64,000 nt of DNA from Bacilli bacterium (GTDB taxonomy: Bacteria; Bacillota_I; Bacilli_A; RF39; UBA660), in assembly GCA_017435465.1 (NCBI GenBank), contig JAFSEX010000005.1, positions 134,793 through 198,792 on the forward strand. The letters run 5' to 3'. Positions 1 to 64,000 of the stretch are shown piece after piece. How positions within the stretch are numbered: position 1 is the first letter of the stretch; every line of letters starts with the position of its first letter. The translations under genes were made by a program, and so were the position numbers. The notes below the pieces were generated by a model, which worked only from the letters and a program-made list of their open reading frames with translations, made no database searches and had not been told where the DNA came from.

Positions 1-219
1 GATTGGTTTGTACGAAAATGTTTATGGTCAACCGCATCATCAGTTAAATCAACTGCTGCAAGTATTAAAAAATTTTATCAATGTATGAATGAATTAGGTT
101 ATGTTGATAAAAGTGACTATAGTATGCTATGCGATGAAATTAAAGATTCTATGGAGTTTTGGATTGAAAATGTAGAAGAATATAATTCTGGTGATTTTGA
201 TTATTATGGTATATTTTAA
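1..219 (+). CDS. 3' end of an upstream gene (hypothetical protein, C-terminal 72 aa)
   Basis: Frame 1 is open from the window edge to TAA at 217-219 (..FYQCMNELGYVDKSDY..GDFDYYGIF*). No recognisable motif. Confidence 0.35.
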   Translation, partial: DWFVRKCLWSTASSVKSTAASIKKFYQCMNELGYVDKSDYSMLCDEIKDSMEFWIENVEEYNSGDFDYYGIF

Positions 220-252
220 AAATTATTGAAAAATATTCAGAGGTGATTAATT

Positions 253-594
253 ATGAAACATGAAATGAGATTACATAATGAACCATTTGAATTAATTAAA
301 AATGGTACAAAAACTATTGAATTAAGACTTAATGATGAAAAAAGACAACTAATCAATATTGGTGATGTAATAGAATTTGAAAACAGGACTACATTAGAAA
401 AAATAAGTGTTAAAGTTATAAATCTTCATAAATATAATAGTTTTGAAGATTTATATAAACACTTTGATAAAATATCTATGGGATATAGTGAAGATGAAGA
501 AGCAAATCCTAAAGATATAGAAAAATACTATTCAAAAGAAGAACAAAATAAATATGATGTTGTAGGGATAGAAATGAAATTAATAGAAAAATAG
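253..594 (+). CDS. ASCH (PUA-like) domain protein
   Basis: 113 aa. N-terminal pattern M.LHNEPFELIKNGTKTIELRLNDEKR..I..GD.IEF is typical of ASCH-domain proteins. RBS gaggtga lies upstream. Confidence 0.6.
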   Translation: MKHEMRLHNEPFELIKNGTKTIELRLNDEKRQLINIGDVIEFENRTTLEKISVKVINLHKYNSFEDLYKHFDKISMGYSEDEEANPKDIEKYYSKEEQNKYDVVGIEMKLIEK

Positions 595-607
595 TAAACT
601 TTTGTAA

Positions 608-635
608 AATCTCTTATCATTTAAGAGATTTTTTT
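608..635 (+). terminator. Rho-independent terminator
   Basis: Stem aatctctta/taagagatt (608-616/622-630) followed by a T-run at 631-635. Confidence 0.7.
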
Positions 636-659
636 GTATAATTAAATTGGTGATTAAAA

Positions 660-1574
660 ATGACTAATTTAAATAACTTAGTAGAAACTCTTAAAAATAA
701 TCAAAACTTAAAAGAAATTGATAAAGAAATAATAGTTGATTTTGTAGGAGATTTATTAGAATTAGGTTATCCAACAATAGATTTAGATAATTTCACTCAA
801 AGTATGAAAGATTTTAGAATAGATACATATGCTGATATATATGAATCAAAAATTTCAGAATATGATAAAGAACAGAATAAAATGTTAGTTCATCAATTAA
901 TGTTTGAAAAACCTGAAAATATTACAAGCGAAGAATTAAAAAACAAAAAAGATTCAATAGATAGAAATTATAGATATCATATTTATAAATCTTTATTAAA
1001 ATGTGCATCAACTAAAAAAGAAAATGGAATAATATCAACAGGTGTTGTTGATAGCGAAAATAAAAATAATGCATTAAATGCGGCAATAACTGAAAGATTT
1101 ATAGAACTTATGCTTGGTTGTGAATATAATTTATTAGATTTAGAAATGGATAATTTCTCTAAAATTCAAGAAATAATAGGAATTGATACAATAATTGAAG
1201 CATATTTTAAAGCAGATTATAAAGCTTTAGAACAAGAATTTAATGCATATGATATTGACTTAAATGATTTATCAACTAAAATGGATAGAATAATGGATTT
1301 AAATTTAGGCAATAGTGTTGCAAATAATGATGAAACTTTAGTAAGTGATGTTGATAGAATACTAATGACTGGTTATGCAAAGAAAATATCTCGTGAAGAT
1401 ATCAATAATTTAAACATAGAAAATTATAGAGGTCATATTATAACAAAAGAAAGTGCACATACATATTCAAAACAACACTTAAATATATTTGAAAATACAG
1501 ATAGAAATATTGAATACTTTAATATGTTACTAAATGGAGTTATGGCATCAAAACAAGAAGTAAAGGAATACTAA
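660..1574 (+). CDS. hypothetical protein
   Basis: 304-aa ORF with RBS-like ggtga upstream. No motif I recognise. Confidence 0.5.
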   Translation: MTNLNNLVETLKNNQNLKEIDKEIIVDFVGDLLELGYPTIDLDNFTQSMKDFRIDTYADIYESKISEYDKEQNKMLVHQLMFEKPENITSEELKNKKDSIDRNYRYHIYKSLLKCASTKKENGIISTGVVDSENKNNALNAAITERFIELMLGCEYNLLDLEMDNFSKIQEIIGIDTIIEAYFKADYKALEQEFNAYDIDLNDLSTKMDRIMDLNLGNSVANNDETLVSDVDRILMTGYAKKISREDINNLNIENYRGHIITKESAHTYSKQHLNIFENTDRNIEYFNMLLNGVMASKQEVKEY

Positions 1575-1592
1575 AAATGGTATTCTTTTTTT
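1565..1592 (+). terminator. Rho-independent terminator
   Basis: Stem gaatac/gtattc followed by a T-run at 1586-1592. Confidence 0.6.
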
Positions 1593-1681
1593 GACAAATA
1601 AAATGTAAAGTTTTGTAAAATCTATTGTATTTAGATGTTTAAAAGTTTATATTATTATTATAGAGGGAGTGTGTGATACAT

Positions 1682-1879
1682 ATGATATATCCATCAATAG
1701 ATAAACTATTAAATATAGTTGATTCAAAATATGAATTAGTTCATATCGCTGCAAAACGTGCAAGACAAATAGAAAAAGAAAGTTTTTATCAAATGAAAGA
1801 AAATGAATATGAATCAGCTAAACCAATTGGTAGAGCATTAGAAGAATTATCTCAAGACTTAATTAAATTAAAAGATTAA
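1682..1879 (+). CDS. rpoZ: DNA-directed RNA polymerase subunit omega
   Basis: MIYPSIDKLL..SKYELVHIAAKRARQI is the RpoZ signature. ATG at 1682 is preferred over the in-frame GTG at 1673 given in the track. Confidence 0.85.
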   Translation: MIYPSIDKLLNIVDSKYELVHIAAKRARQIEKESFYQMKENEYESAKPIGRALEELSQDLIKLKD

Positions 1880-1936
1880 GTCTTTTTAACTAATTTAGAA
1901 TTTATGCATATAATATAGTAGAAAAACACACAAAAA

Positions 1937-1957
1937 GAGATGCATAAAACGCATCTC
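1937..1957 (-). terminator. Terminator of the minus-strand coat-protein gene
   Basis: Hairpin gagatgc/gcatctc. On the minus strand it is followed by tttttgtgtgttttt. Confidence 0.5.
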
Positions 1958-1986
1958 TAGCGGGGGATTAATAATGTGTGTTTTTT

Positions 1987-2463
1987 CTATAAACATTCAA
2001 CGTGAGTATCTTCTAAACATTTTAAAATTTTACAACAACATCCCATATCAATACTAAAGAAATCACTTGTTTTTACATATGGGAAACATGATGTTTGATC
2101 AGGATTAGGTGCTAAGCATCTAAAAGTACAAACACATCCATCAATTTTTTCTATTCTGAATATATTTGTTGTATTAGTATATCCATCTAGAGTATATTCT
2201 ATTAATAATGGATCACCACCACAAGAAAATAATTTTAAAGGTCTTGTATTACATTCTTGTACTTTTTTACAACAACCTAGAGTTGCTCTATCGCAAAATT
2301 CTTCTTCCTCCTCAAATCTTTCCGCACGTTCTTGTGCATTTAAAATTCTTTGTAATATTTGTATAATACCATCATTTTCACAGTTACATCCACATCCTTC
2401 ATTGTTTCTTTGGAATGTATTGGCTGCTGATGCCATTGATGCTTGATTATCAAAACATGACAT
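1987..2463 (-). CDS. CotY/CotZ/ExsY-family cysteine-rich spore coat protein
   Basis: 158 aa with many Cys. The C-terminal FRIEKIDGCVCTFR..DFFSIDMGCCCKILKCLEDTHVECL resembles the CotZ/CotY C-terminus (..VDLDCFCAINCLN..). It is a paralog of 60707-61150. Confidence 0.7.
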   Translation of the reverse strand: MSCFDNQASMASAANTFQRNNEGCGCNCENDGIIQILQRILNAQERAERFEEEEEFCDRATLGCCKKVQECNTRPLKLFSCGGDPLLIEYTLDGYTNTTNIFRIEKIDGCVCTFRCLAPNPDQTSCFPYVKTSDFFSIDMGCCCKILKCLEDTHVECL

Positions 2464-2576
2464 ATTTTTTTGATCTCCTTTCTATTTACACTTTAATATA
2501 TTCGACTTTTTTTCTAAAGAATAATTATAATAACCAAATTTATTAAAAATTTAATATTTACTTTTCGAACAAACGT

Positions 2577-3383
2577 ATGTTACAATTAAAAAGGGTGATA
2601 CATGTGGAAATAACAAAATTTAAAAAGAAAAATAAAGATCAATATGAACTATATTTAGATAATAATCAAAAAATAAATGTTTATGAAGATGTAATTATTA
2701 AAAATAATTTACTTGTTAATAAATATATAGATGAAGAATTACTAAATAAAATAAATAAAGATAATAATTCATCAAGTATATATTCAAAATGCATAAAATA
2801 CATTAGTTTAAGAATTAGAAGTGAAAAAGAAATACGTGATTATTTAGAAAAAAACGAATATGACATAGAACTTATCAACAAAACTGTTGATAGACTTAAA
2901 AATAATAAATTAATTAATGATAACTTGTTTACAGAGTCATTTATAAATGATAAAACAATACTTACAAATTATGGACCATTAAAAATTAAAAATGAGTTAT
3001 CAAAACATAAAATAGATATAAATGTAATCAATGAATATTTAGAAAAAGTTGATAAATCCATTTTTGATGAAAAAATAGAAAAAATAATAAATAAATATAT
3101 TAAAAATAATACTAAATATTCAAATACAATGTTAAAAAATAAAATACAAACACATTTAACGGATTTAGGATATCCAAAAGAAATGTATATATATAAATTA
3201 GATGAAACAAACATACACGAAAATGATGCGATTTTAGAAAAGGAATTTCAAAAAGAATATAAGAAACTATCAAGAAAATATACTGATAATGAACTTAAAT
3301 TAAAACTTAGACAAAAAATGTATCAAAAAGGATTTAATGTGTCAAAAATAGATAAATTTATAGATGAATTTATCCATTTATAG
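2577..3383 (+). CDS. recX: recombination regulator RecX
   Basis: 268 aa. KCIKYISLRIRSEKEIRDYLEKNEY plus repeated three-helix modules is typical of RecX. The true start may be the in-frame GTG at 2604, after aagggtga. Confidence 0.7.
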   Translation: MLQLKRVIHVEITKFKKKNKDQYELYLDNNQKINVYEDVIIKNNLLVNKYIDEELLNKINKDNNSSSIYSKCIKYISLRIRSEKEIRDYLEKNEYDIELINKTVDRLKNNKLINDNLFTESFINDKTILTNYGPLKIKNELSKHKIDINVINEYLEKVDKSIFDEKIEKIINKYIKNNTKYSNTMLKNKIQTHLTDLGYPKEMYIYKLDETNIHENDAILEKEFQKEYKKLSRKYTDNELKLKLRQKMYQKGFNVSKIDKFIDEFIHL

Positions 3384-3404
3384 TATAATCATAAATGAAA
3401 GCTG

Positions 3405-4370
3405 GTGAAGTGTATGAACAAAAAAGTAGTAGTGCTTGGTGGTGGAACCGGGTTATCAACTTTACTTAGAGGATTAAAACAATTTCCTGTTGATATAACT
3501 GCAGTTGTATCTGTTAGCGATGATGGAAGTTCAACAGGAAGACTTAGAGAAGAATTTAATATACCTGCTATTGGGGATTTAAGAAATGTAATGGTAAGTT
3601 TATCAGAAGTTGAACCAATTTTGGAACAATTATTACAATATAGATTTAAAACTAATAGTGATTTAAATGGGCATCCAGTAGGAAATTTATTACTTGCAGC
3701 AATGTTAGATGTTACAGGTGATATGGTAGGTGCAGTTTCAGCATTTGCAAAAATTTTAAATATTAAAGGTAAAATTTTACCGTTTACTGAAGAGCAAACA
3801 ACTTTAATGGCTGAAACAAGTGATGGAGAAATTTTAGAAGGTGAATCAAAAATCACTAAAGCTGGAAAAGTAATAAAAACAATTTATTATAAAGAAACAC
3901 CAAAAGTTGTTCCTGAAGTAATCGATGCAATTTTAAATTCGGATTTGATTGTGTTCTCAACAGGTAGTTTATATACAAGTATATTACCAAATATAATTTG
4001 TGATGAAATGACAGAAGCTATTAAAAAGAGTAAAGCTAAAAAAATGTATATTTGTAATATAATGACTGAACATGGAGAAACGGATAATTTCAAAGTTAGT
4101 GATTATGTAAAAATATTAAACAAATATGTAGGAACTGATTTTTTAGATGCAGTAGTTGTAAATTCAAAATATATTGATGTAGATATACAAGATAGATATA
4201 AAAGATTAGAAAAAAGTGAACCTGTAATAGTAGATGAACACGAACTAAAAAAATTAAATATTGAAGTTATTGCTGATAACTTGGTACATATAAATGATAA
4301 AAATCAAGTTAGACATAACTCAATGAAAACTGCATTTTTAATCTTTTCATATCTAATTAGAGGTGAATAA
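3405..4370 (+). CDS. yvcK: YvcK/GlmR (CofD-like) gluconeogenesis/cell-shape factor
   Basis: VVVLGGGTGLSTLLRGLK N-terminus and the conserved yvcK-whiA gene pair. Confidence 0.85.
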   Translation: MKCMNKKVVVLGGGTGLSTLLRGLKQFPVDITAVVSVSDDGSSTGRLREEFNIPAIGDLRNVMVSLSEVEPILEQLLQYRFKTNSDLNGHPVGNLLLAAMLDVTGDMVGAVSAFAKILNIKGKILPFTEEQTTLMAETSDGEILEGESKITKAGKVIKTIYYKETPKVVPEVIDAILNSDLIVFSTGSLYTSILPNIICDEMTEAIKKSKAKKMYICNIMTEHGETDNFKVSDYVKILNKYVGTDFLDAVVVNSKYIDVDIQDRYKRLEKSEPVIVDEHELKKLNIEVIADNLVHINDKNQVRHNSMKTAFLIFSYLIRGE

Positions 4371-4371
4371 T

Positions 4372-5304
4372 ATGTCATTTACTACAATTGTTAAAAATGA
4401 AGTATCAAAATTAGAATGTGATAAAAATGAATTTATTTCAGAACTATGTGGATTTTTAATTAATAGTTCAATAATTATTGATAATAAAATAATTATTACA
4501 ACTGAGAATGCAAGTATAGCGCGTAGATATTTTAGTCTAATTAAAAAACTATATAATATAGTTCCAAAAATTACTGTTCGTAGACAATATAATTTCAATA
4601 GAAATAATTCATATATTTTAGAATACATTGATGATAAGCATACTATACTAAACGACTTATCACTAATTGAAAACAATCAAATTAAAACTTTACCTAATGA
4701 ATATTTAATTAGTGATGATGAAGAAATTAAAGCATACTTAAGAGGTTGCTTTATTTCTAGTGGTAGTGTAAATGATCCTAAAACTTCTAGATACCATCTA
4801 GAAATTTTAGTGAAAGAAAAAGGACAAGCTGATTTAATTAATAAGTTATTGAATCATTTAGAACTTAAAAGTAAAGTTTTAAATAGGTCAAAAGGTTATA
4901 TGATATATATAAAAGAATCTGAGAAGATTAGTGATTTTTTAAGAGTGATGAAAGCTTATTCATCAGTTTTATATTTTGAGGATATTAGAATATATAGAGA
5001 TCATGTAAATATGACAAATAGATTAAATAATTGTGAACAAGCAAATGTAGAAAAAACTATAAATACCGCATATAAACAAATTGAATATATTAATATAATT
5101 AAAGATAATGATGCATTAGATTTGTTAGATGAAAAAACTAAAGAAGTAATTAATTATAGATTAAAATATCCAGAATCATCATTACAAGAATTAAGCGATA
5201 TAATGAATTTAGAAACAAATATAAAACTAAGTAAATCCGGACTTAATCATAAATTTAGGAGTATAAAAGATTTAGCACTAAAACTAGAAAGTAGGGACAA
5301 GTAG
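4372..5304 (+). CDS. whiA: DNA-binding protein WhiA
   Basis: MSFTTIVKNEVS.., LAGLIDADG-derived middle domain and C-terminal HTH. ATG 4372 follows the agaggtga RBS. Lies directly downstream of yvcK. Confidence 0.9.
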   Translation: MSFTTIVKNEVSKLECDKNEFISELCGFLINSSIIIDNKIIITTENASIARRYFSLIKKLYNIVPKITVRRQYNFNRNNSYILEYIDDKHTILNDLSLIENNQIKTLPNEYLISDDEEIKAYLRGCFISSGSVNDPKTSRYHLEILVKEKGQADLINKLLNHLELKSKVLNRSKGYMIYIKESEKISDFLRVMKAYSSVLYFEDIRIYRDHVNMTNRLNNCEQANVEKTINTAYKQIEYINIIKDNDALDLLDEKTKEVINYRLKYPESSLQELSDIMNLETNIKLSKSGLNHKFRSIKDLALKLESRDK

Positions 5305-5305
5305 T

Positions 5306-5824
5306 ATGATAAATTTATATATAGATTTTGATGGTGTAATAATGAATACAATTGAAGTGGGATATAAAAAGATTACTGATAGCGGAAAAGAAATAAATGA
5401 AGAAACTTGTACAGAAATGTATAGTAATCTTAATTGGAAAGTATTTATAAATAAAGAATGTTCTGAGATTAATAATTCAATCGAATGTATTCAAAAAATA
5501 ATAGATAGTAATATGTTTAACATAAATATATTATCACACGTAAATTCCTTAGAAGAAGCAATTGCTAAAATAGAATATATTAGAAAATATTTTAAAGATA
5601 TTACTTTTATTCCTGTGCCAAAGAAAATTTCAAAAACAAAAATGGTACATACAAAAGATGCAATACTAATTGATGATTTTGCTGGTAATTTAAGAGAATG
5701 GACAAAGGCTGGAGGAATTGGTGTTAGATTTTCCGAAAAATTAAATAGTAAAGGATTTTATGTTATTAATCATTTAGATCAAATAATAGATATAGTAAAC
5801 AATGAGGTGAATATTTATGGATAA
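5306..5824 (+). CDS. HAD-superfamily hydrolase, 5'(3')-deoxyribonucleotidase-like
   Basis: N-terminal IDFDGV (the DxDG HAD motif I) and C-terminal ILIDDF..NL..W...GG. Confidence 0.45.
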   Translation: MINLYIDFDGVIMNTIEVGYKKITDSGKEINEETCTEMYSNLNWKVFINKECSEINNSIECIQKIIDSNMFNINILSHVNSLEEAIAKIEYIRKYFKDITFIPVPKKISKTKMVHTKDAILIDDFAGNLREWTKAGGIGVRFSEKLNSKGFYVINHLDQIIDIVNNEVNIYG

Positions 5825-6683
5825 GAATTATGATATATTATCTATTTTAGAAAGTAAACAAATTGATTTAGATATGTTTATTATGTTAATCTTTGAAAAT
5901 TATCAAAAAAGAAAAAAAGAAGGTAATTTATATTCAAAAGATAATTATATTCCACAAAATATTATTAAAGCATATTATTCTGAAATAGATAATCCAAGAT
6001 TTGATAGTTTAGTTAATAAGTTTAAAAACAATTATATTAAAAATGAGAACGAAATAGAAAATGTTCATGAAAAATGTGAAAGGGAAGGACTAGAAGTTGC
6101 ATACGATTATATTCATAATGAAAAGAGAATGAATAATATTAATATTTATACGGTTTTAAGATTGCATCAATTAATTTATTCAAAAGCACCACATCCAGAA
6201 TTTGGGGGCAAATTAAGAAATCAACCCATTTTTTTACCTAATAGTGGAGTAGAAACGGAAGATTGGAGTTTTATTCCTCAAAAATTAAATGAATTATATT
6301 TACCAACACAGGATTTAATAAAAAGGGGATTACAACTTAAAAATGATAAAATAAGTAATATTGATAATATCATAGAATATATAGATGAATGTGTAGAACT
6401 AAAATGTAAATTAATTAAAATGCATCCATTTTTAGATGGGAATGGAAGATCAATAAGAGCATTTACAAATTTGTTATTTATTATTGCGGACATTCCACCA
6501 ATATATATAAAAGCTAGAGAAAGAGAAGAATATGGCAAAGTAATGAATATGGCAATAGTAGATGGTGATTTGACACAAATTAAAAGATTTTACTATTATA
6601 AAATATGTGATTCAATATATGAATTAGATATAAAACCAAAATTATCACAAGAAGTGGATGAAAGTGTTAGAAAAAAGTCTTAG
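5817..6683 (+). CDS. Fic-domain protein (AMPylase family)
   Basis: Canonical Fic motif HPFLDGNGRSIR. Confidence 0.8.
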   Translation: MDKNYDILSILESKQIDLDMFIMLIFENYQKRKKEGNLYSKDNYIPQNIIKAYYSEIDNPRFDSLVNKFKNNYIKNENEIENVHEKCEREGLEVAYDYIHNEKRMNNINIYTVLRLHQLIYSKAPHPEFGGKLRNQPIFLPNSGVETEDWSFIPQKLNELYLPTQDLIKRGLQLKNDKISNIDNIIEYIDECVELKCKLIKMHPFLDGNGRSIRAFTNLLFIIADIPPIYIKAREREEYGKVMNMAIVDGDLTQIKRFYYYKICDSIYELDIKPKLSQEVDESVRKKS

Positions 6684-6706
6684 CACTCACTATTGACAAG
6701 TGCTAA
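6680..6706. promoter_or_regulatory. CIRCE-like HrcA operator upstream of clpB
   Basis: TTAGCACTC-actattgac-AAGTGCTAA versus the consensus TTAGCACTC-N9-GAGTGCTAA, with one mismatch. It overlaps the -35 box. Confidence 0.65.
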
Positions 6707-6720
6707 AAAAGTGATATAAT
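6693..6720 (+). promoter_or_regulatory. sigmaA-type promoter for clpB
   Basis: TTGACA (6693-6698), 16-nt spacer, TATAAT (6715-6720). Confidence 0.55.
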
Positions 6721-6726
6721 TATTAA

Positions 6727-6753
6727 GTGAATGGAAGTGCCATTCACTTTTTT
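6727..6753 (+). terminator. Terminator-like hairpin in the clpB leader
   Basis: Stem gtgaatgg/ccattcac, loop aagtg, T-run at 6748-6753. It sits between the promoter and the clpB RBS. Confidence 0.4.
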
Positions 6754-6781
6754 GATAGAATAATTAGAAAGGACTGATATT

Positions 6782-8896
6782 ATGAACAATAACATGAATC
6801 CTTTTGCAGAATCTATTCAAAATCCTCTTGAAAAATTTGGTAGAAATATAGTTGAAGAAGTTAAGAAAGGAAAAATAGATCCTGTAATTGGTAGAGATGA
6901 AGAAGTAAGAAATATTACAAGAATTTTATCTCGTAAAACTAAAAATAATCCAGTTTTAATTGGTGAACCAGGTGTAGGTAAAACTGCAATTGTTGAAGGA
7001 CTTGCTTGGAGAATTGTAAAAGGTGATGTCCCAAACAGCCTAAAAGATAAATCAATTTTTGAACTTGATATGGGTGCTTTAATTGCAGGTGCTAAATATA
7101 GAGGTGAATTTGAAGAAAGATTAAAAGCTGTTCTAAAAGAAATAAAAGAAAGCGATGGAAAAATAATTTTATTTATAGATGAAATACATATGATAGTTGG
7201 TGCAGGTGCAACCGATGGGGCAATGGATGCGGGTAATATGTTGAAACCATTACTTGCTCGTGGTGAAATTCATACAATTGGTGCAACTACATTAAATGAA
7301 TATAGAAAATATATTGAAAAAGATGGTGCTCTTGAAAGACGTTTCCAAAAAGTAATAGTTTCTGAACCTAATGTATTAGATACAATTACAATATTACGTG
7401 GTTTAAAACAAAGATTTGAAGTTCATCATGGAGTTACAATATCTGATAAAGCATTAGTTGCTGCAGCTAATATGTCAAATAGATATATTACTGATAGATT
7501 TTTACCTGATAAGGCAATAGATCTTATTGATGAAGCTTGTGCAACAATAAAAGTACAAATGGATTCTGTACCAGTTGAATTAGATACACTAACTCGTAAA
7601 ATAATGAGATTAGAAATAGAAAAACAAGCTTTAAAAAAGGAAAAAGATGACATAAGTAAAAATAGAGTTGAAAAAATTAATGATGAGTTAGAAACTTTAA
7701 AAGCAAAAGAAGATAATATTCGTAAATCTTGGGAAGAAGAAAAATCTATAAATATAAATATTAATAAAAAGAAACAAGAACTAGAAGATGCAAAATTCAA
7801 ATTAGAAACTGCTGAAAATAATTATGATTTAGAAAGTGCAGCTAGACTAAGACACGGAACAATACCAAAATTAGAAACTGAACTTTCTGAATTAAAGAAA
7901 AAAGATTCTAATAAAATGTTAAGTGATACTGTTAGTGAAGAAGATGTAGCAAGTATTATTTCACGTTGGACTAAAATACCTATAACTAAATTAGTTGAAG
8001 GTGAAAAGGAAAAGTTATTAAATTTAGAAGAAAATATGAAAAAAAGAGTAATTGGTCAAGACAATGCATTAGAGTTAGTTAGTGAAGCAATAATTAGAGC
8101 TCGTGCAGGAATTAAAGATCCGAATAGACCAATTGGTTCATTCATATTTTTAGGACCAACAGGCGTTGGTAAAACAGAAGTTGCGCGCACATTAGCCTAC
8201 GAACTATTCGATGATGAAAAACATATTATTAGAATTGATATGAGTGAATATATGGAAGCTCATTCAGTTGCTAGATTAATTGGTTCTCCTCCAGGATATG
8301 TTGGATATGATGATGGAGGACAATTAACAGAAGCTGTAAGAAGAAATCCATATAGTATAATTTTATTTGATGAAATTGAAAAGGCTCATAGAGATGTATT
8401 TAATATATTATTACAAATATTAGATGATGGTAGAATTACAGATGGGCAAGGTAGAACTGTAGATTTTAAAAACACTATAATAATAATGACTTCTAACTTA
8501 GGTAGTGAATATATATTAAGTGAAGAATCAAAAGCAAATGAACTTGTTATGAAAGAGTTAAGAAACACATTTAGACCAGAATTCATAAATCGCATTGATG
8601 AAATAATTATATTTAATTCATTAAATCAAAAAACTATGTATAAAATTCTAGATAAACTAACTTTTGAATTAAATAAAAGATTAAGTGATAAAAATGTTAA
8701 TATTACTTTAACTGAAGAAGCTAAAAATTATATTGTTTCACATGGTAGTGATTCAATATATGGAGCTCGTCCACTAAAAAGATTTGTAAGTAAAAATATT
8801 GAAACATTACTTGCTAAAGAATTGGTTTTAGATAATATAAAATATGGAGAGCAATTAACAATAGATGTTGATAATAATAAATTAGTTATAAAATAA
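6782..8896 (+). CDS. clpB: ClpB disaggregase lacking the N-terminal domain
   Basis: Two AAA+ modules ([15 protein letters not shown]; [15 protein letters not shown]) and a coiled-coil middle domain. The protein begins at the position equivalent to the internal-start short ClpB isoform. Confidence 0.9.
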
Positions 8897-8916
8897 AAAG
8901 TGTTTGATTACACTTT

Positions 8917-10215
8917 TTATTTATTTTTTAAACTTTTATTAACTAATTTATAATGATGTAGAGTAACATATAAAACATTCACTATAGTAGCAATTATTAA
9001 TGGATACATTCCAATTCTAAGTAAAGATAATCCAAATAATAATATACATTTAATTATAATTCCTATTAGGGTTGCACTAAAGGCATCACGAGCTTTATTC
9101 ATTGCTTGCAAAGCACTTGTTAAAGGACCTTGAATATAGAATATTAAAAAGAATGGAGCTAAAACTCTTAAATAATTTACACCTTCAGTAGTGTTATAAA
9201 ATAATTTTAAGAAAAATTTAGGGAAAATAATTAAAGCACTTGTAACAATTAATCCTATACTAAATGAAATTACGCACGCTTGTTTAATTTTTTCTTTAGC
9301 ATGTTTTATGTGTCCATTAGAATAACTTTTACTTATTACAGGAATTAACGCTTGAGAAATTGCCATCGCGAAAAATGAAGGCATTAATAATGTTTGAATA
9401 ACATATCCAGAAATTATTCCATATTCATAGGTTATAAATTTAGTAGAGTAGCCTACTAAAAGCATAGTTTGTGTAATGATTATTGGTTCTAAAAAATAAC
9501 CAAGTGATCCAACTAACCTAGAAGAAGTTGTTGGAATAGATATTTGCATTACATCTTTAATTATTGATTTATCAGGTTTTAATTCTTCTTTTGTAACTCT
9601 AAATTTTTTTGGTAAATAAAAATATAAAATTAAAATAGATAATAATTCACTAACAACATTATAAATAACTAATCCTGCTACTGCAAAATTTATACCTCGT
9701 TTTAAAAGAATAGGAGTAATAAAAATTATTATTATTAGTCTTATAATTTGTTCAAAAACATTTGATACAACGTGTGGAATCATTTTTTGTTTTCCAAAAA
9801 AATATCCACGAGCAATACTTGAAATACCAATAAAGGGTAGGGTAAATCCAATGCAGACAATTGGTAAATATGTATTACTATTTTTTAATAAAATATTTGA
9901 CATAAAAGGAGCAATTAAAAATATTAATAATATTAATAATGTATTAAATATTATTGATACGAAGATTGTAGAAAATATAATTTTTTTATTATTTGTTTTA
10001 TCCTCACTTACTAACTTTGAAATCGCAATTGGAAAACCCAGTTGTGATAGTGTAATAAATAAATTAAAAGTAGGAGTAATTAACATGTAAAGTCCAATAC
10101 CTTCGGTTCCAACAATTCTTGTGGTAAAAACTTTAATAATCATTCCTAAAATTTTAGTAAGAAACCCTCCTAATACTAAAATAAGTGTAGATTTTATAAA
10201 AATATTCTTATTCAT
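8917..10215 (-). CDS. MOP-superfamily flippase (MurJ/SpoVB-like)
   Basis: 432-aa polytopic membrane protein. The N-terminus ..LILVLGGFLTKILGMIIKVFTTRIVGTEGIGLYML is typical of SpoVB/MurJ-type polysaccharide/lipid II flippases. Confidence 0.7.
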   Translation of the reverse strand: MNKNIFIKSTLILVLGGFLTKILGMIIKVFTTRIVGTEGIGLYMLITPTFNLFITLSQLGFPIAISKLVSEDKTNNKKIIFSTIFVSIIFNTLLILLIFLIAPFMSNILLKNSNTYLPIVCIGFTLPFIGISSIARGYFFGKQKMIPHVVSNVFEQIIRLIIIIFITPILLKRGINFAVAGLVIYNVVSELLSILILYFYLPKKFRVTKEELKPDKSIIKDVMQISIPTTSSRLVGSLGYFLEPIIITQTMLLVGYSTKFITYEYGIISGYVIQTLLMPSFFAMAISQALIPVISKSYSNGHIKHAKEKIKQACVISFSIGLIVTSALIIFPKFFLKLFYNTTEGVNYLRVLAPFFLIFYIQGPLTSALQAMNKARDAFSATLIGIIIKCILLFGLSLLRIGMYPLIIATIVNVLYVTLHHYKLVNKSLKNK

Positions 10216-10319
10216 AGTTCACCTTCATATCTATAATAAATATATGAATGAATACTTGTGAAAATGTATATTCTATGTTATTATGTATATAGGTGAGTGA
10301 AAACTCATAAAATAAAAAA

Positions 10320-10356
10320 GGATACATTTGACTCTCGTGAATCAAATGCTTTCCCT
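10320..10356 (+). repeat. Left copy of an inverted repeat with a hairpin
   Basis: ggatacatttga-ctctcgtgaa-tcaaatgctttccct. Its reverse-complement partner is at 21007-21037. Internal 7-bp stem catttga/tcaaatg. Confidence 0.5.
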
Positions 10357-10364
10357 ATTCGGGT

Positions 10365-10404
10365 GCATCTGAAATCAACTATTGTTGAAATCAGATGCTT
10401 TTAT
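10365..10404 (+). terminator. Rho-independent terminator after the left repeat
   Basis: gcatctgaaatcaac/gttgaaatcagatgc hairpin (13 of 15 paired) followed by ttttatt. Confidence 0.55.
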
Positions 10405-10886
10405 TATTTAAATAGTAAGACTATTACTATAAAGATGTTTCATACTATAAGTAATACAAAATTGAAAAACTTATTTTAAATGAATTGTTAATAAATGAAA
10501 ATTAATTTTAATTTTTTCATATAAATAAAATCTTATTATCATTATAAATAAGAGAATATCATTTTCTCATTAATTTTATAATTATAAAATAATATTTTAT
10601 GCTTTAAATTTGTGTAAATAGTATATCTTGTTTATATTAAATGTTTGCAAAAACTATGACATTCCAAGATTTGCTACATATAAAATTTTATGATATTATA
10701 GACACACTAAAGGGATATTAGTTTTCTAAAATTTTAAAAAGAAAAATAAAGTGTTTATTTAATATATAATATAATTGTAAGTTATATTATGGTGATAATT
10801 TAATTATATAATTACTCGTATACTCGTACAAAACTAAAAATTTATATAAATACTAATTGTAACATAATAAGGAGTTCGATTTTACT

Positions 10887-12479
10887 ATGGATTTAATAAA
10901 ATATGACTTTGAAAGAAAAGTGATTAATGATCTTAAAAAATATGATATGAAATATAATTTAAAAGAATTAAAAAAAATATATTGTGAATTTATTAAAATA
11001 ATAAACAATTCAAAAAACCATAGTAATATTGTTCGGTTCCATAAAAGAATTACTTACACTTATAGCAATATGAAATATGATAATTTTTACAATTTTTATT
11101 CCAAAAAAATTAATCGACTACAATTTGAAAAAAACAATAAAACAATACAAAAATTCAAAAATAAATATATTAAAACTTGTGATTTGTTATTTGATTATTT
11201 TCAAAAATTTTCTAGAAACAATAGTGATAATAAGTATTTATTGTATTTAAAACAAAATTATAAAATAAGTAAAGATGAATATTATATTAAATTTTATAAT
11301 AACTTTAAAGTAGATGTATTTGTTGAGAATAAAAAAATAATGGTCTCTTTTTCTAATATTTATGATTTAATGGATTTAATAAATTCCCATAGTAATAAAG
11401 AATATATATATCATAAATTTACAAAAAAAATAAATGAATATGAAAAAAGATTTAAAAAACACATTGTTTCCATTATTAATAACAATTTGTGTATTGAAAA
11501 TTATTTTTCAAATATTTTGACTGAAAACAATATAAATTATAACTGTTTATGTAATATAAAGACAATTATAAAAAGAAGTGAAATATTAAATATGTATGTT
11601 TCATATAAGAAAAAAATATTGAAAAATGATAATTTATTTCAAATTGAGCTATTCTCATATAATTATTATTATAATATTAATTTTAAATTAGAAAATATTC
11701 TAGAAGTATTTTCATTGTTTGGAGAAAATTACATAAGCAATATTAAAAATAAATTACAGAATAGTATTATTATTGATAATACATTGAATAATAAAGGATT
11801 AACCATTAGTAATTTATCTGGTAATGGATTTATATTAATCAAAAACCTTAATACTATTGAGAATATTTTTGTTACGGTACATGAATTGGGTCATTTAATG
11901 TATAATTATTATATTGATAACAAATTTATGACTTCTAAAGAAATTTTAATTTCAGAAATATCTGCCATTTTAAATGAAATTCTATTAAATGATTATTTGG
12001 TTAAAAACAATTTATCGAATAATATTTACTTTTTAGATAGTGTAATGAAAATATTAGTTAATGGTATAATAGAATTTGAATTTTTAGAGGACATTTATTT
12101 ATACCACAACAATGATTATTCTTATATTAAAGAAAAATATTATGAAATAACAAAAAATCTTTATAATGAAGAAGTTCATATAAATAAAGATAATATTGAT
12201 TTTATTATTGACAATAATATATATAATGACATATATCCATTACGTTATATTGTCGCGTTAATAATTTCAATAAATATATTTAAAAATATACAAGAAGATT
12301 CAAATTATATAAATAAGTATTTTAAATTTATAAAACAATCTTCTTCTGTTAACAGTATTGATGAAGCATTAAAAATTTTAAATATTAATTTAAAACAAAA
12401 AAAAGTTTATGAAAATATGATTAGTTATCTATATAATATTATTAATCATTGTATTATTTCTGAAAAAAACACTATGTAA
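10887..12479 (+). CDS. M3B-family oligoendopeptidase F-like metallopeptidase
   Basis: VHELGHLMY zinc motif with downstream EISAILNE (HExxH...E), 530 aa. Extremely Asn/Lys/Ile/Tyr-rich. Confidence 0.7.
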   Translation: MDLIKYDFERKVINDLKKYDMKYNLKELKKIYCEFIKIINNSKNHSNIVRFHKRITYTYSNMKYDNFYNFYSKKINRLQFEKNNKTIQKFKNKYIKTCDLLFDYFQKFSRNNSDNKYLLYLKQNYKISKDEYYIKFYNNFKVDVFVENKKIMVSFSNIYDLMDLINSHSNKEYIYHKFTKKINEYEKRFKKHIVSIINNNLCIENYFSNILTENNINYNCLCNIKTIIKRSEILNMYVSYKKKILKNDNLFQIELFSYNYYYNINFKLENILEVFSLFGENYISNIKNKLQNSIIIDNTLNNKGLTISNLSGNGFILIKNLNTIENIFVTVHELGHLMYNYYIDNKFMTSKEILISEISAILNEILLNDYLVKNNLSNNIYFLDSVMKILVNGIIEFEFLEDIYLYHNNDYSYIKEKYYEITKNLYNEEVHINKDNIDFIIDNNIYNDIYPLRYIVALIISINIFKNIQEDSNYINKYFKFIKQSSSVNSIDEALKILNINLKQKKVYENMISYLYNIINHCIISEKNTM

Positions 12480-12502
12480 ATTATTAAATATAATAAAATC
12501 TA

Positions 12503-12531
12503 TTGACAAAGCTTTAATTTATCATTATAAT
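12503..12531 (+). promoter_or_regulatory. Consensus sigmaA promoter for the sORF
   Basis: TTGACA (12503-12508), exactly 17 nt, TATAAT (12526-12531). Confidence 0.7.
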
Positions 12532-12554
12532 CCAATGATAAGGAGGGCTAATAT

Positions 12555-12644
12555 ATGATAAAATTTATCAAATCTTTATTTTTTAAGAAATTAGATAAAA
12601 ATGATTTAGAATTATTGGCTATTTGTGAGACACATAGATCATAA
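12555..12644 (+). CDS. 29-aa small peptide, candidate precursor/scaffold peptide (not in the ORF track)
   Basis: ATG at 12555, 7 nt after aggaggg. Translation is MIKFIKSLFFKKLDKNDLELLAICETHRS*. It has its own consensus promoter and a downstream hairpin, and lies immediately upstream of the enzyme operon. Confidence 0.55.
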   Translation: MIKFIKSLFFKKLDKNDLELLAICETHRS

Positions 12645-12660
12645 TCTAAATTGTGATTTG

Positions 12661-12690
12661 GACTGTATCAAATAGCGATACAGTCTTTTT
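12661..12690 (+). terminator. Hairpin/partial terminator after the sORF
   Basis: gactgtatc-aaatagc-gatacagtc followed by ttttt. It lies 36 nt before the next gene's start. Confidence 0.65.
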
Positions 12691-12725
12691 GGATTATTAG
12701 ATTTATGTAATGGAGGTAATAAAAA

Positions 12726-14675
12726 ATGAAAATTATGGATTTAAAAGATGCTACTTCAATTTCTGGAGGAAAAGCATCTGGATTAGCACTGTTGAATAAG
12801 ATGATGGTTCCAGTTCCTTCTGGATTTGTAATTAATGACACATTGAGTTTAAATTATGATAACAATGATATATATTTAATTCAACAATATTTAAAAAAAC
12901 TTGATTCATCAAAGAAATTAGCAGTAAGATCATCAGCATGTGCTGAAGATGGTATTAATAAATCGTTTGCTGGTATATTTGAAACTGAATTAAATGTAAA
13001 TAATGACATTGAAAGTGTTTTGAGAGCTATCCAAAAAGTTAATGCAAGTGCTACAACTGATGTTGTAAAAGCATATTCAAATAATGAAAGACAAATAATG
13101 AATATTGTAATACAGGAAATGGTTGAACCAAAAATTGCAGGTGTATTATTTTCTGACGCAATGGATATTAATGGCGATAATGTTATACTATTTGAATGTG
13201 TTGAGGGACTTGCTGATAAATTGGTAAGTGGGGCAGCAGAACCAGCACAAATAATAATTAAAGTTAAAAACAATGAGATAGATGAAACAAGTATAAGAGT
13301 AGAAGGAAATCTTTTAGATTTGAGCACATTAAAAAATATATTCCCTTTTGTTAATAAAATTAAAAAAATAAGTGATAGACCACTTGATATTGAATGGTGT
13401 ATTGATAAAAACGGGAATCCATATTTTGTACAAGCACGGCCTATTACTTCAACAGTATTTATTAATAAAACAACTGAAAATTCTGGAATAGTTGCTTCAA
13501 GAGGCTATGCGGAAGGTGAAACTTATGTAATTGATGAAAATCAATCGGATGAAGAAATAAAAAAAGAAATTGATAATTTTCCAGAAGGAGCAATTCTTGT
13601 TGCAGGAGTAACAGAAACATTATATATGCCAGCAATAAAAAAAGCAAAAGGAATTATTACAGAAGAAGGTTCAGCATTATCACATGCTGCTATTGTTTCA
13701 AGAGAGTTAGGAATACCATGTATCGCTGGGTACAAAAATGCTATTAATTTATTTCCTACTGGTACTAAAATAGTTCTAGATGCTTCAAATGGTAAAGTTA
13801 TATCAAATGGTATTGAAAATACATTAAATACCGAAAAAGGTTTTGAATTTGGAGAATTATATTGTTTTGATAATGCACATAGGGTTGATTTTGATAATTT
13901 TAATGTATTTTTTGAATCAACTTATGGCGGATTAATGTTACATATGAATAGTGAAAATGCTACTCCTAAAAATATGGAAAAAGTAGAAAAATATGCTAGA
14001 ACAATGTTTAATAGTTCACCAGAACAACATTTTGATGATAAATATTTATGGTATTTAGAAATAGAACGATTTAAAAAATTACCTTTTTATAATGAAATGA
14101 ATCAAAAAATGATGGAAATTGTAGAAAATAAAGACTCTATTATGCTTGAAACATTTTATAATGAGTCATTAAATATGTTAAGTGATTTAGTAAATTACAA
14201 ACAAAATGGCGCAAATGAAAAAGAAAAGTTAATCATTGATGAAATTGGTGCGGCTACTAATTTAATTTTAGATGCAATGTTGCCATTAGGTTACGCTTTA
14301 AGACAATGCTATTTTGATTCAATTAGCTTATTAAAAAAGTATAATTTAAATTTTAATGATTTATTTACTAATAGAAATTTAAACTTATCAGATGAAGAAT
14401 TAATCAAAATAAGAGATTTCTTATTTAGCGTATCTACAAATAGAAATGAAGTTTATGAAAAAATATGCAATATTGGTGCAACATCCCCAGAATATTTTGA
14501 ACTTAGAGATGGAGAAATAAGAAAAGCAAGTAATTATGATAATGATGCTAATATTGATACATTTTATAATTCTTTAACATATACTGATTTTGAAAATATT
14601 AGGTTAATAATGCAACGATATTTTTCTAAAAAAAAAAGTAACAATTCTTTAGTTTATGCTAGACATTCTAGGTAA
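12726..14675 (+). CDS. PEP-utilising enzyme family protein (ATP-grasp PPDK_N domain plus swivel phospho-His domain plus unassigned C-terminal domain)
   Basis: SGGKASGLALLNK..VPVPSGFVI, LAVRSSACAEDG..SFAGIFET (PPDK_N/ATP-grasp) and EEGSALSHAAIVSRELGIPCIAG (mobile His domain). About 290 C-terminal aa carry no motif I recognise. Confidence 0.8.
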   Translation: MKIMDLKDATSISGGKASGLALLNKMMVPVPSGFVINDTLSLNYDNNDIYLIQQYLKKLDSSKKLAVRSSACAEDGINKSFAGIFETELNVNNDIESVLRAIQKVNASATTDVVKAYSNNERQIMNIVIQEMVEPKIAGVLFSDAMDINGDNVILFECVEGLADKLVSGAAEPAQIIIKVKNNEIDETSIRVEGNLLDLSTLKNIFPFVNKIKKISDRPLDIEWCIDKNGNPYFVQARPITSTVFINKTTENSGIVASRGYAEGETYVIDENQSDEEIKKEIDNFPEGAILVAGVTETLYMPAIKKAKGIITEEGSALSHAAIVSRELGIPCIAGYKNAINLFPTGTKIVLDASNGKVISNGIENTLNTEKGFEFGELYCFDNAHRVDFDNFNVFFESTYGGLMLHMNSENATPKNMEKVEKYARTMFNSSPEQHFDDKYLWYLEIERFKKLPFYNEMNQKMMEIVENKDSIMLETFYNESLNMLSDLVNYKQNGANEKEKLIIDEIGAATNLILDAMLPLGYALRQCYFDSISLLKKYNLNFNDLFTNRNLNLSDEELIKIRDFLFSVSTNRNEVYEKICNIGATSPEYFELRDGEIRKASNYDNDANIDTFYNSLTYTDFENIRLIMQRYFSKKKSNNSLVYARHSR

Positions 14676-14688
14676 TAGGATAATTATT

Positions 14689-15678
14689 ATGACAAAATAT
14701 ATATTTAATGATAACACTAAACTTATTTTTATAAAGAACAATTATATTTTAATTCAAAATAATAATAAAAAGATAAAAGAAAAACTTGATGAGAATTTTT
14801 ATAATATGTTGTTTAAAGTTCAAAAAAACAATTATATTTTTTCTACTGATTTAAAATTTTTCACAGAAGAACAATTAAAGTTTTTATATGACAAATCGGT
14901 AATAAAAAAATTGAGTCCAATATCCGAAAAATATATCAACACTAGATATGAAAAATATCAAATATATTTGGAAAATATATTTTCGGATGCAAAAAAAATT
15001 GATTATATAAAAAATAATAACCAAAAAAAAATTTTATTTGTTGGCGCAGGTGGAGTTTGTACAGCAATAATCGACTATCTCATTTCTGTCGGATTTAATA
15101 GTTATGGAATTATTGATTTTGATATTGTAGAAACAACAAATTTTAATAGACAATTTAAATATAAGGAAACTGATGTTGGGAGTTTAAAAGTAAGTAAAAT
15201 AAAATCAAATCTAAATGAACAATATTCTGGATTAACAATTTCAACATATAATAAAAAAATCTGTTCTTCAAATGACCTTGATTATATTGTCGGTGATTAT
15301 AATCCTGACTTCATTGTCTGTGCAGCCGACACACCTATATTTTTGATTCAAAAATATATTGCTGAAGTATGTTTAAAAAGAAATATTGCTTGTATTTTCG
15401 GAGGAGTAGGTCAAACTAAGGGTGTGTTTGGACCACTATTATACAACAAAAAAGGGTTTAATAAATATTTAAAAAAAATTAATAATGTTTTATGTTCTTT
15501 AGAAGGTGTTTTTCCGTGTAAAGGATCATTTGGAATAACAAATTCTTTGATATCAAATTATATGGCAAAAGATATTATATTTTATATGATGAATAAAAAG
15601 AAAAAAGTAACCTCATTAAATAAAGAATGTGAAATTGATTTTGATAGGAATGTAATTTATGAAAAAGAAAGATATTAA
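14689..15678 (+). CDS. ThiF/E1-like adenylyltransferase (MccB/PaaA-like) with an N-terminal extension
   Basis: ILFVGAGGVCTAIIDYLISVGF..GIIDFDIVETTNFNRQ is a Rossmann/E1 signature starting near aa 115. The preceding ~110 aa are an extra domain. The start is uncertain (ATG 14689 or 14656). Confidence 0.75.
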   Translation: MTKYIFNDNTKLIFIKNNYILIQNNNKKIKEKLDENFYNMLFKVQKNNYIFSTDLKFFTEEQLKFLYDKSVIKKLSPISEKYINTRYEKYQIYLENIFSDAKKIDYIKNNNQKKILFVGAGGVCTAIIDYLISVGFNSYGIIDFDIVETTNFNRQFKYKETDVGSLKVSKIKSNLNEQYSGLTISTYNKKICSSNDLDYIVGDYNPDFIVCAADTPIFLIQKYIAEVCLKRNIACIFGGVGQTKGVFGPLLYNKKGFNKYLKKINNVLCSLEGVFPCKGSFGITNSLISNYMAKDIIFYMMNKKKKVTSLNKECEIDFDRNVIYEKERY

Positions 15679-16681
15679 TGATTTAATTAAAAATTATCAA
15701 GTAAACGAATCACCATTAATGTTATATGATTTATCACAATTAAAACTAAACATTCAAAAATTATTATTCTTAAAAACTAAATATAATGTTGAGTTTCTTT
15801 TTCCAGTTAAAGCATTTCCTGAATATAAAGTTTTAAAATTGTTTTTCGACTTTGGGTTTGGTTATGATATAGCTAATGAAAATGAATTTAACACAATTGA
15901 TAAAATCATAAACAAAGATACATTAATTTCTTTTAATGGTACTCCAACTATATCTAACAAAAAAGAATATAATAATATTATATATAATTTAAATAGTTTA
16001 AATGAATTAACTAACAAAACATTTTATAATGGAATAAGAATAAATACTTATATAAAAAACAAAACTGAATTTAGTAAATTTGGGATACCTATTGAAAAAA
16101 TAAAATCTATTAATAATAAAAAAATAAAATCTATTAGTTTTCATTTTTATGAGGAAAATAAAAAAAAGAAACTTAAGCATATTTTAAATTTTGCAAGAAA
16201 ATGTATAACTATATTTAAAAATCTAGATTATATTAATTTTGGTGGTAATTGGGATGTCATAGATGTTAGCAACTTCGAGAGAAACATAATTGAAATCAGA
16301 AAATATATAGATAATAAAATAAAAATTATATTTGAAGTTGGTGAAAATTGGTTTGAAAATTGTGGATATTTAGTTACCAAAGTTATAAGTACAAATGAGA
16401 TATCTAACAAAAAAATATTTTATATAAATGCTGGAAAAGATAGTGTTGCAAAATGGTCAGTTTTGAAACCTGTTAATTTGGAATATGAAAAAGAAGATAA
16501 GTTTACTTATATCATTTCTGGCAATAGTTGTTATGAGAAAGACATTTTTACTGTAACAAATAAAAAAGTTAATATATCAATTAATGATAAGATAGTTTTT
16601 GTTGGATTAAATGGATATTCTTATGCTTGGTGTAAAGAATTTAACGGTTCAAATTCTCCAGAGGTGATATTTTATGAATAG
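15659..16681 (+). CDS. Fold-type-III PLP-dependent decarboxylase (Orn/DAP/Arg decarboxylase family)
   Basis: FPVKAFP (PLP-Lys), GFGYDIANENEF and GNSCYEKDIF motifs. Its start overlaps the upstream stop by 20 nt. Confidence 0.75.
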   Translation: MKKKDINDLIKNYQVNESPLMLYDLSQLKLNIQKLLFLKTKYNVEFLFPVKAFPEYKVLKLFFDFGFGYDIANENEFNTIDKIINKDTLISFNGTPTISNKKEYNNIIYNLNSLNELTNKTFYNGIRINTYIKNKTEFSKFGIPIEKIKSINNKKIKSISFHFYEENKKKKLKHILNFARKCITIFKNLDYINFGGNWDVIDVSNFERNIIEIRKYIDNKIKIIFEVGENWFENCGYLVTKVISTNEISNKKIFYINAGKDSVAKWSVLKPVNLEYEKEDKFTYIISGNSCYEKDIFTVTNKKVNISINDKIVFVGLNGYSYAWCKEFNGSNSPEVIFYE

Positions 16682-17888
16682 TTATTATATTTATAAAAAA
16701 GATGAAATAAAGTATTTAGAAAATGAATATAAAGTTTCTTTACCACATAAATTATCTCTTAATGATTATATTGATTTTAAAAGAAATATATTTATTAATA
16801 TTCAAGGAAAATATAATATAACTGTAACAAATAAGAATTCAGTAGAATATGAAAATATCTTTACGAATAATCATATTTCATATAAATATTCTTATACAAG
16901 GTATGATAGCTATATTAATTATTCAAATTTTTGTAATGACTTTTATAAATTAGAAAAAAATAACCATTATAAGTCAAAGGTTTTTTTTACTAATAGTGGC
17001 ATGAGCGCAATAACATCTTTATTGTTAGCAATAAATACAGTTTTAGATGATTTTTCATTTTTATTACCAGATGAAGATATTTATTTTGAAACTTATGATT
17101 TTTATAATAAATATATAAAAGATAAAAATAATATTAATAAAAACATATTGTATATTGATACAATTGCGAAAAAATTCGATATTAAAAGATATATAAATCT
17201 TATAAATAATAATGATAATATTTTTGCTGTAGTAATTGATACTACTTGTTTTTTACCAAATGAGTTGAATAAACTGATTTCGAGCGTTATTAACAAAAAT
17301 TTATTGTGTGTTTTAGTTAGAAGTCATACTAAGTTAGATATGATGGGTTCTGAAATATCTAGTTTGGGTTCACTAGTATATTTAATACCACGCAAAACAG
17401 ATAATGAAAAATTTCAAATAATAAAAAGAATTATTTCAGAAAGTTATTATCTATTAGGTAAATTTGGAGCATTGTGTCTCCCTGATAAATTTCCAGAATT
17501 TATTTTTGATAAGAAATTTAAGAAAATAAATAATCAAAGAATAAAGCAAATAGAGAATAATAATTATAAATTATATACTTTTTTAAAAGATAATATTAAA
17601 AAAGGAAAAATAATATTACCAAAACATCAAAAATTTATCTTGTATGTTTTGAATGAAAAATTAGATAATGAATGTCAAAGTAATATTATAGAAAATAGTA
17701 TAAAATTATTTGTGAACAAAAATGAAAAACTATTTTATGCTTGTAGTTTTGGTTTTGATTATATAGCTCTTGATTCTTACTATGATATAAACGAAAAAAA
17801 TTATGTTATGAGAATATCCATGAATGATGATGAAAATAATGTTGATATTTTTAATGAAATTAAGGAGTTTATTAATGATAACTTTTAG
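16674..17888 (+). CDS. Fold-type-I PLP enzyme, Cys/Met-metabolism (CGS/CBL)-like
   Basis: FFTNSGMSAITS and VRSHTKLDMMGSE (the S-x-T-K PLP-lysine context). ATGAATAG start/stop overlap with the upstream gene. Confidence 0.5.
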   Translation: MNSYYIYKKDEIKYLENEYKVSLPHKLSLNDYIDFKRNIFINIQGKYNITVTNKNSVEYENIFTNNHISYKYSYTRYDSYINYSNFCNDFYKLEKNNHYKSKVFFTNSGMSAITSLLLAINTVLDDFSFLLPDEDIYFETYDFYNKYIKDKNNINKNILYIDTIAKKFDIKRYINLINNNDNIFAVVIDTTCFLPNELNKLISSVINKNLLCVLVRSHTKLDMMGSEISSLGSLVYLIPRKTDNEKFQIIKRIISESYYLLGKFGALCLPDKFPEFIFDKKFKKINNQRIKQIENNNYKLYTFLKDNIKKGKIILPKHQKFILYVLNEKLDNECQSNIIENSIKLFVNKNEKLFYACSFGFDYIALDSYYDINEKNYVMRISMNDDENNVDIFNEIKEFINDNF

Positions 17889-19152
17889 TATAGATACATT
17901 ACCTTTATCAAAAAATATTATTGATTCTAATGATTATTCTAGTAAAATAATATATTCTGCTACAAGCGATACTTTGTTTAAATATAGTTTAAAGAAAAAC
18001 AAAATAATTAAAAATTCTTGCAGTTACTATAAATATAGTAATAATAATAAAATTTTAACCATTAAAATTAGAGATGATTTATATTTTTATAACGGAGATA
18101 AAGTTACAGCAAACGATTATTATCATACTTTTAGACATATATTAAATTCAAAAACGCACATAGGGATAATATTTAGACATTTCTTTACTGATATAAAAAT
18201 ATTAGATGATTGTACATTTCAATTAGTAAATAAAACGAAAAATGATAAATCTTATGAAATATTATCAATTTATAGTGCTTGCTGTTTAAAAAACAATTAT
18301 ACTAGCGGTGCTTATTATATAGAAAAAACGGGGAAAAATTTTATTATATTAAAACGTAATGAATTTTATAGAGAAAAAATTCATAATAAAGATGCAGAAG
18401 TAATTAAGTTTATTTTAACTGATGGTCTAAATGATTATAAATTATTTAATAACAAGATAATTCAAATTACCAATAATACTATGTGTGATATCAATAATAT
18501 AGATAAATATAATTATATAAGAGAGAATAACTACATTTATTTAAATATCATTTTTTCTAATGAAATGATGAGAAATAGATATAAAAAAATCAGAAAAATC
18601 ATATCTGATATAATAGATAAAGATAAAATTGCTAATATGTTAGATAATAAGTATGATATTAATGAGTCTTTTATTGTAAATAATAGTATAACTAATATTA
18701 AGCGAAAAAAAATCAATATAAATATTGATACAACAAAGTCCATTAAACCCTTAACTTTGGGGTATAACAATTTTTATCCAAATAAAATAATTGCTGAAGA
18801 AATAAAAAAACAGTTAGAAGCAGTTGGATTTAAAATAGATTTAGTTGAAAATAAATTTAATATTAAAAATACATGTGATTTAAATATTACTCTTAACCAC
18901 TTAGAATACATTACAGAATCATCTATAATAAATGGTTCTTACTTTTTCGTGATTTTAGAAAAAAATTCAATTTATAAAACTATTCTTAAAATGTATAATG
19001 TAACACATAAAAAATATTTGTTGGATTTAATTAATAAAAAATTATTAAAATTAAAATATAAAATTCCGTTATTAAAAATGAATGGATACTATTTAAAATC
19101 AGATAAATATAATAAATTTAATTATATTGAACTTAATTTTAATGAAATGTAG
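17875..19152 (+). CDS. Family-5 solute-binding-protein-like protein without signal peptide or lipobox
   Basis: ATG 17875 lies 7 nt after AAGGAG. ..ATSDTLFKYS..LTIKIRDDLYFYNGDKVTANDYYHTF resembles the SBP_bac_5 (OppA/DppA/NikA) N-lobe. The N-terminus MITFSIDTLPLSK has no hydrophobic leader. Confidence 0.6.
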   Translation: MITFSIDTLPLSKNIIDSNDYSSKIIYSATSDTLFKYSLKKNKIIKNSCSYYKYSNNNKILTIKIRDDLYFYNGDKVTANDYYHTFRHILNSKTHIGIIFRHFFTDIKILDDCTFQLVNKTKNDKSYEILSIYSACCLKNNYTSGAYYIEKTGKNFIILKRNEFYREKIHNKDAEVIKFILTDGLNDYKLFNNKIIQITNNTMCDINNIDKYNYIRENNYIYLNIIFSNEMMRNRYKKIRKIISDIIDKDKIANMLDNKYDINESFIVNNSITNIKRKKININIDTTKSIKPLTLGYNNFYPNKIIAEEIKKQLEAVGFKIDLVENKFNIKNTCDLNITLNHLEYITESSIINGSYFFVILEKNSIYKTILKMYNVTHKKYLLDLINKKLLKLKYKIPLLKMNGYYLKSDKYNKFNYIELNFNEM

Positions 19153-19163
19153 GTGATTTATAT

Positions 19164-20831
19164 ATGATTGAAATAGCAGCATCACGTGTTAAAAAAAATT
19201 TTGGTTTCAAAAATGTTTTTGACTCTTTTGATTTAGAGGTTTCTACTGGTGAAAGAGTTGGTTTAATTGGCCCAAACGGATGTGGTAAATCTACTTTATT
19301 TAAACTAATAACGAAAGAAGAAACACCTGACTCTGGAATAATTACAATTAGAAAAGGTGCTAAAATAGGCTTTCTTTCACAAATGCCTTTTATTGATAAT
19401 AATGAAACGACAGTAAGGGAACTATTAAATTCAACTTTTAAAGATACTTATGATATTGCGACAGAAATGAAACGATTAGAAGAAAAAATGGGAATTGCTG
19501 ATAGTAAAGAATTAGAAAAGATATTAGACAGGTATGGTGTTTTACAACAAAGATTTGTTGATTTGGATGGTTATTCTATTGATTCAAAAATAAATGAAAT
19601 ATGTAATAAATTTAAAATTAATCATAATTTATTAGATAGACCATTTTTAAGTTTATCTGGTGGTGAAAAAACAATAGTCGGTTTTGCAACAATTATGCTC
19701 TCAAATCCAGATATTTTGCTTCTTGATGAACCAACCAATAATTTAGATATTGATACTTTAGAGTGGTTAGAAAAATATTTAAAAAATTATAGTGGAACAA
19801 TTATTATGAGCTCACATGATAGATATTTCTTAGATAAAGTAGCAAATAAAATAGTTTTAATCGAAAGGGGAAAATCAGAAATATTTTATGGGAATTATTC
19901 CTATTATCTAGAAGAAAACGAAAGAAGAACTTTATCTGAGTTTGAACAATATAAAGATCAACAAAAGATGATTGAGGCAATGAAAAAGAAAATAAAGCAA
20001 TTACAAGAATTCGGACGACTTGCTGCACCAAGCGGAGAATCATTTTTTAAAAGAGCAGCAAGTATACAAAAAAGGTTAGATAAAATAGAACTGTTAAATA
20101 AACCAGAAGAACAAAAAGAAATACCGTTAAATTTCCAAATGAATAACAGATCAGGGAAACAAGTGTTATTAATAAATAATCTTGATTTGAATATTGGTGA
20201 TAAAAATTTACTTAAAGATACTGAATTTAGTATTTATTTTAAAGATAAAATATGTTTGATGGGTAAAAATGGTTGTGGAAAATCAACATTAATAAAACAT
20301 ATAATTAATTTATATAATAATTCTGATAAAAGTGATGATGCAAATGTTAAAATAGGTAGCAATGTTTTAATAGGATATATCCCACAAATTATTGATTTTA
20401 AAAATAATAATGCAACTGTATTAGATGTTGCTAGAAAATATTTTAATGGAACTGAAACATATTTGAGAGCATCATTAGCAAAATTTATGTTTAATGGTGA
20501 TAATGTATTTAAAAAAGTAGGAAATCTTTCCGGTGGTGAAAAAATTCGATTAAAATTATTTGAACTTATGCAACAAAATATTAATTTTTTAATAATGGAT
20601 GAGCCAACTAATCATATTGATATAACAACCAAGGAAGTGTTGGAAAATTCCTTAAATGAATTTCAAGGAACAATTTTATTTATATCACATGATAGATATT
20701 TTATTAATGAACTGGCAAAAAAGATATTGTGCATTGATAATCAAACAATTACTGAATATTTAGGTAATTATGATGATTATAAAATAATAAAAGAAAAACA
20801 ATTAATTAGAGAAAAGAAATCTAGTAAATAA
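19164..20831 (+). CDS. ABC-F family ATPase (two ABC domains, no TMD)
   Basis: Two Walker A motifs (GPNGCGKST; GKNGCGKST), two LSGGE signatures, a charged inter-domain linker and SHDRYF motifs. Confidence 0.85.
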   Translation: MIEIAASRVKKNFGFKNVFDSFDLEVSTGERVGLIGPNGCGKSTLFKLITKEETPDSGIITIRKGAKIGFLSQMPFIDNNETTVRELLNSTFKDTYDIATEMKRLEEKMGIADSKELEKILDRYGVLQQRFVDLDGYSIDSKINEICNKFKINHNLLDRPFLSLSGGEKTIVGFATIMLSNPDILLLDEPTNNLDIDTLEWLEKYLKNYSGTIIMSSHDRYFLDKVANKIVLIERGKSEIFYGNYSYYLEENERRTLSEFEQYKDQQKMIEAMKKKIKQLQEFGRLAAPSGESFFKRAASIQKRLDKIELLNKPEEQKEIPLNFQMNNRSGKQVLLINNLDLNIGDKNLLKDTEFSIYFKDKICLMGKNGCGKSTLIKHIINLYNNSDKSDDANVKIGSNVLIGYIPQIIDFKNNNATVLDVARKYFNGTETYLRASLAKFMFNGDNVFKKVGNLSGGEKIRLKLFELMQQNINFLIMDEPTNHIDITTKEVLENSLNEFQGTILFISHDRYFINELAKKILCIDNQTITEYLGNYDDYKIIKEKQLIREKKSSK

Positions 20832-20852
20832 TTATTGAACTACTAGATTTCT
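20815..20852. terminator. Bidirectional terminator hairpin
   Basis: agaaatctagta / tactagatttct is a perfect 12-bp stem with a 14-nt loop. It overlaps the ABC-F stop codon. Confidence 0.6.
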
Positions 20853-20918
20853 TTGTTAACACATTACTGCTTAAATATTTATATTATATTATTTTATTTA
20901 TAAATAATGATTGAATTA

Positions 20919-20969
20919 TTAATATATATCAACAAAATTTGATATATAAAAAATTTCTCTTTTACTCAT
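20919..20969 (-). CDS. 16-codon sORF (MSKREIFYISNFVDIY) behind a strong SD
   Basis: On the minus strand: aggaaggtggtgg-tttt-ATG. It lies downstream of the right inverted-repeat copy and a TATAAT-like box. Coding status is unproven. Confidence 0.3.
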   Translation of the reverse strand: MSKREIFYISNFVDIY

Positions 20970-21006
20970 AAAACCACCACCTTCCTAGTATCAATAGATA
21001 AAAGAA

Positions 21007-21037
21007 AGGGAAAGCATCTGACTTTTCAAATGTATCC
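21007..21037 (-). repeat. Right copy of the inverted repeat with a hairpin
   Basis: The minus strand reads ggatacatttga-aaag-tcagatgctttccct. The stem catttga/tcagatg is kept through a U-A to U-G change. Confidence 0.5.
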
Positions 21038-21212
21038 ATATACATTATATAATATTATTGTTAACTGGTAAATAACTTTCACGAAATTTAGCGAACTTTT
21101 GTTCTGATGACAAAAAAATTAAATTTATATCAATACAAAAACTTATTAACCCCTTTAAAAATAAGTCTTTTTAATATATAATGTAAATATAAGAAAGGAA
21201 TAAAGTGGTAGT

Positions 21213-21491
21213 ATGAAAAAATTTAAAACTATCGAAGATTTATATAAAACAGTTTTCCCTGCACTAAAATCTAGAAAAGAAGATTTACATAGAGAAAAAT
21301 ATGTAATGGTAACTGAAGATGATATTTGGAATTATTTAGTTGAAACGAATTGGATAGATTCAGAAAATTTAGAATTATCAACAATAATTGATGATATTTT
21401 AAATGTAGATGGATATAAAGTAAGTCAATATGTTAAAGATAAAATGAATTCAAAAGAAAGATATTTATATTTTAAAGGTAATGAAGAATAA
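21213..21491 (+). CDS. ComN-like post-transcriptional regulator
   Basis: 92-aa protein immediately upstream of secDF, as B. subtilis comN (yrzD) is. ..EDDIWNYL...W motif. Confidence 0.5.
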   Translation: MKKFKTIEDLYKTVFPALKSRKEDLHREKYVMVTEDDIWNYLVETNWIDSENLELSTIIDDILNVDGYKVSQYVKDKMNSKERYLYFKGNEE

Positions 21492-21741
21492 TTTAAAATC
21501 TATTTTATTTTCAATTGTTTTCACAATATTATTTATCTTAATGATACTTATTGAATTACCAAGTTTATTAAACTATATAAAATATAAAGACATTTTAAAT
21601 ATAGTTCTATCATCATCACTAATTTTAATTGCAGCAACTGGATTATATATATCAATAATATATGGAATAGTAAAAATTTTAAATACTAAAAGTAAGAAAA
21701 CTCGAGGAGGAAGTAAAAATGGCAAAAAAAAGAAAAAATAA
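21481..21741 (+). CDS. small membrane protein with a Lys-rich tail
   Basis: Two predicted TM helices. Overlaps the comN-like stop and the secDF start. Confidence 0.4.
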   Translation: MKNNLKSILFSIVFTILFILMILIELPSLLNYIKYKDILNIVLSSSLILIAATGLYISIIYGIVKILNTKSKKTRGGSKNGKKKKK

Positions 21742-24031
21742 AAAGACAAAATTAGGGGTATTAATTATTTCTTTAATTATAATAGTTGCTTCTATTGTTG
21801 CGATAATGGTTCCATTATTCAAAAGTCTAAGTTTTGGATTAGACTTACAAGGTGGATTTGAAGTATTGTATCAATTAGAAAGTTTAGATGGAAAATCTAA
21901 AGTAACAACTGATATGGCAAATGCTACATATAAAACATTAACTAGAAGAATAGATGTTTTAGGTGTATCAGAACCAGAAATAGTTATTGAAGGAAACGAT
22001 AAAATAAGAGTTAAATTAGCAGGAATTAAAAATCCAGATGAAGCAAGAAAAATTTTAGGAACTCAAGCAAGTTTAACATTTAGAGATACATCAGATAATT
22101 TACTTATGAATGCAGATGTATTGAAAAGTGGTGGAGCTAAAGCTGCAAGAGATGAAAATGGACTTCCAGTTGTTAGCTTAAGTGTAAAAGATAAAGATGA
22201 ATTTTACAAACAAACATTAGCTGTTAGTCAAAAATCAGATAATAGAATTGTTATTTGGTTAGATTTTGATCCTGAAAAAAACAGTTTCTTTAGTGAACAA
22301 ACAAAATGTGGACAAGATAGTTCAAGTTGTTTATCTGCGGCAACTGTAAGTCAAGGTTTCGCATCTGATGTAATTATTCAAGGTAATTTTACTAATGAAG
22401 AAGTTACAAGTTTAGTAGAATTAATAAATAGTGGTAGCATGCCAACAAAACTTACAGAAATTTCATCAAGAACTGTAGATGCATCATTTGGTGAAGATTC
22501 ACTAAATAAAACACTAATTGCAGGAACAATTGGAATTGGACTTATAATTATTACATTAACTTTAATTTATAGATTATCAGGTCTAGTAGCAAGTATAAGT
22601 ATGCTAATATATACATTCTTAGTATTTTTAACTTTCTATTTAGTTGGAGGAGTTTTAACACTTCCAGGTATTGCTGCATTAGTATTAGGTATAGGTATGG
22701 CTGTAGATTCATCTGTAATTTCATTTGAAAGAATTAAAGAAGAATTATTAATAGGTAGAGATTTAAAAACTGCATTTAAAGAAGGTAATAAAAATAGTTT
22801 TTCAAGTATATTAGACGCTAACTTAACAACACTTATTGTTGCGATAATCCTATTTATATTTGGAGAAAGTAGTGTTAAAGGATTCGCAACAATGCTAATT
22901 ATTAATATATTTGTTACAATGTTTACAATGGTATTCTTAAATAGATGGGTATTATCATTATTTGTTAATACTGGTAAATTTGATAATAAATACAAATTAT
23001 TATTTGGACTTAAAAATACAAAAATAGAAAATCTAGCAAAAAACAAATCAAAACATGAAGTAATAGTAAATAGTAATATTAAATTTGATTTTGTTAAAAG
23101 TAGAAAAAAATTCTTTATAGTTACTGGATTAATATTATTAATTGGAATAATTTGTACATGTTTCTTAGGATTTAATTTAGGTGTTGACTATAAAGGTGGT
23201 TCTTCAATAACAATTTCATCATCTAATAATTTAGTTTTAAAAGATGTTAAAAAAGATTTAAAAGATATGAAATATAATGTATCTGACATCAATCATATAA
23301 ATAATAGTGAAAAAGAAGTTTATGTAAAAATTGAAGAAGTATTATCTAAAGAAGAAATAAATAGTCTATCAAATGAATTAAATGAAAAATATGAAGCAAA
23401 AACAGATATTGGTGTAGTATCAAACATTGTTAAAAAGGAATTAACAAAAAATGCAATATTATCAATTATCTTCGCATCAATTGGTGTTATAGTTTATGTA
23501 ACGTTTAGATTTACATTTAATTATGCATTCGCAGGAGTAGTTGCACTTATCCATGATGTTTTATTTATAATTGTTTTATTTAGTATATTTAGATTAGAAG
23601 TATCAACAATCTTCATTGCGGCAATTTTATCAATTATAGGATATTCAATAAATGATACAATTGTATGTTTTGATAGAATAAGAGAAAATTTAAAATTAAT
23701 GTATGATGATAAAATTAAAAATGAAAGTGAATTAATTAATGTTGTTAACACAAGTTTAAGACAAGTAATTGTAAGAAGTATTATTACTTCAATAACTACA
23801 ATTTTACCAGTAATTACTTTATTAGTATTTGGTTCACATAATATTTATACATTTAATATCGCAATGTTTATCGGTTTAATAGTAGGATGTTATTCATCAG
23901 TATTTATTGCGGCACAATTATGGTTAGAACTAGAAAAGAAAAATATTGGTAAAGAGCGTAAAAAAAGATTCTTTGAAATCGATGATGACGATGAATTAGA
24001 TGAAAAAGTTATTCATGGATTAAACAAATAA
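21719..24031 (+). CDS. secDF: protein translocase subunit SecDF (fused)
   Basis: 770 aa with 12 TM. LDLQGGFEVLYQ (SecD) and GVDYKGGSSITI (SecF) signatures. Confidence 0.9.
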   Translation: MAKKRKNKKTKLGVLIISLIIIVASIVAIMVPLFKSLSFGLDLQGGFEVLYQLESLDGKSKVTTDMANATYKTLTRRIDVLGVSEPEIVIEGNDKIRVKLAGIKNPDEARKILGTQASLTFRDTSDNLLMNADVLKSGGAKAARDENGLPVVSLSVKDKDEFYKQTLAVSQKSDNRIVIWLDFDPEKNSFFSEQTKCGQDSSSCLSAATVSQGFASDVIIQGNFTNEEVTSLVELINSGSMPTKLTEISSRTVDASFGEDSLNKTLIAGTIGIGLIIITLTLIYRLSGLVASISMLIYTFLVFLTFYLVGGVLTLPGIAALVLGIGMAVDSSVISFERIKEELLIGRDLKTAFKEGNKNSFSSILDANLTTLIVAIILFIFGESSVKGFATMLIINIFVTMFTMVFLNRWVLSLFVNTGKFDNKYKLLFGLKNTKIENLAKNKSKHEVIVNSNIKFDFVKSRKKFFIVTGLILLIGIICTCFLGFNLGVDYKGGSSITISSSNNLVLKDVKKDLKDMKYNVSDINHINNSEKEVYVKIEEVLSKEEINSLSNELNEKYEAKTDIGVVSNIVKKELTKNAILSIIFASIGVIVYVTFRFTFNYAFAGVVALIHDVLFIIVLFSIFRLEVSTIFIAAILSIIGYSINDTIVCFDRIRENLKLMYDDKIKNESELINVVNTSLRQVIVRSIITSITTILPVITLLVFGSHNIYTFNIAMFIGLIVGCYSSVFIAAQLWLELEKKNIGKERKKRFFEIDDDDELDEKVIHGLNK

Positions 24032-24035
24032 TAAT

Positions 24036-24067
24036 TTAAGAGTTCTAATAAGTTTTAGAACTCTTAA
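24036..24067 (+). terminator. secDF terminator
   Basis: ttaagagttcta/tagaactcttaa 12-bp stem followed by attttat. Confidence 0.7.
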
Positions 24068-24135
24068 ATTTTATATAAAAGAATATAAAATTTAATAAAT
24101 TTATTGTATAATATATTTATATTGGAGGATTTAAT

Positions 24136-25344
24136 ATGGAAAAGAAAAAAAGGGTTTTAATGGGTATACTAATAATAATTATTATACTAATATTAGGAAC
24201 TATTTTATATTTAATGTTTAATAAAACTAAATATAATTATGAAGATTATATTTATAAAATACATTATTTTGAAGACTATGTACCTGGATATAATCATGAT
24301 ATTTATTTTCTTAAAGATAAAAAAATTAAAGTTATTTCTAATCCTGGATGTAGTATTCCAAATTGCAAAGTTGAATCTAAAACAACATATGTAAATTTTT
24401 CTAACAAAAATATTGAAATAATTTGGAATTGGGCTAAAAATATAATGAATAATACAAATTATATGGAAATATTATCATCAAATATAGATAATGATACTAA
24501 AAACATAATTGATAGTATTATATATAATAATGAAAAATATTTAGATAAATCAAATACTACTAAATATAAAGAGATTCATTTTAAAGATTATAAAATTATT
24601 AATAATGATTTAGAAATTATAAAAGAACAAAGTTTTAAGTTAAAAATAAAAGATCATATTATTTATATTAATAATGTTAAAACTAATATTCAAAATGATT
24701 ATGATGAATTTTATGTGGTTGATATTGATAATGATAATATAAAAGAAATAATTACAAGAACAACAACAAAGGATGTTTCACCATTTACTAATAATTATCA
24801 TATATATAAATATTTTACTGATAATAATTATTTTGAAGAGATTGTTACAATTTCAATTATGGGAAGTATAAATTCTTTTTATGTAAATGGTCCAGATATA
24901 AAAGTAGTATATAATCCTTTTGAGCCAAAAGAAGATTATATTGAGGAAAAGCATTATCAATTTATATCTGAAGATTACGAAATTAGTATTAAACCAATAT
25001 ATTTATATCAAACACCAAATAGTTTAATTTTATATAAAAATAATTATTTGATAACTAAATCATTTGATACTTCAAATTATAAAAATATGATTCATCATTT
25101 TAATAATTATTACATTGATATTAATGCTATTAAAAATAATATAATAAAACAAGATTTAAAAGAAGAATATTTAAAATGTGATGTTACTGAAATTGATGGG
25201 AAATTAGAAGAAGCATGTTACGTTTTTTATGCTGTTAAATTTAAAAATGATGATAAAGAATATTATTTGAATAAAGATAGTTCTGTACTTAATGATATTA
25301 TAAATAAATTAAATTATACTGATCAAATTTGGTATGTAAACTAG
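24136..25344 (+). CDS. membrane-anchored hypothetical protein
   Basis: N-terminal TM anchor (VLMGILIIIIILILGTILYLMF) followed by a 370-aa extracytoplasmic part. No known motif. Confidence 0.5.
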   Translation: MEKKKRVLMGILIIIIILILGTILYLMFNKTKYNYEDYIYKIHYFEDYVPGYNHDIYFLKDKKIKVISNPGCSIPNCKVESKTTYVNFSNKNIEIIWNWAKNIMNNTNYMEILSSNIDNDTKNIIDSIIYNNEKYLDKSNTTKYKEIHFKDYKIINNDLEIIKEQSFKLKIKDHIIYINNVKTNIQNDYDEFYVVDIDNDNIKEIITRTTTKDVSPFTNNYHIYKYFTDNNYFEEIVTISIMGSINSFYVNGPDIKVVYNPFEPKEDYIEEKHYQFISEDYEISIKPIYLYQTPNSLILYKNNYLITKSFDTSNYKNMIHHFNNYYIDINAIKNNIIKQDLKEEYLKCDVTEIDGKLEEACYVFYAVKFKNDDKEYYLNKDSSVLNDIINKLNYTDQIWYVN

Positions 25345-25366
25345 TAATGAAGGTAGGTGAAAAATC

Positions 25367-27103
25367 ATGAAATTATTTAAACTCTTAAAAGAACAATGGA
25401 AATATATGAAAGATGACAAAGGAAAAATAATATACGCAATAATACTTACACTTCTTGCATCTCTAATAGGTATAACTTATGGATATTTAATAGGGGCGGC
25501 AACAGAAGCAATAACAGAAAAAGATTTAAGAAGTGCAACTATGTATTTATTAATATATATAGGTACAAGTATTATTTGTCATTTAATATTACATAGAGGA
25601 AGTAGTAAGGCATTTAATAAAATAAGAATCAATTTAACAAAGAAAATGGGACTTGCATTATACAATAAAACTTTAATGCTTCCATCACGTGCTTTTGAAG
25701 AAAAGAAATCTGGAGAAATAATTAATAGAATAATAAATGATACATCAACCGTAACAGATTTATTAAAACAATTAATAAGTATGGCAATTAGAATTTTAAG
25801 TTGTATTATAATTTATATTTATATAGTTATTGAATCATGGCTAGTTGCTTTCGAAATATTAATTTTTATATTAATTACATATGTAATTTCTAAAATATTC
25901 TTACCAAAAATGAAGGAAGAAAATAAAAAAATTCAAGAAGAAAAAGACAATTGTATTTTAGATGTTAATCAAGGAGTACTTGGAATTAGGGAAATTAAAT
26001 CCTTAGGTAATAGAAATATTATTTTTTCAAATTTTAAAAAGTTAGTTGCTAAAACTTTTAAAGATCAAAATACTTTAGCTGATTATGAAGTAAATTATAA
26101 TCAAACAATTTATACATTAAATTCAATATTTGAAGCTTTAGTATTTCTTACATGTGGATTTTTAATATTTTATGATAAAGCATCAATTACTTTTTTTATC
26201 GCAATGACTTATTATGTATATAGATTTATTTATATAACAGAATTGTTTTCTCAAATAAGTACATCATATCAAAAAGTCGTTGTTTCAATGGAAAGAATTA
26301 GTGAAATATTAGATAATAAACTATATAATGATGAAAAATTTGGTGACGTTGATACTAAAGAAATTAAAGGTAATATTACTTTTAAAGATGTGGATTTTGG
26401 ATATGAAAAAGACAATTTGATGTTAAGGGATTTTAATTTGGAATTAGAAACAAATAAAAAAATAGCGATAGTAGGTAAAAGTGGTGGAGGAAAAACTACA
26501 TTATTCAATTTACTACTTAGATTATTTGATCCAATACAAGGTGATATATTTATTGATGATATAAATATCCGTGATTTTAATGAAGAAACTCTAAGAAGTC
26601 ATATTTCAATAATTAGACAAGATCCATTCTTGTTTAATAAAACAATATTAGAAAATTTTAAAATTGTAAATCCAGATATAACATTAGATGAAGTTAGAGA
26701 TTTTTGTAAGAAGGCGTGTATCGATGAATATATAGTGAGTTTAGAAAAACAATATGATACTTTAATTGGTGAAGGTGGAGTAAACTTATCTGGTGGACAA
26801 AAACAAAGATTAGCAATTGCAAGAACTCTAATGAAAAACAGTAAAATCATATTATTTGATGAAGCTACAAGTGCGCTAGATAATGAAAGTCAAGAATATA
26901 TTAAACATACAATAGATGAACTTGCTAAAAACCATACTGTAATAATAATCGCACATAGATTATCAACAATAAAAGATGCTGATAAAATATATTTAATAGA
27001 TAATGGACAAGTTATCGCAAGTGGTAAGCATGATTATCTATTGAAAAATAATAAAATATATAAGAAACTTTATAATCCAGAACAAATAGAATTAAATATA
27101 TAA
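25367..27103 (+). CDS. ABC exporter, fused permease/ATPase (MsbA/multidrug type)
   Basis: Six-TM N-domain, GKSGGGKTT Walker A, LSGGQKQRLAIAR, ILFDEATSALD. Confidence 0.85.
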   Translation: MKLFKLLKEQWKYMKDDKGKIIYAIILTLLASLIGITYGYLIGAATEAITEKDLRSATMYLLIYIGTSIICHLILHRGSSKAFNKIRINLTKKMGLALYNKTLMLPSRAFEEKKSGEIINRIINDTSTVTDLLKQLISMAIRILSCIIIYIYIVIESWLVAFEILIFILITYVISKIFLPKMKEENKKIQEEKDNCILDVNQGVLGIREIKSLGNRNIIFSNFKKLVAKTFKDQNTLADYEVNYNQTIYTLNSIFEALVFLTCGFLIFYDKASITFFIAMTYYVYRFIYITELFSQISTSYQKVVVSMERISEILDNKLYNDEKFGDVDTKEIKGNITFKDVDFGYEKDNLMLRDFNLELETNKKIAIVGKSGGGKTTLFNLLLRLFDPIQGDIFIDDINIRDFNEETLRSHISIIRQDPFLFNKTILENFKIVNPDITLDEVRDFCKKACIDEYIVSLEKQYDTLIGEGGVNLSGGQKQRLAIARTLMKNSKIILFDEATSALDNESQEYIKHTIDELAKNHTVIIIAHRLSTIKDADKIYLIDNGQVIASGKHDYLLKNNKIYKKLYNPEQIELNI

Positions 27104-27111
27104 AGAATTGA

Positions 27112-29289
27112 GTGATGAAAATGAGTAAAAGTGGAATAACAAAATTTGAAGATTTAGAGATAAAAATTAGAAAATATATCACAAATGAAGAAGAAATTTC
27201 TAAAATTAAAAAAGCTTATGAATACGCAAAGGATGCACATTTAGGAATGTTAAGAAAAAGTGGCGAGCCATATATCCAACATCCTTTAAATGTTGCTTAT
27301 ATCTTAACTAGGGTATATGCTGATACACCTACATTATGTGCCGCATTACTTCATGATACAGTAGAAGATACAGATACTACATTAGAAGATATTACAAAAT
27401 TATTTGACAGTGAAGTTTCACTTCTTGTAAATGGAGTAACTAAGATAAATAAATTGAACTTTTCAACAACTAATGAAGCAATTATCGCAAATCAAAGAAA
27501 AATATTTGTGGGGCTATCTGAAGATGTTAGAGTTATAATTTTAAAACTTGCAGATAGATTACATAATATGAGAACACTATGGGCATTATCCGAAGAAAAA
27601 CAAAAAGAAAACGCTCGTGAAACTCTAGAAATTTTAACACCTATCGCGCATAGACTTGGTATTCATAAATTAAAAAGTGAATTAGAAGATTTATCTTTAA
27701 GATATTTAAAACCAGATGCATTCTATTCAATAGTGGAAAATTTAAATCAAACTAAATTAGAACGTGATCAAACTGTTCAAGATATGTTAAAAGATGTATC
27801 AGATTTACTTAATGAGCATGATATTAAACATGAAATTAAGGGTAGAGCAAAATCAATTTATAGTATTTATAATAAATTAGATAAAGGAAGAAACTTTAAT
27901 GATATATTTGATTTACTTGCTTTAAGAATTTTAGTTGATACAGAACAAGAATGTTATGTCGCACTAGGTTTAATACATTCAAAATATAGACCAATTCCTA
28001 AAAGGTTTAAAGATTATATTGCTAGACCTAAAACAAATATGTATCAATCATTACATACAACTGTATTTGGAATAGATGGATTCTTATTTGAAATTCAAAT
28101 TAGAACACATGATATGAATCAAATTGCAGAATATGGTATCGCTTCACACTGGTCGTATAAAGAACATAGTGATGCAAGTAAAAGTATGCAAAATGATATG
28201 GAACAAAAATTACAATTCTTCAGAAATATAATTGAATTACAAGAAGAAAATACGAGCGCAGAAGAATTTGTTAATACTGTAAAAAGTGATATCTTAAAAT
28301 CTAGCATATATGTATTTACACCTAAAGGAGATGTTATTGAACTTCCAAAAGGCGCAACTCCAATAGACTTCGCATATAAAGTTCATACTGAAGTAGGAGA
28401 TAAAATGGTAGGGGCAATAGTAAATAATTCAATAGTTCCATTAGATTATGAATTAAAAAGCAATGATATAGTAAAAATCAATACAAATAAAACATCTATT
28501 GGGCCAAATAAAGAATGGATTAATATTGCTAAAACTAATCAAGCTAAAAATAAAATAAAAGCATTTTTCTTTAAAAAAGATAAATTAGAGTATATTGATA
28601 AAGGTAATGAATTATTAAAAAAAGAATTACGTAAGAAAAAATTAGTATTTAATGAAATATTAAGTGAACAGAATTTAGATAAAATACTTAATGAATTTAA
28701 GTTAAAAGATATTGATGATTTATATTTTAATATAGGAACAGGTAAATATAGCGTTGGTCATATAATAAATATTTTAACAGATAATTTTAAACCAAAAGAA
28801 GAATACATGTTAGACAAAGTTGGTAATAAAGAAACTAAAAATATAAATATTAAAAACGACATAATAGTTAGTGGAATAGATGATATAAAAATTAATCTTG
28901 CATCATGTTGTAAACCTGTTAAGAATGATGACATAATTGGTTTTATAACTAAAGGTAATGGTATAAGTATACATCGCAAAAATTGTCACAATATTTTTGA
29001 TTTGGATGAAAGATTAATTGACGTTAGATGGAATGAAAATATAACTAACAAAAAATATCCAACTACAATTACTATACATTCTGAACCTACTAAAAATCCA
29101 CTTTTAGATGTAATTACAAAAGCATCTAATAACAATATAAACATTGAAAATATTAATACTGTTAGTAAATCTGATGTTACTGTTTATGAAGTTACAATTT
29201 TAGTTAGTGATTATGAAAATTTAGATAAATTTATAAATGATTTATATAATTTAATATATATTAAAAAAGTAGAAAGAATTATTAAATAA
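27112..29289 (+). CDS. relA: bifunctional (p)ppGpp synthetase/hydrolase Rel
   Basis: HD hydrolase (HPLNVA..LLHDTVEDT), synthetase (RAKSIYSIYNKL; YQSLHTTV), TGS and ACT-like C-terminus. Confidence 0.9.
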   Translation: MMKMSKSGITKFEDLEIKIRKYITNEEEISKIKKAYEYAKDAHLGMLRKSGEPYIQHPLNVAYILTRVYADTPTLCAALLHDTVEDTDTTLEDITKLFDSEVSLLVNGVTKINKLNFSTTNEAIIANQRKIFVGLSEDVRVIILKLADRLHNMRTLWALSEEKQKENARETLEILTPIAHRLGIHKLKSELEDLSLRYLKPDAFYSIVENLNQTKLERDQTVQDMLKDVSDLLNEHDIKHEIKGRAKSIYSIYNKLDKGRNFNDIFDLLALRILVDTEQECYVALGLIHSKYRPIPKRFKDYIARPKTNMYQSLHTTVFGIDGFLFEIQIRTHDMNQIAEYGIASHWSYKEHSDASKSMQNDMEQKLQFFRNIIELQEENTSAEEFVNTVKSDILKSSIYVFTPKGDVIELPKGATPIDFAYKVHTEVGDKMVGAIVNNSIVPLDYELKSNDIVKINTNKTSIGPNKEWINIAKTNQAKNKIKAFFFKKDKLEYIDKGNELLKKELRKKKLVFNEILSEQNLDKILNEFKLKDIDDLYFNIGTGKYSVGHIINILTDNFKPKEEYMLDKVGNKETKNINIKNDIIVSGIDDIKINLASCCKPVKNDDIIGFITKGNGISIHRKNCHNIFDLDERLIDVRWNENITNKKYPTTITIHSEPTKNPLLDVITKASNNNINIENINTVSKSDVTVYEVTILVSDYENLDKFINDLYNLIYIKKVERIIK

Positions 29290-29744
29290 TGAAAATAGTT
29301 GTACAACGTGTCACTAATTCAAATGTAGTAGTAAATGAAAAAATAGTTGGAAAATGTAATAAAGGATTAATGTTATTAATAGGATTTACACATGATGATA
29401 CATCAAATGATATAGATTATATGGTTAAAAAAGTTTTAAATCTTAGAATCTTTGATGATGAAAAAGGCGTTATGAATAAGAGTATATTAGATGTAAATGG
29501 GAACATACTATCAATATCACAGTTTACATTATACGCAGATACAACCAAAGGTAATAGACCAAGTTATGTAAATGCAGCAAAATCAGAATACGCAACTAAA
29601 TTATATGACGAATTTAATGAGAAATTAAAAGAACACATTAACGTTGAAACAGGAATATTTGGGGCTGAAATGTTTGTAAGCCTAGTAAATGATGGACCAA
29701 TAACAATTATATTAGAAAGCAGGGGTGGTAAAGGTGTTAAATAA
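29289..29744 (+). CDS. dtd: D-aminoacyl-tRNA deacylase
   Basis: MKIVVQRV.., SQFTLYADT.KGNRPS, GPITIILES. Conserved rel-dtd linkage. Confidence 0.9.
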   Translation: MKIVVQRVTNSNVVVNEKIVGKCNKGLMLLIGFTHDDTSNDIDYMVKKVLNLRIFDDEKGVMNKSILDVNGNILSISQFTLYADTTKGNRPSYVNAAKSEYATKLYDEFNEKLKEHINVETGIFGAEMFVSLVNDGPITIILESRGGKGVK

Positions 29745-30783
29745 AAGAATAAATTTTGGATTAGTTAATTTAGTATTAGTTGCTTTATTAGTATTAATAT
29801 GTGTATTAACTAGCAACTTTTGGCTTTGGTGGGCTAAGAAATTATTTGATATTTTAATGCCTTTTGTATTAGCCTTTGCACTTGCTTATATTGCTTATCC
29901 ATTTTTAAAAATGTTAGAAAACAACGGTATACCTAAAGCACTAGCAATAACAATTATTATTATATTATTTCTTGGTTTCATTGGTTTAATAATTTATCTA
30001 TTAATACCACTTGTATATGATCAAATAGTTGGATTAATATCTAATATAATTAGGTTTATTCAATATATATCAACTGAATATGAACTTGATTTACATTATA
30101 TTCAAAGTGGTGTTTCAAATTTAAATAATATTGTTTTAGATTTGGGTAAATTTATTTCTGATAGCGCAATAAATATAATAAATGTATCAATAAGTATTTT
30201 TACAAATTCTATAATTGCTTTTTTCACAGCTATATACTTTTTAGCTGATATGGATAAAATAAGAGAAAAAATAAAAATATTATGTAAAAGAAAAGGGAAA
30301 AAAAGATATTTATATATTAAAAGTTTAGATGATGAAATGAAAAATTACTCAGTAGGATTATCAAAATACATTTTAGTTCAGTTAATTGAGTATACATTAG
30401 TATTTTATTTAATAGGACATCCATATTTCTTAATTCTTGGAATACTTGCATCTTTTACAACAATAATTCCTTATTTTGGAGGAATATTTACAAATATAAT
30501 TGCACTTATAACTGCGCTTGTTGTAAGTCCAAAATTATTTGTTTTAACTCTAATAGTTGCTTTAGTTTTACCTAATATTGATGGATATTTTTGGTCACCT
30601 AGAATTTATGGCAAAACAAATGATATACATCCAGTATTAACTATTTTTGGAGTATTTGCAGGTGGTGCGTTACTTGGTGTAACTGGTATTATTATTGCTT
30701 TACCAGTAACAATTATCTTATCTCAAACATATAAATTTTATAAAGACGATATTGAAAATTTAAAAACTAAAAAAGTTGCTTAA
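29725..30783 (+). CDS. AI-2E family (PerM/UPF0118) transporter
   Basis: 352-aa polytopic protein with the topology and C-terminal G..G.I.ALP pattern typical of the family. Confidence 0.7.
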   Translation: MVKVLNKRINFGLVNLVLVALLVLICVLTSNFWLWWAKKLFDILMPFVLAFALAYIAYPFLKMLENNGIPKALAITIIIILFLGFIGLIIYLLIPLVYDQIVGLISNIIRFIQYISTEYELDLHYIQSGVSNLNNIVLDLGKFISDSAINIINVSISIFTNSIIAFFTAIYFLADMDKIREKIKILCKRKGKKRYLYIKSLDDEMKNYSVGLSKYILVQLIEYTLVFYLIGHPYFLILGILASFTTIIPYFGGIFTNIIALITALVVSPKLFVLTLIVALVLPNIDGYFWSPRIYGKTNDIHPVLTIFGVFAGGALLGVTGIIIALPVTIILSQTYKFYKDDIENLKTKKVA

Positions 30784-30883
30784 AAGGAATACCAGTTTAT
30801 TTTGATATTCCTTTTTTTATATTGTAATTTTGAGTGAATTGGTGTATAATTCTTTTATAATAGATGGATAGTATTGATGGGAG

Positions 30884-33214
30884 TTGGAATGTGTGAAATA
30901 TTTAAAAAATATATTTTTTACAATTGGAATAATATGTCTTTTATTTATACCAAACAAAATTTTTGCAGCAACAATTTTAACATGTGATAAGGAAACACTA
31001 AGTGCATTAGAATCAACAACTTGCAATATATCAATTCAAGGAGCAAATGAAACTTTAACTTCATTTTCAGGAACTGTATCGTTGAGTGGGAATTTAGAAT
31101 TAGTATCTGCAAAAGATGTATGGAATGGAAATACAAATAATGGACAATTTAATTTAACTTCAACAAACGGTGGTTCAAATATAGGAACAATTGTAGTGAA
31201 AGTAAAAGAAGGAATTTCAAATAGTAGTGAAACCATAGCAATTAGAAATATAAATATTAATGGACAAAGTTATACTGATGTTTCAACATCAATTAATGTT
31301 CCATCATTTTCAAATCCAAACTTAAATAGTTTATCTATAGCTGGAGGAACATTATCTCCAACATTTAATGGGAATACAACTAATTATACTGCAAATGTAA
31401 ATACAAGTAGTGTAACAATAAGTGCAACTGCACCAAATAAAGGAAGTGTAAGTGGTATAGGTAGTAAACCCCTAAATTATGGAAAAAATACATTTAAAGT
31501 TGTTTCAACTGCAGAAAATGGTACAACCAAAACATATACAATAACAATTACAAGAAAAGATACTGAAGTTAGGCTAAAATCTTTAGAACCGGTTAATAAC
31601 TTTACAATGGGAACAACATTATATAATGTAACATTACCAAGTACTCAAGATACATATACACTTAATGCAATTCCTATGTCTGAAAGATCAAAAGTAAATA
31701 TTTTACCAAGCGCAACAATTAAACTGATACCTGGTGAAAGAAAAACTATTAGTGTTACAGTAACTTCAGAAAGTGGTAATACCAAAACATATACCGTTAA
31801 TGTTTTTCGTAAAGATGATAAAAATGGAGATACTACATTAAAAAATCTAACATTAAAAGATGTTGACATTAAATTTAAGTCAAATACTTCATCATATAAA
31901 GCAACTGTTGAAAATAATATAGAAGAAATTGAAATTAATGCTGAAGCATCAGATAAAAATGCTAAAATTGAAGGACTAGGTAAGCATAAACTTAATGTTG
32001 GAAGCAATACGATTAGAGTAGTTGTAACTGCCCAAAATGGAAGTGAAAAAACATATACTATTACTGTAGTTAGAAAAGATGAAAAGGGTAATGTAGAGAA
32101 TTTATCAAATAATACAAAAATTAAAAGTATAAAAATTAATAATGAGGATATAAATATTAAGGATAATGTATTTACATATTCATTAAGTGTTGAAAATAAC
32201 ATAAGTATAGTAGATTTAACATATGAACTAGAAGATGAGAAATCATCTGCAACAGTAGAAGGTAATAATGAATTAATTGTAGGAAACAACAAATTTAAAA
32301 TTATAGTAACTGCCGAAGATGGAACTACTAAAACATACGAAATACTAATTGAAAGAAAAGAATTAAATAATACAATTGAAAATAACAAAGAAAGTATTTT
32401 AAATGCTATTAAAGATTCAGAAAGTGATATAATCGTAATTACTGTAAAAAATAATGATGTTAATCGTATAATTGATAAAGAAATTTTAGAAGAATTAAAA
32501 TCCAAAAATAAAACGTTAATATATCAAATATTAAATGAGTACAAAGGCTTAAGTTATTCAATTACGGTAAAAGGTAATGATGTTACTAGTACTACTGATA
32601 ATTTAGATTATGGATTATCATTTAAAAGTAAAAATCAAAACACAATTAATAATTTGTCAAATAATTCTAAATCAATATATTTAAATTTTAATAGTCAAGG
32701 TAAATTACCTGCGTTATCAATATTTAAGATATTTGTAGGAGACAAATTCAAAGATGGTGATAAATTATATTTATATTACTTTAATGAAGAAACAAATAAA
32801 TTAGAATTAGTAAAAAGTAATTTAGAAATTAAAGATAGTTATGTAGAATTTGAAATGAAACATTTCTCAGAATATATTTTAGTTAATTCTTTAATAAATG
32901 AAAATAATACCACTGATTCATCAGATAATTCTCAAAAAATTATTATAATTGGAATTGCATTATTTATAATAATTGGATTAATGATTTTTATTGTTATTAA
33001 AAGTAAGAAAAATAAACTAAAAGAAAAAAATACAGATGTAATAGATAATACCAATATTAATAAGGATATTAAAAATGAAACGAAGGAAGTTTCTTTGAAG
33101 GATGAAATAAAAGTAGAAAAACAAGAAACTAAGGAAGAGATGAGTACAGATAATAAGGGTACTGAAAATACTGAAAAAGAAGAAACTGAAGATATTGAAA
33201 TAATTGATATGTAA
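30884..33214 (+). CDS. cell-surface protein with four cadherin-like beta-sandwich repeats and a C-terminal TM anchor
   Basis: Signal peptide (..LLFIPNKIFAA), four ~85-aa modules each ending ..G(T/S)xKTYT(I/V)x(I/V)xRK, then TM IIIIGIALFIIIGLMIFIVI and a Glu/Lys-rich tail. GTG 30893 is a possible alternative start. Confidence 0.7.
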   Translation: MECVKYLKNIFFTIGIICLLFIPNKIFAATILTCDKETLSALESTTCNISIQGANETLTSFSGTVSLSGNLELVSAKDVWNGNTNNGQFNLTSTNGGSNIGTIVVKVKEGISNSSETIAIRNININGQSYTDVSTSINVPSFSNPNLNSLSIAGGTLSPTFNGNTTNYTANVNTSSVTISATAPNKGSVSGIGSKPLNYGKNTFKVVSTAENGTTKTYTITITRKDTEVRLKSLEPVNNFTMGTTLYNVTLPSTQDTYTLNAIPMSERSKVNILPSATIKLIPGERKTISVTVTSESGNTKTYTVNVFRKDDKNGDTTLKNLTLKDVDIKFKSNTSSYKATVENNIEEIEINAEASDKNAKIEGLGKHKLNVGSNTIRVVVTAQNGSEKTYTITVVRKDEKGNVENLSNNTKIKSIKINNEDINIKDNVFTYSLSVENNISIVDLTYELEDEKSSATVEGNNELIVGNNKFKIIVTAEDGTTKTYEILIERKELNNTIENNKESILNAIKDSESDIIVITVKNNDVNRIIDKEILEELKSKNKTLIYQILNEYKGLSYSITVKGNDVTSTTDNLDYGLSFKSKNQNTINNLSNNSKSIYLNFNSQGKLPALSIFKIFVGDKFKDGDKLYLYYFNEETNKLELVKSNLEIKDSYVEFEMKHFSEYILVNSLINENNTTDSSDNSQKIIIIGIALFIIIGLMIFIVIKSKKNKLKEKNTDVIDNTNINKDIKNETKEVSLKDEIKVEKQETKEEMSTDNKGTENTEKEETEDIEIIDM
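31313..32360 (+). repeat. Four tandem divergent domain repeats (coding)
   Basis: Repeat ends are TKTYTITITRKD, TKTYTVNVFRKD, EKTYTITVVRKD and TKTYEILIERKE. Confidence 0.6.
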
Positions 33215-33245
33215 AAAAGTTGGGCTCTAGATAATCTAGTGTGAG

Positions 33246-33272
33246 GATAACAATAAAAATTGTTATCTTTTT
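33246..33272 (+). terminator. Terminator of the surface-protein gene
   Basis: gataacaat-aaaa-attgttatc followed by ttttt. Confidence 0.7.
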
Positions 33273-33607
33273 GTGTGTGCCGTGCATGGCATATATCTAG
33301 TTGGTGAAAGTCCAATACACGCGTAGGTATCAACCAAGTGTTAGGAAAACACAAGGCATCAGTCGTGAGACTCGGGGCTAAAGGAAGTGTGAAAGGGTAT
33401 CATATCAATAAAAGTAAATTTTATTGAAAATTTACTCTATTCGATTATATAATAAAGTTGAAAAAGTGCATGATATAAATAAATTATTGAGTCTGTATAA
33501 TTATAAAATAATAAAATAGAAGAAAGAAATGAGAAAAAAGGATGTTAAAAATAATATATGTAGAAAGCAAAAACAAAAAGGATAAATATCTGTAAAGATT
33601 CAGGGTT

Positions 33608-33738
33608 AAAAGAATTTGAAGAAGCATCAAAAACAATAGAAAATCGGTAATATATATATATTTAATTCATTTATAGACAAAAGATTTTTAAATAGATATA
33701 TAGAAGGATTAAATAATAAAATAAAGGTAGTAAAAAGA
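33608..33738 (+). pseudogene. ISL3-family transposase C-terminal fragment
   Basis: ..KEFEEASKTIENR* then FNSF....NRYIEGLNNKIKVVKR. Compare the ISL3 C-terminal pattern TNG.(I/L)EG.NNKIK.IKR. Confidence 0.4.
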
Positions 33739-34290
33739 GTTGCAAGAAGAATGAAAATTTTAGGATTAAGAAGTATTATTGTAAGAAAATATAATAATGC
33801 AGGAAAATCAACTATTGATAACATAAAAGAATATCCAATCCATTTAGAACAAGACTTTTTTGCTGATGTACCTAATCAAAAATGGGTTGGCGATATAACT
33901 TATATATACAAAAGAAAAAGGATGGACATATCTAGCGATAGCAATGGATTTATTTGATTTGAAAGTTGTTGGATGGAGTTATGGAATAAATATGACAGAT
34001 GATTTAGTAATAGGTGTATTTAATAGAGCAGCAATAAATCGTGGATTAAAAAAAAAATGGAATATTTCATTCAGATAGAGGAAGCCAGTATACATCAAAT
34101 GATTATGAAAAATTGTTATCCGAATTGAATATTAAATATTCATACAGTAAAAAAGGGTACCCATATCATAATACTAGTATGGAAAGCTTAAATGCCATAT
34201 TAAAAAAAGAAGAAGTAAATGTTAATAATTATGAAACATTTAAAGAAGCAAAATTAGCAATATTTGAATTTAAAGTAGAAATCAATAAGC
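33739..34290 (+). pseudogene. IS3-family transposase (OrfB, DDE/rve) fragment, frameshifted
   Basis: VARRMKILGLRS..PNQKWVGDITYI (D), ..HSDRGSQYTSNDY (D), ..YHNTSMESLNAILKKE (E) are spread over three frames. It lacks OrfA and the N-terminus. Confidence 0.7.
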
Positions 34291-34476
34291 CACTATAATT
34301 ATTATGGTGTAAGAGATAATAGCTATTCATTGAATAACTATTATAGTTGTATAATATATCTTTCATATAAATGGTTAAACAGAAGAAGTCAAAGAAATAG
34401 TTATTCAACTAAAAACTTTATATTTATGGTTAAAACAAACAGTTTACCAACACCTAAAATAATGGTTAATATTTGA
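34291..34476 (+). pseudogene. C-terminal remnant of a group II intron reverse transcriptase/maturase
   Basis: HYNYYGV.DN..SL....Y...YKWLNRRSQRNSYS..NF......SLPTPKIMVNI* matches the recurrent ..NYYG....N......KWLNRRSQ(K/R)......F.....PLP.P.I C-terminus of bacterial intron-encoded proteins. Confidence 0.55.
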
Positions 34477-34505
34477 TACTAGATGAATAAATACTATATT
34501 ATGAA

Positions 34506-34539
34506 AAGCCGTATGAAAGAAAGTCTCACGTATGGATTT
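34506..34539 (+). ncRNA. Group II intron domain V-like hairpin
   Basis: AAGCCGUAUGAAAGAAAGUCUCACGUAUGGAUUU versus the canonical GAGCCGUAU....GAAA....ACGUACGGUUC. The AGC triad and AC bulge are present. Two positions in the 3' arm are weakened. Confidence 0.5.
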
Positions 34540-34589
34540 GGAAGGGTTGCATAGGGTAACTTATGTTTCTATTTGATAATTAAAAATAA

Positions 34590-34798
34590 ATAGACTAGAT
34601 ATAAAAGATATTGGGTAATTAGAATTTTATGTAAAATATTATGATACAGAAATAAAGAAAGATTTCTATAATACAACAATAGGTATAATAATTTGCAAGA
34701 AAAATGATTCCAATATTTCAAAATATAATAACTCTAACATTTTTGTTTCTAGATATGAATTAATTAATAATGGTAAATATGCTTGTTTAAAAATCTAA
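34590..34798 (+). pseudogene. C-terminal fragment of a YhcG/DUF1016 PDDEXK nuclease gene
   Basis: ..LDIKDIG*(frameshift)LEFYVKYYDTEIKKDFYNTTIGIIICKKN...NIFVSRYEL aligns with ..DLKIGKITHQDIGQMQMYVNYYNREIKSNDENSTIGILLCTNN..NIFASEYKL of 57934-58956. Confidence 0.55.
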
Positions 34799-34828
34799 AA
34801 TGAAGTAGAATAAAAATAGGGTGGTGCA

Positions 34829-35722
34829 ATGGAAAAATATTTGGAAGATTTTAAAAAATATATTGAATTTCAAAGAGGATATTCAACAAATACCATTATA
34901 AACTATGAAAATGATATAAAAGAATTTTTAGAATTTTTAAATAAAGAAAATATTGATAATATTAAAAATGCAAATTATTCATTAGTAAGGTTTTATTTAA
35001 TGGATTTGTATGATAAAAAATTTTCAAGAAATTCTGTTTCAAGAAAACTTAGTTCATTAAGAAGTTTTTTTAAATATTTGCACAAAGAAAATATAGTTGA
35101 GGCTAATCCTTTCTCATTAGTTTCTTCACCAAAAAAAGAAAAAAAATTACCAAAATTTTTATATAATGATGATATAGAAAAAGTATTTGATGTTCCAAAT
35201 CTTAATTCATCATTAGGTCAAAGAGATATGCTAATCTTAGAAATACTATATGATACAGGAATAAGAGTTAGTGAACTTGTTAATATTAAATTAAAAGATA
35301 TAGATTTTGACAATAAAAGTATACGAATACTTGGAAAAGGAAATAAAGAAAGAATAGTTTTATATGGAAGTTATGCTGAAGACATTTTAAATGAATATAT
35401 GAAAGATGGAAGAAAAAGAATTTTAAAAGAAAAAAATAATGAATATTTAATCTTGAATGCTAAAGGTGAAAATATTACAAGTAGAGGAGTAAGATTGATT
35501 TTAGATAATATAATAAAAAAAGCTTGTTTAAAAGTACATATTTCACCACATACACTAAGACATACTTTTGCAACACATTTACTTGAAAATGGCGCAGATT
35601 TATTAACGGTAAAAGAACTTCTTGGACATTCGTCATTGTCATCAACAGGTATATACACACATGTAACAAATGAAAGGCTTAGAAATGTTTATCTGCATTC
35701 ACATCCAAGGGCTAGAAAATAG
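34829..35722 (+). CDS. xerC: tyrosine recombinase XerC/XerD family
   Basis: SAM-like N-domain, catalytic R..(HTLRHTFATHLL)..GHSSLSSTGIYTHV pattern, 297 aa. Confidence 0.8.
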   Translation: MEKYLEDFKKYIEFQRGYSTNTIINYENDIKEFLEFLNKENIDNIKNANYSLVRFYLMDLYDKKFSRNSVSRKLSSLRSFFKYLHKENIVEANPFSLVSSPKKEKKLPKFLYNDDIEKVFDVPNLNSSLGQRDMLILEILYDTGIRVSELVNIKLKDIDFDNKSIRILGKGNKERIVLYGSYAEDILNEYMKDGRKRILKEKNNEYLILNAKGENITSRGVRLILDNIIKKACLKVHISPHTLRHTFATHLLENGADLLTVKELLGHSSLSSTGIYTHVTNERLRNVYLHSHPRARK

Positions 35723-35760
35723 ATAAGTTTTATGATATATTTATAATAGGAGATGATAAA

Positions 35761-35976
35761 ATGGATAGTTTAAAAAGAAATGGATTAAATGTTAATTCAA
35801 GTCCAATACAACCAAGAAATACTACGCTTGGAGCTGCCAATAATGTATTACGTCCAAACATGCAAAAATTAAAGACTACTCAAGGAATGGTTAAAGACAA
35901 TAGAGAAACAAGAGTTAATAATATTACGAAAGGAATTGGAAGTTTTAATTCGGGGTGGATTAATAAGAATAAATAA
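35761..35976 (+). CDS. small hypothetical protein
   Basis: 71 aa. Good RBS (aggaga) and a 2-nt gap to tdk. Confidence 0.45.
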   Translation: MDSLKRNGLNVNSSPIQPRNTTLGAANNVLRPNMQKLKTTQGMVKDNRETRVNNITKGIGSFNSGWINKNK

Positions 35977-35978
35977 TT

Positions 35979-36554
35979 ATGGCAAAATTATATTTTAAAT
36001 ATGGAGCAATGAATTCTGGAAAAACAACAGTTTTAATTCAAACAGCTTATAATTATGAAAGTCAAGGAATGAAAGTAATAGTTATAAAACCAAGCAAAGA
36101 TATTAAAGGTGAAGAAAAAATTATATCAAGAGTAGGACTTTCAAGAAAAGTAGATTATCTAATTAAAGATGGAGATAATATATATGAATTAATCAATAAT
36201 AAACACAAAGACATAGCTTGTTTGTTAGTTGATGAAGTTCAATTCTTAGAAGAAAAGCAAATAGATGAATTACTAATGATTTCATCCCTTTTAAATATTC
36301 CAGTTATATGTTATGGTCTTAGAACAGATTTTAGAATGGAAGGTTTTAGAGGGAGTCCAAGATTACTTTTAATCGCAGATAAAATAGAAGAAATAAAAAC
36401 TATCTGCAAATGTGGTAAAAAAGCAACCATAAATGTAAGAAAAGTAAATAATGAGTATGTATTTGAAGGAGACCAAATCGCTATTGATGGATTTTGTGAT
36501 GTTAAATACGAAAGCATGTGTCCTACGTGCTCTTATAAAATAAGAAAAATATAA
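35979..36554 (+). CDS. tdk: thymidine kinase
   Basis: GAMNSGKTT P-loop, VDEVQFL, C-terminal zinc ribbon C.CG....C..C. Confidence 0.9.
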   Translation: MAKLYFKYGAMNSGKTTVLIQTAYNYESQGMKVIVIKPSKDIKGEEKIISRVGLSRKVDYLIKDGDNIYELINNKHKDIACLLVDEVQFLEEKQIDELLMISSLLNIPVICYGLRTDFRMEGFRGSPRLLLIADKIEEIKTICKCGKKATINVRKVNNEYVFEGDQIAIDGFCDVKYESMCPTCSYKIRKI

Positions 36555-36652
36555 AAAAGTGTGTTAAAAACTATAAAACTACATAAAAATTCTTGTGTAG
36601 TTTTCTTTATTTTGTTATGATAAATGTGTACATTAAAAGGAGGAATAATGTT

Positions 36653-39289
36653 ATGACAAAATTTGTATACTCTTTTAGAGAGGGTAATGCAGACATGAGA
36701 AACCTTCTTGGTGGAAAAGGTGCTAACTTAGCAGAAATGACTAATTTAGGATTACCAATTCCTCAAGGTTTTACAGTAACAACTGAAGCATGTACTGATT
36801 ACTATAATAATGATAAGAAAATCAGTGAAACAATTGAAACACAAATTTTCGAAGCTATGAAAGAACTTGAAAAAATTCAAGGAAAAACATTTGGAGATAC
36901 TAAAGATCCATTATTAGTATCAGTAAGAAGTGGTGCTAGAGCATCAATGCCTGGTATGATGGATACTATTCTTAACTTAGGATTAAATGATGAAGCAGTT
37001 GAAGGATTTGCTACAAAAACTGGAAATCCAAGATTTGCATATGATTCATATAGAAGATTTATTCAAATGTATTCTGACGTAGTTATGGAAGTTAACAAAA
37101 GTTTCTTTGAAAAAATTATCGATGAATTAAAAGAAGAAAAAGGAATTAAATATGATACAGAAATGACTGTTGAAGATTTAAAAGAATTAGTTAATAAATT
37201 CAAAGATGTTTATTCTGAACACATGAATGGTGCTGAATTCCCACAAGATCCAAAAGAACAATTAATGGGAGCTGTTAAAGCTGTATTTAGATCATGGGAT
37301 AATCCACGTGCAATCGTTTACAGAAGAATGAATGATATTCCAGGAGACTGGGGAACTGCTGTAAACGTTCAAGCAATGGTATTTGGTAATATGGGTGAAA
37401 CTTCAGGAACTGGGGTTGCATTTACAAGAAATCCATCTACTGGTGAAAAAGGTATTTATGGTGAATACTTAATTAATGCTCAAGGTGAAGACGTTGTTGC
37501 TGGTGTTAGAACTCCACAACCAATTTCTAAACTAGAAGAAGATATGCCTGAATGTTATAAAGAATTCATGGAAATCGCAACTAAACTAGAAAATCACTAT
37601 AGAGACATGCAAGATATGGAATTTACTATTCAAGAAGGTAAATTATATTTCTTACAAACAAGAAATGGTAAAAGAACTGCTCCTGCAGCAATTCAAATCG
37701 CATGTGATTTAGTTGATGAAGGAATGATTACTAAAGAAGAAGCAATTTTAAGAATTGAAGCAAAAAGTTTAGATCAATTATTACATCCAACATTTGATGC
37801 AGCTGCATTAAAAGCAGGTGAAGTAATTGGTTCAGCACTTCCAGCATCACCTGGTGCAGCAGCAGGTTATGTAGTATTTACTGCTGAAGATGCAAAAAGA
37901 GAAGGTATCAATGGTAAAGGTGAAAGAGTTATTTTAGTTAGACTTGAAACTACACCAGAAGATATCGAAGGGATGATTGCTGCTCAAGGTATTTTAACTG
38001 TACGTGGTGGTATGACTTCACATGCTGCAGTAGTTGCTCGTGGTATGGGTACTTGCTGTGTATCAGGATGTGGAGAAATCAAAATTAATGAAGAAGAAAA
38101 ATACTTTGAACTTGGTGGATATACTTTCAGGGAAGGTGATTATATCTCATTAGATGGTACAACAGGAAAAATCTATAAAGGAGATATTAAAACTGTTGAA
38201 GCATCAGTATCTGGAAATTTTGGACGTATTATGGCATGGGCTGATGAGATGAGAACACTAAAAGTTAGAACAAATGCTGATAACCCAAGAGATACACGTC
38301 AAGCAGTAGAATTAGGTGCTGAAGGTATTGGACTTTGTAGAACAGAACACATGTTCTTTGACGAAGTTAGAATTCCAAAAATCAGAAAAATGATTTTATC
38401 TGAAACTGTTGAAGCTAGAGAAGCTGCATTAAATGAATTAATTCCATTCCAAAAAGCAGACTTCAAAGCTATGTATAAAGAATTAAAAGGTCTACCAATG
38501 ACTGTTCGTTATTTAGACCCACCTTTACATGAATTCTTACCAACTTTAGAAGAAGATATTATTGCTTTAGCTAATGAAATGGGAGTAAGCGTAGAACAAT
38601 TAAAAAATAAATGTGCAGATTTACATGAATTTAACCCAATGATGGGACATAGAGGATGTCGTTTAGCTGTAACATATCCAGAAATTGCTAAAATGCAAAC
38701 AAGAGCACTTATGGAAGCTGCTATTGAAGTTAAGGAAGAAGATGGATATGACATCACTCCTGAAATTATGATTCCACTTGTTGGAGAAAAGAAAGAGTTA
38801 AAATTTGTTAAAGATGTAGTTATTGAAACAGCTGAAAAAGTAAAAGCAGAAAAAGCATCAGACATTGAATACCATATTGGTACAATGATTGAAATCCCAA
38901 GAGCTGCATTACTTGCAGATGAAATAGCTTCCGAAGCTGAATTCTTCTCATTTGGAACAAATGACTTAACACAAATGACATTTGGATTCTCAAGAGATGA
39001 TGCTGGTAAATTCTTAGATGCTTACTATCAAAGTAAAATCTATGAATCAGATCCGTTTGCAAAATTAGATCAAAATGGTGTTGGACAATTAGTTAAAATG
39101 GCTGTTGAAAAAGGTAAACAAACTCGTCCAAACATTAAACTTGGAATTTGTGGTGAACATGGTGGAGAACCATCTTCAGTTGAATTTTGTCATAATGTAG
39201 GATTATCTTATGTATCATGTAGTCCATTTAGAGTTCCTATTGCAAGATTAGCTGCTGCACAAGCGGCCATAAAGTCGAGCCAAAAATAG
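36653..39289 (+). CDS. ppdK: pyruvate, phosphate dikinase
   Basis: MTKFVYSFREGNADMRNLLGGKGANLAEM.., GGMTSHAAVVARGMG catalytic His, CGEHGG. ATG 36653 follows aaaaggagg; the track start at 36593 is upstream read-through. The last ~9 codons appear to be supplied by the integrated element. Confidence 0.92.
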   Translation: MTKFVYSFREGNADMRNLLGGKGANLAEMTNLGLPIPQGFTVTTEACTDYYNNDKKISETIETQIFEAMKELEKIQGKTFGDTKDPLLVSVRSGARASMPGMMDTILNLGLNDEAVEGFATKTGNPRFAYDSYRRFIQMYSDVVMEVNKSFFEKIIDELKEEKGIKYDTEMTVEDLKELVNKFKDVYSEHMNGAEFPQDPKEQLMGAVKAVFRSWDNPRAIVYRRMNDIPGDWGTAVNVQAMVFGNMGETSGTGVAFTRNPSTGEKGIYGEYLINAQGEDVVAGVRTPQPISKLEEDMPECYKEFMEIATKLENHYRDMQDMEFTIQEGKLYFLQTRNGKRTAPAAIQIACDLVDEGMITKEEAILRIEAKSLDQLLHPTFDAAALKAGEVIGSALPASPGAAAGYVVFTAEDAKREGINGKGERVILVRLETTPEDIEGMIAAQGILTVRGGMTSHAAVVARGMGTCCVSGCGEIKINEEEKYFELGGYTFREGDYISLDGTTGKIYKGDIKTVEASVSGNFGRIMAWADEMRTLKVRTNADNPRDTRQAVELGAEGIGLCRTEHMFFDEVRIPKIRKMILSETVEAREAALNELIPFQKADFKAMYKELKGLPMTVRYLDPPLHEFLPTLEEDIIALANEMGVSVEQLKNKCADLHEFNPMMGHRGCRLAVTYPEIAKMQTRALMEAAIEVKEEDGYDITPEIMIPLVGEKKELKFVKDVVIETAEKVKAEKASDIEYHIGTMIEIPRAALLADEIASEAEFFSFGTNDLTQMTFGFSRDDAGKFLDAYYQSKIYESDPFAKLDQNGVGQLVKMAVEKGKQTRPNIKLGICGEHGGEPSSVEFCHNVGLSYVSCSPFRVPIARLAAAQAAIKSSQK
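39258..39264 (+). repeat. attL core (CACAAGC)
   Basis: The identical 7-mer recurs at 45976-45982 in the same reading-frame context (AQAAIK / SQAAIK). Confidence 0.5.
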
Positions 39290-39323
39290 AACGAGAAGTC
39301 GTTCCAATAAAAATAAATACTTA

Positions 39324-39345
39324 AAGAACCGAAAGGTTCTTTTTT
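39324..39345 (+). terminator. Element-borne terminator serving ppdK
   Basis: aagaacc-gaaa-ggttctt followed by tttt. Confidence 0.65.
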
Positions 39346-39510
39346 GTTGCAATAGAAGGAGAGTGATTAGTATTAAAATATGTTTTACTAAATGAAAGGA
39401 GGGGGGTTGAAAATTTATTATATTATTTATTTTAGACAAAAGTAGTCGCCATAAGGTTTGGACGACTTTTTTATTTGTAAGAAAATGTAAAACGAAAGGA
39501 GAGATAAAAT

Positions 39511-39969
39511 ATGTTTTACAAAAAAGAATTATTAGAGAATATGTCACAAGGGGCAAGATTAAAATTTATAAGGAAGAATAAAGGGATAGAACTTAATGAT
39601 ATAGCTGCATATTTGGGTTATAGCAGTAATAAACCAATTCGTGAATGGGAAAATAATACAAAGAGTCCAGATGCAAGAAATTTGTCTAGGTTAGCAGAAG
39701 CATATGGTGTATGTATTGATGCAATAAAAAAATATGATTTCATTGATCCAATAGATGAAATATATTATCAAATGTGGTATGAAGAACAATACCCATATTA
39801 TCAGTTTCAATTACCAGAAAGATTTGCAGGTTCAGCATATAACTTTAATGTTCAAAATGGAATAAATGAATGGTTAAAGATGAGAGAAAAAAGAGAAAAT
39901 TATGAAATAACAGATCAAGAATATCTTGAATGGAAATTAAACTATAAATTAGAAAGTTTAATAAAATAA
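39511..39969 (+). CDS. XRE-family HTH regulator
   Basis: GARLKFIRKNKGIELNDIAAYLGYS....IREWENN...P....LSRLAEAYGV is an HTH_3-type pattern. RBS aaaggagag. Confidence 0.6.
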   Translation: MFYKKELLENMSQGARLKFIRKNKGIELNDIAAYLGYSSNKPIREWENNTKSPDARNLSRLAEAYGVCIDAIKKYDFIDPIDEIYYQMWYEEQYPYYQFQLPERFAGSAYNFNVQNGINEWLKMREKRENYEITDQEYLEWKLNYKLESLIK

Positions 39970-40009
39970 ATTTAAAAATGTATGATATAATAATTAAACA
40001 GGTGATTAT

Positions 40010-41119
40010 ATGGGAAAGTACTTAGACAATTTAAATGATGAAGTAAGAGAATATTTTAGTATCTTATCACCAACATTTCCAGAATGGTTATTAGAATATA
40101 TAGATACCCCAGAAATGGAAAGAATTGGGAAAATAAGTATGAGTTGTGGAACAGATTACTCTAAATGCTTTAATCTAAGGTATTGGTATTCTAATTTAGA
40201 TCATAGTGTTGGAGTAGCATTAATAATATGGAATTTTACTCATGACAAAAAACAAACTTTAGCTGGATTATTTCATGATATAGCAACTCCAGTATTTAAA
40301 CATTGTATAGATTTTATGAATGGCGATTCAGAAACACAAGAATCTACTGAAGAAAGAACAACTGATATTATTAAAAATTCAAAAGAGATAATGAATTTAT
40401 TAAATAGAGACGGAATAAAATTGGAAGAAGTAGATGACTATCATATATATCCAATTGCTGATAATGATACTCCAAGATTGTCAGCTGATAGATTTGAATA
40501 TACTTTTGCTAGTGGATTAACATTTTTTAGAGTATGGGAATTAGAACAAATAAGAAAGATGTACAATAATATAATAATTGTAAAAAATGAAGATGGCATA
40601 GATGAACTAGCATTTAAGGATAAAGAAGTGTGTGAAGAATATATTTATACTATATCAAGACTTTGGCCTGAATGGGTAAGTGATAAAGATAGGACTGTTA
40701 TGCAATTTTTAGCAGATATGTGTAAATCTATGAGCAATGCTGGATATTTAACAATAGATGATTTATATGCATTATCAGAAGAAGAAATAATTAATAAATT
40801 TTTAAATTGTAATGATGCTTATCTATCTGATAGTTTTAGAAGATTTCAAAATGCTGATACAGTTTATCAAAGTGTTGAATATGTTGATGGAAGATATTGT
40901 GTAAATATTAGAGCAAAAACAAGATATGTTACTCCATTAGTTTTAACTGAAAATGGTCCAGTAAGAATTAATATTATATCTAAAAAAGCAAATGAAGAAA
41001 TAAATAAATATTTATGTTTACCAAAAGGTGGATACTATACATATTTTGATTTTGACTTTAAGCCATATGAAGGTCCAGTAAAAAAACTAGTAAAAACAAA
41101 TGTAACAAATAACCAATAA
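40010..41119 (+). CDS. HD-domain phosphohydrolase, divergent SAMHD1/YwfO (dNTPase-like) type
   Basis: ..TPEMERIGKISMSCGTDY......YSNLDHSVGVALI...(19 aa)..LAGLFHDIATPVFKH parallels F.RL..I.Q.G.......SR.EHSLGV...ALLHD.GHGPFSH. Confidence 0.6.
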   Translation: MGKYLDNLNDEVREYFSILSPTFPEWLLEYIDTPEMERIGKISMSCGTDYSKCFNLRYWYSNLDHSVGVALIIWNFTHDKKQTLAGLFHDIATPVFKHCIDFMNGDSETQESTEERTTDIIKNSKEIMNLLNRDGIKLEEVDDYHIYPIADNDTPRLSADRFEYTFASGLTFFRVWELEQIRKMYNNIIIVKNEDGIDELAFKDKEVCEEYIYTISRLWPEWVSDKDRTVMQFLADMCKSMSNAGYLTIDDLYALSEEEIINKFLNCNDAYLSDSFRRFQNADTVYQSVEYVDGRYCVNIRAKTRYVTPLVLTENGPVRINIISKKANEEINKYLCLPKGGYYTYFDFDFKPYEGPVKKLVKTNVTNNQ

Positions 41120-41261
41120 TTATTTAAAAAAATCTTTCGAATATGAGCATTCAAAGAAGTAGAAACACTTCCTTTTCTTATGCTAAATAAATATGAAAGA
41201 ATAACAAATAGATGCAAAACTGTTAACTATAATAGTAAAAATATGTTATAATAAAAATAGC

Positions 41262-41285
41262 GAATATCTTATGATATTCTTTTTT
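41262..41285 (+). terminator. Terminator-like hairpin just upstream of the KAP NTPase gene
   Basis: gaatatc-ttat-gatattc followed by tttttt. It is preceded by TATAAT boxes at 41228-41233 and 41247-41252. Confidence 0.45.
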
Positions 41286-41313
41286 CTTTTTATATAGGTA
41301 GGAGGTTTTAGTA

Positions 41314-44199
41314 ATGATTTGTAATAAGATAACCAACGACAAAAAAACTAGTGTTGATAAAAATAAAGGAGAATATGAAAATAAATATGAAAGTATGTCT
41401 CCAAAAGATGATATAGAAATAAATCAATATAGCGAGTTGATACATGCTCTAAGTAATGACAAACTTTTAAATATAGGTGTAACTGGACCATATAGTTCCG
41501 GAAAATCATCAGTCATTAAATCTATATTTAAGAAAAAAGAGTTATTAAAAAATACATTATTTGTTTCTTTTGCTGATTTTAAAGGTAAAAAAGTAAAAAG
41601 TAATATAGTTGGTACTAATTATGATGAAAATTCTGTTGATATAAGTGAATTAGAAAAAACAATAATTGATGAAATATGTAATTATTCAGTCATAAAGAAA
41701 TTTAAATCGAAAAAGTACTGGAAGAGATTTTTAATCCTTTTATTAATATTTATTTTGGGCAGTTTAGTGTTTATAAAAAGTATTTGTGAGTTTATATGCA
41801 ATAATACTTTAATATCAGTACCAATTTTTCTGCTATGCATTATAACTTTATTAATTATTTCATATTATATTAATAATTTTAGTTTCAAAATAACATATTC
41901 TAATTTTGAAGTTGATGTTAAAAATAAAGATGAAATATTTGATCATAATATTAATTATCTTATAGAAATATTAAAAACACTTAAAATCAAGTATATAGTT
42001 TTTGAGGATATCGATAGATATCAAGATGTTGAGATATTTGAAAAAATCCATAATATGAATACTTTGATCAATCTTAGTTTAGAATCAAAAGTAAAGTTTA
42101 TATATGTTGTATCTGATAACTTAATAGGAGATGGGTTAAATAGAGTTAAATTTTTTGATTATATTTATCCTATAATACCGTTTGTTTCTTATAGTACATC
42201 TGGTGATAAGGCACTTACTAGATTAAAAACACTTGGTCTTATTGGTAAAAATGGTTTAGATAGAAAATTCATATATAATACATTTTTGTATATAAATGAC
42301 TATAGAATTGTAACTGATATTATTAACGAATATATTGTTTATTTAAATGCGATAGATGAAAGTATAAAAAATTGTAATTATTTTAATTATAATTCTTTAT
42401 TTGCAATAATAAGTTATAAAGTATTATTCCCAGAAGATTTTTCAAAATTGGAAAAGGAATCAGATGATTGTATTTTATTAAGTGCTTTTGATTGCAAATC
42501 ATTTAAAGAAATAAAAGAAAAAGCAACAGAGATAATGAATGAAGAAGATAAAGAAGAAAAACTAAAAACATTATCTGAAGCATTAAAATTATTAGCCTAT
42601 TTTATTACTTCTGGCTATATATTAAGAGAAACGTATAAAATGTATATTAAGAGATATTATTTTGATGAAATGGATATAAATGATTTTAATTTTATTCAAC
42701 AAGCAAATATGAAAAATATTGAAGAAAAAGATATTGATTTTAAGTTAGCAATAACACATCCTGATATTGTTATTGAAAGATTAGATGAGACTTCATATAA
42801 CAATATATCTTCATTGAATTATAACTTGTTATCTGAATTATTAAGCAAGAATACATCAAATTATAAAGAATTACTAAAAAAATATATAGATACCATATTT
42901 AATTTAAAAAACAAATATAAGTTTCTTTATGGCTTTTATGAATTTTCCGGTAAAAAGTTTGATAAGTTATTAAAGCAAATTATTGATGAAGAAAAGGACA
43001 TCATTAATGACTTAATTGACTTGGATGAGTGTAGTTACAAGAACGATTTTATATATCTAATTTTAAATAAATATGGATTACCTGAGTTAAAAATAGCCGA
43101 CATTAATTATGAAAAATTAATAAAAATTATAAGAAATAGTAAAATTGGGATAAAAAATGAAGTAAGTGGTGTTTTTACCACAAATATTGCTGAACTATCT
43201 ACAAAGGGCTTGAAATATGATGATCTTAGAGGAATTAAATCTGATGAATTACTTGAGACCATAGTTGAAAATGATTCATATGAAATTAATAAAGATAATA
43301 TTAATTTAATTTTAAAAAGATACTATGAATATTCAAATAAGAATATAAAAAAACAGCCAATTAAATTAATACTTGATAAAAATAATTCATATATTCTTTC
43401 TGATAAAAATAGAATTGTAGGTATATATTGTGAAAATGTTTCGGATTTATACGTAGATGATCAAGATATTATTAAAACAATATTATCTGATTCTTCAATC
43501 TCAACTATAAGTAAGGAAAATTTTATTCATAGTGAGAAAACTAAAATAGAAGATATTAGTTATATAATTGATGTAGATGTGTTAAATAAAATTATCGAGG
43601 AAGATAGACTTGTATGCAGTTGGGATAATATTTATTATTACTATGCTAAGGCATCTTCAAAAGATATATTATCAAATTATTTATCTTCTAATGCTGGAAA
43701 CAATCTTTCCAATGAAGACATAAATGACAATATTAAACAAGATTTTTCTTTCTTGAAATATGTTATATCAATAGGTAATATTTCAAATGAATTATTTGAT
43801 AAAATATTAAATACATATCCTGATAAATATAATTTGTTAGAAATGTTTTCTACAAAAACTATTGCTATGGATGAATATAAATTAGACAAATTATTAAATA
43901 TACATGATTTTAATCATAAAGAAGAAATCCAACGATTTAAGATTAAAATTATAAATAATAATTTTGATCTCATCAATGAAACTAATGTATCTGATAAATT
44001 GAATAAAATAGGTCATGATTATTCTTGGATGTTAATAAATAACAAAAAGCCTGAAATATCTAACAATATAGAAACAAAGAATCTAATAGAAAATTTAAAT
44101 TCTAAATTAAAATATAATATTGACTATGAAGAAAGTAATGAAAGAATTTTTATCAAAGGTAGAAGAAATAAGAAACAAGTTTATAGTTTAAATAGGTAA
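41314..44199 (+). CDS. KAP/YobI-type P-loop NTPase with TM helices inserted in the NTPase domain
   Basis: Walker A GVTGPYSSGKSS (nt ~41476-41511). Two hydrophobic helices (RFLILLLIFILGSLVFI; VPIFLLCIITLLIISYYI) lie before Walker B KYIVFEDIDRY. Long C-terminal region. Strong RBS taggagg. Confidence 0.7.
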   Translation: MICNKITNDKKTSVDKNKGEYENKYESMSPKDDIEINQYSELIHALSNDKLLNIGVTGPYSSGKSSVIKSIFKKKELLKNTLFVSFADFKGKKVKSNIVGTNYDENSVDISELEKTIIDEICNYSVIKKFKSKKYWKRFLILLLIFILGSLVFIKSICEFICNNTLISVPIFLLCIITLLIISYYINNFSFKITYSNFEVDVKNKDEIFDHNINYLIEILKTLKIKYIVFEDIDRYQDVEIFEKIHNMNTLINLSLESKVKFIYVVSDNLIGDGLNRVKFFDYIYPIIPFVSYSTSGDKALTRLKTLGLIGKNGLDRKFIYNTFLYINDYRIVTDIINEYIVYLNAIDESIKNCNYFNYNSLFAIISYKVLFPEDFSKLEKESDDCILLSAFDCKSFKEIKEKATEIMNEEDKEEKLKTLSEALKLLAYFITSGYILRETYKMYIKRYYFDEMDINDFNFIQQANMKNIEEKDIDFKLAITHPDIVIERLDETSYNNISSLNYNLLSELLSKNTSNYKELLKKYIDTIFNLKNKYKFLYGFYEFSGKKFDKLLKQIIDEEKDIINDLIDLDECSYKNDFIYLILNKYGLPELKIADINYEKLIKIIRNSKIGIKNEVSGVFTTNIAELSTKGLKYDDLRGIKSDELLETIVENDSYEINKDNINLILKRYYEYSNKNIKKQPIKLILDKNNSYILSDKNRIVGIYCENVSDLYVDDQDIIKTILSDSSISTISKENFIHSEKTKIEDISYIIDVDVLNKIIEEDRLVCSWDNIYYYYAKASSKDILSNYLSSNAGNNLSNEDINDNIKQDFSFLKYVISIGNISNELFDKILNTYPDKYNLLEMFSTKTIAMDEYKLDKLLNIHDFNHKEEIQRFKIKIINNNFDLINETNVSDKLNKIGHDYSWMLINNKKPEISNNIETKNLIENLNSKLKYNIDYEESNERIFIKGRRNKKQVYSLNR

Positions 44200-44216
44200 A
44201 TGTCAAATGCGCGATG

Positions 44217-44240
44217 AAAGAAGTAAAAATACTTCTTTTT
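44217..44240 (+). terminator. Terminator after the KAP NTPase gene
   Basis: aaagaagta-aaaa-tacttcttt followed by tt. Confidence 0.6.
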
Positions 44241-44309
44241 ATTATGTGCAAAATCGCACCCTAAACTTATTTATATAAAAGTGATAATTTCTTTGTAGAG
44301 GTGAGAAAA

Positions 44310-45908
44310 ATGAAAAGAAAGGTAGCAATTTATGCTAGAGTTTCAACTGAACATGAAGCTCAATTATCTGCTTTAGATAATCAAGTTCAATACTATGATG
44401 AAATTTTAAAGAAGAATCCTGATTGGATTCTTTATGATAGATACATAGATGAAGGAATAACAGGAACATCTACAAAGAAAAGAAAAAACTTTATGAGAAT
44501 GATAGAGGATGCAAAAGCAGGAAGATTTGATTTAATAGTTACTCGTGAGGTATCAAGATTTGCAAGAAATACAGTTGATACATTACAAGAAACTAGAAAG
44601 TTAAAAAATATTGGAGTAGAAGTATATTTTATTGAAGATAATATATGGACATTTAATGATGAGGATGGGGAATTAAAACTTACTATTATGGCTACACTTG
44701 CTCAAAATGAAAGTAAGAAAACATCTCAAAGAGTTAAAGCAGGACAAATGATATCATTTCAAAATGGTGTGTTCTATGGAACAGGAAATATACTTGGTTA
44801 TAACAAAGTGGGAAAGGATTTGGTAGTCAATGAAGAACAAGCTGAGATAGTAAAATTCATTTATTCTGAATATTTAAGTGGTAAAGGGACAGTTAAAATA
44901 GCAGATGAATTAACAAAAATGGAAGCACAAACATCAATGGGATTAACTAATTGGAGTGCTTCTTATGTGTCTAGAGTATTAAGGAATCCATTCTATTGTG
45001 GAACTATAGTTTATCGAAAATCATACATACCAGATTACTTGGAACAAAAACCTAAAATGAATTATGGAGAAGTTGAACAAGTAATAGTTGAAGGAAAACA
45101 TGAACCACTAGTGTCAAAAGAAGATTTTAAAAAGGTTCAACAAATAATGGATAGTCATTCTAAACCAATTAAAGTAGGAAGAAGACAAGCTACAGGAGTA
45201 CCTAGAAATATATGGAGTAAAAAATTAGTATGTGAATGTGGTTCTAATTTTAATAGAAAGATTTATCACAAAAATAAAAAAGATACTACATATTGTTATG
45301 TATGTTATAACAAGAAAAACAGACCTAAGAGTAGATTTAAAGAAGCCTGCGGTATGAAAGAAGTTCAAGAATGGAAATTACAATATATGGCTGAATATAT
45401 TTTTAGAAATCTTACTCAAAATCCTGATAATAGAAAACAATTATTTGAACGATTAATGAAAGGAGTAGATATAGATGCACATCCTGAGATAAAGATAAGA
45501 CAAAGAATTGATAAATTAAATCAATTAATAGAAAAAGAAAATGAAAAGTTTGATAGACTTATAGATACATATTTAGATAAAACAATAGATATAAATTTAT
45601 ATGATATGTTTCAAAAAAAGTTATCAAGTAGAATAGAAAAATATAAAATAGAAATAATAGAATTAGAAAAGAAATGTGAATCAATTGAACCATTAGAAGT
45701 TAGAATTGAGAATGCAAAAAAGAGTATTAGAAGATTACTTGATATCAACTATAATGGTGTTGATGATAAAATAATAGAAGAATTTGTAGAAAAGATTATA
45801 GTTCATAAAGATTACTTTGAATGGAAATTAAACTTTATGAATGATACAATAAAATTAGAAATAAGCGGAAAAAGCAAAAAAGATGGATTTTTAATAGAAC
45901 GCGAATAA
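44310..45908 (+). CDS. large serine recombinase
   Basis: VAIYARVSTEHEAQLSALDNQ (catalytic Ser), resolvase domain, recombinase domain, Cys-rich zinc ribbon (CECG...C.VC) and coiled-coil tail. ATG 44310 follows agaggtga. Confidence 0.9.
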   Translation: MKRKVAIYARVSTEHEAQLSALDNQVQYYDEILKKNPDWILYDRYIDEGITGTSTKKRKNFMRMIEDAKAGRFDLIVTREVSRFARNTVDTLQETRKLKNIGVEVYFIEDNIWTFNDEDGELKLTIMATLAQNESKKTSQRVKAGQMISFQNGVFYGTGNILGYNKVGKDLVVNEEQAEIVKFIYSEYLSGKGTVKIADELTKMEAQTSMGLTNWSASYVSRVLRNPFYCGTIVYRKSYIPDYLEQKPKMNYGEVEQVIVEGKHEPLVSKEDFKKVQQIMDSHSKPIKVGRRQATGVPRNIWSKKLVCECGSNFNRKIYHKNKKDTTYCYVCYNKKNRPKSRFKEACGMKEVQEWKLQYMAEYIFRNLTQNPDNRKQLFERLMKGVDIDAHPEIKIRQRIDKLNQLIEKENEKFDRLIDTYLDKTIDINLYDMFQKKLSSRIEKYKIEIIELEKKCESIEPLEVRIENAKKSIRRLLDINYNGVDDKIIEEFVEKIIVHKDYFEWKLNFMNDTIKLEISGKSKKDGFLIERE

Positions 45909-45974
45909 TAATAAGTCATTTTAGTCTCAATGGAGCGTGTAGGGGCTCCAAATCGGTTTCCTTTGGTTTATGGT

Positions 45975-46004
45975 TCACAAGCTGCTATTAAAGCTGGAAA
46001 ATAA
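45975..46004 (+). pseudogene. Displaced native 3' end of ppdK
   Basis: tca caa gct gct att aaa gct gga aaa taa = SQAAIKAGK*, compared with the present ppdK end AQAAIKSSQK*. Confidence 0.55.
45976..45982 (+). repeat. attR core (CACAAGC)
   Basis: Same 7-mer as 39258-39264. The flanks differ to the left and are similar to the right. Confidence 0.5.
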
Positions 46005-46015
46005 TTAATAAATTA

Positions 46016-46045
46016 AGACTAAGATTTAAAAATCTTGGTCTTTTT
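46016..46045 (+). terminator. Probable native ppdK terminator
   Basis: agactaagat/atcttggtct 10-bp stem followed by ttttt. Confidence 0.6.
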
Positions 46046-46107
46046 ATATAAATTGACAAAACGATAACACACATTAAAAAAAATTACATAAACTAACTAT
46101 AGGTGAT

Positions 46108-47031
46108 TTGATGAATTGTGATTATAATTTTGGTAATCAGTGTTATAACTACTATGGTGATACTGGTATAAAGAGTTTAAAATATGAAATACTTGCTCCA
46201 GAGCAAGAACAAATTAAACAACCTGGAATGGAATATTTAATGACTCCAAAACCTATATTTGATAATCCTAATTATATAGGTAGTGGTAAATTAAAAAATA
46301 AAGTTGCAATCATAACAGGTGCAGATAGTGGTCTTGGTAGAGCGGCAGCTGTTGCTTTTGTAAAAGAGGGTGCAAAAGTAGTAATTCCTTATTACGATGA
46401 ACATAGAGATGCTATGGAAACAAAAGAATATATAGAAATGCTTGGTGGGGAATGTGAATTGCTGTCAGGAGACATTAGTGATAAAAACTTTTGTAAACAT
46501 ATTGTGGATTTTACACTTCAAAGATTTGGTAAAATAGATATACTTGTTAATAATGCAGGAGTACAATATCAACAAGATACTTTAGAATGTATATCAGATG
46601 AACAATTTGATAGAACTATGAAAGTAAATATATATGGTATGTTTTATTTAACGAAAGAAGTTTTGCCACATTTAAAAAGTGGTTCTTCTATAATAAATTT
46701 ATCTTCAGTAACAACTTTCTATGGGGAGCCACAATTAATAGATTATGTTACAACAAAAGGTGCGATAATAGGATTTACTAGATCACTTGCTAGAAATCTT
46801 GCTTTAAAAAATATAAGAGTAAATGCTATTGCGCCTGGTTTCTTTTGGACACCACTTCAACCTGCTTGTTGGGTAAAAGAAAAAATACCATCTCTAGGCA
46901 GTGATGCAGCTATGGCAAGAGGTGCTATGCCATATGAATTAGCTCCTACATTTGTATTTTTAGCTAGTGATGATTCTAGTTATGTAACGGGTCAAGTAAT
47001 ACACAATAATGGTGGGCAAGTAATGGGATAA
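46108..47031 (+). CDS. short-chain dehydrogenase/reductase (YhdF/YdaD general-stress type)
   Basis: KVAIITGADSGLGRA (TGxxxGxG), NNAG, S...Y...K pattern, and the long N-terminal extension typical of this subgroup. Alternative ATG at 46111. Confidence 0.85.
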   Translation: MMNCDYNFGNQCYNYYGDTGIKSLKYEILAPEQEQIKQPGMEYLMTPKPIFDNPNYIGSGKLKNKVAIITGADSGLGRAAAVAFVKEGAKVVIPYYDEHRDAMETKEYIEMLGGECELLSGDISDKNFCKHIVDFTLQRFGKIDILVNNAGVQYQQDTLECISDEQFDRTMKVNIYGMFYLTKEVLPHLKSGSSIINLSSVTTFYGEPQLIDYVTTKGAIIGFTRSLARNLALKNIRVNAIAPGFFWTPLQPACWVKEKIPSLGSDAAMARGAMPYELAPTFVFLASDDSSYVTGQVIHNNGGQVMG

Positions 47032-47262
47032 AATATAAATTAATACTAGGAGAATCTAACTTTTTTGAAGAAAAAATATTGTAATAAACATTTTCTTTAT
47101 GTATAATTATCTTGTATTAAATAGTTTGCCTGATATTTATATGACAATTTAATCGATAAGGGATAATTCTAAAGGCAAAATAGAAATATTCATGATGCGG
47201 AAGATACTTATTTTAAGATAAGTGTCTTCTTTTTTTGTTATTTTAAAAGGAGGAAAAACATT

Positions 47263-48144
47263 ATGAATGAAATAATAGAAAAAGAAAACATAATAATTGA
47301 AGATATGATTTATGAAGTTAGAGAAATGCAAGTTATGTTAGATTCTGATATAGCAAAACTATATCAAGTTGAAACTAAAAGAATAAATGAAGCTGTAAAA
47401 AATAATCTGGATAAATTTCCAGAAAGATATAGTTGGTTATTAACAAGAGAAGAAACAAAAAAATTAAGGTCGAAAATTTCGACCTTAGAAATAAAAGGAC
47501 AAGGAAAATATAGTAAATATGTTCCAAGAGTATTTACAGAACAAGGTTTATATATGTTAGCTACAATATTAAAATCTAAAGTGGCAACAGAAGTTACAAT
47601 TTCAATTATGGATACTTTTGTAAAAATGAGACATTATATAAATTATAATAAGAAATTTTTACCACATAAATTTATGCTGCTAGAGAAGCAAGTAGATGAT
47701 AATACCAAAAGAATAAATGAACTATTTGATAAATTTGATCCTAAAGTTATAGTCAAAGATTATATATTTTTTGAAGGAGAATTTTATGATGCATACTCAT
47801 TATTGTTAGATATTTTTAACAATACTAAAGAAGAAACTATAATAATAGATAATTATGCTTCTAAGGATTTGTTAGATATATTAAAGAAAATAGATAAGAA
47901 AATAATAATAGTATCTAAAAATATAGATGAAATATTAAAGAAGAAATATGAAAGTCAATATAATAATATAACATTTATAAATAATAATTCATTTCATGAT
48001 AGATTTATCATAATAGATAAACAAAAATTATATTCATGTGGTGCTTCATTTAAAGATTTGGGTAAAAAATGTTTTGCAATCCACGAATTTAATGAAAAAG
48101 AATATTTAAACAAACTATTAAATATATTAAATTTGCAATTTTAA
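47263..48144 (+). CDS. ORF6N-domain DNA-binding protein with a C-terminal HDRF...GAS domain
   Basis: IYEVREMQVMLDSDIAKLYQVETKRINEAVKNN..FPE...LT.EE...LRS is the ORF6N/KilA-N-like pattern. The C-terminus has IIIDNY....FHDRFIIID...LYSCGASFKDLGKK. Confidence 0.65.
   Translation: MNEIIEKENIIIEDMIYEVREMQVMLDSDIAKLYQVETKRINEAVKNNLDKFPERYSWLLTREETKKLRSKISTLEIKGQGKYSKYVPRVFTEQGLYMLATILKSKVATEVTISIMDTFVKMRHYINYNKKFLPHKFMLLEKQVDDNTKRINELFDKFDPKVIVKDYIFFEGEFYDAYSLLLDIFNNTKEETIIIDNYASKDLLDILKKIDKKIIIVSKNIDEILKKKYESQYNNITFINNNSFHDRFIIIDKQKLYSCGASFKDLGKKCFAIHEFNEKEYLNKLLNILNLQF
47466..47486. repeat. Perfect 21-nt palindrome inside the ORF6N gene
   Basis: aaggtcgaaa-a-tttcgacctt, encoding LRSKISTL. Confidence 0.8.
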
Positions 48145-48162
48145 AAAGCAGTTAAAAATAAG

Positions 48163-48450
48163 ATGAATAAAATAATAGAAAAAGAAAATATAACAATTGA
48201 AGATATGATTTATGAAGTTAGTGGTGTACAAGTAATACTTTCTTCTGATGTAGCTAAATTATATCAAGTTGAAACTAAAGTATTAAATCAGGTTATTAAT
48301 AGAAATATAAATAGATTTTCAGAAAGATTTTGTTTTCAATTAAATAATACTGAAATTGATAATTTATCTTTAAGGTCACAATTTGTGACCTTAAACAAAA
48401 ATAATAATAAGATTAAGATTTTAAAAATTTTATATTTTTTTAATTTTTAA
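48163..48450 (+). CDS. truncated ORF6N-domain paralog
   Basis: The first ~60 nt are nearly identical to 47263-. Homology ends at the palindrome and is followed by a low-complexity tail NKNNNKIKILKILYFFNF*. Confidence 0.5.
   Translation: MNKIIEKENITIEDMIYEVSGVQVILSSDVAKLYQVETKVLNQVINRNINRFSERFCFQLNNTEIDNLSLRSQFVTLNKNNNKIKILKILYFFNF
48372..48392. repeat. Perfect 21-nt palindrome inside the truncated paralog
   Basis: aaggtcacaa-t-ttgtgacctt, encoding LRSQFVTL. It differs from the first palindrome by two compensated pairs. Confidence 0.8.
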
Positions 48451-48514
48451 TGATTAGTAACTAAAAATAAAAAAGTATGCTATAATATTTTTAATACTTA
48501 AAAGAGGTGGTTTT

Positions 48515-49108
48515 GTGGAAAAAGAAAAATTATATAATATTTTACTAAGTGATAATGTTGTAACTACTATTAATGATAATTTAGATTTTATTTTGACTTT
48601 AATTCCTGAATTAAAAGCTTTAATAGGATTTGAACATAATCATCCACATCACCATCTTGATGTTTGGAATCACACTTTGTTAACACTAAATCTCTCTCCA
48701 AGCAATTTTGAAATAAGATTGGTGTTATTATTACACGATATTGGGAAACCTAATTCCTACCAAGATGAAGAAGTAAGGCATTTCAGAGAACATACTAAAA
48801 TATCATCTAATATGTCATTTAATATTTTAAAGAGATTAAATTTTAATGAGGATGAAATATTTAAATTATGTTATTTAATAGAACAACACGATACTCTGAT
48901 AACAGATGAAGAAATAGATAATAATAAGAAATTAGCAACAATAAAATTTAAAATCCAATGTTGTGATGCATTAGCTCATAATCCTACAAAATTAGAAAAA
49001 AGAATAAAATATTTACTAGATATCAACGAAAAAATAAATACAGGAAAAGAAAAAGATAAATGTAAAAAACTAATATCTAAAATTTCTAAAGAAATTACAG
49101 AGGAATAG
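48515..49108 (+). CDS. stand-alone HD-domain protein (CCA-enzyme-type HD)
   Basis: HNHPHHHLDVWNHTLLTL ... RLVLLLHDIGKP resembles the HD phosphohydrolase domain fused to some CCA-adding enzymes. Confidence 0.6.
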   Translation: MEKEKLYNILLSDNVVTTINDNLDFILTLIPELKALIGFEHNHPHHHLDVWNHTLLTLNLSPSNFEIRLVLLLHDIGKPNSYQDEEVRHFREHTKISSNMSFNILKRLNFNEDEIFKLCYLIEQHDTLITDEEIDNNKKLATIKFKIQCCDALAHNPTKLEKRIKYLLDINEKINTGKEKDKCKKLISKISKEITEE

Positions 49109-49109
49109 T

Positions 49110-49571
49110 ATGGTAGTTTATAGAGTATGTAAAAAAGAAGAACTTAAAAAAATTTTAGAAGATAATAGTTTTAGAAATATCGGATACAATTTTTTTGATT
49201 CAAATTTAAATACACACAAATACAATATAAATAGTAAATACTTACATTTTTTTCTAAACAAAGATAGTATCCTTTATTTAAGAACCTTAAAAGATAGGTA
49301 TATTTGTATTTATGATATTCCAGAGGATATTTTAAAACAAAGTGAAGGAATAGGGTATTATTGGGATTATATTAATTATAGAGTTTTAAATGAAGTAACA
49401 GAATATGCTGTTGAAAGTAGTAATATTAAAATGATTTATTTAAAACAAGTTAGTTATATAAAAAAAGATATAGATTATGAAGAATTTTTAGATGATTATG
49501 ATTTATCAGAATATGTTGATACTATTTATAATAGTGTTGAAGGAAAAAGATTGTTATTAAAAAAATTTTAG
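49110..49571 (+). CDS. hypothetical protein, translationally coupled to the HD protein
   Basis: The ATG lies 1 nt after the upstream TAG. 153 aa with no recognised motif. Confidence 0.45.
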   Translation: MVVYRVCKKEELKKILEDNSFRNIGYNFFDSNLNTHKYNINSKYLHFFLNKDSILYLRTLKDRYICIYDIPEDILKQSEGIGYYWDYINYRVLNEVTEYAVESSNIKMIYLKQVSYIKKDIDYEEFLDDYDLSEYVDTIYNSVEGKRLLLKKF

Positions 49572-49678
49572 GGATAAATATGGAAATAGAAAGTATTAGT
49601 TTTTTTGAATTTTATAAATACTTTATTTGCAACTTCCCCAATATATTGTATAATTATTTTAGAATGTGAGGCTAAAAT

Positions 49679-51664
49679 ATGAATCCAATTGATAAAAAAA
49701 TAGTAGATATAATTAAATGTTTAGGAATTGATATGATTGATAAAGCAAATAGTGGTCATCCTGGAATAGTACTTAGTGCTGCACCAATTATTTATACATT
49801 ATATTCTAGACATATTAATATTAATCCAAAAGACGATAAATGGCTTAATAGAGATAGATTTATTTTATCTGCAGGTCATGGTTCTGCATTATTATATTCA
49901 ACATTATATATGGCGGGATTTAATATTTCTTTAGATGATTTAAAAAACTTTAGACAAATTGGAAGCAAAACACCTGGACATCCAGAAATAAATGTTACAC
50001 CAGGAGTAGATATGTCTACAGGTCCATTAGGTCAAGGTTTTGCTTCTAGTGTAGGCATGGCAATTGCAGAAAAGTATTTAAAATCAAATTATAACACCAA
50101 AATAAACAATACGAATTATGAAATATTTAATCATAAAATATATGTACTATGTGGTGATGGTGATTTAATGGAAGGTGTTAGCTATGAAGCTGCATCACTT
50201 GCTGGGACCTTAAAACTAAATAATTTAATAGTTTTATATGATTCAAATGACACATCACTAGATGGTAAAACATCCAATACATTCACAGAAAATGTTATTA
50301 ATAGATTTAATTCAATGAATTGGAATACAATTTTAGTCAAAAATGGAGAAAACATTGATGAAATAGATAAAGCAATTACACAAGCTAAAAAAAGTGATAA
50401 ACCAACTTTAATCGAAATTAAAACAACTTTAGGAAAAGGATCTCTGTTAGAAGGTAGTCATAAAACACATGGGTCTCCTTTATCAGTTGAAGATATTGAA
50501 CAATTAAAAAATAAAATGGGAATAAGAAATATTCCATTTACCCCATCAGATGATGCCGTATCAGAATTTAGAAATATGATAGGTAGTAGAGTAAATAATA
50601 TATATAATAAATGGAATGATATGTATCGTGAGTATATAGATTTAGTAGATAATGATATAAGACATGATTTTAATATATTAAATGGTGAAATTTCTAAATT
50701 AAATTTAAATGAATTACCAAAACATTTTGATAATGATTTAGAAGAAGCTCTAAGAGTAACAAATGGAAAAATATTGAATGAAATTGCAAAAAATAATAGA
50801 TTATTAATAGGGGGTAGCGCAGATCTTTTTAGTTCTACGAAAACATATATAGAAAACGGCGGGGATTTTTCTAAAGATAATTATAAAGGTAAAAATATAT
50901 GGTTTGGTGTAAGAGAACATGCAATGGGAGCAATTTTAAATGGAATTTCTTTATATAACATAAGGACATTTGGGTCTACTTTCTTAAGTTTTAGCGATTA
51001 TTTAAAACCTGCAATTAGAATGAGTGCATTAATGAATTTACCAGTTACTTATATATTTACACATGATTCAATTAATATTGGAGAAGATGGTCCAACACAT
51101 CAACCAGTTGAACATTTAACAATGTTAAGAAGTATTCCAAATTTTACAGTATATAGACCGTGTGATGCAAAGGAACTAATTGGATGCATTACACATTTAA
51201 ATCATGTAAATTCACCATCATGTTTAGTCTTATCGAGAAACAATGTAAAATTACAAGAAAATTCTAATAGTAAAAAAATAGAACTCGGGGCATATATAAT
51301 TAGAAAAGAAAAAGGAAAACTAAATGGAATAATCATTTCAAGTGGAAGTGATGTAGAAACATCTGTTAAAATTGCTGAAGAATTAAATAATGAAAATATT
51401 GGTATTCGTGTTATATCAATGCCATCAACAAATTTATTCTTTAAACAATCTAGTGAATATCAAAATGAAATTTTACCAGTTGGAATAAAGAAAATAATAA
51501 TTGAATCTTCAAATACAATTGGATTAGAGCAACTAGTATATGGTTCAAAATATTTAATAAATATTAATAACTTTGGAACTAGTGGAAAAAAAGAAGATGT
51601 ATTAAAACACATGAACTTTGATTATGAAACCATTAAAGAAAAAGTTAAAAATTTACTTAATTAA
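49679..51664 (+). CDS. tkt: transketolase
   Basis: SGHPG, GDGDLMEG.S.EA, GEDGPTHQP motifs. 661 aa. Confidence 0.92.
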   Translation: MNPIDKKIVDIIKCLGIDMIDKANSGHPGIVLSAAPIIYTLYSRHININPKDDKWLNRDRFILSAGHGSALLYSTLYMAGFNISLDDLKNFRQIGSKTPGHPEINVTPGVDMSTGPLGQGFASSVGMAIAEKYLKSNYNTKINNTNYEIFNHKIYVLCGDGDLMEGVSYEAASLAGTLKLNNLIVLYDSNDTSLDGKTSNTFTENVINRFNSMNWNTILVKNGENIDEIDKAITQAKKSDKPTLIEIKTTLGKGSLLEGSHKTHGSPLSVEDIEQLKNKMGIRNIPFTPSDDAVSEFRNMIGSRVNNIYNKWNDMYREYIDLVDNDIRHDFNILNGEISKLNLNELPKHFDNDLEEALRVTNGKILNEIAKNNRLLIGGSADLFSSTKTYIENGGDFSKDNYKGKNIWFGVREHAMGAILNGISLYNIRTFGSTFLSFSDYLKPAIRMSALMNLPVTYIFTHDSINIGEDGPTHQPVEHLTMLRSIPNFTVYRPCDAKELIGCITHLNHVNSPSCLVLSRNNVKLQENSNSKKIELGAYIIRKEKGKLNGIIISSGSDVETSVKIAEELNNENIGIRVISMPSTNLFFKQSSEYQNEILPVGIKKIIIESSNTIGLEQLVYGSKYLININNFGTSGKKEDVLKHMNFDYETIKEKVKNLLN

Positions 51665-51758
51665 TCGACAAAAAGAGTAAAGATTCAAAAATCTTTATTC
51701 TTTTGTTAGTCTAAAAATCATATAATATGATATAATACATTTAAGGATGTGATCTAAA

Positions 51759-52847
51759 TTGAGAACTATCGTCTGTGGTGGAGGAACTGGAGGACATATT
51801 TATCCAGCTTTAGCGATTATTAATAAAATAAGAGAAGAAGAGCCAAATAGTGACATATTATATATTGGTACACATAATAGAATGGAAAAAGATATAATTC
51901 CAAAATATAATATAAGTTATATGCCACTTAGAATGTATGGATTAAAACGTAGTTTAAGTCTTTCAAATATTAAAACAGCTTACTACTATTTAAATTCAAT
52001 AAAACGTGCGAAAAAAGTTATTAAAGATTTTAATCCAGATATAGTTATTGGTGTAGGTGGATATATTACCGCACCAGTTATTCAAGCCGCTAAAAAATTA
52101 GGACATAAAACTTTAATACATGAACAAAATAGTATTCCAGGATTATCAAATAGACATTTAATTAAATATGCAGATAAAATTGCAATTTCTTTTGAAAGTT
52201 CAAAAAAATATTTTAAAGATCAAGATAAAATTGTGTATACAGGTAATCCGTGTGGAGATAATGCATTAAAATCTAAAAAAATTGATAAAAAAGAACTTGG
52301 ACTAACTAAAGAAAAAAAATTAGTTTTAATAGTAATGGGATCACTGGGCTCATTAAAAGTTAATGAAAAAATAACAAAAATGTTACCAATGTTTAATGAT
52401 CGTGATTATGAAGTATTATTTGTAACTGGAAAAGAGTATTATGAAGAAATAAAAGAAAATGTAAAATGTCCAAACAATGTTAAAATAGTTCCATATATAG
52501 AAAATATGACAAGAGTTATGAAAGCAACTGACCTTATGGTTTCACGTGCAGGTGCTTCAACAATGAGTGAAATTATGTCATTAGAAATTCCAACAATCTT
52601 TATACCAAGTCCATATGTTACAGATAATCATCAATTTAAAAACGCAAGTGACTTAGTAAATAAAGGTGCGGCACTTTTAGTAGAAGAAAAAGAATTAGAT
52701 TCAGATAAATTAGTTAGAACTATAGACAATATTCTAAGAGATAAGATAAAATATAATAAATTAAAAGAAAACCTAAAAGGCATTGGAGTAAAAAATAGTT
52801 CAGATAAAATCTATAGAATTATTAAAAATTTAACAGAGGAGAAGTAG
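51759..52847 (+). CDS. murG: UDP-N-acetylglucosamine--LPS/lipid I transferase MurG
   Basis: GGGTGGHIYPALA N-terminus and C-terminal SRAGAST..E motif. dcw context. Confidence 0.9.
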   Translation: MRTIVCGGGTGGHIYPALAIINKIREEEPNSDILYIGTHNRMEKDIIPKYNISYMPLRMYGLKRSLSLSNIKTAYYYLNSIKRAKKVIKDFNPDIVIGVGGYITAPVIQAAKKLGHKTLIHEQNSIPGLSNRHLIKYADKIAISFESSKKYFKDQDKIVYTGNPCGDNALKSKKIDKKELGLTKEKKLVLIVMGSLGSLKVNEKITKMLPMFNDRDYEVLFVTGKEYYEEIKENVKCPNNVKIVPYIENMTRVMKATDLMVSRAGASTMSEIMSLEIPTIFIPSPYVTDNHQFKNASDLVNKGAALLVEEKELDSDKLVRTIDNILRDKIKYNKLKENLKGIGVKNSSDKIYRIIKNLTEEK

Positions 52848-52848
52848 T

Positions 52849-53754
52849 ATGAAAGATATAATCTCTTTAATAGAAAAACAAAAAATTGGTAAAGTTTTAA
52901 TTGATGAACCTCTAAAAAAATATAATACATATAAAATAGGTGGAATTGCTAAATGTATTGTATTTCCTAAAAATGAAGAAAAATTAATAAAACTATTAAA
53001 AATAATTAAAGATAATAATATAAAATTTAAAGTTATTGGAAAAGGTTCAAATATAATTTTTTCATCGAAAGATTATGATGGAATATTAATTCGTTTAGAC
53101 GAATTTAATAAAATTGAAGTTGATGATATAAAAGTAGTTGTGGGAGCAGGATATAGTTTAATGAAACTGGCACTTGAAATGACTAAAAAAGGACTTTCAG
53201 GATTAGAATTTGCAACTGGTATTCCAGGTAGTATTGGTGGAGCCGTATACATGAATGCTGGTGCATACAATTCAGATATGGGATATATAGTTAGTGAAGT
53301 GAAAGTAATTGATCCAAATTTAAATATAATAACTTTATATAATAAGGATTTAGATTTTCATTATAGAACATCATTTTTTCAAAAAAATCCTGAATATATT
53401 TGTATAGAAGCAACAATTATTTTGAAAAATGCTGATAAAAAAATAATGATGGATATAATTGAAGATAGAAAAAGAAGAAGATTAATGACTCAACCATTAG
53501 AATATCCAAGTGCAGGAAGTGTATTTAGAAATCCAGAAAATGTACCTGCAGGAAAACTTATTGAAGATGCAGGATTAAAAGGTAAAACTATTGGTGGGGC
53601 GATGGTAAGTAAAAAACATGCAAACTTCATAATAAATTATGATAATGCAACTAGTGATGATATATATAATTTAATAAATTTAGTAAAAAAAGAAATCAAA
53701 GAAAAAACAGGAATTGAATTAAAACAAGAACAAGAATTTGTGAATTGGGAGTAA
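52849..53754 (+). CDS. murB: UDP-N-acetylenolpyruvoylglucosamine reductase
   Basis: FAD-binding GKGSNI, GIPGSIGGAVYMNAGAY and SAGSVFRNP motifs. Confidence 0.9.
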   Translation: MKDIISLIEKQKIGKVLIDEPLKKYNTYKIGGIAKCIVFPKNEEKLIKLLKIIKDNNIKFKVIGKGSNIIFSSKDYDGILIRLDEFNKIEVDDIKVVVGAGYSLMKLALEMTKKGLSGLEFATGIPGSIGGAVYMNAGAYNSDMGYIVSEVKVIDPNLNIITLYNKDLDFHYRTSFFQKNPEYICIEATIILKNADKKIMMDIIEDRKRRRLMTQPLEYPSAGSVFRNPENVPAGKLIEDAGLKGKTIGGAMVSKKHANFIINYDNATSDDIYNLINLVKKEIKEKTGIELKQEQEFVNWE

Positions 53755-53759
53755 TATAT

Positions 53760-54461
53760 ATGGCTACAACAGTTAAAGTAAAGAAAAAAAGGTTAAAAAT
53801 TAAAACAATAATAATGTTTTTACTTATTATTGTTTTAATCGTATATTTGTTTTTCTTTATCTTTAGTGGATTAATAAATACTAAAATTAAAAATATTTAT
53901 ATAATAGGAAATGACATCTTAAAAGATGATGAAATTATTACTCTTGCAAAAATAGAAAATTATCCCAAAATATTAAGCATAACATCAAATGAAATGGAAC
54001 GAAGAATAAAAACAAATCCATATATAAAAAGTGTAGATGTTAAAAAGAAATTTGGTAGTCAAGTATATGTTTATATTGAAGAATATTTACCATTATTTTA
54101 TAATATTACAAATAATAAATTAGTATTAGAAAATGAAAAGCAAGTATTACTAGAAGAAACATTTAATGATATTCCAATATTAATAAATTTTGTAACTGAT
54201 GAAAATGTTTATAAAAGACTAATGGACAAGTTTGTTAAAATAAATGATGATATAAAACAAAAAATTTCAGAAATAAAATATGATCCGAATGAAGTAGATA
54301 AAGAAAGATTTTTATTCACTATGAATGATGGAAATTATGTTTATATTACATTAGCTAAAATAAATGAAATAAATTATTATATGGATATTTTACCAACTTT
54401 AGAAAACAAAAAAGGTATACTATATTTAGACTCTGGTAAGTACTTTCAAATTTTTGAATAA
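53760..54461 (+). CDS. divIB: cell division protein DivIB/FtsQ
   Basis: N-terminal TM followed by a POTRA-like region (IKNIYIIGNDILKDDEI). Positioned between murB and ftsA. ATG 53760 is preferred over TTG 53745. Confidence 0.65.
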   Translation: MATTVKVKKKRLKIKTIIMFLLIIVLIVYLFFFIFSGLINTKIKNIYIIGNDILKDDEIITLAKIENYPKILSITSNEMERRIKTNPYIKSVDVKKKFGSQVYVYIEEYLPLFYNITNNKLVLENEKQVLLEETFNDIPILINFVTDENVYKRLMDKFVKINDDIKQKISEIKYDPNEVDKERFLFTMNDGNYVYITLAKINEINYYMDILPTLENKKGILYLDSGKYFQIFE

Positions 54462-54508
54462 TGTAGTATAATAATACTAATAACAAAAAATAGAAAGCGG
54501 GTTTGCTG

Positions 54509-55753
54509 ATGAAAAAAATATATACAAGTGTTGATCTTGGTTCAGATACAATTAAAATAGTTACAGCTGAAATATATAAAAATAGATGTAACGTTTTAGC
54601 ATCTACATCTTTAAAATGTGAAGGAATTAAAAATGGACTTATTGTTGATGGTGCTAAAGCAATTGTTTCGGTTAAAGAAGCAATTGCAAGTATAGAAAGA
54701 ATATTAAGTATCAAAATAAAAAATGTAATCGCATCTGTTCCATGTAATAATGCAGAATTTTCACTTGTAGATGGATATATAAATATTACAAATGAAGATG
54801 GGCTAGTAACAGGAAATGATGTTATCAAATGTTTAAAAGCCTGTGTATATAATAAAATAGATGAAACACATGAACTAATCACAACAAATCCAATAGAATT
54901 TTCAATAGATGGAGAAACGGGAATTAAAGATCCAAAAGGAATTAAATGTGAAAGACTTGGGGTTAAAGCAATAATGATAACAACTCCAAAGAAAAACGTT
55001 TATTCTGTAATAAGTTTATTAGAAGCTGTAGGGTTAAAAGTTATTGATATAACATTTAATTCAATAGGTGATTATTACGAAATTAGAAATAAGGAAATGG
55101 ATAGTACAGTATCAGGTATAATAAATATTGGATCTGATACGACAACTGTTTCAGTATTTAATAAAGGTATTTTAATGAATACAAAAGTATTAAATATTGG
55201 AAGTAAAAACATAGATAAAGATATAACTTATGTATATAAATTAAATTTAAGAGATAGTCAAAAACTTAAAGAAAACTTTGCGATTGCTCACAAACGTTTT
55301 GCGCAAGTCAATGAAACTTTTGACATAATAAATAATGTTGGAGACAAACTAAAAATAAACCAATATGAAGTATCAGAAATTTGTATGGACAGATTAATAG
55401 AAATATTAAAAATTGCAAAAAATGAGATAAAAGACTTAACAAATAAAGAAATAAGTTATATAATTATTACAGGAGGGGCTAGCGAGTTTAGTGGTTTTAA
55501 CACGTTGCTTAATGAATTTAGTAGTAGAAATATTGCGATAGCAGATGTTAATACTATTGGTGTTAGAAAAAACCGTTTTTCATCGTCCCTAGGAATGATT
55601 AAATATTTTAATAAAAAATCAGAATTTAGAGGAAGAGAATATTCAATGTTCGATGAAGAACAAATAAATGAATTAGTATCTACTAAAAAGAAATCAAATC
55701 TTTCCAATGATTCGTTTGTTGGAAAAGTTTTCGGATATTTTTTTGATAATTAA
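54509..55753 (+). CDS. ftsA: cell division protein FtsA
   Basis: [11 protein letters not shown], actin-like fold motifs (IITGGASEF) and position upstream of ftsZ. Confidence 0.9.
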
Positions 55754-55764
55754 GGAGGCACATT

Positions 55765-56859
55765 ATGTTTGGATTAGAAATGGATCAATTAGCAAAAATT
55801 AAAGTAATTGGTGTTGGTGGTGGAGGTAACAACGCTGTTAACCGAATGATAGAATCTGGAGTTAAAGGTGTTGAATTTATTGTAGCTAATACTGACTTAC
55901 AAGTTTTAAATACATCAAAGGCATCTATTAAAATTCAATTAGGTGCAGCTTTAACTGACGGTTTAGGTGCTGGTGCAAATCCAGAAGTAGGTAAAGAAGC
56001 CGCAATGGAATCAAAAAAAGAAATCGAAGAAGTTCTAAAAGGAGCTGACATGGTATTCGTAACTTGTGGTATGGGTGGAGGAACTGGTACTGGAGCAGCT
56101 CCAGTAATTGCAGAAATCGCTCAAAACCTAGGTGCACTTACTGTTGGTATTGTTACTAAACCATTTAGTTTCGAAGGAAGAAAAAGAATGGAACACGCAA
56201 TGAGTGGTCTAGAAGAATTAAAAAAACATGTAGACACATTAATTGTTATTCCAAATGATAGATTAAGAGAAATAATTGATAAATCCACACCTATGTTAGA
56301 TGCATTTAGAGAAGTAGACAATGTCTTAAGACGTGGTGTTCAATCAATATCAGACTTAATTGCAGTTGCAGGGTTAGTTAACCTTGACTTTGCTGACGTT
56401 AAAGCTGTAATGAGCAAACGTGGTAATGCAATTATTGGTATTGGTATTGGAGTAGGAGAAGATAGAGCAATTGAAGCTGCTAGACAAGCTGTTTCTAGTC
56501 CATTACTTGAAACATCAATTGTTGGAGCTACTGATGCAATCATAAATATTACTGGTGGAGGTAACTTAACACTATTTGAAGCGGAAGATGCTGCTCAAGT
56601 AGTAAGGGATGCTGCTAACACTGAAATCAATACAATCTTTGGTGCTGTTATCAATGAAAACTTAACAGACGAAGTAATTGTTACTGTAATTGCTACAGGT
56701 TTCGAAGAAGAAGCAGAACCTTTATACCAATCATATACAAATCAAAAAAGGGAAGAAATCAGAAATACACGTGCTGCACAAATTTTAGATGATGACGACG
56801 ATGATGATGATTCTGATTTAGATATCCCACCATTTTTAAGAAGCAAAAGAGGATTTTAA
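55765..56859 (+). CDS. ftsZ: cell division protein FtsZ
   Basis: [34 protein letters not shown], and the C-terminal DIPPFLR peptide. Confidence 0.95.
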
Positions 56860-57219
56860 TTAATCCTCTTTCTTTTGTTTCGCAATTATCCCACCACTCA
56901 TTGATGAAACAACTAAAATTAAATAATACATTAAGTTTTTCAATTCAAATTTATCATTGAAACCTAATAATGATATTAAAAGTATAAAAATAGATATTAA
57001 TAGCCCCATTTTAATTCCTTCAATAATTCCTCGTTTACTACTATTTCTAGATAAATAAAATCCTCCAAAACCTAAAGCAATTACAGGTAATATAATTTTT
57101 AAAATATTCATAACTTTATCACTAATGATATTAAAATAATTTAAAAATGTAAAAATAAAAAGTCCAATTAAAATAGTTCCCAAAACATAACCAATATCTT
57201 TTAAATAAATTTTTAACAT
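56860..57219 (-). CDS. small integral membrane protein
   Basis: 119 aa with four TM segments. RBS gggtga. Confidence 0.5.
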   Translation of the reverse strand: MLKIYLKDIGYVLGTILIGLFIFTFLNYFNIISDKVMNILKIILPVIALGFGGFYLSRNSSKRGIIEGIKMGLLISIFILLISLLGFNDKFELKNLMYYLILVVSSMSGGIIAKQKKED

Positions 57220-57294
57220 GTAAATTCACCCAATAAATACTATGCAATTGAATAAAAAAATATACTACTGTACATAATTATAATAGGTGATTAT

Positions 57295-57942
57295 ATGAAA
57301 TTTCTACCAATAATATTAAGAACAATGTTTTTCTATTTTGTAGTTTTAACTTTATATAGAATAATGGGTAAACGAGAAGTTGGAAAACTTGGAATAATCG
57401 ATCTAATTGTATCTATTTTAATTGCCGAATTAGTTGCAATAAGTATAGAAAATTATGATCAAAGTTTATGGATGTCACTACTTCCAATCATAGTTTTATG
57501 CATTCTACAAGTTGGTTTAGCATTTCTTTCTTTAAACGTACCAAAAGCTCGTGATTTTTTAGATGGAAAACCATCAGTAATAATCAAAAATGGAAATATA
57601 AATTTTAAAGAAATGTCAAAACAAAAATATAATCTTAATGATTTATTAATGCAACTTAGAATAAATGGAATTAGAAATTTAGAGGAAGTTGAATATGCTG
57701 TATTAGAAAATAGTGGACAATTGTCAATATTCAAAAAAAATCCTTTAGATATTCCAACTAGTTATCCATTTGCGGTAATCATTGATGGTAAAATACAAGA
57801 TGATGTATTAAAGGGATTAAAGAAAAATAGAACATGGATTTTAAATATTTTAAAAAAACAAAATATTGAATTAGAAAATGTATTTTATGCATTTTATAAA
57901 GGATATAAAACCTTTATTATTAGAAAAAGTGATTTAAATTAA
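57295..57942 (+). CDS. DUF421 (YetF/YdfS-like) membrane protein
   Basis: ..RIMGKREVGKLGIIDLIVSILIAELVA.. N-terminal pattern plus a C-terminal soluble domain. Confidence 0.7.
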   Translation: MKFLPIILRTMFFYFVVLTLYRIMGKREVGKLGIIDLIVSILIAELVAISIENYDQSLWMSLLPIIVLCILQVGLAFLSLNVPKARDFLDGKPSVIIKNGNINFKEMSKQKYNLNDLLMQLRINGIRNLEEVEYAVLENSGQLSIFKKNPLDIPTSYPFAVIIDGKIQDDVLKGLKKNRTWILNILKKQNIELENVFYAFYKGYKTFIIRKSDLN

Positions 57943-58956
57943 TTCAAAATTTTTCTTTTCTTCTTCAATAGTGTCAATTAATTCTTTTTCACTAGGTAAA
58001 TGAAGTTTATATTCTGATGCAAAAATATTTTCGTTATTCTCGGGCAAAGTATACTTTACAACAGTTTTATTATTATTTGTACATAATAAAATTCCAATTG
58101 TAGAATTTTCGTCATTACTTTTTATTTCTCTATTATAATAATTAACATACATTTGCATTTGTCCAATATCTTGATGTGTTATTTTACCAATTTTTAAATC
58201 AATTATAACGAAACATTTTAAGATTCTATTGTAAAATACTAAATCAGGATAAAAATGATCTTCTTCTAATGTAATTCTTACTTGTGAACCAACAAACATA
58301 AATCCTTTTCCAAGTTCTAATAAAAATTCTTTTAAATGTTTCAATATATTTTTTTCTAAATCTGATTCTAAGTAATCGGTATTTTCTTTTATATCTAAAA
58401 ACTCAAGTACAAATGGATCTTTTATTAAATCTTTTCCTTGATTTATAACTTGTCCTTTTTTAGATAACTCTAATACTTTATTTTTATTTGATGAAAATAT
58501 TAGTCTTTCATATAATAATGAACTAATTTGTCTTTGAAGTTCTCGAACACTCCATTTAGTATTAATAGTTTCTTTCAAATAGAAATTCCTTTTATTATTA
58601 TTATTAATTTTTAATAACTCTAAATAATGTGACCAACTTAATTCGTTCAACACTGTTGAACGAATTGGAAATAAAGAATAAAATTTTCTCATCCTTCTTA
58701 AATTTATAATCGAAAATCCTTTTCCAAATTCTTCAGTTAATTTTATAGATAATTTTTTTAGAACTAAATCCCCATAATTAGCTCTTTTATTACCTTTTTG
58801 AATTTCAATTATAATTTTACCAATATGCCAATATAAATTTAACATTTCAGTATTAATGGTAGTATAAATCTTATTTTTACTATTAATGACTAATCCTTTA
58901 ATTTCTTCAAATATATTATTAAATTTTTCTTCATTTTCTAATAAATTATTATTCAT
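57934..58956 (-). CDS. YhcG/DUF1016 PDDEXK-type nuclease
   Basis: ..LNLYWHIGKII......ANYG..VLKKLS..L...FGKGFS..NL..M..FY.. N-domain and C-terminal D..(I)DLK PDDEXK-like core. ATG 58956 (RBS ggtga) is preferred over 58995. Its 3' end overlaps the convergent DUF421 gene by 9 nt. Confidence 0.7.
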   Translation of the reverse strand: MNNNLLENEEKFNNIFEEIKGLVINSKNKIYTTINTEMLNLYWHIGKIIIEIQKGNKRANYGDLVLKKLSIKLTEEFGKGFSIINLRRMRKFYSLFPIRSTVLNELSWSHYLELLKINNNNKRNFYLKETINTKWSVRELQRQISSLLYERLIFSSNKNKVLELSKKGQVINQGKDLIKDPFVLEFLDIKENTDYLESDLEKNILKHLKEFLLELGKGFMFVGSQVRITLEEDHFYPDLVFYNRILKCFVIIDLKIGKITHQDIGQMQMYVNYYNREIKSNDENSTIGILLCTNNNKTVVKYTLPENNENIFASEYKLHLPSEKELIDTIEEEKKNFELI

Positions 58957-59103
58957 ATATAAAATCACCAGTTTTAATACTAGCATAATTTTCATTATTA
59001 TAAAAATTGATGTTTTTTCTTATTTGAATACAATAATTATTAAAAATATAAAATCAGATTAAAAAATATTATAAATTTTAATCTGATTTTTTTGTTAATT
59101 AAT

Positions 59104-60234
59104 TTAATTTGTATATCTTAAATTTTCATTAGAAACACTAAATACAATTCCTGCCATAATCATATAAGAAAGTAGGGATGAACCTCCATAACTAATAAAG
59201 GGAAGAGTAATACCTGTAATTGGAAGTAATCCAATAGTCATACCTATATTTTGAATTTGTTGATAAAGTAACATACCCACAACACCTGCAATTGCATACT
59301 TATTAATATTATTAACACTTTTAACACCTAAGTTAATTATTTTAACATCTAAAAATACTAATAATGCAACAAGCAAGATAGAACCAATTAAACCATAGTT
59401 ACTAGCAAATACAGCAAAGATAAAATCTGTATGTGGTTCTGGAAAATATACTGGAGTATTATTAAATCCTTTACCAAATAATCCACCAGATCCAATTGCC
59501 ATCAAAGCATTTTCTAACTGCATTCCACTACCACTTTGCCAATCTAAAATTCTATCGATTCGATAAAAGAAATCTATTCCGAATATCTTAATAAATAAAT
59601 CTTGACTTAAAAAATATGTACCAACAACTGCACCAATTAAAATAAATAAAAATCCAAAGGCAAATATAAACCATCTATATCTTATACCACTAACAAATAA
59701 CATACATAAAGTAATTAATAAATATATTAATACAACACCTGTATCTGGTTGTAAAAATGTTAAAATAGATGGTATACCTACAATTAATAAAATTTTAAGT
59801 AAAAATTTAAATTCTTCTTCTATTGTTGGATTATCATGTTCATCATTAAAATCATTTATTGTTCTAGCAAGTGTCAATATCAAAATTATTTTCATAAATT
59901 CACTAGGTTGAATAGTACCAATTCCAGGTATTGAAAACCAACATTTTGAATTATTTATGGGATCTGCAAAGAGTAGTAACCCAATTAAAGCAATTACACC
60001 AATCCAATATAATATATATACATTTTTGTACAAAAAATCATTTCCAATATACATTATTAAATAGGCAAGTACAAATCCTACAAAAAACCATAAACCTTGT
60101 TTAATAAATAATGAGCCATGACTACTATCTAAAAGACTTTGTGCACTAAAAATAGTAGTTATACTAATTATTGCTAAAATAATTAAAGGGATTAAAACTG
60201 ATTTTTCAACTTTATATCTTGATACGTTTTTCAT
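59104..60234 (-). CDS. rodA: SEDS-family peptidoglycan polymerase (RodA/FtsW)
   Basis: Ten-TM protein with QPSEFMK, HTDFIFA and LPFISYGGSS motifs. ATG 60234 follows aggtg. Confidence 0.85.
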   Translation of the reverse strand: MKNVSRYKVEKSVLIPLIILAIISITTIFSAQSLLDSSHGSLFIKQGLWFFVGFVLAYLIMYIGNDFLYKNVYILYWIGVIALIGLLLFADPINNSKCWFSIPGIGTIQPSEFMKIILILTLARTINDFNDEHDNPTIEEEFKFLLKILLIVGIPSILTFLQPDTGVVLIYLLITLCMLFVSGIRYRWFIFAFGFLFILIGAVVGTYFLSQDLFIKIFGIDFFYRIDRILDWQSGSGMQLENALMAIGSGGLFGKGFNNTPVYFPEPHTDFIFAVFASNYGLIGSILLVALLVFLDVKIINLGVKSVNNINKYAIAGVVGMLLYQQIQNIGMTIGLLPITGITLPFISYGGSSLLSYMIMAGIVFSVSNENLRYTN

Positions 60235-60328
60235 TAAAATCACCTATTAATATAATATACCAAAATACCCAATTTTACAATGAAAGTTTTGTAAAGTTTT
60301 ATCATATTATTAATTAGGAGTTGATAAT

Positions 60329-60682
60329 ATGGAAGAAAAGTTACCTAAAGTTTTTGCAAATAAAATAGAAAATGTCCAAAATAATAAAAAATATTATTAT
60401 TCTGAAAGAGATAATGATAGAAGTCAAATAACAAATAATAATATAGATAAAAAAATAATAAATAAATATAATCTTAATAAAACTGTACAATCTGCAGATA
60501 TAAATAAAATAATAATAGATTTATTTAAATCGCCAACAAATGTATATAAAGTAAAAGCAAGTATTAAAATAAATGGAAAAACAATTACTAAATATTTAAT
60601 TGGAAGAACTAATACAACTTTAATTACTTTAGATGACGAAGTAATTAATATTGCGGATATAGAAGATATAAATATGATTTAA
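60329..60682 (+). CDS. hypothetical protein
   Basis: 117 aa. RBS taggag. Confidence 0.45.
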   Translation: MEEKLPKVFANKIENVQNNKKYYYSERDNDRSQITNNNIDKKIINKYNLNKTVQSADINKIIIDLFKSPTNVYKVKASIKINGKTITKYLIGRTNTTLITLDDEVINIADIEDINMI

Positions 60683-60683
60683 A

Positions 60684-60708
60684 AAAAGGCCTTTTATGGC
60701 CTTTTTTT
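60684..60708. terminator. Bidirectional terminator
   Basis: aaaaggcc-ttttat-ggcctttt with an A-run upstream and a T-run downstream, between convergent genes. Confidence 0.65.
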
Positions 60709-61150
60709 ATAAGCAATCAACAAATGTATCATTTAAACATTTAATAGCGCATACACAACCCAAATCAATTGTAAAGAATGAATCAGTCGCAATATATTCA
60801 CTATTACATGTTGTAGCATTTGGATTTAGTGCTAAAACACGGAATGTAGCACAGCAATCTTCAAGTTTTTCAATTCTAAATACACATGAACAAGTATTTG
60901 GTTCTCTATTGCAATCCATAACTTCTTTAGTTGTTGGCATACACCATGGTGTACCGTTACCACAGCAAGTATATAAAGTTACTGGTCTAGTATTGCAATT
61001 AACAGGAGTACCACAACCTAACATAGGTTTATCACAAGTATCTAAACAAGTATCAGGTCCACATGCATTTTGTTGTAAAATTAAAATAACTTTTAAGATT
61101 TCATGGATACATCCACAATTTTCGTTTTTTCCACACATTTTATATTCCAC
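60707..61150 (-). CDS. CotY/CotZ/ExsY-family cysteine-rich spore coat protein (second paralog)
   Basis: FRIEKLEDCCATFRVLALNPN..SFFTIDLGCVCAIKCLNDTFVDCL. Paralog of 1987-2463. Confidence 0.7.
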   Translation of the reverse strand: MEYKMCGKNENCGCIHEILKVILILQQNACGPDTCLDTCDKPMLGCGTPVNCNTRPVTLYTCCGNGTPWCMPTTKEVMDCNREPNTCSCVFRIEKLEDCCATFRVLALNPNATTCNSEYIATDSFFTIDLGCVCAIKCLNDTFVDCL

Positions 61151-61278
61151 CCCTTTTTCAATATTAACTTATGATAAAAATTTAAAAAGGTATAATGATA
61201 TTACCTAAATTAGAAGATTTTATTATTTTATTCAAATAAGATTATATTTATTGTATAATTGTTATTGATAATAAGGAG

Positions 61279-61965
61279 TTGTTTTTTGTGCCAAGTTGGA
61301 ATATTCATTTAGCGATCGCAAAAGAAATAAATAAAAAATTAAAACTAGATAAAAATTCTTTTTATTTTGGAAATCTTGTTCCAGATGTTGATTATGATAT
61401 GTATATCAAAAGAAAAGATATACATTATTATAATGTTAAATGTTCTAGTTGCCCTAAAGAAATTTTGCCTGATCTAAATTTGTTTTTAAAAGATTATAAA
61501 AAACATTTATCTAATCCAATAATCATGGGAATGTATATACATTTATTAACAGATTATTATTATAATAATGAAATTTTTTCAAAATATTGGGTGCAAGATA
61601 TTAATAATAATATTCTTGGAGCAAAACTTTTAAATGGAAAAATAACAAATGATAAAAAGAAATATAAACACTATGATTTAGAATTATATGGAAAATATTT
61701 ATTTAATAATAAAAAAATAGAAATGCCTAAAATGAATAAAAATTTATTAAATAATATGAAAGATGTTAAGAATAATTGTTATAGTAAAGAAAGTATTGAA
61801 AAAAGAATTAAATATTTAAATAAAGATTATATTAATAAAAATAAATATAAATTATTTGAAAAATTATTTGGTTTAAAGTATAAAATGATTTCAAAACAAG
61901 AATTAGATATAATGTATAAAAATTGTATAGAATATATATTAATAAATATTAAAAATTGTTATTAA
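61279..61965 (+). CDS. hypothetical protein (possible metal-dependent hydrolase)
   Basis: TTG start 5 nt after aaggag. W..H..IA.......FGNLVPDVD...H.LTD hints at a zinc-phospholipase-C/YdjM-like fold, but the support is weak. Confidence 0.35.
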   Translation: MFFVPSWNIHLAIAKEINKKLKLDKNSFYFGNLVPDVDYDMYIKRKDIHYYNVKCSSCPKEILPDLNLFLKDYKKHLSNPIIMGMYIHLLTDYYYNNEIFSKYWVQDINNNILGAKLLNGKITNDKKKYKHYDLELYGKYLFNNKKIEMPKMNKNLLNNMKDVKNNCYSKESIEKRIKYLNKDYINKNKYKLFEKLFGLKYKMISKQELDIMYKNCIEYILINIKNCY

Positions 61966-62018
61966 CAAAATATTTTGTATTTTTGAAATTTTATAGTATA
62001 ATATAATAGGTGATGGAA

Positions 62019-62345
62019 ATGGCATATCAATATATAATAATTGTAGTTGTCTTATTTATTGTCGCACTAGCGATAGTTAGACTAAATAAAAAAGACGTAA
62101 GAATCGAAATGAATAAACTTGTAAGCTTCCTTGGCGGAAAAGATAATATTATAAATGTTGAAGTAAACAAAAGTAGATGTAAAGTGGATCTAAAAGATAT
62201 TTCTTTAGTTAATAAAGAAGCAATTCAAAAATTAGGAGCTAAAGGAATCGTTGAAATTGATAATCAACTAAAAATAATATTAGGTAGTGAAGCAAGAACA
62301 TTAAAAAAATATATTGATGATTATATTTTAGATAATAAGAAGTAA
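62019..62345 (+). CDS. membrane-anchored PTS EIIB-like domain protein
   Basis: N-terminal TM then LVSFLGGKDNIINVE....RCKVDLKD...VNKEAIQKLGAKGIV resembles a glucose-type EIIB domain with a degenerate Cys loop. Confidence 0.45.
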   Translation: MAYQYIIIVVVLFIVALAIVRLNKKDVRIEMNKLVSFLGGKDNIINVEVNKSRCKVDLKDISLVNKEAIQKLGAKGIVEIDNQLKIILGSEARTLKKYIDDYILDNKK

Positions 62346-62434
62346 TAATTTTTAACTTCTTATTTTTTTAGACATTTTTCGACAAAATTAGATTAAATGA
62401 TACTATATAATACAAAATAGAAAAGAGGAATAGA

Positions 62435-63634
62435 ATGAATATCGCAAATAATATCATAGTTAGTATAATTTATATAATATTTCCAATATTATGTTATTTA
62501 TTTTATGTTTCATATAATGAAATGTTTTCTAAAAAAACTAATAATTTATTTTTAGAAATCGCACTATTCACATCTACATATTTATGTATAAAAGTTGGAA
62601 ATGGTACATTAATGCTTTTTAATATACCATTATTAATTTCTTATTTAAAAAATCGAAAAACTTGTAGTTTAATAATTTCAGGTATTATAATTTATCATTA
62701 TATATTGTTAGAATATAATCCAATATTTATAACGTTATCTTATTTATTAATCTATATAATTTTCTTAGTTTTATATAAAAATAAATTGGTTAAAAAACAT
62801 TTTACATATCTATTTATTACTTTAAATATGTTTTTCTATTTACTATATAATATAAATAATTTATATATGACATCAATTAATATTTTTTCATTTGCTATAA
62901 TAAGTATAATAATTTTATTTGTATTAAAAAAAGCAGAAAGTATAGTATCGATACACATGTCAGTTAAACAATTAGAAAATAGTAAAGAAATAAGAAATTC
63001 ATTATTTAAAATTACACATGAAATTAAAAATCCTATTGCGGTATGTAAAGGATATTTAGATATGTTTGATAAGAATAATCCTAAGCATGTAGAAAAATTT
63101 ATACCAATTATTCAAAGTGAAATAAATCGAACTCTAACTATTATGAATGATTTTATGGAATTTTCAAAAGTAAAATTGGATTTAGATATAATGGATATTG
63201 AAATGTTGCTAGAAGAAGTTTTAATAAGTCTTGATAATTTAATTAATTCTAAACATATAAATTTAAATTATGAAATAATAGGCGATGAAATATTTATAAA
63301 TGGAGATTATAATAGATTAAAACAAGTATTTGTAAATCTACTTAAAAATAGTGTAGAAGCATTAGAAAATATTAATAATGGGAAAATAGATGTAAATTAT
63401 ATAGTTGAAAATAATAATATTATTATAAATATTAAAGATAATGGAATAGGTATGGATTCTGAAACATTAAGTAAAATATATGAAGCATTCTATACTACAA
63501 AAAATTTAGGAACTGGTCTTGGTGTTAGTTTATCTAAGGAAATAATTGAAGGACATCATGGTAATATAGAGTATATTTCAGAAGTAAATAATGGAACAAA
63601 TGTTAAAGTTACTTTGCCATTAGTTGATTTTTAG
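62435..63634 (+). CDS. orphan sensor histidine kinase
   Basis: About six N-terminal TM helices, H-box FKITHEIKNPIAV, N/G boxes (LLKNSVEA; DNGIGM; GTGLGVSL). No adjacent response regulator. Confidence 0.8.
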   Translation: MNIANNIIVSIIYIIFPILCYLFYVSYNEMFSKKTNNLFLEIALFTSTYLCIKVGNGTLMLFNIPLLISYLKNRKTCSLIISGIIIYHYILLEYNPIFITLSYLLIYIIFLVLYKNKLVKKHFTYLFITLNMFFYLLYNINNLYMTSINIFSFAIISIIILFVLKKAESIVSIHMSVKQLENSKEIRNSLFKITHEIKNPIAVCKGYLDMFDKNNPKHVEKFIPIIQSEINRTLTIMNDFMEFSKVKLDLDIMDIEMLLEEVLISLDNLINSKHINLNYEIIGDEIFINGDYNRLKQVFVNLLKNSVEALENINNGKIDVNYIVENNNIIINIKDNGIGMDSETLSKIYEAFYTTKNLGTGLGVSLSKEIIEGHHGNIEYISEVNNGTNVKVTLPLVDF

Positions 63635-63767
63635 AAAAAAAGCCTTATTTTTATTAAAAATATTAATAAAATTATTGATTTAAATATTAAAACATGATAT
63701 GTTATAAATGTAAGCATAGAAGAGCGCTTATTATTTAATTTATGACAAAATTTAGGAGGTAGAAAAC

Positions 63768-64000
63768 ATGTCAAAACAAGAATTAGTTGAATTAATCGCT
63801 GAAAAAGCTGGTTTAAGTAAAGCTGATGCAACTCGTGCATTAGACGCTACTATGGAATCAATTAAAGAAGGATTAAAAAAAGAAGGAAAAGTTGCTTTAG
63901 TAGGATTCGGAACTTTCGAAGCTAAAAAAAGAGAAGCTAGAGAAGGAAGAAATCCATTAACTGGAGAAAAAGTACAAATTGCTGCAAAAGTTGTACCATC
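63768..64000 (+). CDS. hup: DNA-binding protein HU (3' end beyond the window)
   Basis: MSKQELVELIAEKAGLSKADATRALDA..GFGTFE...REAREGRNPLTGE. RBS taggagg. Confidence 0.9.
   Translation, partial: MSKQELVELIAEKAGLSKADATRALDATMESIKEGLKKEGKVALVGFGTFEAKKREAREGRNPLTGEKVQIAAKVVP

What the first reader, a model, noticed from the sequence alone, without database searches (positions are those of the whole stretch)
39258..45982. 6.7-kb serine-recombinase island integrated into the 3' end of ppdK
ppdK now ends ..gca CAC AAG Cgg cca taa agt cga gcc aaa aat ag, read in frame as gca caa gcg gcc ata aag tcg agc caa aaa tag = AQAAIKSSQK*.

About 6.7 kb downstream, just past the recombinase gene, the sequence tCACAAGCtgctattaaagctggaaaataa encodes SQAAIKAGK*. 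A strong terminator follows at 46016-45.

Sequences to the left of the two CACAAGC cores are unrelated. Sequences to the right are similar. This is the pattern expected when an element inserts into a gene's 3' end and supplies a surrogate tail and terminator (39324-45).

The only mobility gene is a large serine recombinase at the right end. The cargo is an XRE regulator, an HD protein and a KAP NTPase.
Basis: partly seen in the sequence, partly recalled or inferred. Interest (0 to 1): 0.75.

Follow-up and report, generated by a model that had tools for sequence, protein, structure and literature searches.

The report
Serine-recombinase defence cassette in ppdK tail
A 6.7-kb mobile DNA cassette, moved by a large serine recombinase and carrying a probable anti-phage gene, sits inside the last codons of the pyruvate phosphate dikinase gene and supplies a replacement gene end; it belongs to a widespread, apparently undescribed family in uncultured gut bacteria that works much like the staphylococcal SCC cassettes.

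Summary

**In the window**
- ppdK (36653-39289) ends AAQAAIKSSQK*.
- 6,718 bp downstream, 67 bp past a large serine recombinase (LSR) gene, lies an orphan ...SQAAIKAGK* plus a terminator.
- Both copies share the core CACAAGC.

**Comparative evidence**
- In the closest relative (PpdK 92%), ppdK runs straight into a terminator homologous to 46015-46042, with no island.
- 36 metagenome loci from hosts whose PpdK is only 58-86% identical show the same layout: ppdK, XRE gene, variable cargo, LSR, orphan tail.
- A sister island is 99.7% identical over 5.1 kb in four hosts whose ppdK DNA is about 71% identical. Identity switches exactly at CAAGC, and all four carry the same SSQK* tail.

**Conclusions**
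- The tail and first terminator belong to the island.
- XRE and LSR are the family's only core genes; the XRE gene is not cargo.
- Cargo is otherwise interchangeable and mostly defence genes. Here it is a YobI/Tmn-type transmembrane NTPase and a weak HD protein.
- Tandem arrays and recombinase-less cassettes occur.

The closest analogue is SCC/SCCmec, but the LSR is not a Ccr. This is a new member of a known kind, of moderate interest.

The parts
36653..39289 (+). ppdK (pyruvate phosphate dikinase, 878 aa). The last 8 codons plus stop (from 39265) are island-derived.
   Evidence: Pfam PPDK_N, PEP-utilizers and PEP-utilizers_C. The gene call in the source contig matches these coordinates.
39258..39264 (+). 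attL core CACAAGC. The crossover lies within CAAGC, 39260-39264.
   Evidence: The host/island identity switch falls at CAAGC in four hosts of the sister island.
39265..39289 (+). P' arm, first part: the island-supplied surrogate ppdK tail (...AIKSSQK*) and stop codon.
   Evidence: The identical tail and DNA are attached to ppdK genes only 66-71% identical to this one in L124, L171, L172, L174 and L176.
39289..39304 (+). P' arm hairpin GAACGA-gaag-TCGTTC. It is present at the same offset (+36.5) in nearly all family members, with a varying sequence.
39323..39348 (+). Island-supplied intrinsic terminator for ppdK, followed by the conserved GTTGCAAT.
   Evidence: Conserved at this position in 32 islands.
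39444..39473 (+). Second terminator-like hairpin, with a conserved loop, just upstream of the XRE gene. It is part of the roughly 250-nt conserved left-end leader.
   Evidence: Alignment of 32 left ends.
39511..39969 (+). XRE-family HTH protein (152 aa); a core gene of the island family and always the first island gene.
   Evidence: Pfam HTH_19 and HTH_3. Homologues at 39-83% identity sit directly after ppdK in 36 loci. 135 database homologues.
40010..41119 (+). Cargo: 369-aa protein with a weak HD-domain signature.
   Evidence: PF01966 at E = 0.0057, below threshold. More than 6,600 homologues. An 88% homologue is the third gene of a SMODS operon on Tn4451-like elements.
41314..44199 (+). Cargo: YobI/Tmn-family transmembrane P-loop NTPase (961 aa), a probable single-gene anti-phage defence.
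   Evidence: PF20693 at 1.1e-57. PADLOC Tmn at 1.5e-29. Walker A at residue 58 and a hydrophobic block at 135-189. A 73% homologue is cargo of another island, L110.
44310..45908 (+). Large serine recombinase (532 aa from the ATG at 44310; an alternative GTG lies at 44301).
   Evidence: Pfam Resolvase 7e-29, Recombinase 1e-24, and weak Zn_ribbon_recom 1.1e-3. PHROG 95 integrase 5.9e-121. Its 90% cluster has 218 members.
45913..45926 (+). AAGTCATTTTAGTC, a nearly invariant motif at the outer end of the P arm.
45931..45950 (+). P arm hairpin TGGAGC-gtgtaggg-GCTCCA, which covaries across the family.
   Evidence: 86.5% of cells are paired, against 30-47% with slid partners. 6 of 8 pairs show compensatory changes, and G-U pairs are used.
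45976..45982 (+). attR core CACAAGC.
45978..46004 (+). Orphan native ppdK tail (QAAIKAGK*), the B' arm.
   Evidence: Aligns with the ppdK ends of L002 and L031.
46015..46047 (+). Native ppdK terminator.
   Evidence: 29 of 31 nt identical to the terminator directly after ppdK in L002.

Best explanation
The interval 39265-45982 is a 6.7-kb integrative cassette. Its large serine recombinase inserted it by site-specific recombination between an element site (attP = P arm, CAAGC, P' arm) and a chromosomal site (attB) lying in the last codons of ppdK.

**How it works**
- The crossover falls inside CAAGC, which spans the Gln codon and the start of the next Ala codon of the conserved ...RLAAAQAA... 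motif.
- The P' arm re-encodes AAIK plus a few residues, a stop codon and an intrinsic terminator, so ppdK stays intact and terminated.
- The displaced native tail and terminator are left as an orphan 67 bp past the recombinase gene.

**Family and cargo**
- The cassette is one member of a large family with a fixed frame: a left-end leader plus XRE gene, and an LSR plus P arm at the right.
- Within that frame the cargo is exchangeable and mostly anti-phage. Here it is a Tmn-like transmembrane NTPase plus an HD-like protein.

**Shown**
- The junction anatomy.
- Homology of the orphan tail and terminator to a relative's intact ppdK end.
- The same target site across many hosts.
- A near-identical sister island in divergent hosts.

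**Inferred**
- That the LSR catalyses the reaction, probably in both directions as TnpX/TndX/Ccr-type LSRs do.
- That XRE regulates it.
- That this particular copy can still excise.
- That the cargo defends against phage.
For: 1. **Junctions.** The shared core has unrelated left arms and tail-encoding right arms, and the pattern is far from chance.
2. **Empty site in relatives.** In L002 (PpdK 92% identical) and L057 the order is TK, ppdK, terminator, ORF6N leader, with no island genes. The L002 terminator matches window 46015-46045 at 29 of 31 nt.
3. **Same target, many hosts.** A metagenome scan with the LSR returned 79 loci. In 36 of them ppdK (58-86% identical to the window's), an XRE homologue and the LSR lie in this order, and orphan QAAIK...* tails follow wherever the contig reaches far enough.
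4. **The tail travels with the island.**
   - L124, L171, L172, L174 and L176 carry an island whose LSR is 94-95% identical to this one, with a left end 88% identical.
   - Among four of these hosts the island DNA is 99.7% identical over 3.5-5.1 kb, while their ppdK DNA is about 71% identical.
   - Identity switches exactly at CAAGC, and all carry AAIKSSQK* plus the same terminator.
5. **Intact recombinase.** It is full length relative to 38 family members, with conserved catalytic-domain residues.
6. **Modular cargo.** There are 161 protein clusters in the arrays, and only LSR and XRE recur widely. PADLOC and Pfam find type I, II and IIG restriction-modification, mad2/mad3, RT-protease, PDC candidates and others.
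7. **The window's NTPase** matches YobI-ATPase and PADLOC Tmn and has a transmembrane block after Walker A. Tmn is an experimentally characterised YobI-family defence (PMC13001434).
Against: - No empty site from the same species could be examined. The window's PpdK is the only member of its 90% cluster, and the downstream SDR protein occurs only on the source contigs.
- No excised circle or attP junction of this island type was found in viral contigs or in the fetched loci. No reads were available.
- Within the window alone, the tail similarity beyond the 7-bp core is only 8 of 16 nt.
- No recombination directionality factor and no transfer functions (mob, oriT, packaging) are recognisable, so movement between cells is unexplained.
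- The nearest relative's tail (LKDNK*) differs from the orphan tail (IKAGK*), so the exact predicted native protein end is unconfirmed.
Confidence: 0.9

Rival explanations
1. The island did integrate by LSR recombination but is now a fixed, immobile remnant. This copy no longer excises, and the region behaves as ordinary chromosome.
For: - No circle or attP evidence.
- Many family members are visibly decayed. The LSR is frameshifted or truncated in L031/L144, L110, L125/L126, L130, L148 and L172. L033 is a 1.4-kb remnant with a truncated XRE gene.
- L015 and L016 have XRE plus cargo with no LSR and no orphan tail.
Against: - In the window, the LSR ORF, both cores, the P-arm motif and the hairpin are all intact.
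- The sister type, with 94-95% LSR identity, has clearly moved recently between hosts.
Confidence: 0.25
2. The ppdK-downstream region is a passive variable hot spot. Genes are swapped by homologous recombination between conserved flanks, and the LSR is incidental cargo, not the agent.
For: - Cargo differs between otherwise identical frames: L118 versus L121, and the window versus L124.
- This shows that homologous exchange inside the frame does occur.
Against: - The host/island boundary is a single fixed pentanucleotide in hosts with about 71% identical flanks. That is too divergent for homologous recombination and is the signature of site-specific recombination.
- Every element carries its own copy of the tail.
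- LSR clades down to 42-56% identity all sit beside ppdK-type tails.
Confidence: 0.04
3. It is a degraded prophage or a phage satellite (PICI/PLE-like) that uses a serine integrase.
For: - The LSR's best PHROG match is the phage integrase family, phrog_95 at 5.9e-121, and the XRE resembles phage repressors.
- PLE satellites use LSRs (PMC9638900, listed).
Against: - There are no structural, replication, packaging or lysis genes among the four island genes.
- IMG/VR holds only 30-34% identical LSR relatives.
- The cargo across 22 arrays is defence and miscellaneous genes, not phage modules.
Confidence: 0.05
4. The 7-bp repeat is a transposon target-site duplication or a chance repeat, and the tail resemblance is coincidental.
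For: A 7-bp direct repeat flanking an element is what a DDE transposon would leave. Similarity beyond the core is modest within the window.
Against: - No transposase and no terminal inverted repeats are present.
- The extended pattern is expected 0.02 times in the window.
- Identical junction geometry occurs in dozens of independent loci.
Confidence: 0.01

Closest known systems
SCC / SCCmec cassettes of staphylococci (CcrAB or CcrC large serine recombinases; integration into the 3' end of rlmH/orfX), including tandem defence-carrying SCC-like cassettes (PMC11470126)
   Same: - A chromosomal cassette moved by an LSR.
- It inserts in the last codons of a conserved housekeeping gene without destroying it.
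- Tandem composite arrays with repeated att-like sites occur (L092/L118, L124, L126, L179).
- Recombinase-less cassettes sit beside recombinase-bearing ones (the second element of L124/L171).
- Cargo is enriched in anti-phage systems.
- No self-transfer genes.
- CcrB is the best NCBIfam match for the LSR.
   Different: - The LSR is not a Ccr orthologue: 143.7 bits against a cutoff of 900.
- A single recombinase, not a CcrA/B pair.
- The target is ppdK, not rlmH.
- An XRE gene and a roughly 250-nt leader are conserved at the left end.
- The elements are small, about 5-9 kb.
- The hosts are uncultured low-GC gut Bacillota.
Clostridial LSR transposons Tn4451/Tn5397 (TnpX, TndX)
   Same: - A single LSR is expected to carry out both excision and insertion without a separate directionality factor (established knowledge).
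- The closest solved catalytic domain is a 'putative conjugative transposon recombinase', 3g13, at 2.5e-38.
- The HD-like cargo family also rides on such elements.
   Different: Those elements carry mob or conjugation functions and use loosely defined targets. This island has no Mob or relaxase gene and a strictly conserved target.
Serine-integrase prophages and developmentally excised elements (A118 in comK, SPbeta in spsM, skin in sigK)
   Same: LSR-mediated insertion inside a protein-coding gene with a short common core.
   Different: Those elements split and inactivate the target gene until excision, and they need a directionality factor. Here the element restores the gene end, and no phage genes are present.
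tRNA/tmRNA-targeting genomic islands with tyrosine integrases
   Same: The strategy is the same: target a sequence conserved across species, and carry a replacement 3' end so the target stays functional. The orphan 3' fragment marks the far junction.
   Different: The recombinase class differs (serine, not tyrosine), and the target is a protein-coding tail, not an RNA gene.
Tmn defence system (YobI-family transmembrane NTPase; PMC13001434)
   Same: The cargo protein has the YobI-ATPase domain, a transmembrane insert after Walker A, a long C-terminal region, and a PADLOC Tmn match.
   Different: The PADLOC match covers only residues 222-535, corresponding to model positions 272-571 of 1273. No function was tested, and the host is a Gram-positive-type gut bacterium.

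Membership tests
Large serine recombinase (serine integrase) integrative element | N-terminal resolvase-type catalytic domain followed by the 'recombinase' domain | tested here: met
   PF00239 at 7e-29 (residues 5-148) and PF07508 at 1e-24 (residues 175-281). The YARVST motif is conserved in 38 aligned family members.
Large serine recombinase (serine integrase) integrative element | C-terminal zinc-ribbon domain with an embedded coiled coil | tested here: inconclusive
   PF13408 Zn_ribbon_recom scores 19.7 bits, E = 1.1e-3, below the gathering score of 25.3, at residues 303-358. CxC...CxxC is visible in the sequence. The coiled coil was not tested.
Large serine recombinase (serine integrase) integrative element | attL and attR share only a short core, with unrelated outer arms | tested here: met
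   The core is CACAAGC. The left arms match at 7 of 20 bases, which is background.
Large serine recombinase (serine integrase) integrative element | Unoccupied attB in related genomes | tested here: met
   In L002 and L057, ppdK is followed directly by the terminator and the ORF6N leader. These are related species only; the same species is not available.
Large serine recombinase (serine integrase) integrative element | The same element at the same site in unrelated hosts | tested here: met
   The sister island is 99.7% identical in four hosts with about 71% identical ppdK DNA, and the boundary is at CAAGC. 36 loci show ppdK, XRE, LSR in order.
Large serine recombinase (serine integrase) integrative element | Excised circular form / attP junction | not testable with these tools
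   No reads were available. A pattern for P-core-P' found nothing in IMG/VR or in the fetched loci. P-core-P' junctions of other island types do exist in arrays or short contigs (L101, L102, L119, L137), but those could be tandem copies.
SCC elements (Ccr recombinases) | ccrAB or ccrC orthologue | tested here: not met
   NCBIfam scores: CcrB 143.7 bits (cutoff 900), CcrC 118.7 (cutoff 900), CcrA 70.2 (cutoff 700).
SCC elements (Ccr recombinases) | Integration at the 3' end of rlmH (orfX) | tested here: not met
   The target is ppdK.
Tmn (YobI-family transmembrane NTPase) defence | YobI-type P-loop NTPase domain | tested here: met
   PF20693 at 1.1e-57, residues 41-383 over model positions 4-359 of 363. 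Walker A GPYSSGKS is at residue 58.
Tmn (YobI-family transmembrane NTPase) defence | Transmembrane segment(s) | tested here: met
   A hydrophobic block at residues 135-189 has a Kyte-Doolittle peak of 2.74, enough for two helices. This is hydropathy only, not a topology predictor.
Tmn (YobI-family transmembrane NTPase) defence | Match to the curated defence-system model | tested here: inconclusive
   PADLOC Tmn PDLC02220 at 1.5e-29, but covering only part of the model.
Tmn (YobI-family transmembrane NTPase) defence | Protection against phage | not testable with these tools
   Requires experiment.
Prophage / phage satellite | Structural, packaging, replication or interference genes | tested here: not met
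   PHROGs matched only regulators (XRE) and the integrase (LSR); the other two proteins had no match.
Mobilisable LSR transposon (Tn4451-like) | mob/relaxase gene and oriT | tested here: not met
   No Mob_Pre or Relaxase domain in any island protein. oriT was not searched for.

The most novel reading that the evidence does not exclude
The ppdK 3' end of a broad clade of uncultured gut Bacillota could be a serial-capture platform, analogous to but evolutionarily independent of staphylococcal SCC.

- Each incoming cassette's P' arm mimics the native B' half-site, because it must encode AAIK. Integration would therefore regenerate an attB-like site, allowing unlimited tandem stacking.
- That stacking would include recombinase-less cassettes mobilised in trans.
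- The conserved XRE protein, together with the covarying hairpins placed almost symmetrically about 37 bp either side of the crossover, would act as a DNA- or RNA-level switch. This switch would set recombination direction or couple excision to phage attack.
- Such an accessory layer is not known for large serine recombinases.
Probability: 0.25. Interest if true: 0.65.

Novelty: new member of a known kind. Interest (0 to 1): 0.45.

Why it matters
1. It shows that the SCC-style way of spreading genes exists outside staphylococci. That style is a serine-recombinase cassette slipped into the tail of an essential gene, stacking in tandem and carrying immune systems. Here it is found in abundant but uncultured gut bacteria, with an unrelated recombinase lineage and a different target.
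2. The ppdK tail is a ready anchor for mining new defence genes in these organisms. Across 22 arrays, 161 cargo clusters were seen, and most have no defence annotation.
3. The family offers dozens of natural LSR/attP/attB triplets aimed at one protein-constrained site, which is useful raw material for recombinase specificity studies and genome-engineering tools.
4. For annotation, the last codons and terminator of ppdK in such genomes are foreign DNA, and the XRE-to-LSR block should be flagged as mobile.

Tried and rejected
- **Same-species empty site.** An exact look-up of the downstream SDR protein found only the source contigs. The window's PpdK is a singleton cluster. No test was possible.
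- **attP or circle.** A P-core-P' pattern found nothing in IMG/VR or in the 163 loci held at that point.
- **Phage origin.** IMG/VR holds only 30-34% identical LSRs, and PHROGs gave nothing beyond a regulator and an integrase. Rejected.
- **Known RNA family** in the island or flanks. Rfam gave no hit at E <= 0.1 over 35000-50000.
- **HD-like protein.** No Pfam hit at default thresholds. No PDB sequence match, no NCBIfam hit and no PADLOC hit. Only a sub-threshold HD hit remains.
- **XRE structure.** The AlphaFold model, built on 28 sequences, had mean pLDDT 62.5, too poor for a fold search, so none was run.
- **XRE/LSR shared C-terminal motif.** BLASTP E = 0.015 over 13 residues. Too weak to build on.
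- **Hairpins at about ±37 bp as protein operators.** G-U pairs in the covarying P-arm stem favour an RNA hairpin. P and P' stems match within some island types but not others, such as L110 and L162. Left open.
- **Dyad symmetry of attP to fix the central dinucleotide.** This was inspected by eye, not computed. TTTATGG...CCATAAA has an 11-nt spacer, so it does not single out a dinucleotide. Only 'within CAAGC' can be stated.
- **Transposon target-site duplication.** Rejected (see rival explanations).
- **Literature.** No paper in the held library links ppdK with serine-recombinase integration.

Full report
**1. The observation**

ppdK runs from 36653 to 39289. It ends gca CAA GCG GCC ATA AAG TCG AGC CAA AAA TAG, which reads AQAAIKSSQK*.

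The same heptamer CACAAGC that lies at 39258-39264 recurs at 45976-45982. There the frame reads tca CAA GCT GCT ATT AAA GCT GGA AAA TAA, which is SQAAIKAGK*.

Terminator-like hairpins follow both tails, at 39323-39342 and at 46015-46042.

The degenerate pattern CACAAGCNGCNATNAAR, allowing one mismatch, occurs exactly twice in the window, against 0.02 expected.

Left of the cores the two sequences match at background level, 7 of 20. Core plus the next 16 nt match at 15 of 23, which random window 23-mer pairs reach with frequency 0.0017.

**2. What lies between the cores**

All four genes are co-directional with ppdK.

| Gene | Coordinates | Size | Evidence |
|---|---|---|---|
| XRE-family HTH protein | 39511-39969 | 152 aa | Pfam HTH_19/HTH_3 |
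| HD-like protein | 40010-41119 | 369 aa | only signature is a sub-threshold HD match, E = 0.0057 |
| YobI/Tmn-type NTPase | 41314-44199 | 961 aa | YobI-ATPase 1.1e-57; PADLOC Tmn 1.5e-29; Walker A at residue 58; hydrophobic block at 135-189 |
| Large serine recombinase | 44310-45908 | 532 aa | Resolvase + Recombinase domains; weak Zn-ribbon; PHROG integrase 5.9e-121 |

The recombinase stop codon lies 67 bp before the second core. There is no transposase, relaxase or phage structural gene.

**3. The orphan tail is the native ppdK end**

A scan of one genome per species with PpdK returned 80 loci. All of them keep ...RVPIARLAAAQA..., followed by a short variable tail.

In the closest relative, L002 (PpdK 92% identical), and in L057, the gene order is thymidine kinase, ppdK, terminator, a conserved leader, ORF6N gene. 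No island gene is present.

The L002 ppdK end and terminator align with window 45976-46045. The terminator is 29 of 31 nt identical.

The SDR gene at 46108-47031 is extra relative to L002, but it lies outside the element.

**4. The island tail travels with the island**

A metagenome scan with the recombinase returned 79 loci.

- In 36 of them, ppdK (58-86% identical to the window's, so many different hosts), an XRE homologue (39-83%) and the LSR lie in that order.
- Orphan QAAIK...* tails follow wherever the contig extends far enough.

L124 carries an island with 94-95% LSR identity and an 88% identical left end, but different cargo.

An exact look-up of that island's XRE protein found it beside ppdK in at least four different genomic backgrounds. 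Across those four hosts:
- the island DNA is 99.7% identical over 3.5-5.1 kb;
- ppdK DNA is about 71% identical;
- the switch occurs exactly at CAAGC;
- all carry AAIKSSQK* and the same hairpin and terminator as the window.

This shows that the last eight codons, the stop and the first terminator of the window's ppdK are element DNA.

**5. Crossover position**

The base before CAAGC differs between attL (host-specific t or a) and attR (a) in L124-type islands. The base after it differs between P' (g) and B' (t) in the window. The exchange must therefore lie inside CAAGC. The central dinucleotide cannot be resolved further.

**6. Family architecture**

Clustering 361 ORFs from the arrays gave 161 clusters. 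Only the LSR (67 members) and XRE (39 members) recur widely. 96% of ORFs are on the ppdK strand.

Many relatives carry additional cargo between the LSR and the P arm. In the window there is none.

Tandem arrays are common:
- L092/L118 have three elements.
- L124/L171 have two, the second lacking both LSR and XRE but ending in a P arm 83% identical to the window's.
- L126 has six tails in 10 kb.
- L179 also has a tandem second cassette.

Decay is also common. Frameshifted LSRs and remnants such as L033 were seen.

More distant LSRs (42-56% identical) also sit immediately left of ppdK-type tails. These include QAAIKNPRK*, the native tail of Clostridia hosts.

**7. Cargo**

Sixty-one representative cargo proteins were scanned.
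- PADLOC found type I, II and IIG restriction-modification components, mad2/mad3, RT-protease and several PDC candidates.
- Pfam found Eco47II, MvaI/BcnI, ResIII, AAA_15, radical SAM, HSP90-like ATPase, NUDIX and DUF4379.

The window's NTPase has a 73% homologue as cargo of L110, without the HD-like gene. The NTPase is therefore probably a stand-alone system, like Tmn (PMC13001434).

The HD-like protein belongs to a very large family of more than 6,600 hits. An 88% homologue closes a SMODS operon on Tn4451-like elements.

**8. Conserved non-coding frame**

*Left end.* The roughly 250 nt from the core to the XRE start keep the same order in 32 islands:
1. tail and stop codon;
2. a hairpin centred at +36.5;
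3. a terminator followed by GTTG.AAT;
4. a variable stretch;
5. a second terminator-like hairpin with a conserved loop;
6. the ribosome-binding site.

*P arm.* It begins with the nearly invariant AAGTCATTTTAGTC, followed by a hairpin centred at -37.5.
- That hairpin is paired in 86.5% of cells, against 30-47% for slid controls.
- 6 of 8 pairs show compensatory changes, and G-U pairs are used.
- This favours a plus-strand RNA hairpin, though a DNA-level role is not excluded.

**9. Mechanism**

Shown:
- the junction geometry;
- homology of the orphan end to a real ppdK end;
- fixed target and boundary in many hosts;
- recent spread of a sister island;
- an intact LSR.

Inferred from established knowledge of serine integrases and of TnpX/TndX/Ccr recombinases:
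- the LSR synapses attP with the ppdK site, exchanges strands at a dinucleotide within CAAGC, and can probably reverse the reaction;
- XRE is the element's regulator;
- the target was selected because ...PIARLAAAQAA... is protein-constrained and therefore conserved across hosts;
- the NTPase provides abortive-type phage defence.

Unknown: how the element moves between cells.

**10. Comparison with known systems**

The closest analogue is SCC/SCCmec with its tandem defence-bearing cassettes (PMC11470126). However, the LSR fails the Ccr family cut-offs by a wide margin, and the target differs.

No paper in the held library links ppdK to serine-recombinase integration.

The element is therefore a new member, and the founder of a family, of a known kind of element.

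**11. Limits**

- No same-species empty site was available.
- No attP or circle evidence was found.
- The XRE model is unusable, with pLDDT 62.5.
- Defence function is untested.

**12. Verdict**

Interest is moderate at 0.45: the principle is well known, but the family, its breadth and its SCC-like behaviour in uncultured gut bacteria appear undescribed.

Noticed in passing
window 46108-47031: A short-chain dehydrogenase gene sits between the native ppdK terminator and the ORF6N leader. It is absent at the equivalent place in L002 and L057. No flanking repeat or mobility gene was seen, so this is an independent gain here or a loss there.
   Followed up: partly
window 47108-47232 (also L002 12717-12842, L057 12656-12781, L123 17906-18025): A conserved leader of about 125 nt ends in a terminator hairpin, upstream of the ORF6N-domain gene 47263-48144. 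That gene matches the PADLOC candidate PDC-S05 at 5e-89. There is no Rfam match, and four sequences are too few to assess covariation. It could be an attenuator or an unknown cis-regulatory RNA.
   Followed up: partly
window 39914-39946 and 45805-45837 (also 45355-45387): A 33-nt direct repeat, 85% identical, encodes a shared EY(L/F)EWKLN(Y/F) motif at the C-termini of the XRE protein and the recombinase. The XRE part is conserved in its family. BLASTP gives E = 0.015, so significance is unclear.
   Followed up: partly
window 45913-45926: AAGTCATTTTAGTC is nearly invariant at the outer end of the P arm in 26 distinct islands whose recombinases differ by up to about 35%. It occurs as an exact match once in the window. 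Its function is unknown.
   Followed up: partly
window 39289-39304 and 45931-45950: Hairpins lie almost symmetrically, at +36.5 and -37.5, from the C of CAAGC in nearly all family members. The P-arm stem covaries and uses G-U pairs. Whether they act as terminators or RNA stabilisers, or as accessory recombination sites, is unresolved.
   Followed up: partly
window 41143-41182 and 44207-44246: The terminators after the HD-like gene and after the NTPase gene are 80% identical over 40 nt. They may mark cargo-module boundaries.
   Followed up: no
L164 6409-9107 (also L165, L166): An 88% homologue of the window's HD-like protein is the third gene of a three-gene operon (SMODS nucleotidyltransferase, a 258-aa protein, then the HD-like protein). 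The operon is carried on Tn4451-like elements with LSR, TnpV and Mob genes. This looks like a candidate CBASS-like system.
   Followed up: no
L071 10866-11260: In a higher-GC Clostridia genome, a 380-bp insertion with no evident gene duplicates the ppdK tail (AAQAALNNK* then TTQAALNNK*). The same site therefore seems to be used, or scarred, well outside the low-GC clade.
   Followed up: no
L015 12909-21935 and L016 5866-9787: An XRE homologue directly follows ppdK, then unrelated cargo runs up to a shared NUDIX gene. Neither a recombinase nor an orphan tail is detectable. These are probably decayed islands whose right ends were deleted.
   Followed up: partly
L021, L025-L027, L048, L072, L019, L062, L067, L068 (just after the ppdK stop): A conserved ORF start (...RIIITKDD...) follows ppdK within about 20-30 nt in many other lineages. 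This is a different, apparently native downstream neighbour.
   Followed up: no

Follow-up and report, generated by a model that had tools for sequence, protein, structure and literature searches.

A gene at positions 41314–44199 of the stretch of Bacilli DNA analyzed here (64,000 nucleotides, hereafter the window; all coordinates refer to its + strand) is predicted to encode a Tmn/YobI-type ATPase of 961 amino acids (aa), an assignment that draws on profile matches, an AlphaFold2 (AF2) model and the pattern of selection. Tmn is an experimentally characterized single-gene antiphage system (PMC13001434, PMC11846954), first reported, as cited in PMC11846954, by Gao et al. 2020, and the gene in the window appears, from its sequence, to be a short-form member of this already known family rather than a new system. 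The favored reading, with a probability of roughly 0.7, is that this short form is a self-contained antiphage system that consists of a single gene.

The first-pass annotation of this DNA had described the open reading frame, with the same boundaries and length, as encoding a Walker A motif, two hydrophobic helices and a Walker B motif, and all these elements are found again. By motif reading, Walker A (GVTGPYSSGKSS) occupies aa 55–66 and Walker B (IKYIVFEDIDRY) aa 225–236. Kyte-Doolittle hydropathy in 19-residue windows exceeds 1.6 solely at aa ~135–163 and ~157–191 (peaks of 2.74 and 2.68, respectively), with a maximum of 1.1 beyond aa 250, and two transmembrane (TM) helices are accordingly placed between the Walker motifs, at aa ~136–158 and ~164–187. 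The long helices of the AF2 model in this region (aa 110–152, 154–163 and 165–188) together span aa 110–188. The distribution of K/R residues (7 before the first helix, 1 in the short loop and 3 after the second helix) fits an in-out-in hairpin, with both halves of the P-loop domain cytoplasmic, so that hydropathy, charges and modeled helices all bear out the TM hairpin within the P-loop domain that had been proposed from reading the sequence.

The AF2 model of the complete protein (pLDDT of 82.5) shows, besides this TM hairpin, a region of helical repeats and a terminal alpha/beta domain. The YobI-like NTPase domain (41434–42462), delineated by the profile match, the motifs and hydropathy, is followed by an all-alpha, solenoid-like cytosolic arm region (aa ~391–905; 42484–44028) that consists of ~40 short helices modeled with pLDDT of ~85–95 and is the presumed sensor of the trigger. 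The small C-terminal alpha/beta domain (aa ~906–961; 44029–44196) comprises strands at 914–916, 938–940 and 944–947, and a helix at 919–931; the limits of both the arm region and this domain come from the AF2 model and a profile of the long family members (see below). A Foldseek search of the PDB identified no effector domain, yielding only weak, generic matches to AAA+ ATPases, Avs4 and solenoids of the transportin/RRP12 type (best E = 1.3e-3), and a PDB sequence search with the NTPase and with the HD-like protein encoded upstream gave no match at E<=1.

The assignment to the YobI family is based on the match to the Pfam profile YobI-ATPase (PF20693), with E = 1.1e-57 and a score of 197–200 bits (196.6 in one scan) against a cut-off of 27 bits. 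This profile, which represents the family of Bacillus subtilis YobI, is matched almost end to end (aa 41–383, profile positions 4–359 of 363), and is carried by all 100 homologues listed, so that the YobI-type P-loop NTPase named in the first-pass annotation is well founded. For B. subtilis YobI itself, no published function was found in the literature searched, and the name serves as a family label only; the ‘yobI' of a promoter-terminator preprint is an unrelated small gene of Escherichia coli, and this lead was set aside. The PADLOC model of Tmn (PDLC02220) is matched with E = 1.5e-29 and 100.6 bits in two stretches, the best of which covers profile positions 272–571 of 1273; the PADLOC pipeline, with its own coverage rules, might miss the short gene. 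The match to the PADLOC model of Tmn, together with the antiphage activity of that family (PMC13001434, PMC11846954), supports the earlier suggestion that the protein belongs to a family of defense effectors.

The same annotation had filed the protein among the KAP NTPases, which does not hold in the Pfam sense: the KAP_NTPase profile (PF07693) gives no match to aa 1–409 even at E<=10, against 200 bits for PF20693, and a precomputed PF07693 match is found in only one of the 100 listed homologues (P0023). [quoted passage not shown] KAP proteins, such as PifA of the F plasmid and EF_KAP of Enterococcus, are similarly membrane-associated P-loop NTPases that function in defense, carry large fused regions in which no domain is known and are linked to serine recombinases, but differ from the protein in the window in the placement of the TM segments as well as in family; EF_KAP has been modeled with one N-terminal and one internal helix (PMC13552941). 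These similarities, in particular the combination of membrane association, a P-loop NTPase and a mobile carrier, along with the filing of Tmn under KAP and the finding that KAP NTPases encoded beside serine recombinases defend Enterococcus (PMC13552941), could be taken to indicate abortive infection of the KAP/PifA type, in which activation would lead to membrane depolarization, nucleotide leakage and cell death. PifA acts via depolarization and leakage, as summarized in PMC13001434. Given the Pfam result and the behavior of the one YobI-family member that has been studied, Tmn-25, for which recovery of some cells was reported and neither depolarization nor gross leakage was observed (PMC13001434), such a mechanism is unlikely. 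The abortive infection anticipated in the first-pass annotation is at odds with the outcome reported for Tmn-25, a partly reversible state of plasmolysis (PMC13001434).

Tmn-25, a protein of 1273 aa encoded by an E. coli F-plasmid (WP_064055658.1), is the closest characterized system, with a mechanism described in PMC13001434. An E. coli plasmid protein (locus L014) annotated as ‘anti-phage transmembrane ATPase' contains, in the same numbering, every residue mutated in that work. As read from a 60-sequence family alignment, 8 of the 9 NTPase-domain residues that are essential in Tmn-25 are conserved in the window protein: G63/K64 and D232/R235 correspond to G66/K67 and D276/R279 of the E. coli protein and are invariant in 60 of the 60 sequences, and N253, K279/F280 and R331 correspond to N297, K325/F326 and R374, all eight positions being invariant in 59–60 of the 60 family members. 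The exception is Y262 of Tmn-25, the counterpart of which is either E218 or K221, so that this residue is not conserved in the short subclade. The nucleotide-binding and Mg-coordinating residues of the window protein are, by alignment, intact.

Besides the GK of Walker A, the D..R of Walker B and the N, KF and R residues, which are identical, the two proteins share a P-loop domain of the YobI type that accommodates a pair of TM helices between its Walker motifs, arms made of helical repeats and, at the C-terminus, a small alpha/beta domain, and both are encoded by single genes on mobile DNA, outside any conserved operon. The differences are also substantial: the identity is only ~29–33%, detectable by BLAST solely over aa ~213–385; the window protein has 961 aa, against ~1270 aa, with no counterpart of residues 448–578 (F506, Y541 and R544 included) or of ~120 positions near the C-terminus; Y262 is not retained; and the host is an uncultured, low-G+C Bacilli (a metagenome-assembled genome with 24% G+C), with the gene carried on a chromosomal serine-recombinase island, as opposed to the conjugative plasmid that carries Tmn-25.

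In the favored reading of the gene as a stand-alone antiphage system, the P-loop NTPase domain, predicted to be split by a two-helix membrane hairpin and to have both halves in the cytoplasm, is followed by ~520 residues of alpha-helical repeats and the small alpha/beta end domain. By analogy with Tmn-25, for which Walker-dependent protection against phage, a decamer and the loss of ATP and Mg2+ have been reported (PMC13001434), the protein would oligomerize in the membrane; the helical arms would bind a protein that the phage produces early in infection; this binding would switch on ATP hydrolysis; and a collapse of ATP together with the export of ions (Mg2+) would arrest phage development. 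The model of Tmn comes from a single preprint with an 11.6 Å map (PMC13001434), and in the short form, without the segment that contains F506, Y541 and R544, both the oligomer contacts and the trigger likely differ from those of Tmn-25.

The C-terminal part of the protein, which had been described as some 700 residues of unknown function, turns out to be recognizable, as the ~580 residues past the NTPase domain align collinearly with the C-terminal arms of the long YobI/Tmn proteins. A hidden Markov model (HMM) built from long family members only matches the window protein in three collinear stretches, namely, aa 16–417 (E = 1e-91), aa 402–844 (E = 6e-53; HMM positions 538–988) and aa 869–951 (E = 4e-8; HMM positions 1108–1191), and the C-terminal half has weak relatives exclusively among YobI proteins. 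These alignments indicate that the region comprises the diverged alpha-helical arms of the YobI/Tmn family itself and not an added domain. Two modules of the long form, of ~120 residues each, are absent from the ~950-aa subclade to which the window protein belongs. The first of these deletions corresponds to the segment 448–578 of E. coli Tmn and removes the proximal-arm residues F506 and Y541/R544, mutation of which abolished defense by Tmn-25 (PMC13001434). The same deletion recurs in ~15 other YobI-family proteins of 809–1050 aa, which implies that the segment marks the long forms, not the family as a whole, and that its absence is a feature of architecture rather than damage.

The loss of these two modules, with residues essential in Tmn-25 among them, and the clear 5′-truncation of one relative (locus L011) are what could be expected of a decaying, non-functional relic that no longer has the parts required for activity. 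This explanation is extremely improbable, considering that the six full-length orthologues (950–961 aa) contain no stop codons, the catalytic residues are invariant across the 60-sequence alignment, the promoter and leader are conserved, and the shortened arm is found in the other family members mentioned above. At dS of 0.55–0.8, omega is ~0.22–0.27 for the whole gene and 0.10–0.21 for the NTPase core, and peaks at 0.28–0.36 in aa 621–850. The whole gene is under purifying selection, which is loosest in the distal helical region.

The region of homology between the loci that harbor the gene begins ~90–130 bp 5′ of the ATG and spans an extended –10 element, a leader hairpin and a terminator, so the gene appears, from these alignments, to possess its own predicted promoter, conserved leader hairpin and terminator and to travel with them. 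The predicted promoter (41223–41252) consists of a weak –35 element, TTAACT, an 18-nt spacer and the extended –10 element TGTTATAAT (41244–41252). It is the best match of the scan on the + strand (10 of 12 positions plus the TG), and TG.TATAAT is invariant in all 7 loci. Both TATAAT boxes noted previously (41228–41233 and 41247–41252) are present, but only the second is conserved in the homologous loci. The consensus scan taken on its own is uninformative in DNA with 24% G+C, where the 62 promoter-like sites found in the window, against 61 expected, represent chance density. Downstream of the promoter lies a palindrome, GAATATC-TTAT-GATATTC (41262–41279), followed by T6CT5, which makes the leader (41262–41291) terminator-shaped, in agreement with the terminator-like hairpin reported there before. 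The hairpin alone folds with –7.1 kcal/mol (z = –4.1; 0 of 200 shuffles equally stable), with z of only –1.4 in a 62-nt context, and it does not pass the scan for G+C-rich terminators. The palindrome is invariant in the window and in loci L005-7, L008 and L009, with a variable 9-nt spacer on its 5′ side, and in L010, its 3′ arm is deleted; because the hairpin does not vary, covariation cannot be used on it. The 64-kb window holds no second copy of the palindrome and thus gives no hint of a regulon. The candidate roles for this element are those of an attenuator, a 5′ stem-loop or an operator. The Shine-Dalgarno sequence AGGAGG (41300–41305) is located 8 nt 5′ of the ATG.

The gene is also delimited by a hairpin motif, AAGAAGTAGAAACACTTCCTTTT, that occurs exactly twice in the 64 kb (0.05 expected). 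The first copy (41154–41176) marks the left boundary of the Tmn cassette and looks like a weak, decayed terminator (–3.5 kcal/mol, z = –0.5 when folded in the window); L005-7 and L009 also have it 5′ of the Tmn gene, after unrelated genes. The second copy (44218–44240; –8.8 kcal/mol, z = –4.5) is conserved in L005, L008 and L011 and, by folding and conservation, is the predicted intrinsic terminator of the Tmn gene itself.

Two genes precede the Tmn gene on the same strand. The first encodes an XRE-family helix-turn-helix (HTH) protein of 152 aa (39511–39969; Pfam HTH_19, 5e-9, and HTH_3, 1e-7) with weak matches to RstR/DicA-type regulators below the cut-off; L005 encodes a protein 58% identical to it at the equivalent position following PPDK. 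The second encodes an HD-like protein of 369 aa (40010–41119) with a visible H..HD..D motif and a Pfam HD score of 17.4 bits, against a cut-off of 22 bits, and no match in PADLOC or NCBIfam; its family is very large (6606 matches). The first-pass annotation had combined these two genes with the NTPase gene into a single cassette. In such a three-gene defense system, the XRE protein would repress a toxic NTPase, and the HD protein would be a co-effector or an antidote. The adjacency of the three genes on one strand within one element, the sharing of the XRE gene with L005 at the same site, and the perfect palindrome overlapping the predicted transcription start of the NTPase gene, a potential operator, are compatible with such a cassette. 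The Tmn gene, though, is found in 7 different neighborhoods, with the homology confined to the gene, its leader and its terminator. The HD gene adjoins it in none of the 6 diverged loci, its place being taken by DUF4379 (in L005, at the same site), HNH, Ser_hydrolase or unknown genes, and the XRE gene is shared with L005 only, being absent beside the Tmn gene in L008, L009, L010 and the P0002 contig, although the palindrome is invariant in the first two of these. Furthermore, the HD gene and the NTPase gene have the hairpin motif and a separate predicted promoter between them, relatives of the HD protein elsewhere pair with other partners, for example, in SMODS-X-HD operons on recombinase/relaxase elements, and no conserved operon is associated with Tmn (PMC13001434). 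Taken together, these observations make the three-gene cassette highly unlikely. The XRE protein is probably the regulator of the element itself rather than a Tmn partner, and the HD-like gene, by gene-neighborhood comparison, appears to be independent cargo, the two being distinct cargo or regulators of the element and not subunits.

The carrier is an element of ~6.7 kb that encompasses the XRE, HD and Tmn genes and a gene for a large serine recombinase, flanked on both sides by repeats resembling the 3′ end of PPDK. The att-like repeats and the recombinase substantiate the earlier description of the gene as island cargo. The core of the left repeat (39257–39274) is located within the 3′ end of PPDK (...AQAAIK...), and a bidirectional terminator hairpin (39323–39342) follows the current PPDK stop; the terminator scan of the window detects 4 sites, against 0.5 expected. 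At the other end, a displaced remnant of the PPDK tail (45915–46004), which ends with RFPLVYGSQAAIKAGK and a stop codon, contains the right core (45975–45993) and is followed by a strong terminator hairpin (46015–46042; 12-bp stem, –12.7 kcal/mol, z = –4.9), probably the original terminator of PPDK. The window has a single occurrence of the pattern CAAGCNGCNATNAAAG (0 expected), and QAAI[KR], in the six-frame translation of the window, is found only at nt 39260 and 45978, and not once in 30 shuffles. An alignment of 8 copies yields the invariant core CAAGC.GC.AT.AA, seen as CA(C)AAGC.GC.AT.AA at 39257–39274 and 45975–45993, and local DNA alignment pairs 39253–39274 with 45971–45993. At the DNA level alone, this pairing of the PPDK 3′ end with the region after the recombinase is marginal (score of 35, z~2.5; shuffles 24.6 +/- 4.1, maximum 40), and it takes the translated motif and the alignment of several copies to make the repeat convincing. 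In a search for the empty site, looking up exact matches to the HD and SDR proteins retrieved only island-bearing contigs of the same strain.

The recombinase (44301–45908; 535 aa; Pfam Resolvase, 7e-29, and Recombinase, 1e-24) is Ccr-like, with the best NCBIfam matches to CcrB and CcrC, far below the cut-off (144 bits vs 900). Its gene sits at one end of the element, with the stop codon ~70 nt 5′ of the right repeat, and from its sequence and position, it is the presumed integrase. In L011, where five copies of the PPDK-tail repeat are present, the Tmn gene is followed by an orthologue of the recombinase with 68.5% identity, and in L005 and L008 by decayed remnants. In the SCC elements of staphylococci, Ccr large serine recombinases integrate into the 3′ end of rlmH/orfX. 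The element in the window shares with SCC a Ccr-like large serine recombinase, a site at the 3′ end of a housekeeping gene, the duplication of the tail of that gene as direct repeats and, in L011, cassette arrays separated by tail repeats; it differs in the target, which is PPDK instead of rlmH, and in the scores of its recombinase, far below the CcrA/B/C cut-offs.

A large serine recombinase gene is tightly linked to the Tmn gene in the window and in L011 and, as remnants, in L005 and L008, four lineages in all. This linkage, together with the lack of a match in a tblastn search of 50,697 phage records, could instead point to conflicts between mobile elements or to maintenance of the carrier as the role of the gene, which might, for example, exclude plasmids or other islands or serve the serine-recombinase element as an addiction module. 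Such a role appears improbable, inasmuch as all family members tested to date are antiphage (PMC13001434, PMC11846954) and the Tmn gene has stayed intact, under purifying selection, both in the loci with a decayed recombinase (L005 and L008) and in L010, where the contig lacks one, which indicates that the value of the gene is independent of the mobility of the element. Patterns derived from the single protein and from the subclade alignment retrieve no relative from the GTDB representative genomes either. With no homologue in the phage genomes or among the GTDB species representatives, the subclade is known only from a handful of metagenome contigs, in one of which an orthologue adjoins MTase and HNH genes. 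Distant relatives are present on 626 plasmid records, 476 of them conjugative.

Two further interpretations, which jointly appear doubtful, extend the favored reading. Firstly, the short forms, without the proximal-arm segment that is essential in Tmn-25 and forms part of its dimer interface, may assemble differently, may couple ATP hydrolysis to a different output and may accordingly represent a mechanistically distinct sub-type of membrane NTPase defense. Secondly, the carrier may be an SCC-like, integron-like platform of gut Bacilli, in which the Ccr-like recombinase may stack single-gene cassettes behind PPDK, each with a PPDK-tail repeat and its own terminator; the cassettes seen encode Tmn, Fic, NUDIX, and an HTH protein with an unknown one.

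Current understanding is not overturned by these findings. The element is a clean case of predicted defense cargo presumably introduced into the 3′ end of a housekeeping gene via a large serine recombinase, and supports the use of serine recombinases as bait for the discovery of defense genes. The Tmn/YobI defense family is extended to an uncultured lineage of Bacilli with very low G+C, in a compact architecture that dispenses with a segment essential in the E. coli protein and so helps to define the minimal functional core of the family; being smaller, and hence easier to handle, the short protein should also be useful for structural work.

The 961-aa NTPase encoded at 41314–44199 (+ strand) very probably (probability of about 0.95) belongs to the Tmn/YobI family. 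The YobI-ATPase domain of Pfam (PF20693) matches aa 41–383 with E=1.1e-57 and the PADLOC Tmn model PDLC02220 matches with E=1.5e-29, whereas KAP_NTPase (PF07693) is absent from the matches even at E≤10, so that, by Pfam, only the YobI half of the KAP/YobI label proposed in the first-pass annotation stands; the NCBIfam search gave no match. The order described there, a Walker A motif (GVTGPYSSGKSS, aa 55–66), two hydrophobic helices and a Walker B motif (IKYIVFEDIDRY, aa 225–236), is borne out: the stretches at aa ~136–158 and ~164–187 are the sole strongly hydrophobic ones in the protein (Kyte-Doolittle peaks of 2.7; all values past aa 250 are ≤1.1). The counts of K/R, 7 ahead of helix 1, 1 in the short loop and 3 past helix 2, are compatible with a membrane hairpin that leaves both halves of the NTPase cytoplasmic.

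As an antiphage system consisting of a single gene, Tmn is already known: PMC11846954 credits it to Gao et al. 2020 and places it among the KAP-family NTPases, its two TM domains being described as unusual. In a 2026 preprint (PMC13001434) it is a YobI-family NTPase whose signature is a pair of TM helices within the P-loop domain; according to that work it forms a decamer in the membrane, with alpha-solenoid arms in the cytosol, is activated by RIIB of phage T2, turns over ATP, exports Mg2+ and causes plasmolysis; Tmn has no conserved operon, and its variable C-terminal region is thought to determine specificity (PMC13001434). A tblastn search of plasmids yielded 626 matching records, predominantly from Escherichia and conjugative, that cover only aa ~200–385 of the NTPase at 26–47% identity (~29–33% for E. 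coli). The protein WP_064055658.1 of pHNTC9e (1273 aa, annotated as ‘anti-phage transmembrane ATPase’) was taken as a proxy for Tmn-25, the studied E. coli protein, because every residue mutated in PMC13001434 is present in it at the published numbering. In an alignment of 60 family sequences, the window protein retains its G63/K64, D232/R235, N253, K279/F280 and R331, each invariant in 59–60 of the 60, whereas Y262 of Tmn-25 is substituted, and F506 and Y541/R544 of Tmn-25 align to a gap.

Some 700 residues had been set down as of unknown function. When aa 390–961 were searched against 1.84 billion representatives, the strong matches came only from the NTPase's own cluster; the 33 weak matches (E of 1e-9 to 1e-3, 20–32% identity) lie mostly at positions ~480–1100 of proteins of ~1100–1330 aa, the remainder being shorter proteins or fragments, and all eight of those checked are YobI-ATPase proteins. 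An HMM built exclusively from 54 long family members aligns with the NTPase in three collinear pieces: aa 16–417 with HMM positions 5–420 (E=1e-91), aa 402–844 with 538–988 (E=6e-53) and aa 869–951 with 1108–1191 (E=4e-8). The C-terminal part (~580 aa) is thus the arm region of the family itself, strongly diverged and minus two segments of ~118 positions. The first deletion corresponds to residues 448–578 of E. coli Tmn; the equivalent is also missing from ~15 other family members of 809–1050 aa, so that this segment is a facultative module and its absence not damage. The AlphaFold2 model (mean pLDDT 82.5, ~90 across aa 500–950) comprises a TM helical hairpin, ~40 short helices and a small alpha/beta domain at the end. 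Foldseek against the PDB returned weak generic matches, to Cdc6/Orc1 and RFC for the ATPase part and to Avs4, RdrA and transportin/RRP12 for the remainder, and a sequence search of the PDB found no relative of solved structure.

Six orthologues (950–961 aa, 68–84% identity) were found, all on metagenome contigs. Codon comparison by the Nei-Gojobori method took in the window gene and those of the metagenome loci L005, L008, L009 and L010; none of the five has an internal stop codon, and omega against the four orthologues is 0.22–0.27 overall, 0.10–0.21 in the NTPase core and 0.28–0.36 across aa 621–850. The gene is under purifying selection throughout, most loosely at the region of the expected sensor. 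At another locus, L011, the orthologue (1419–3731) is 5'-truncated to 770 aa, with homology starting from window position 41848 (~aa 179), so that it lacks Walker A and TM helix 1; the recombinase beside it is intact.

The genes around the NTPase gene in the window encode an XRE HTH protein, an HD-like protein (17.4 bits for Pfam HD, under the threshold) and a large serine recombinase. The XRE and HD adjacency had been noticed correctly, and the first-pass annotation had read it as an XRE–HD–NTPase cassette. No two neighbourhoods of the diverged orthologues are alike: XRE and DUF4379, with NERD downstream, in L005; unknown genes in L008 and the P0002 contig; a MethyltransfD12 methylase and an HNH_2 nuclease, resembling a restriction-modification pair, directly upstream in L009 (358–3415); Ser_hydrolase and spermine synthase in L010; a serine recombinase and then other cassettes in L011. 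The HD gene is absent from all six, and DNA homology between loci starts 90–130 bp upstream of the ATG and stops just past the stop codon or within the recombinase gene; these results lend no support to the three-gene cassette. The family of the HD-like protein (40010–41119) is highly conserved and very large (6606 matches, >120 clusters at 75–93% identity), and no PADLOC or NCBIfam model matched it. Elsewhere (L016 4409–7107, L017, L018) a family member is the last gene of an operon of SMODS (PF18144), a 258-aa protein and HD, which lies on elements that also carry serine recombinases, TnpV and relaxases; this operon may encode a nucleotide-signalling defence system not described before. The window HD gene stands ‘solo’, without these partners.

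Both TATAAT boxes and the terminator-like hairpin with its T-run lie upstream of the NTPase gene where they had been placed. Across the loci compared, the extended -10 (TGTTATAAT) is invariant and the 9-nt spacer between it and the palindrome variable. The palindrome and T-run (29 nt, 41262–41291) are unchanged in four independent lineages, despite coding DNA only 77–82% identical, and partly deleted in L010; with dS of the gene at 0.55–0.8, this invariance implies selection. Folded alone, the hairpin (-7.1 kcal/mol, z=-4.1, then U6CU5) is predicted to be terminator-shaped, though A+U-rich, and to begin ~2–3 nt into the transcript. It is possibly an attenuator, constitutive or regulated, as had been suggested, but a stabilising stem at the 5' end or an operator for a host factor are possible too; an operator for XRE is improbable, since the palindrome persists in L008 and L009, which lack an XRE gene. 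Behind the gene lies a good terminator (44218–44240, -8.8 kcal/mol, z=-4.5), a copy of a 23-nt hairpin motif, AAGAAGTA.AAA.ACTTC.TTTT, which occurs twice in the 64 kb (0.05 expected), flanking the gene. The upstream copy, decayed in the window (41154–41176), recurs in L005 and L009 after unrelated genes and is therefore part of the Tmn cassette, at its left edge.

In four lineages the NTPase gene comes with the recombinase, which is intact in the window and L011 (68.5% identity) and has decayed to remnants in L005 and L008. Some 70 nt past the stop codon of the recombinase, the window encodes ‘...RFPLVYGSQAAIKAGK-stop’, followed by a strong terminator; this tail resembles the C-terminus of the housekeeping PPDK gene, ‘...RVPIARLAAAQAAIKSSQK-stop’ at 39260, and QAAI[KR] occurs at these two sites only in the six-frame window translation (0 in 30 shuffles). 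Direct repeats of ~30 nt (39257–39274 and 45975–45993), encoding ...AQAAIKxxx-stop, thus bracket the element, and together with the linked recombinase they agree with the mobile element proposed earlier; the island extends over ~39.26–46.0 kb. The element appears to insert into the PPDK 3' end, bringing a replacement tail and terminator and leaving the native tail at its far end. L005 has PPDK–XRE at the same site (PPDK tail 90% identity, XRE 58%). L011 carries five + strand repeat copies (nt 5548, 6262, 7553, 8386 and 9070), each of which follows one of five consecutive cassettes lying beyond the single recombinase (163-aa ORF, HTH and 282-aa ORF, Fic, NUDIX), and all eight copies share a ~30-nt core, each with its own hairpin after it. 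The L011 cassettes look like an SCC-like or integron-like array targeted to PPDK. SCC elements integrate at rlmH by the same logic; here the target is the PPDK 3' end. Neither exact-identity look-ups of the HD and SDR proteins, whose only matches were island-bearing contigs of the same strain, nor scans of GTDB representative genomes found an empty target site.

Just past the island lie an ORF6N protein (47263–48144; PADLOC candidate PDC-S05, E=5e-89), a truncated second ORF6N copy (48163–48450, 95 aa), an HDIG-type HD protein (48515–49108) and a 153-aa ORF without a family match (49110–49571); defence genes may thus have a hotspot between PPDK and transketolase. A 297-aa tyrosine recombinase (34829–35722; Phage_integrase domains in the precomputed annotation), possibly XerC/D-like, is encoded upstream of thymidine kinase and PPDK. 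L008 has two window-like pieces directly ahead of its NTPase gene: at 7240–7275 the terminator hairpin that follows the island in the window (46011–46045), and at 7307–7542 the 5' part of ORF6N (window 47099–47342). No SDR gene separates the two pieces, so this neighbourhood has been rearranged.

Homology and context make an antiphage role of the NTPase likely. By analogy with Tmn-25, the arms would bind a trigger, ATP would then be hydrolyzed, and Mg2+ export and plasmolysis would follow; because the proximal-arm segment is absent, the mechanism of the short form may depart from this course. The NTPase is a further member of an already characterized family, with a recurrent short architecture, on a serine-recombinase island.
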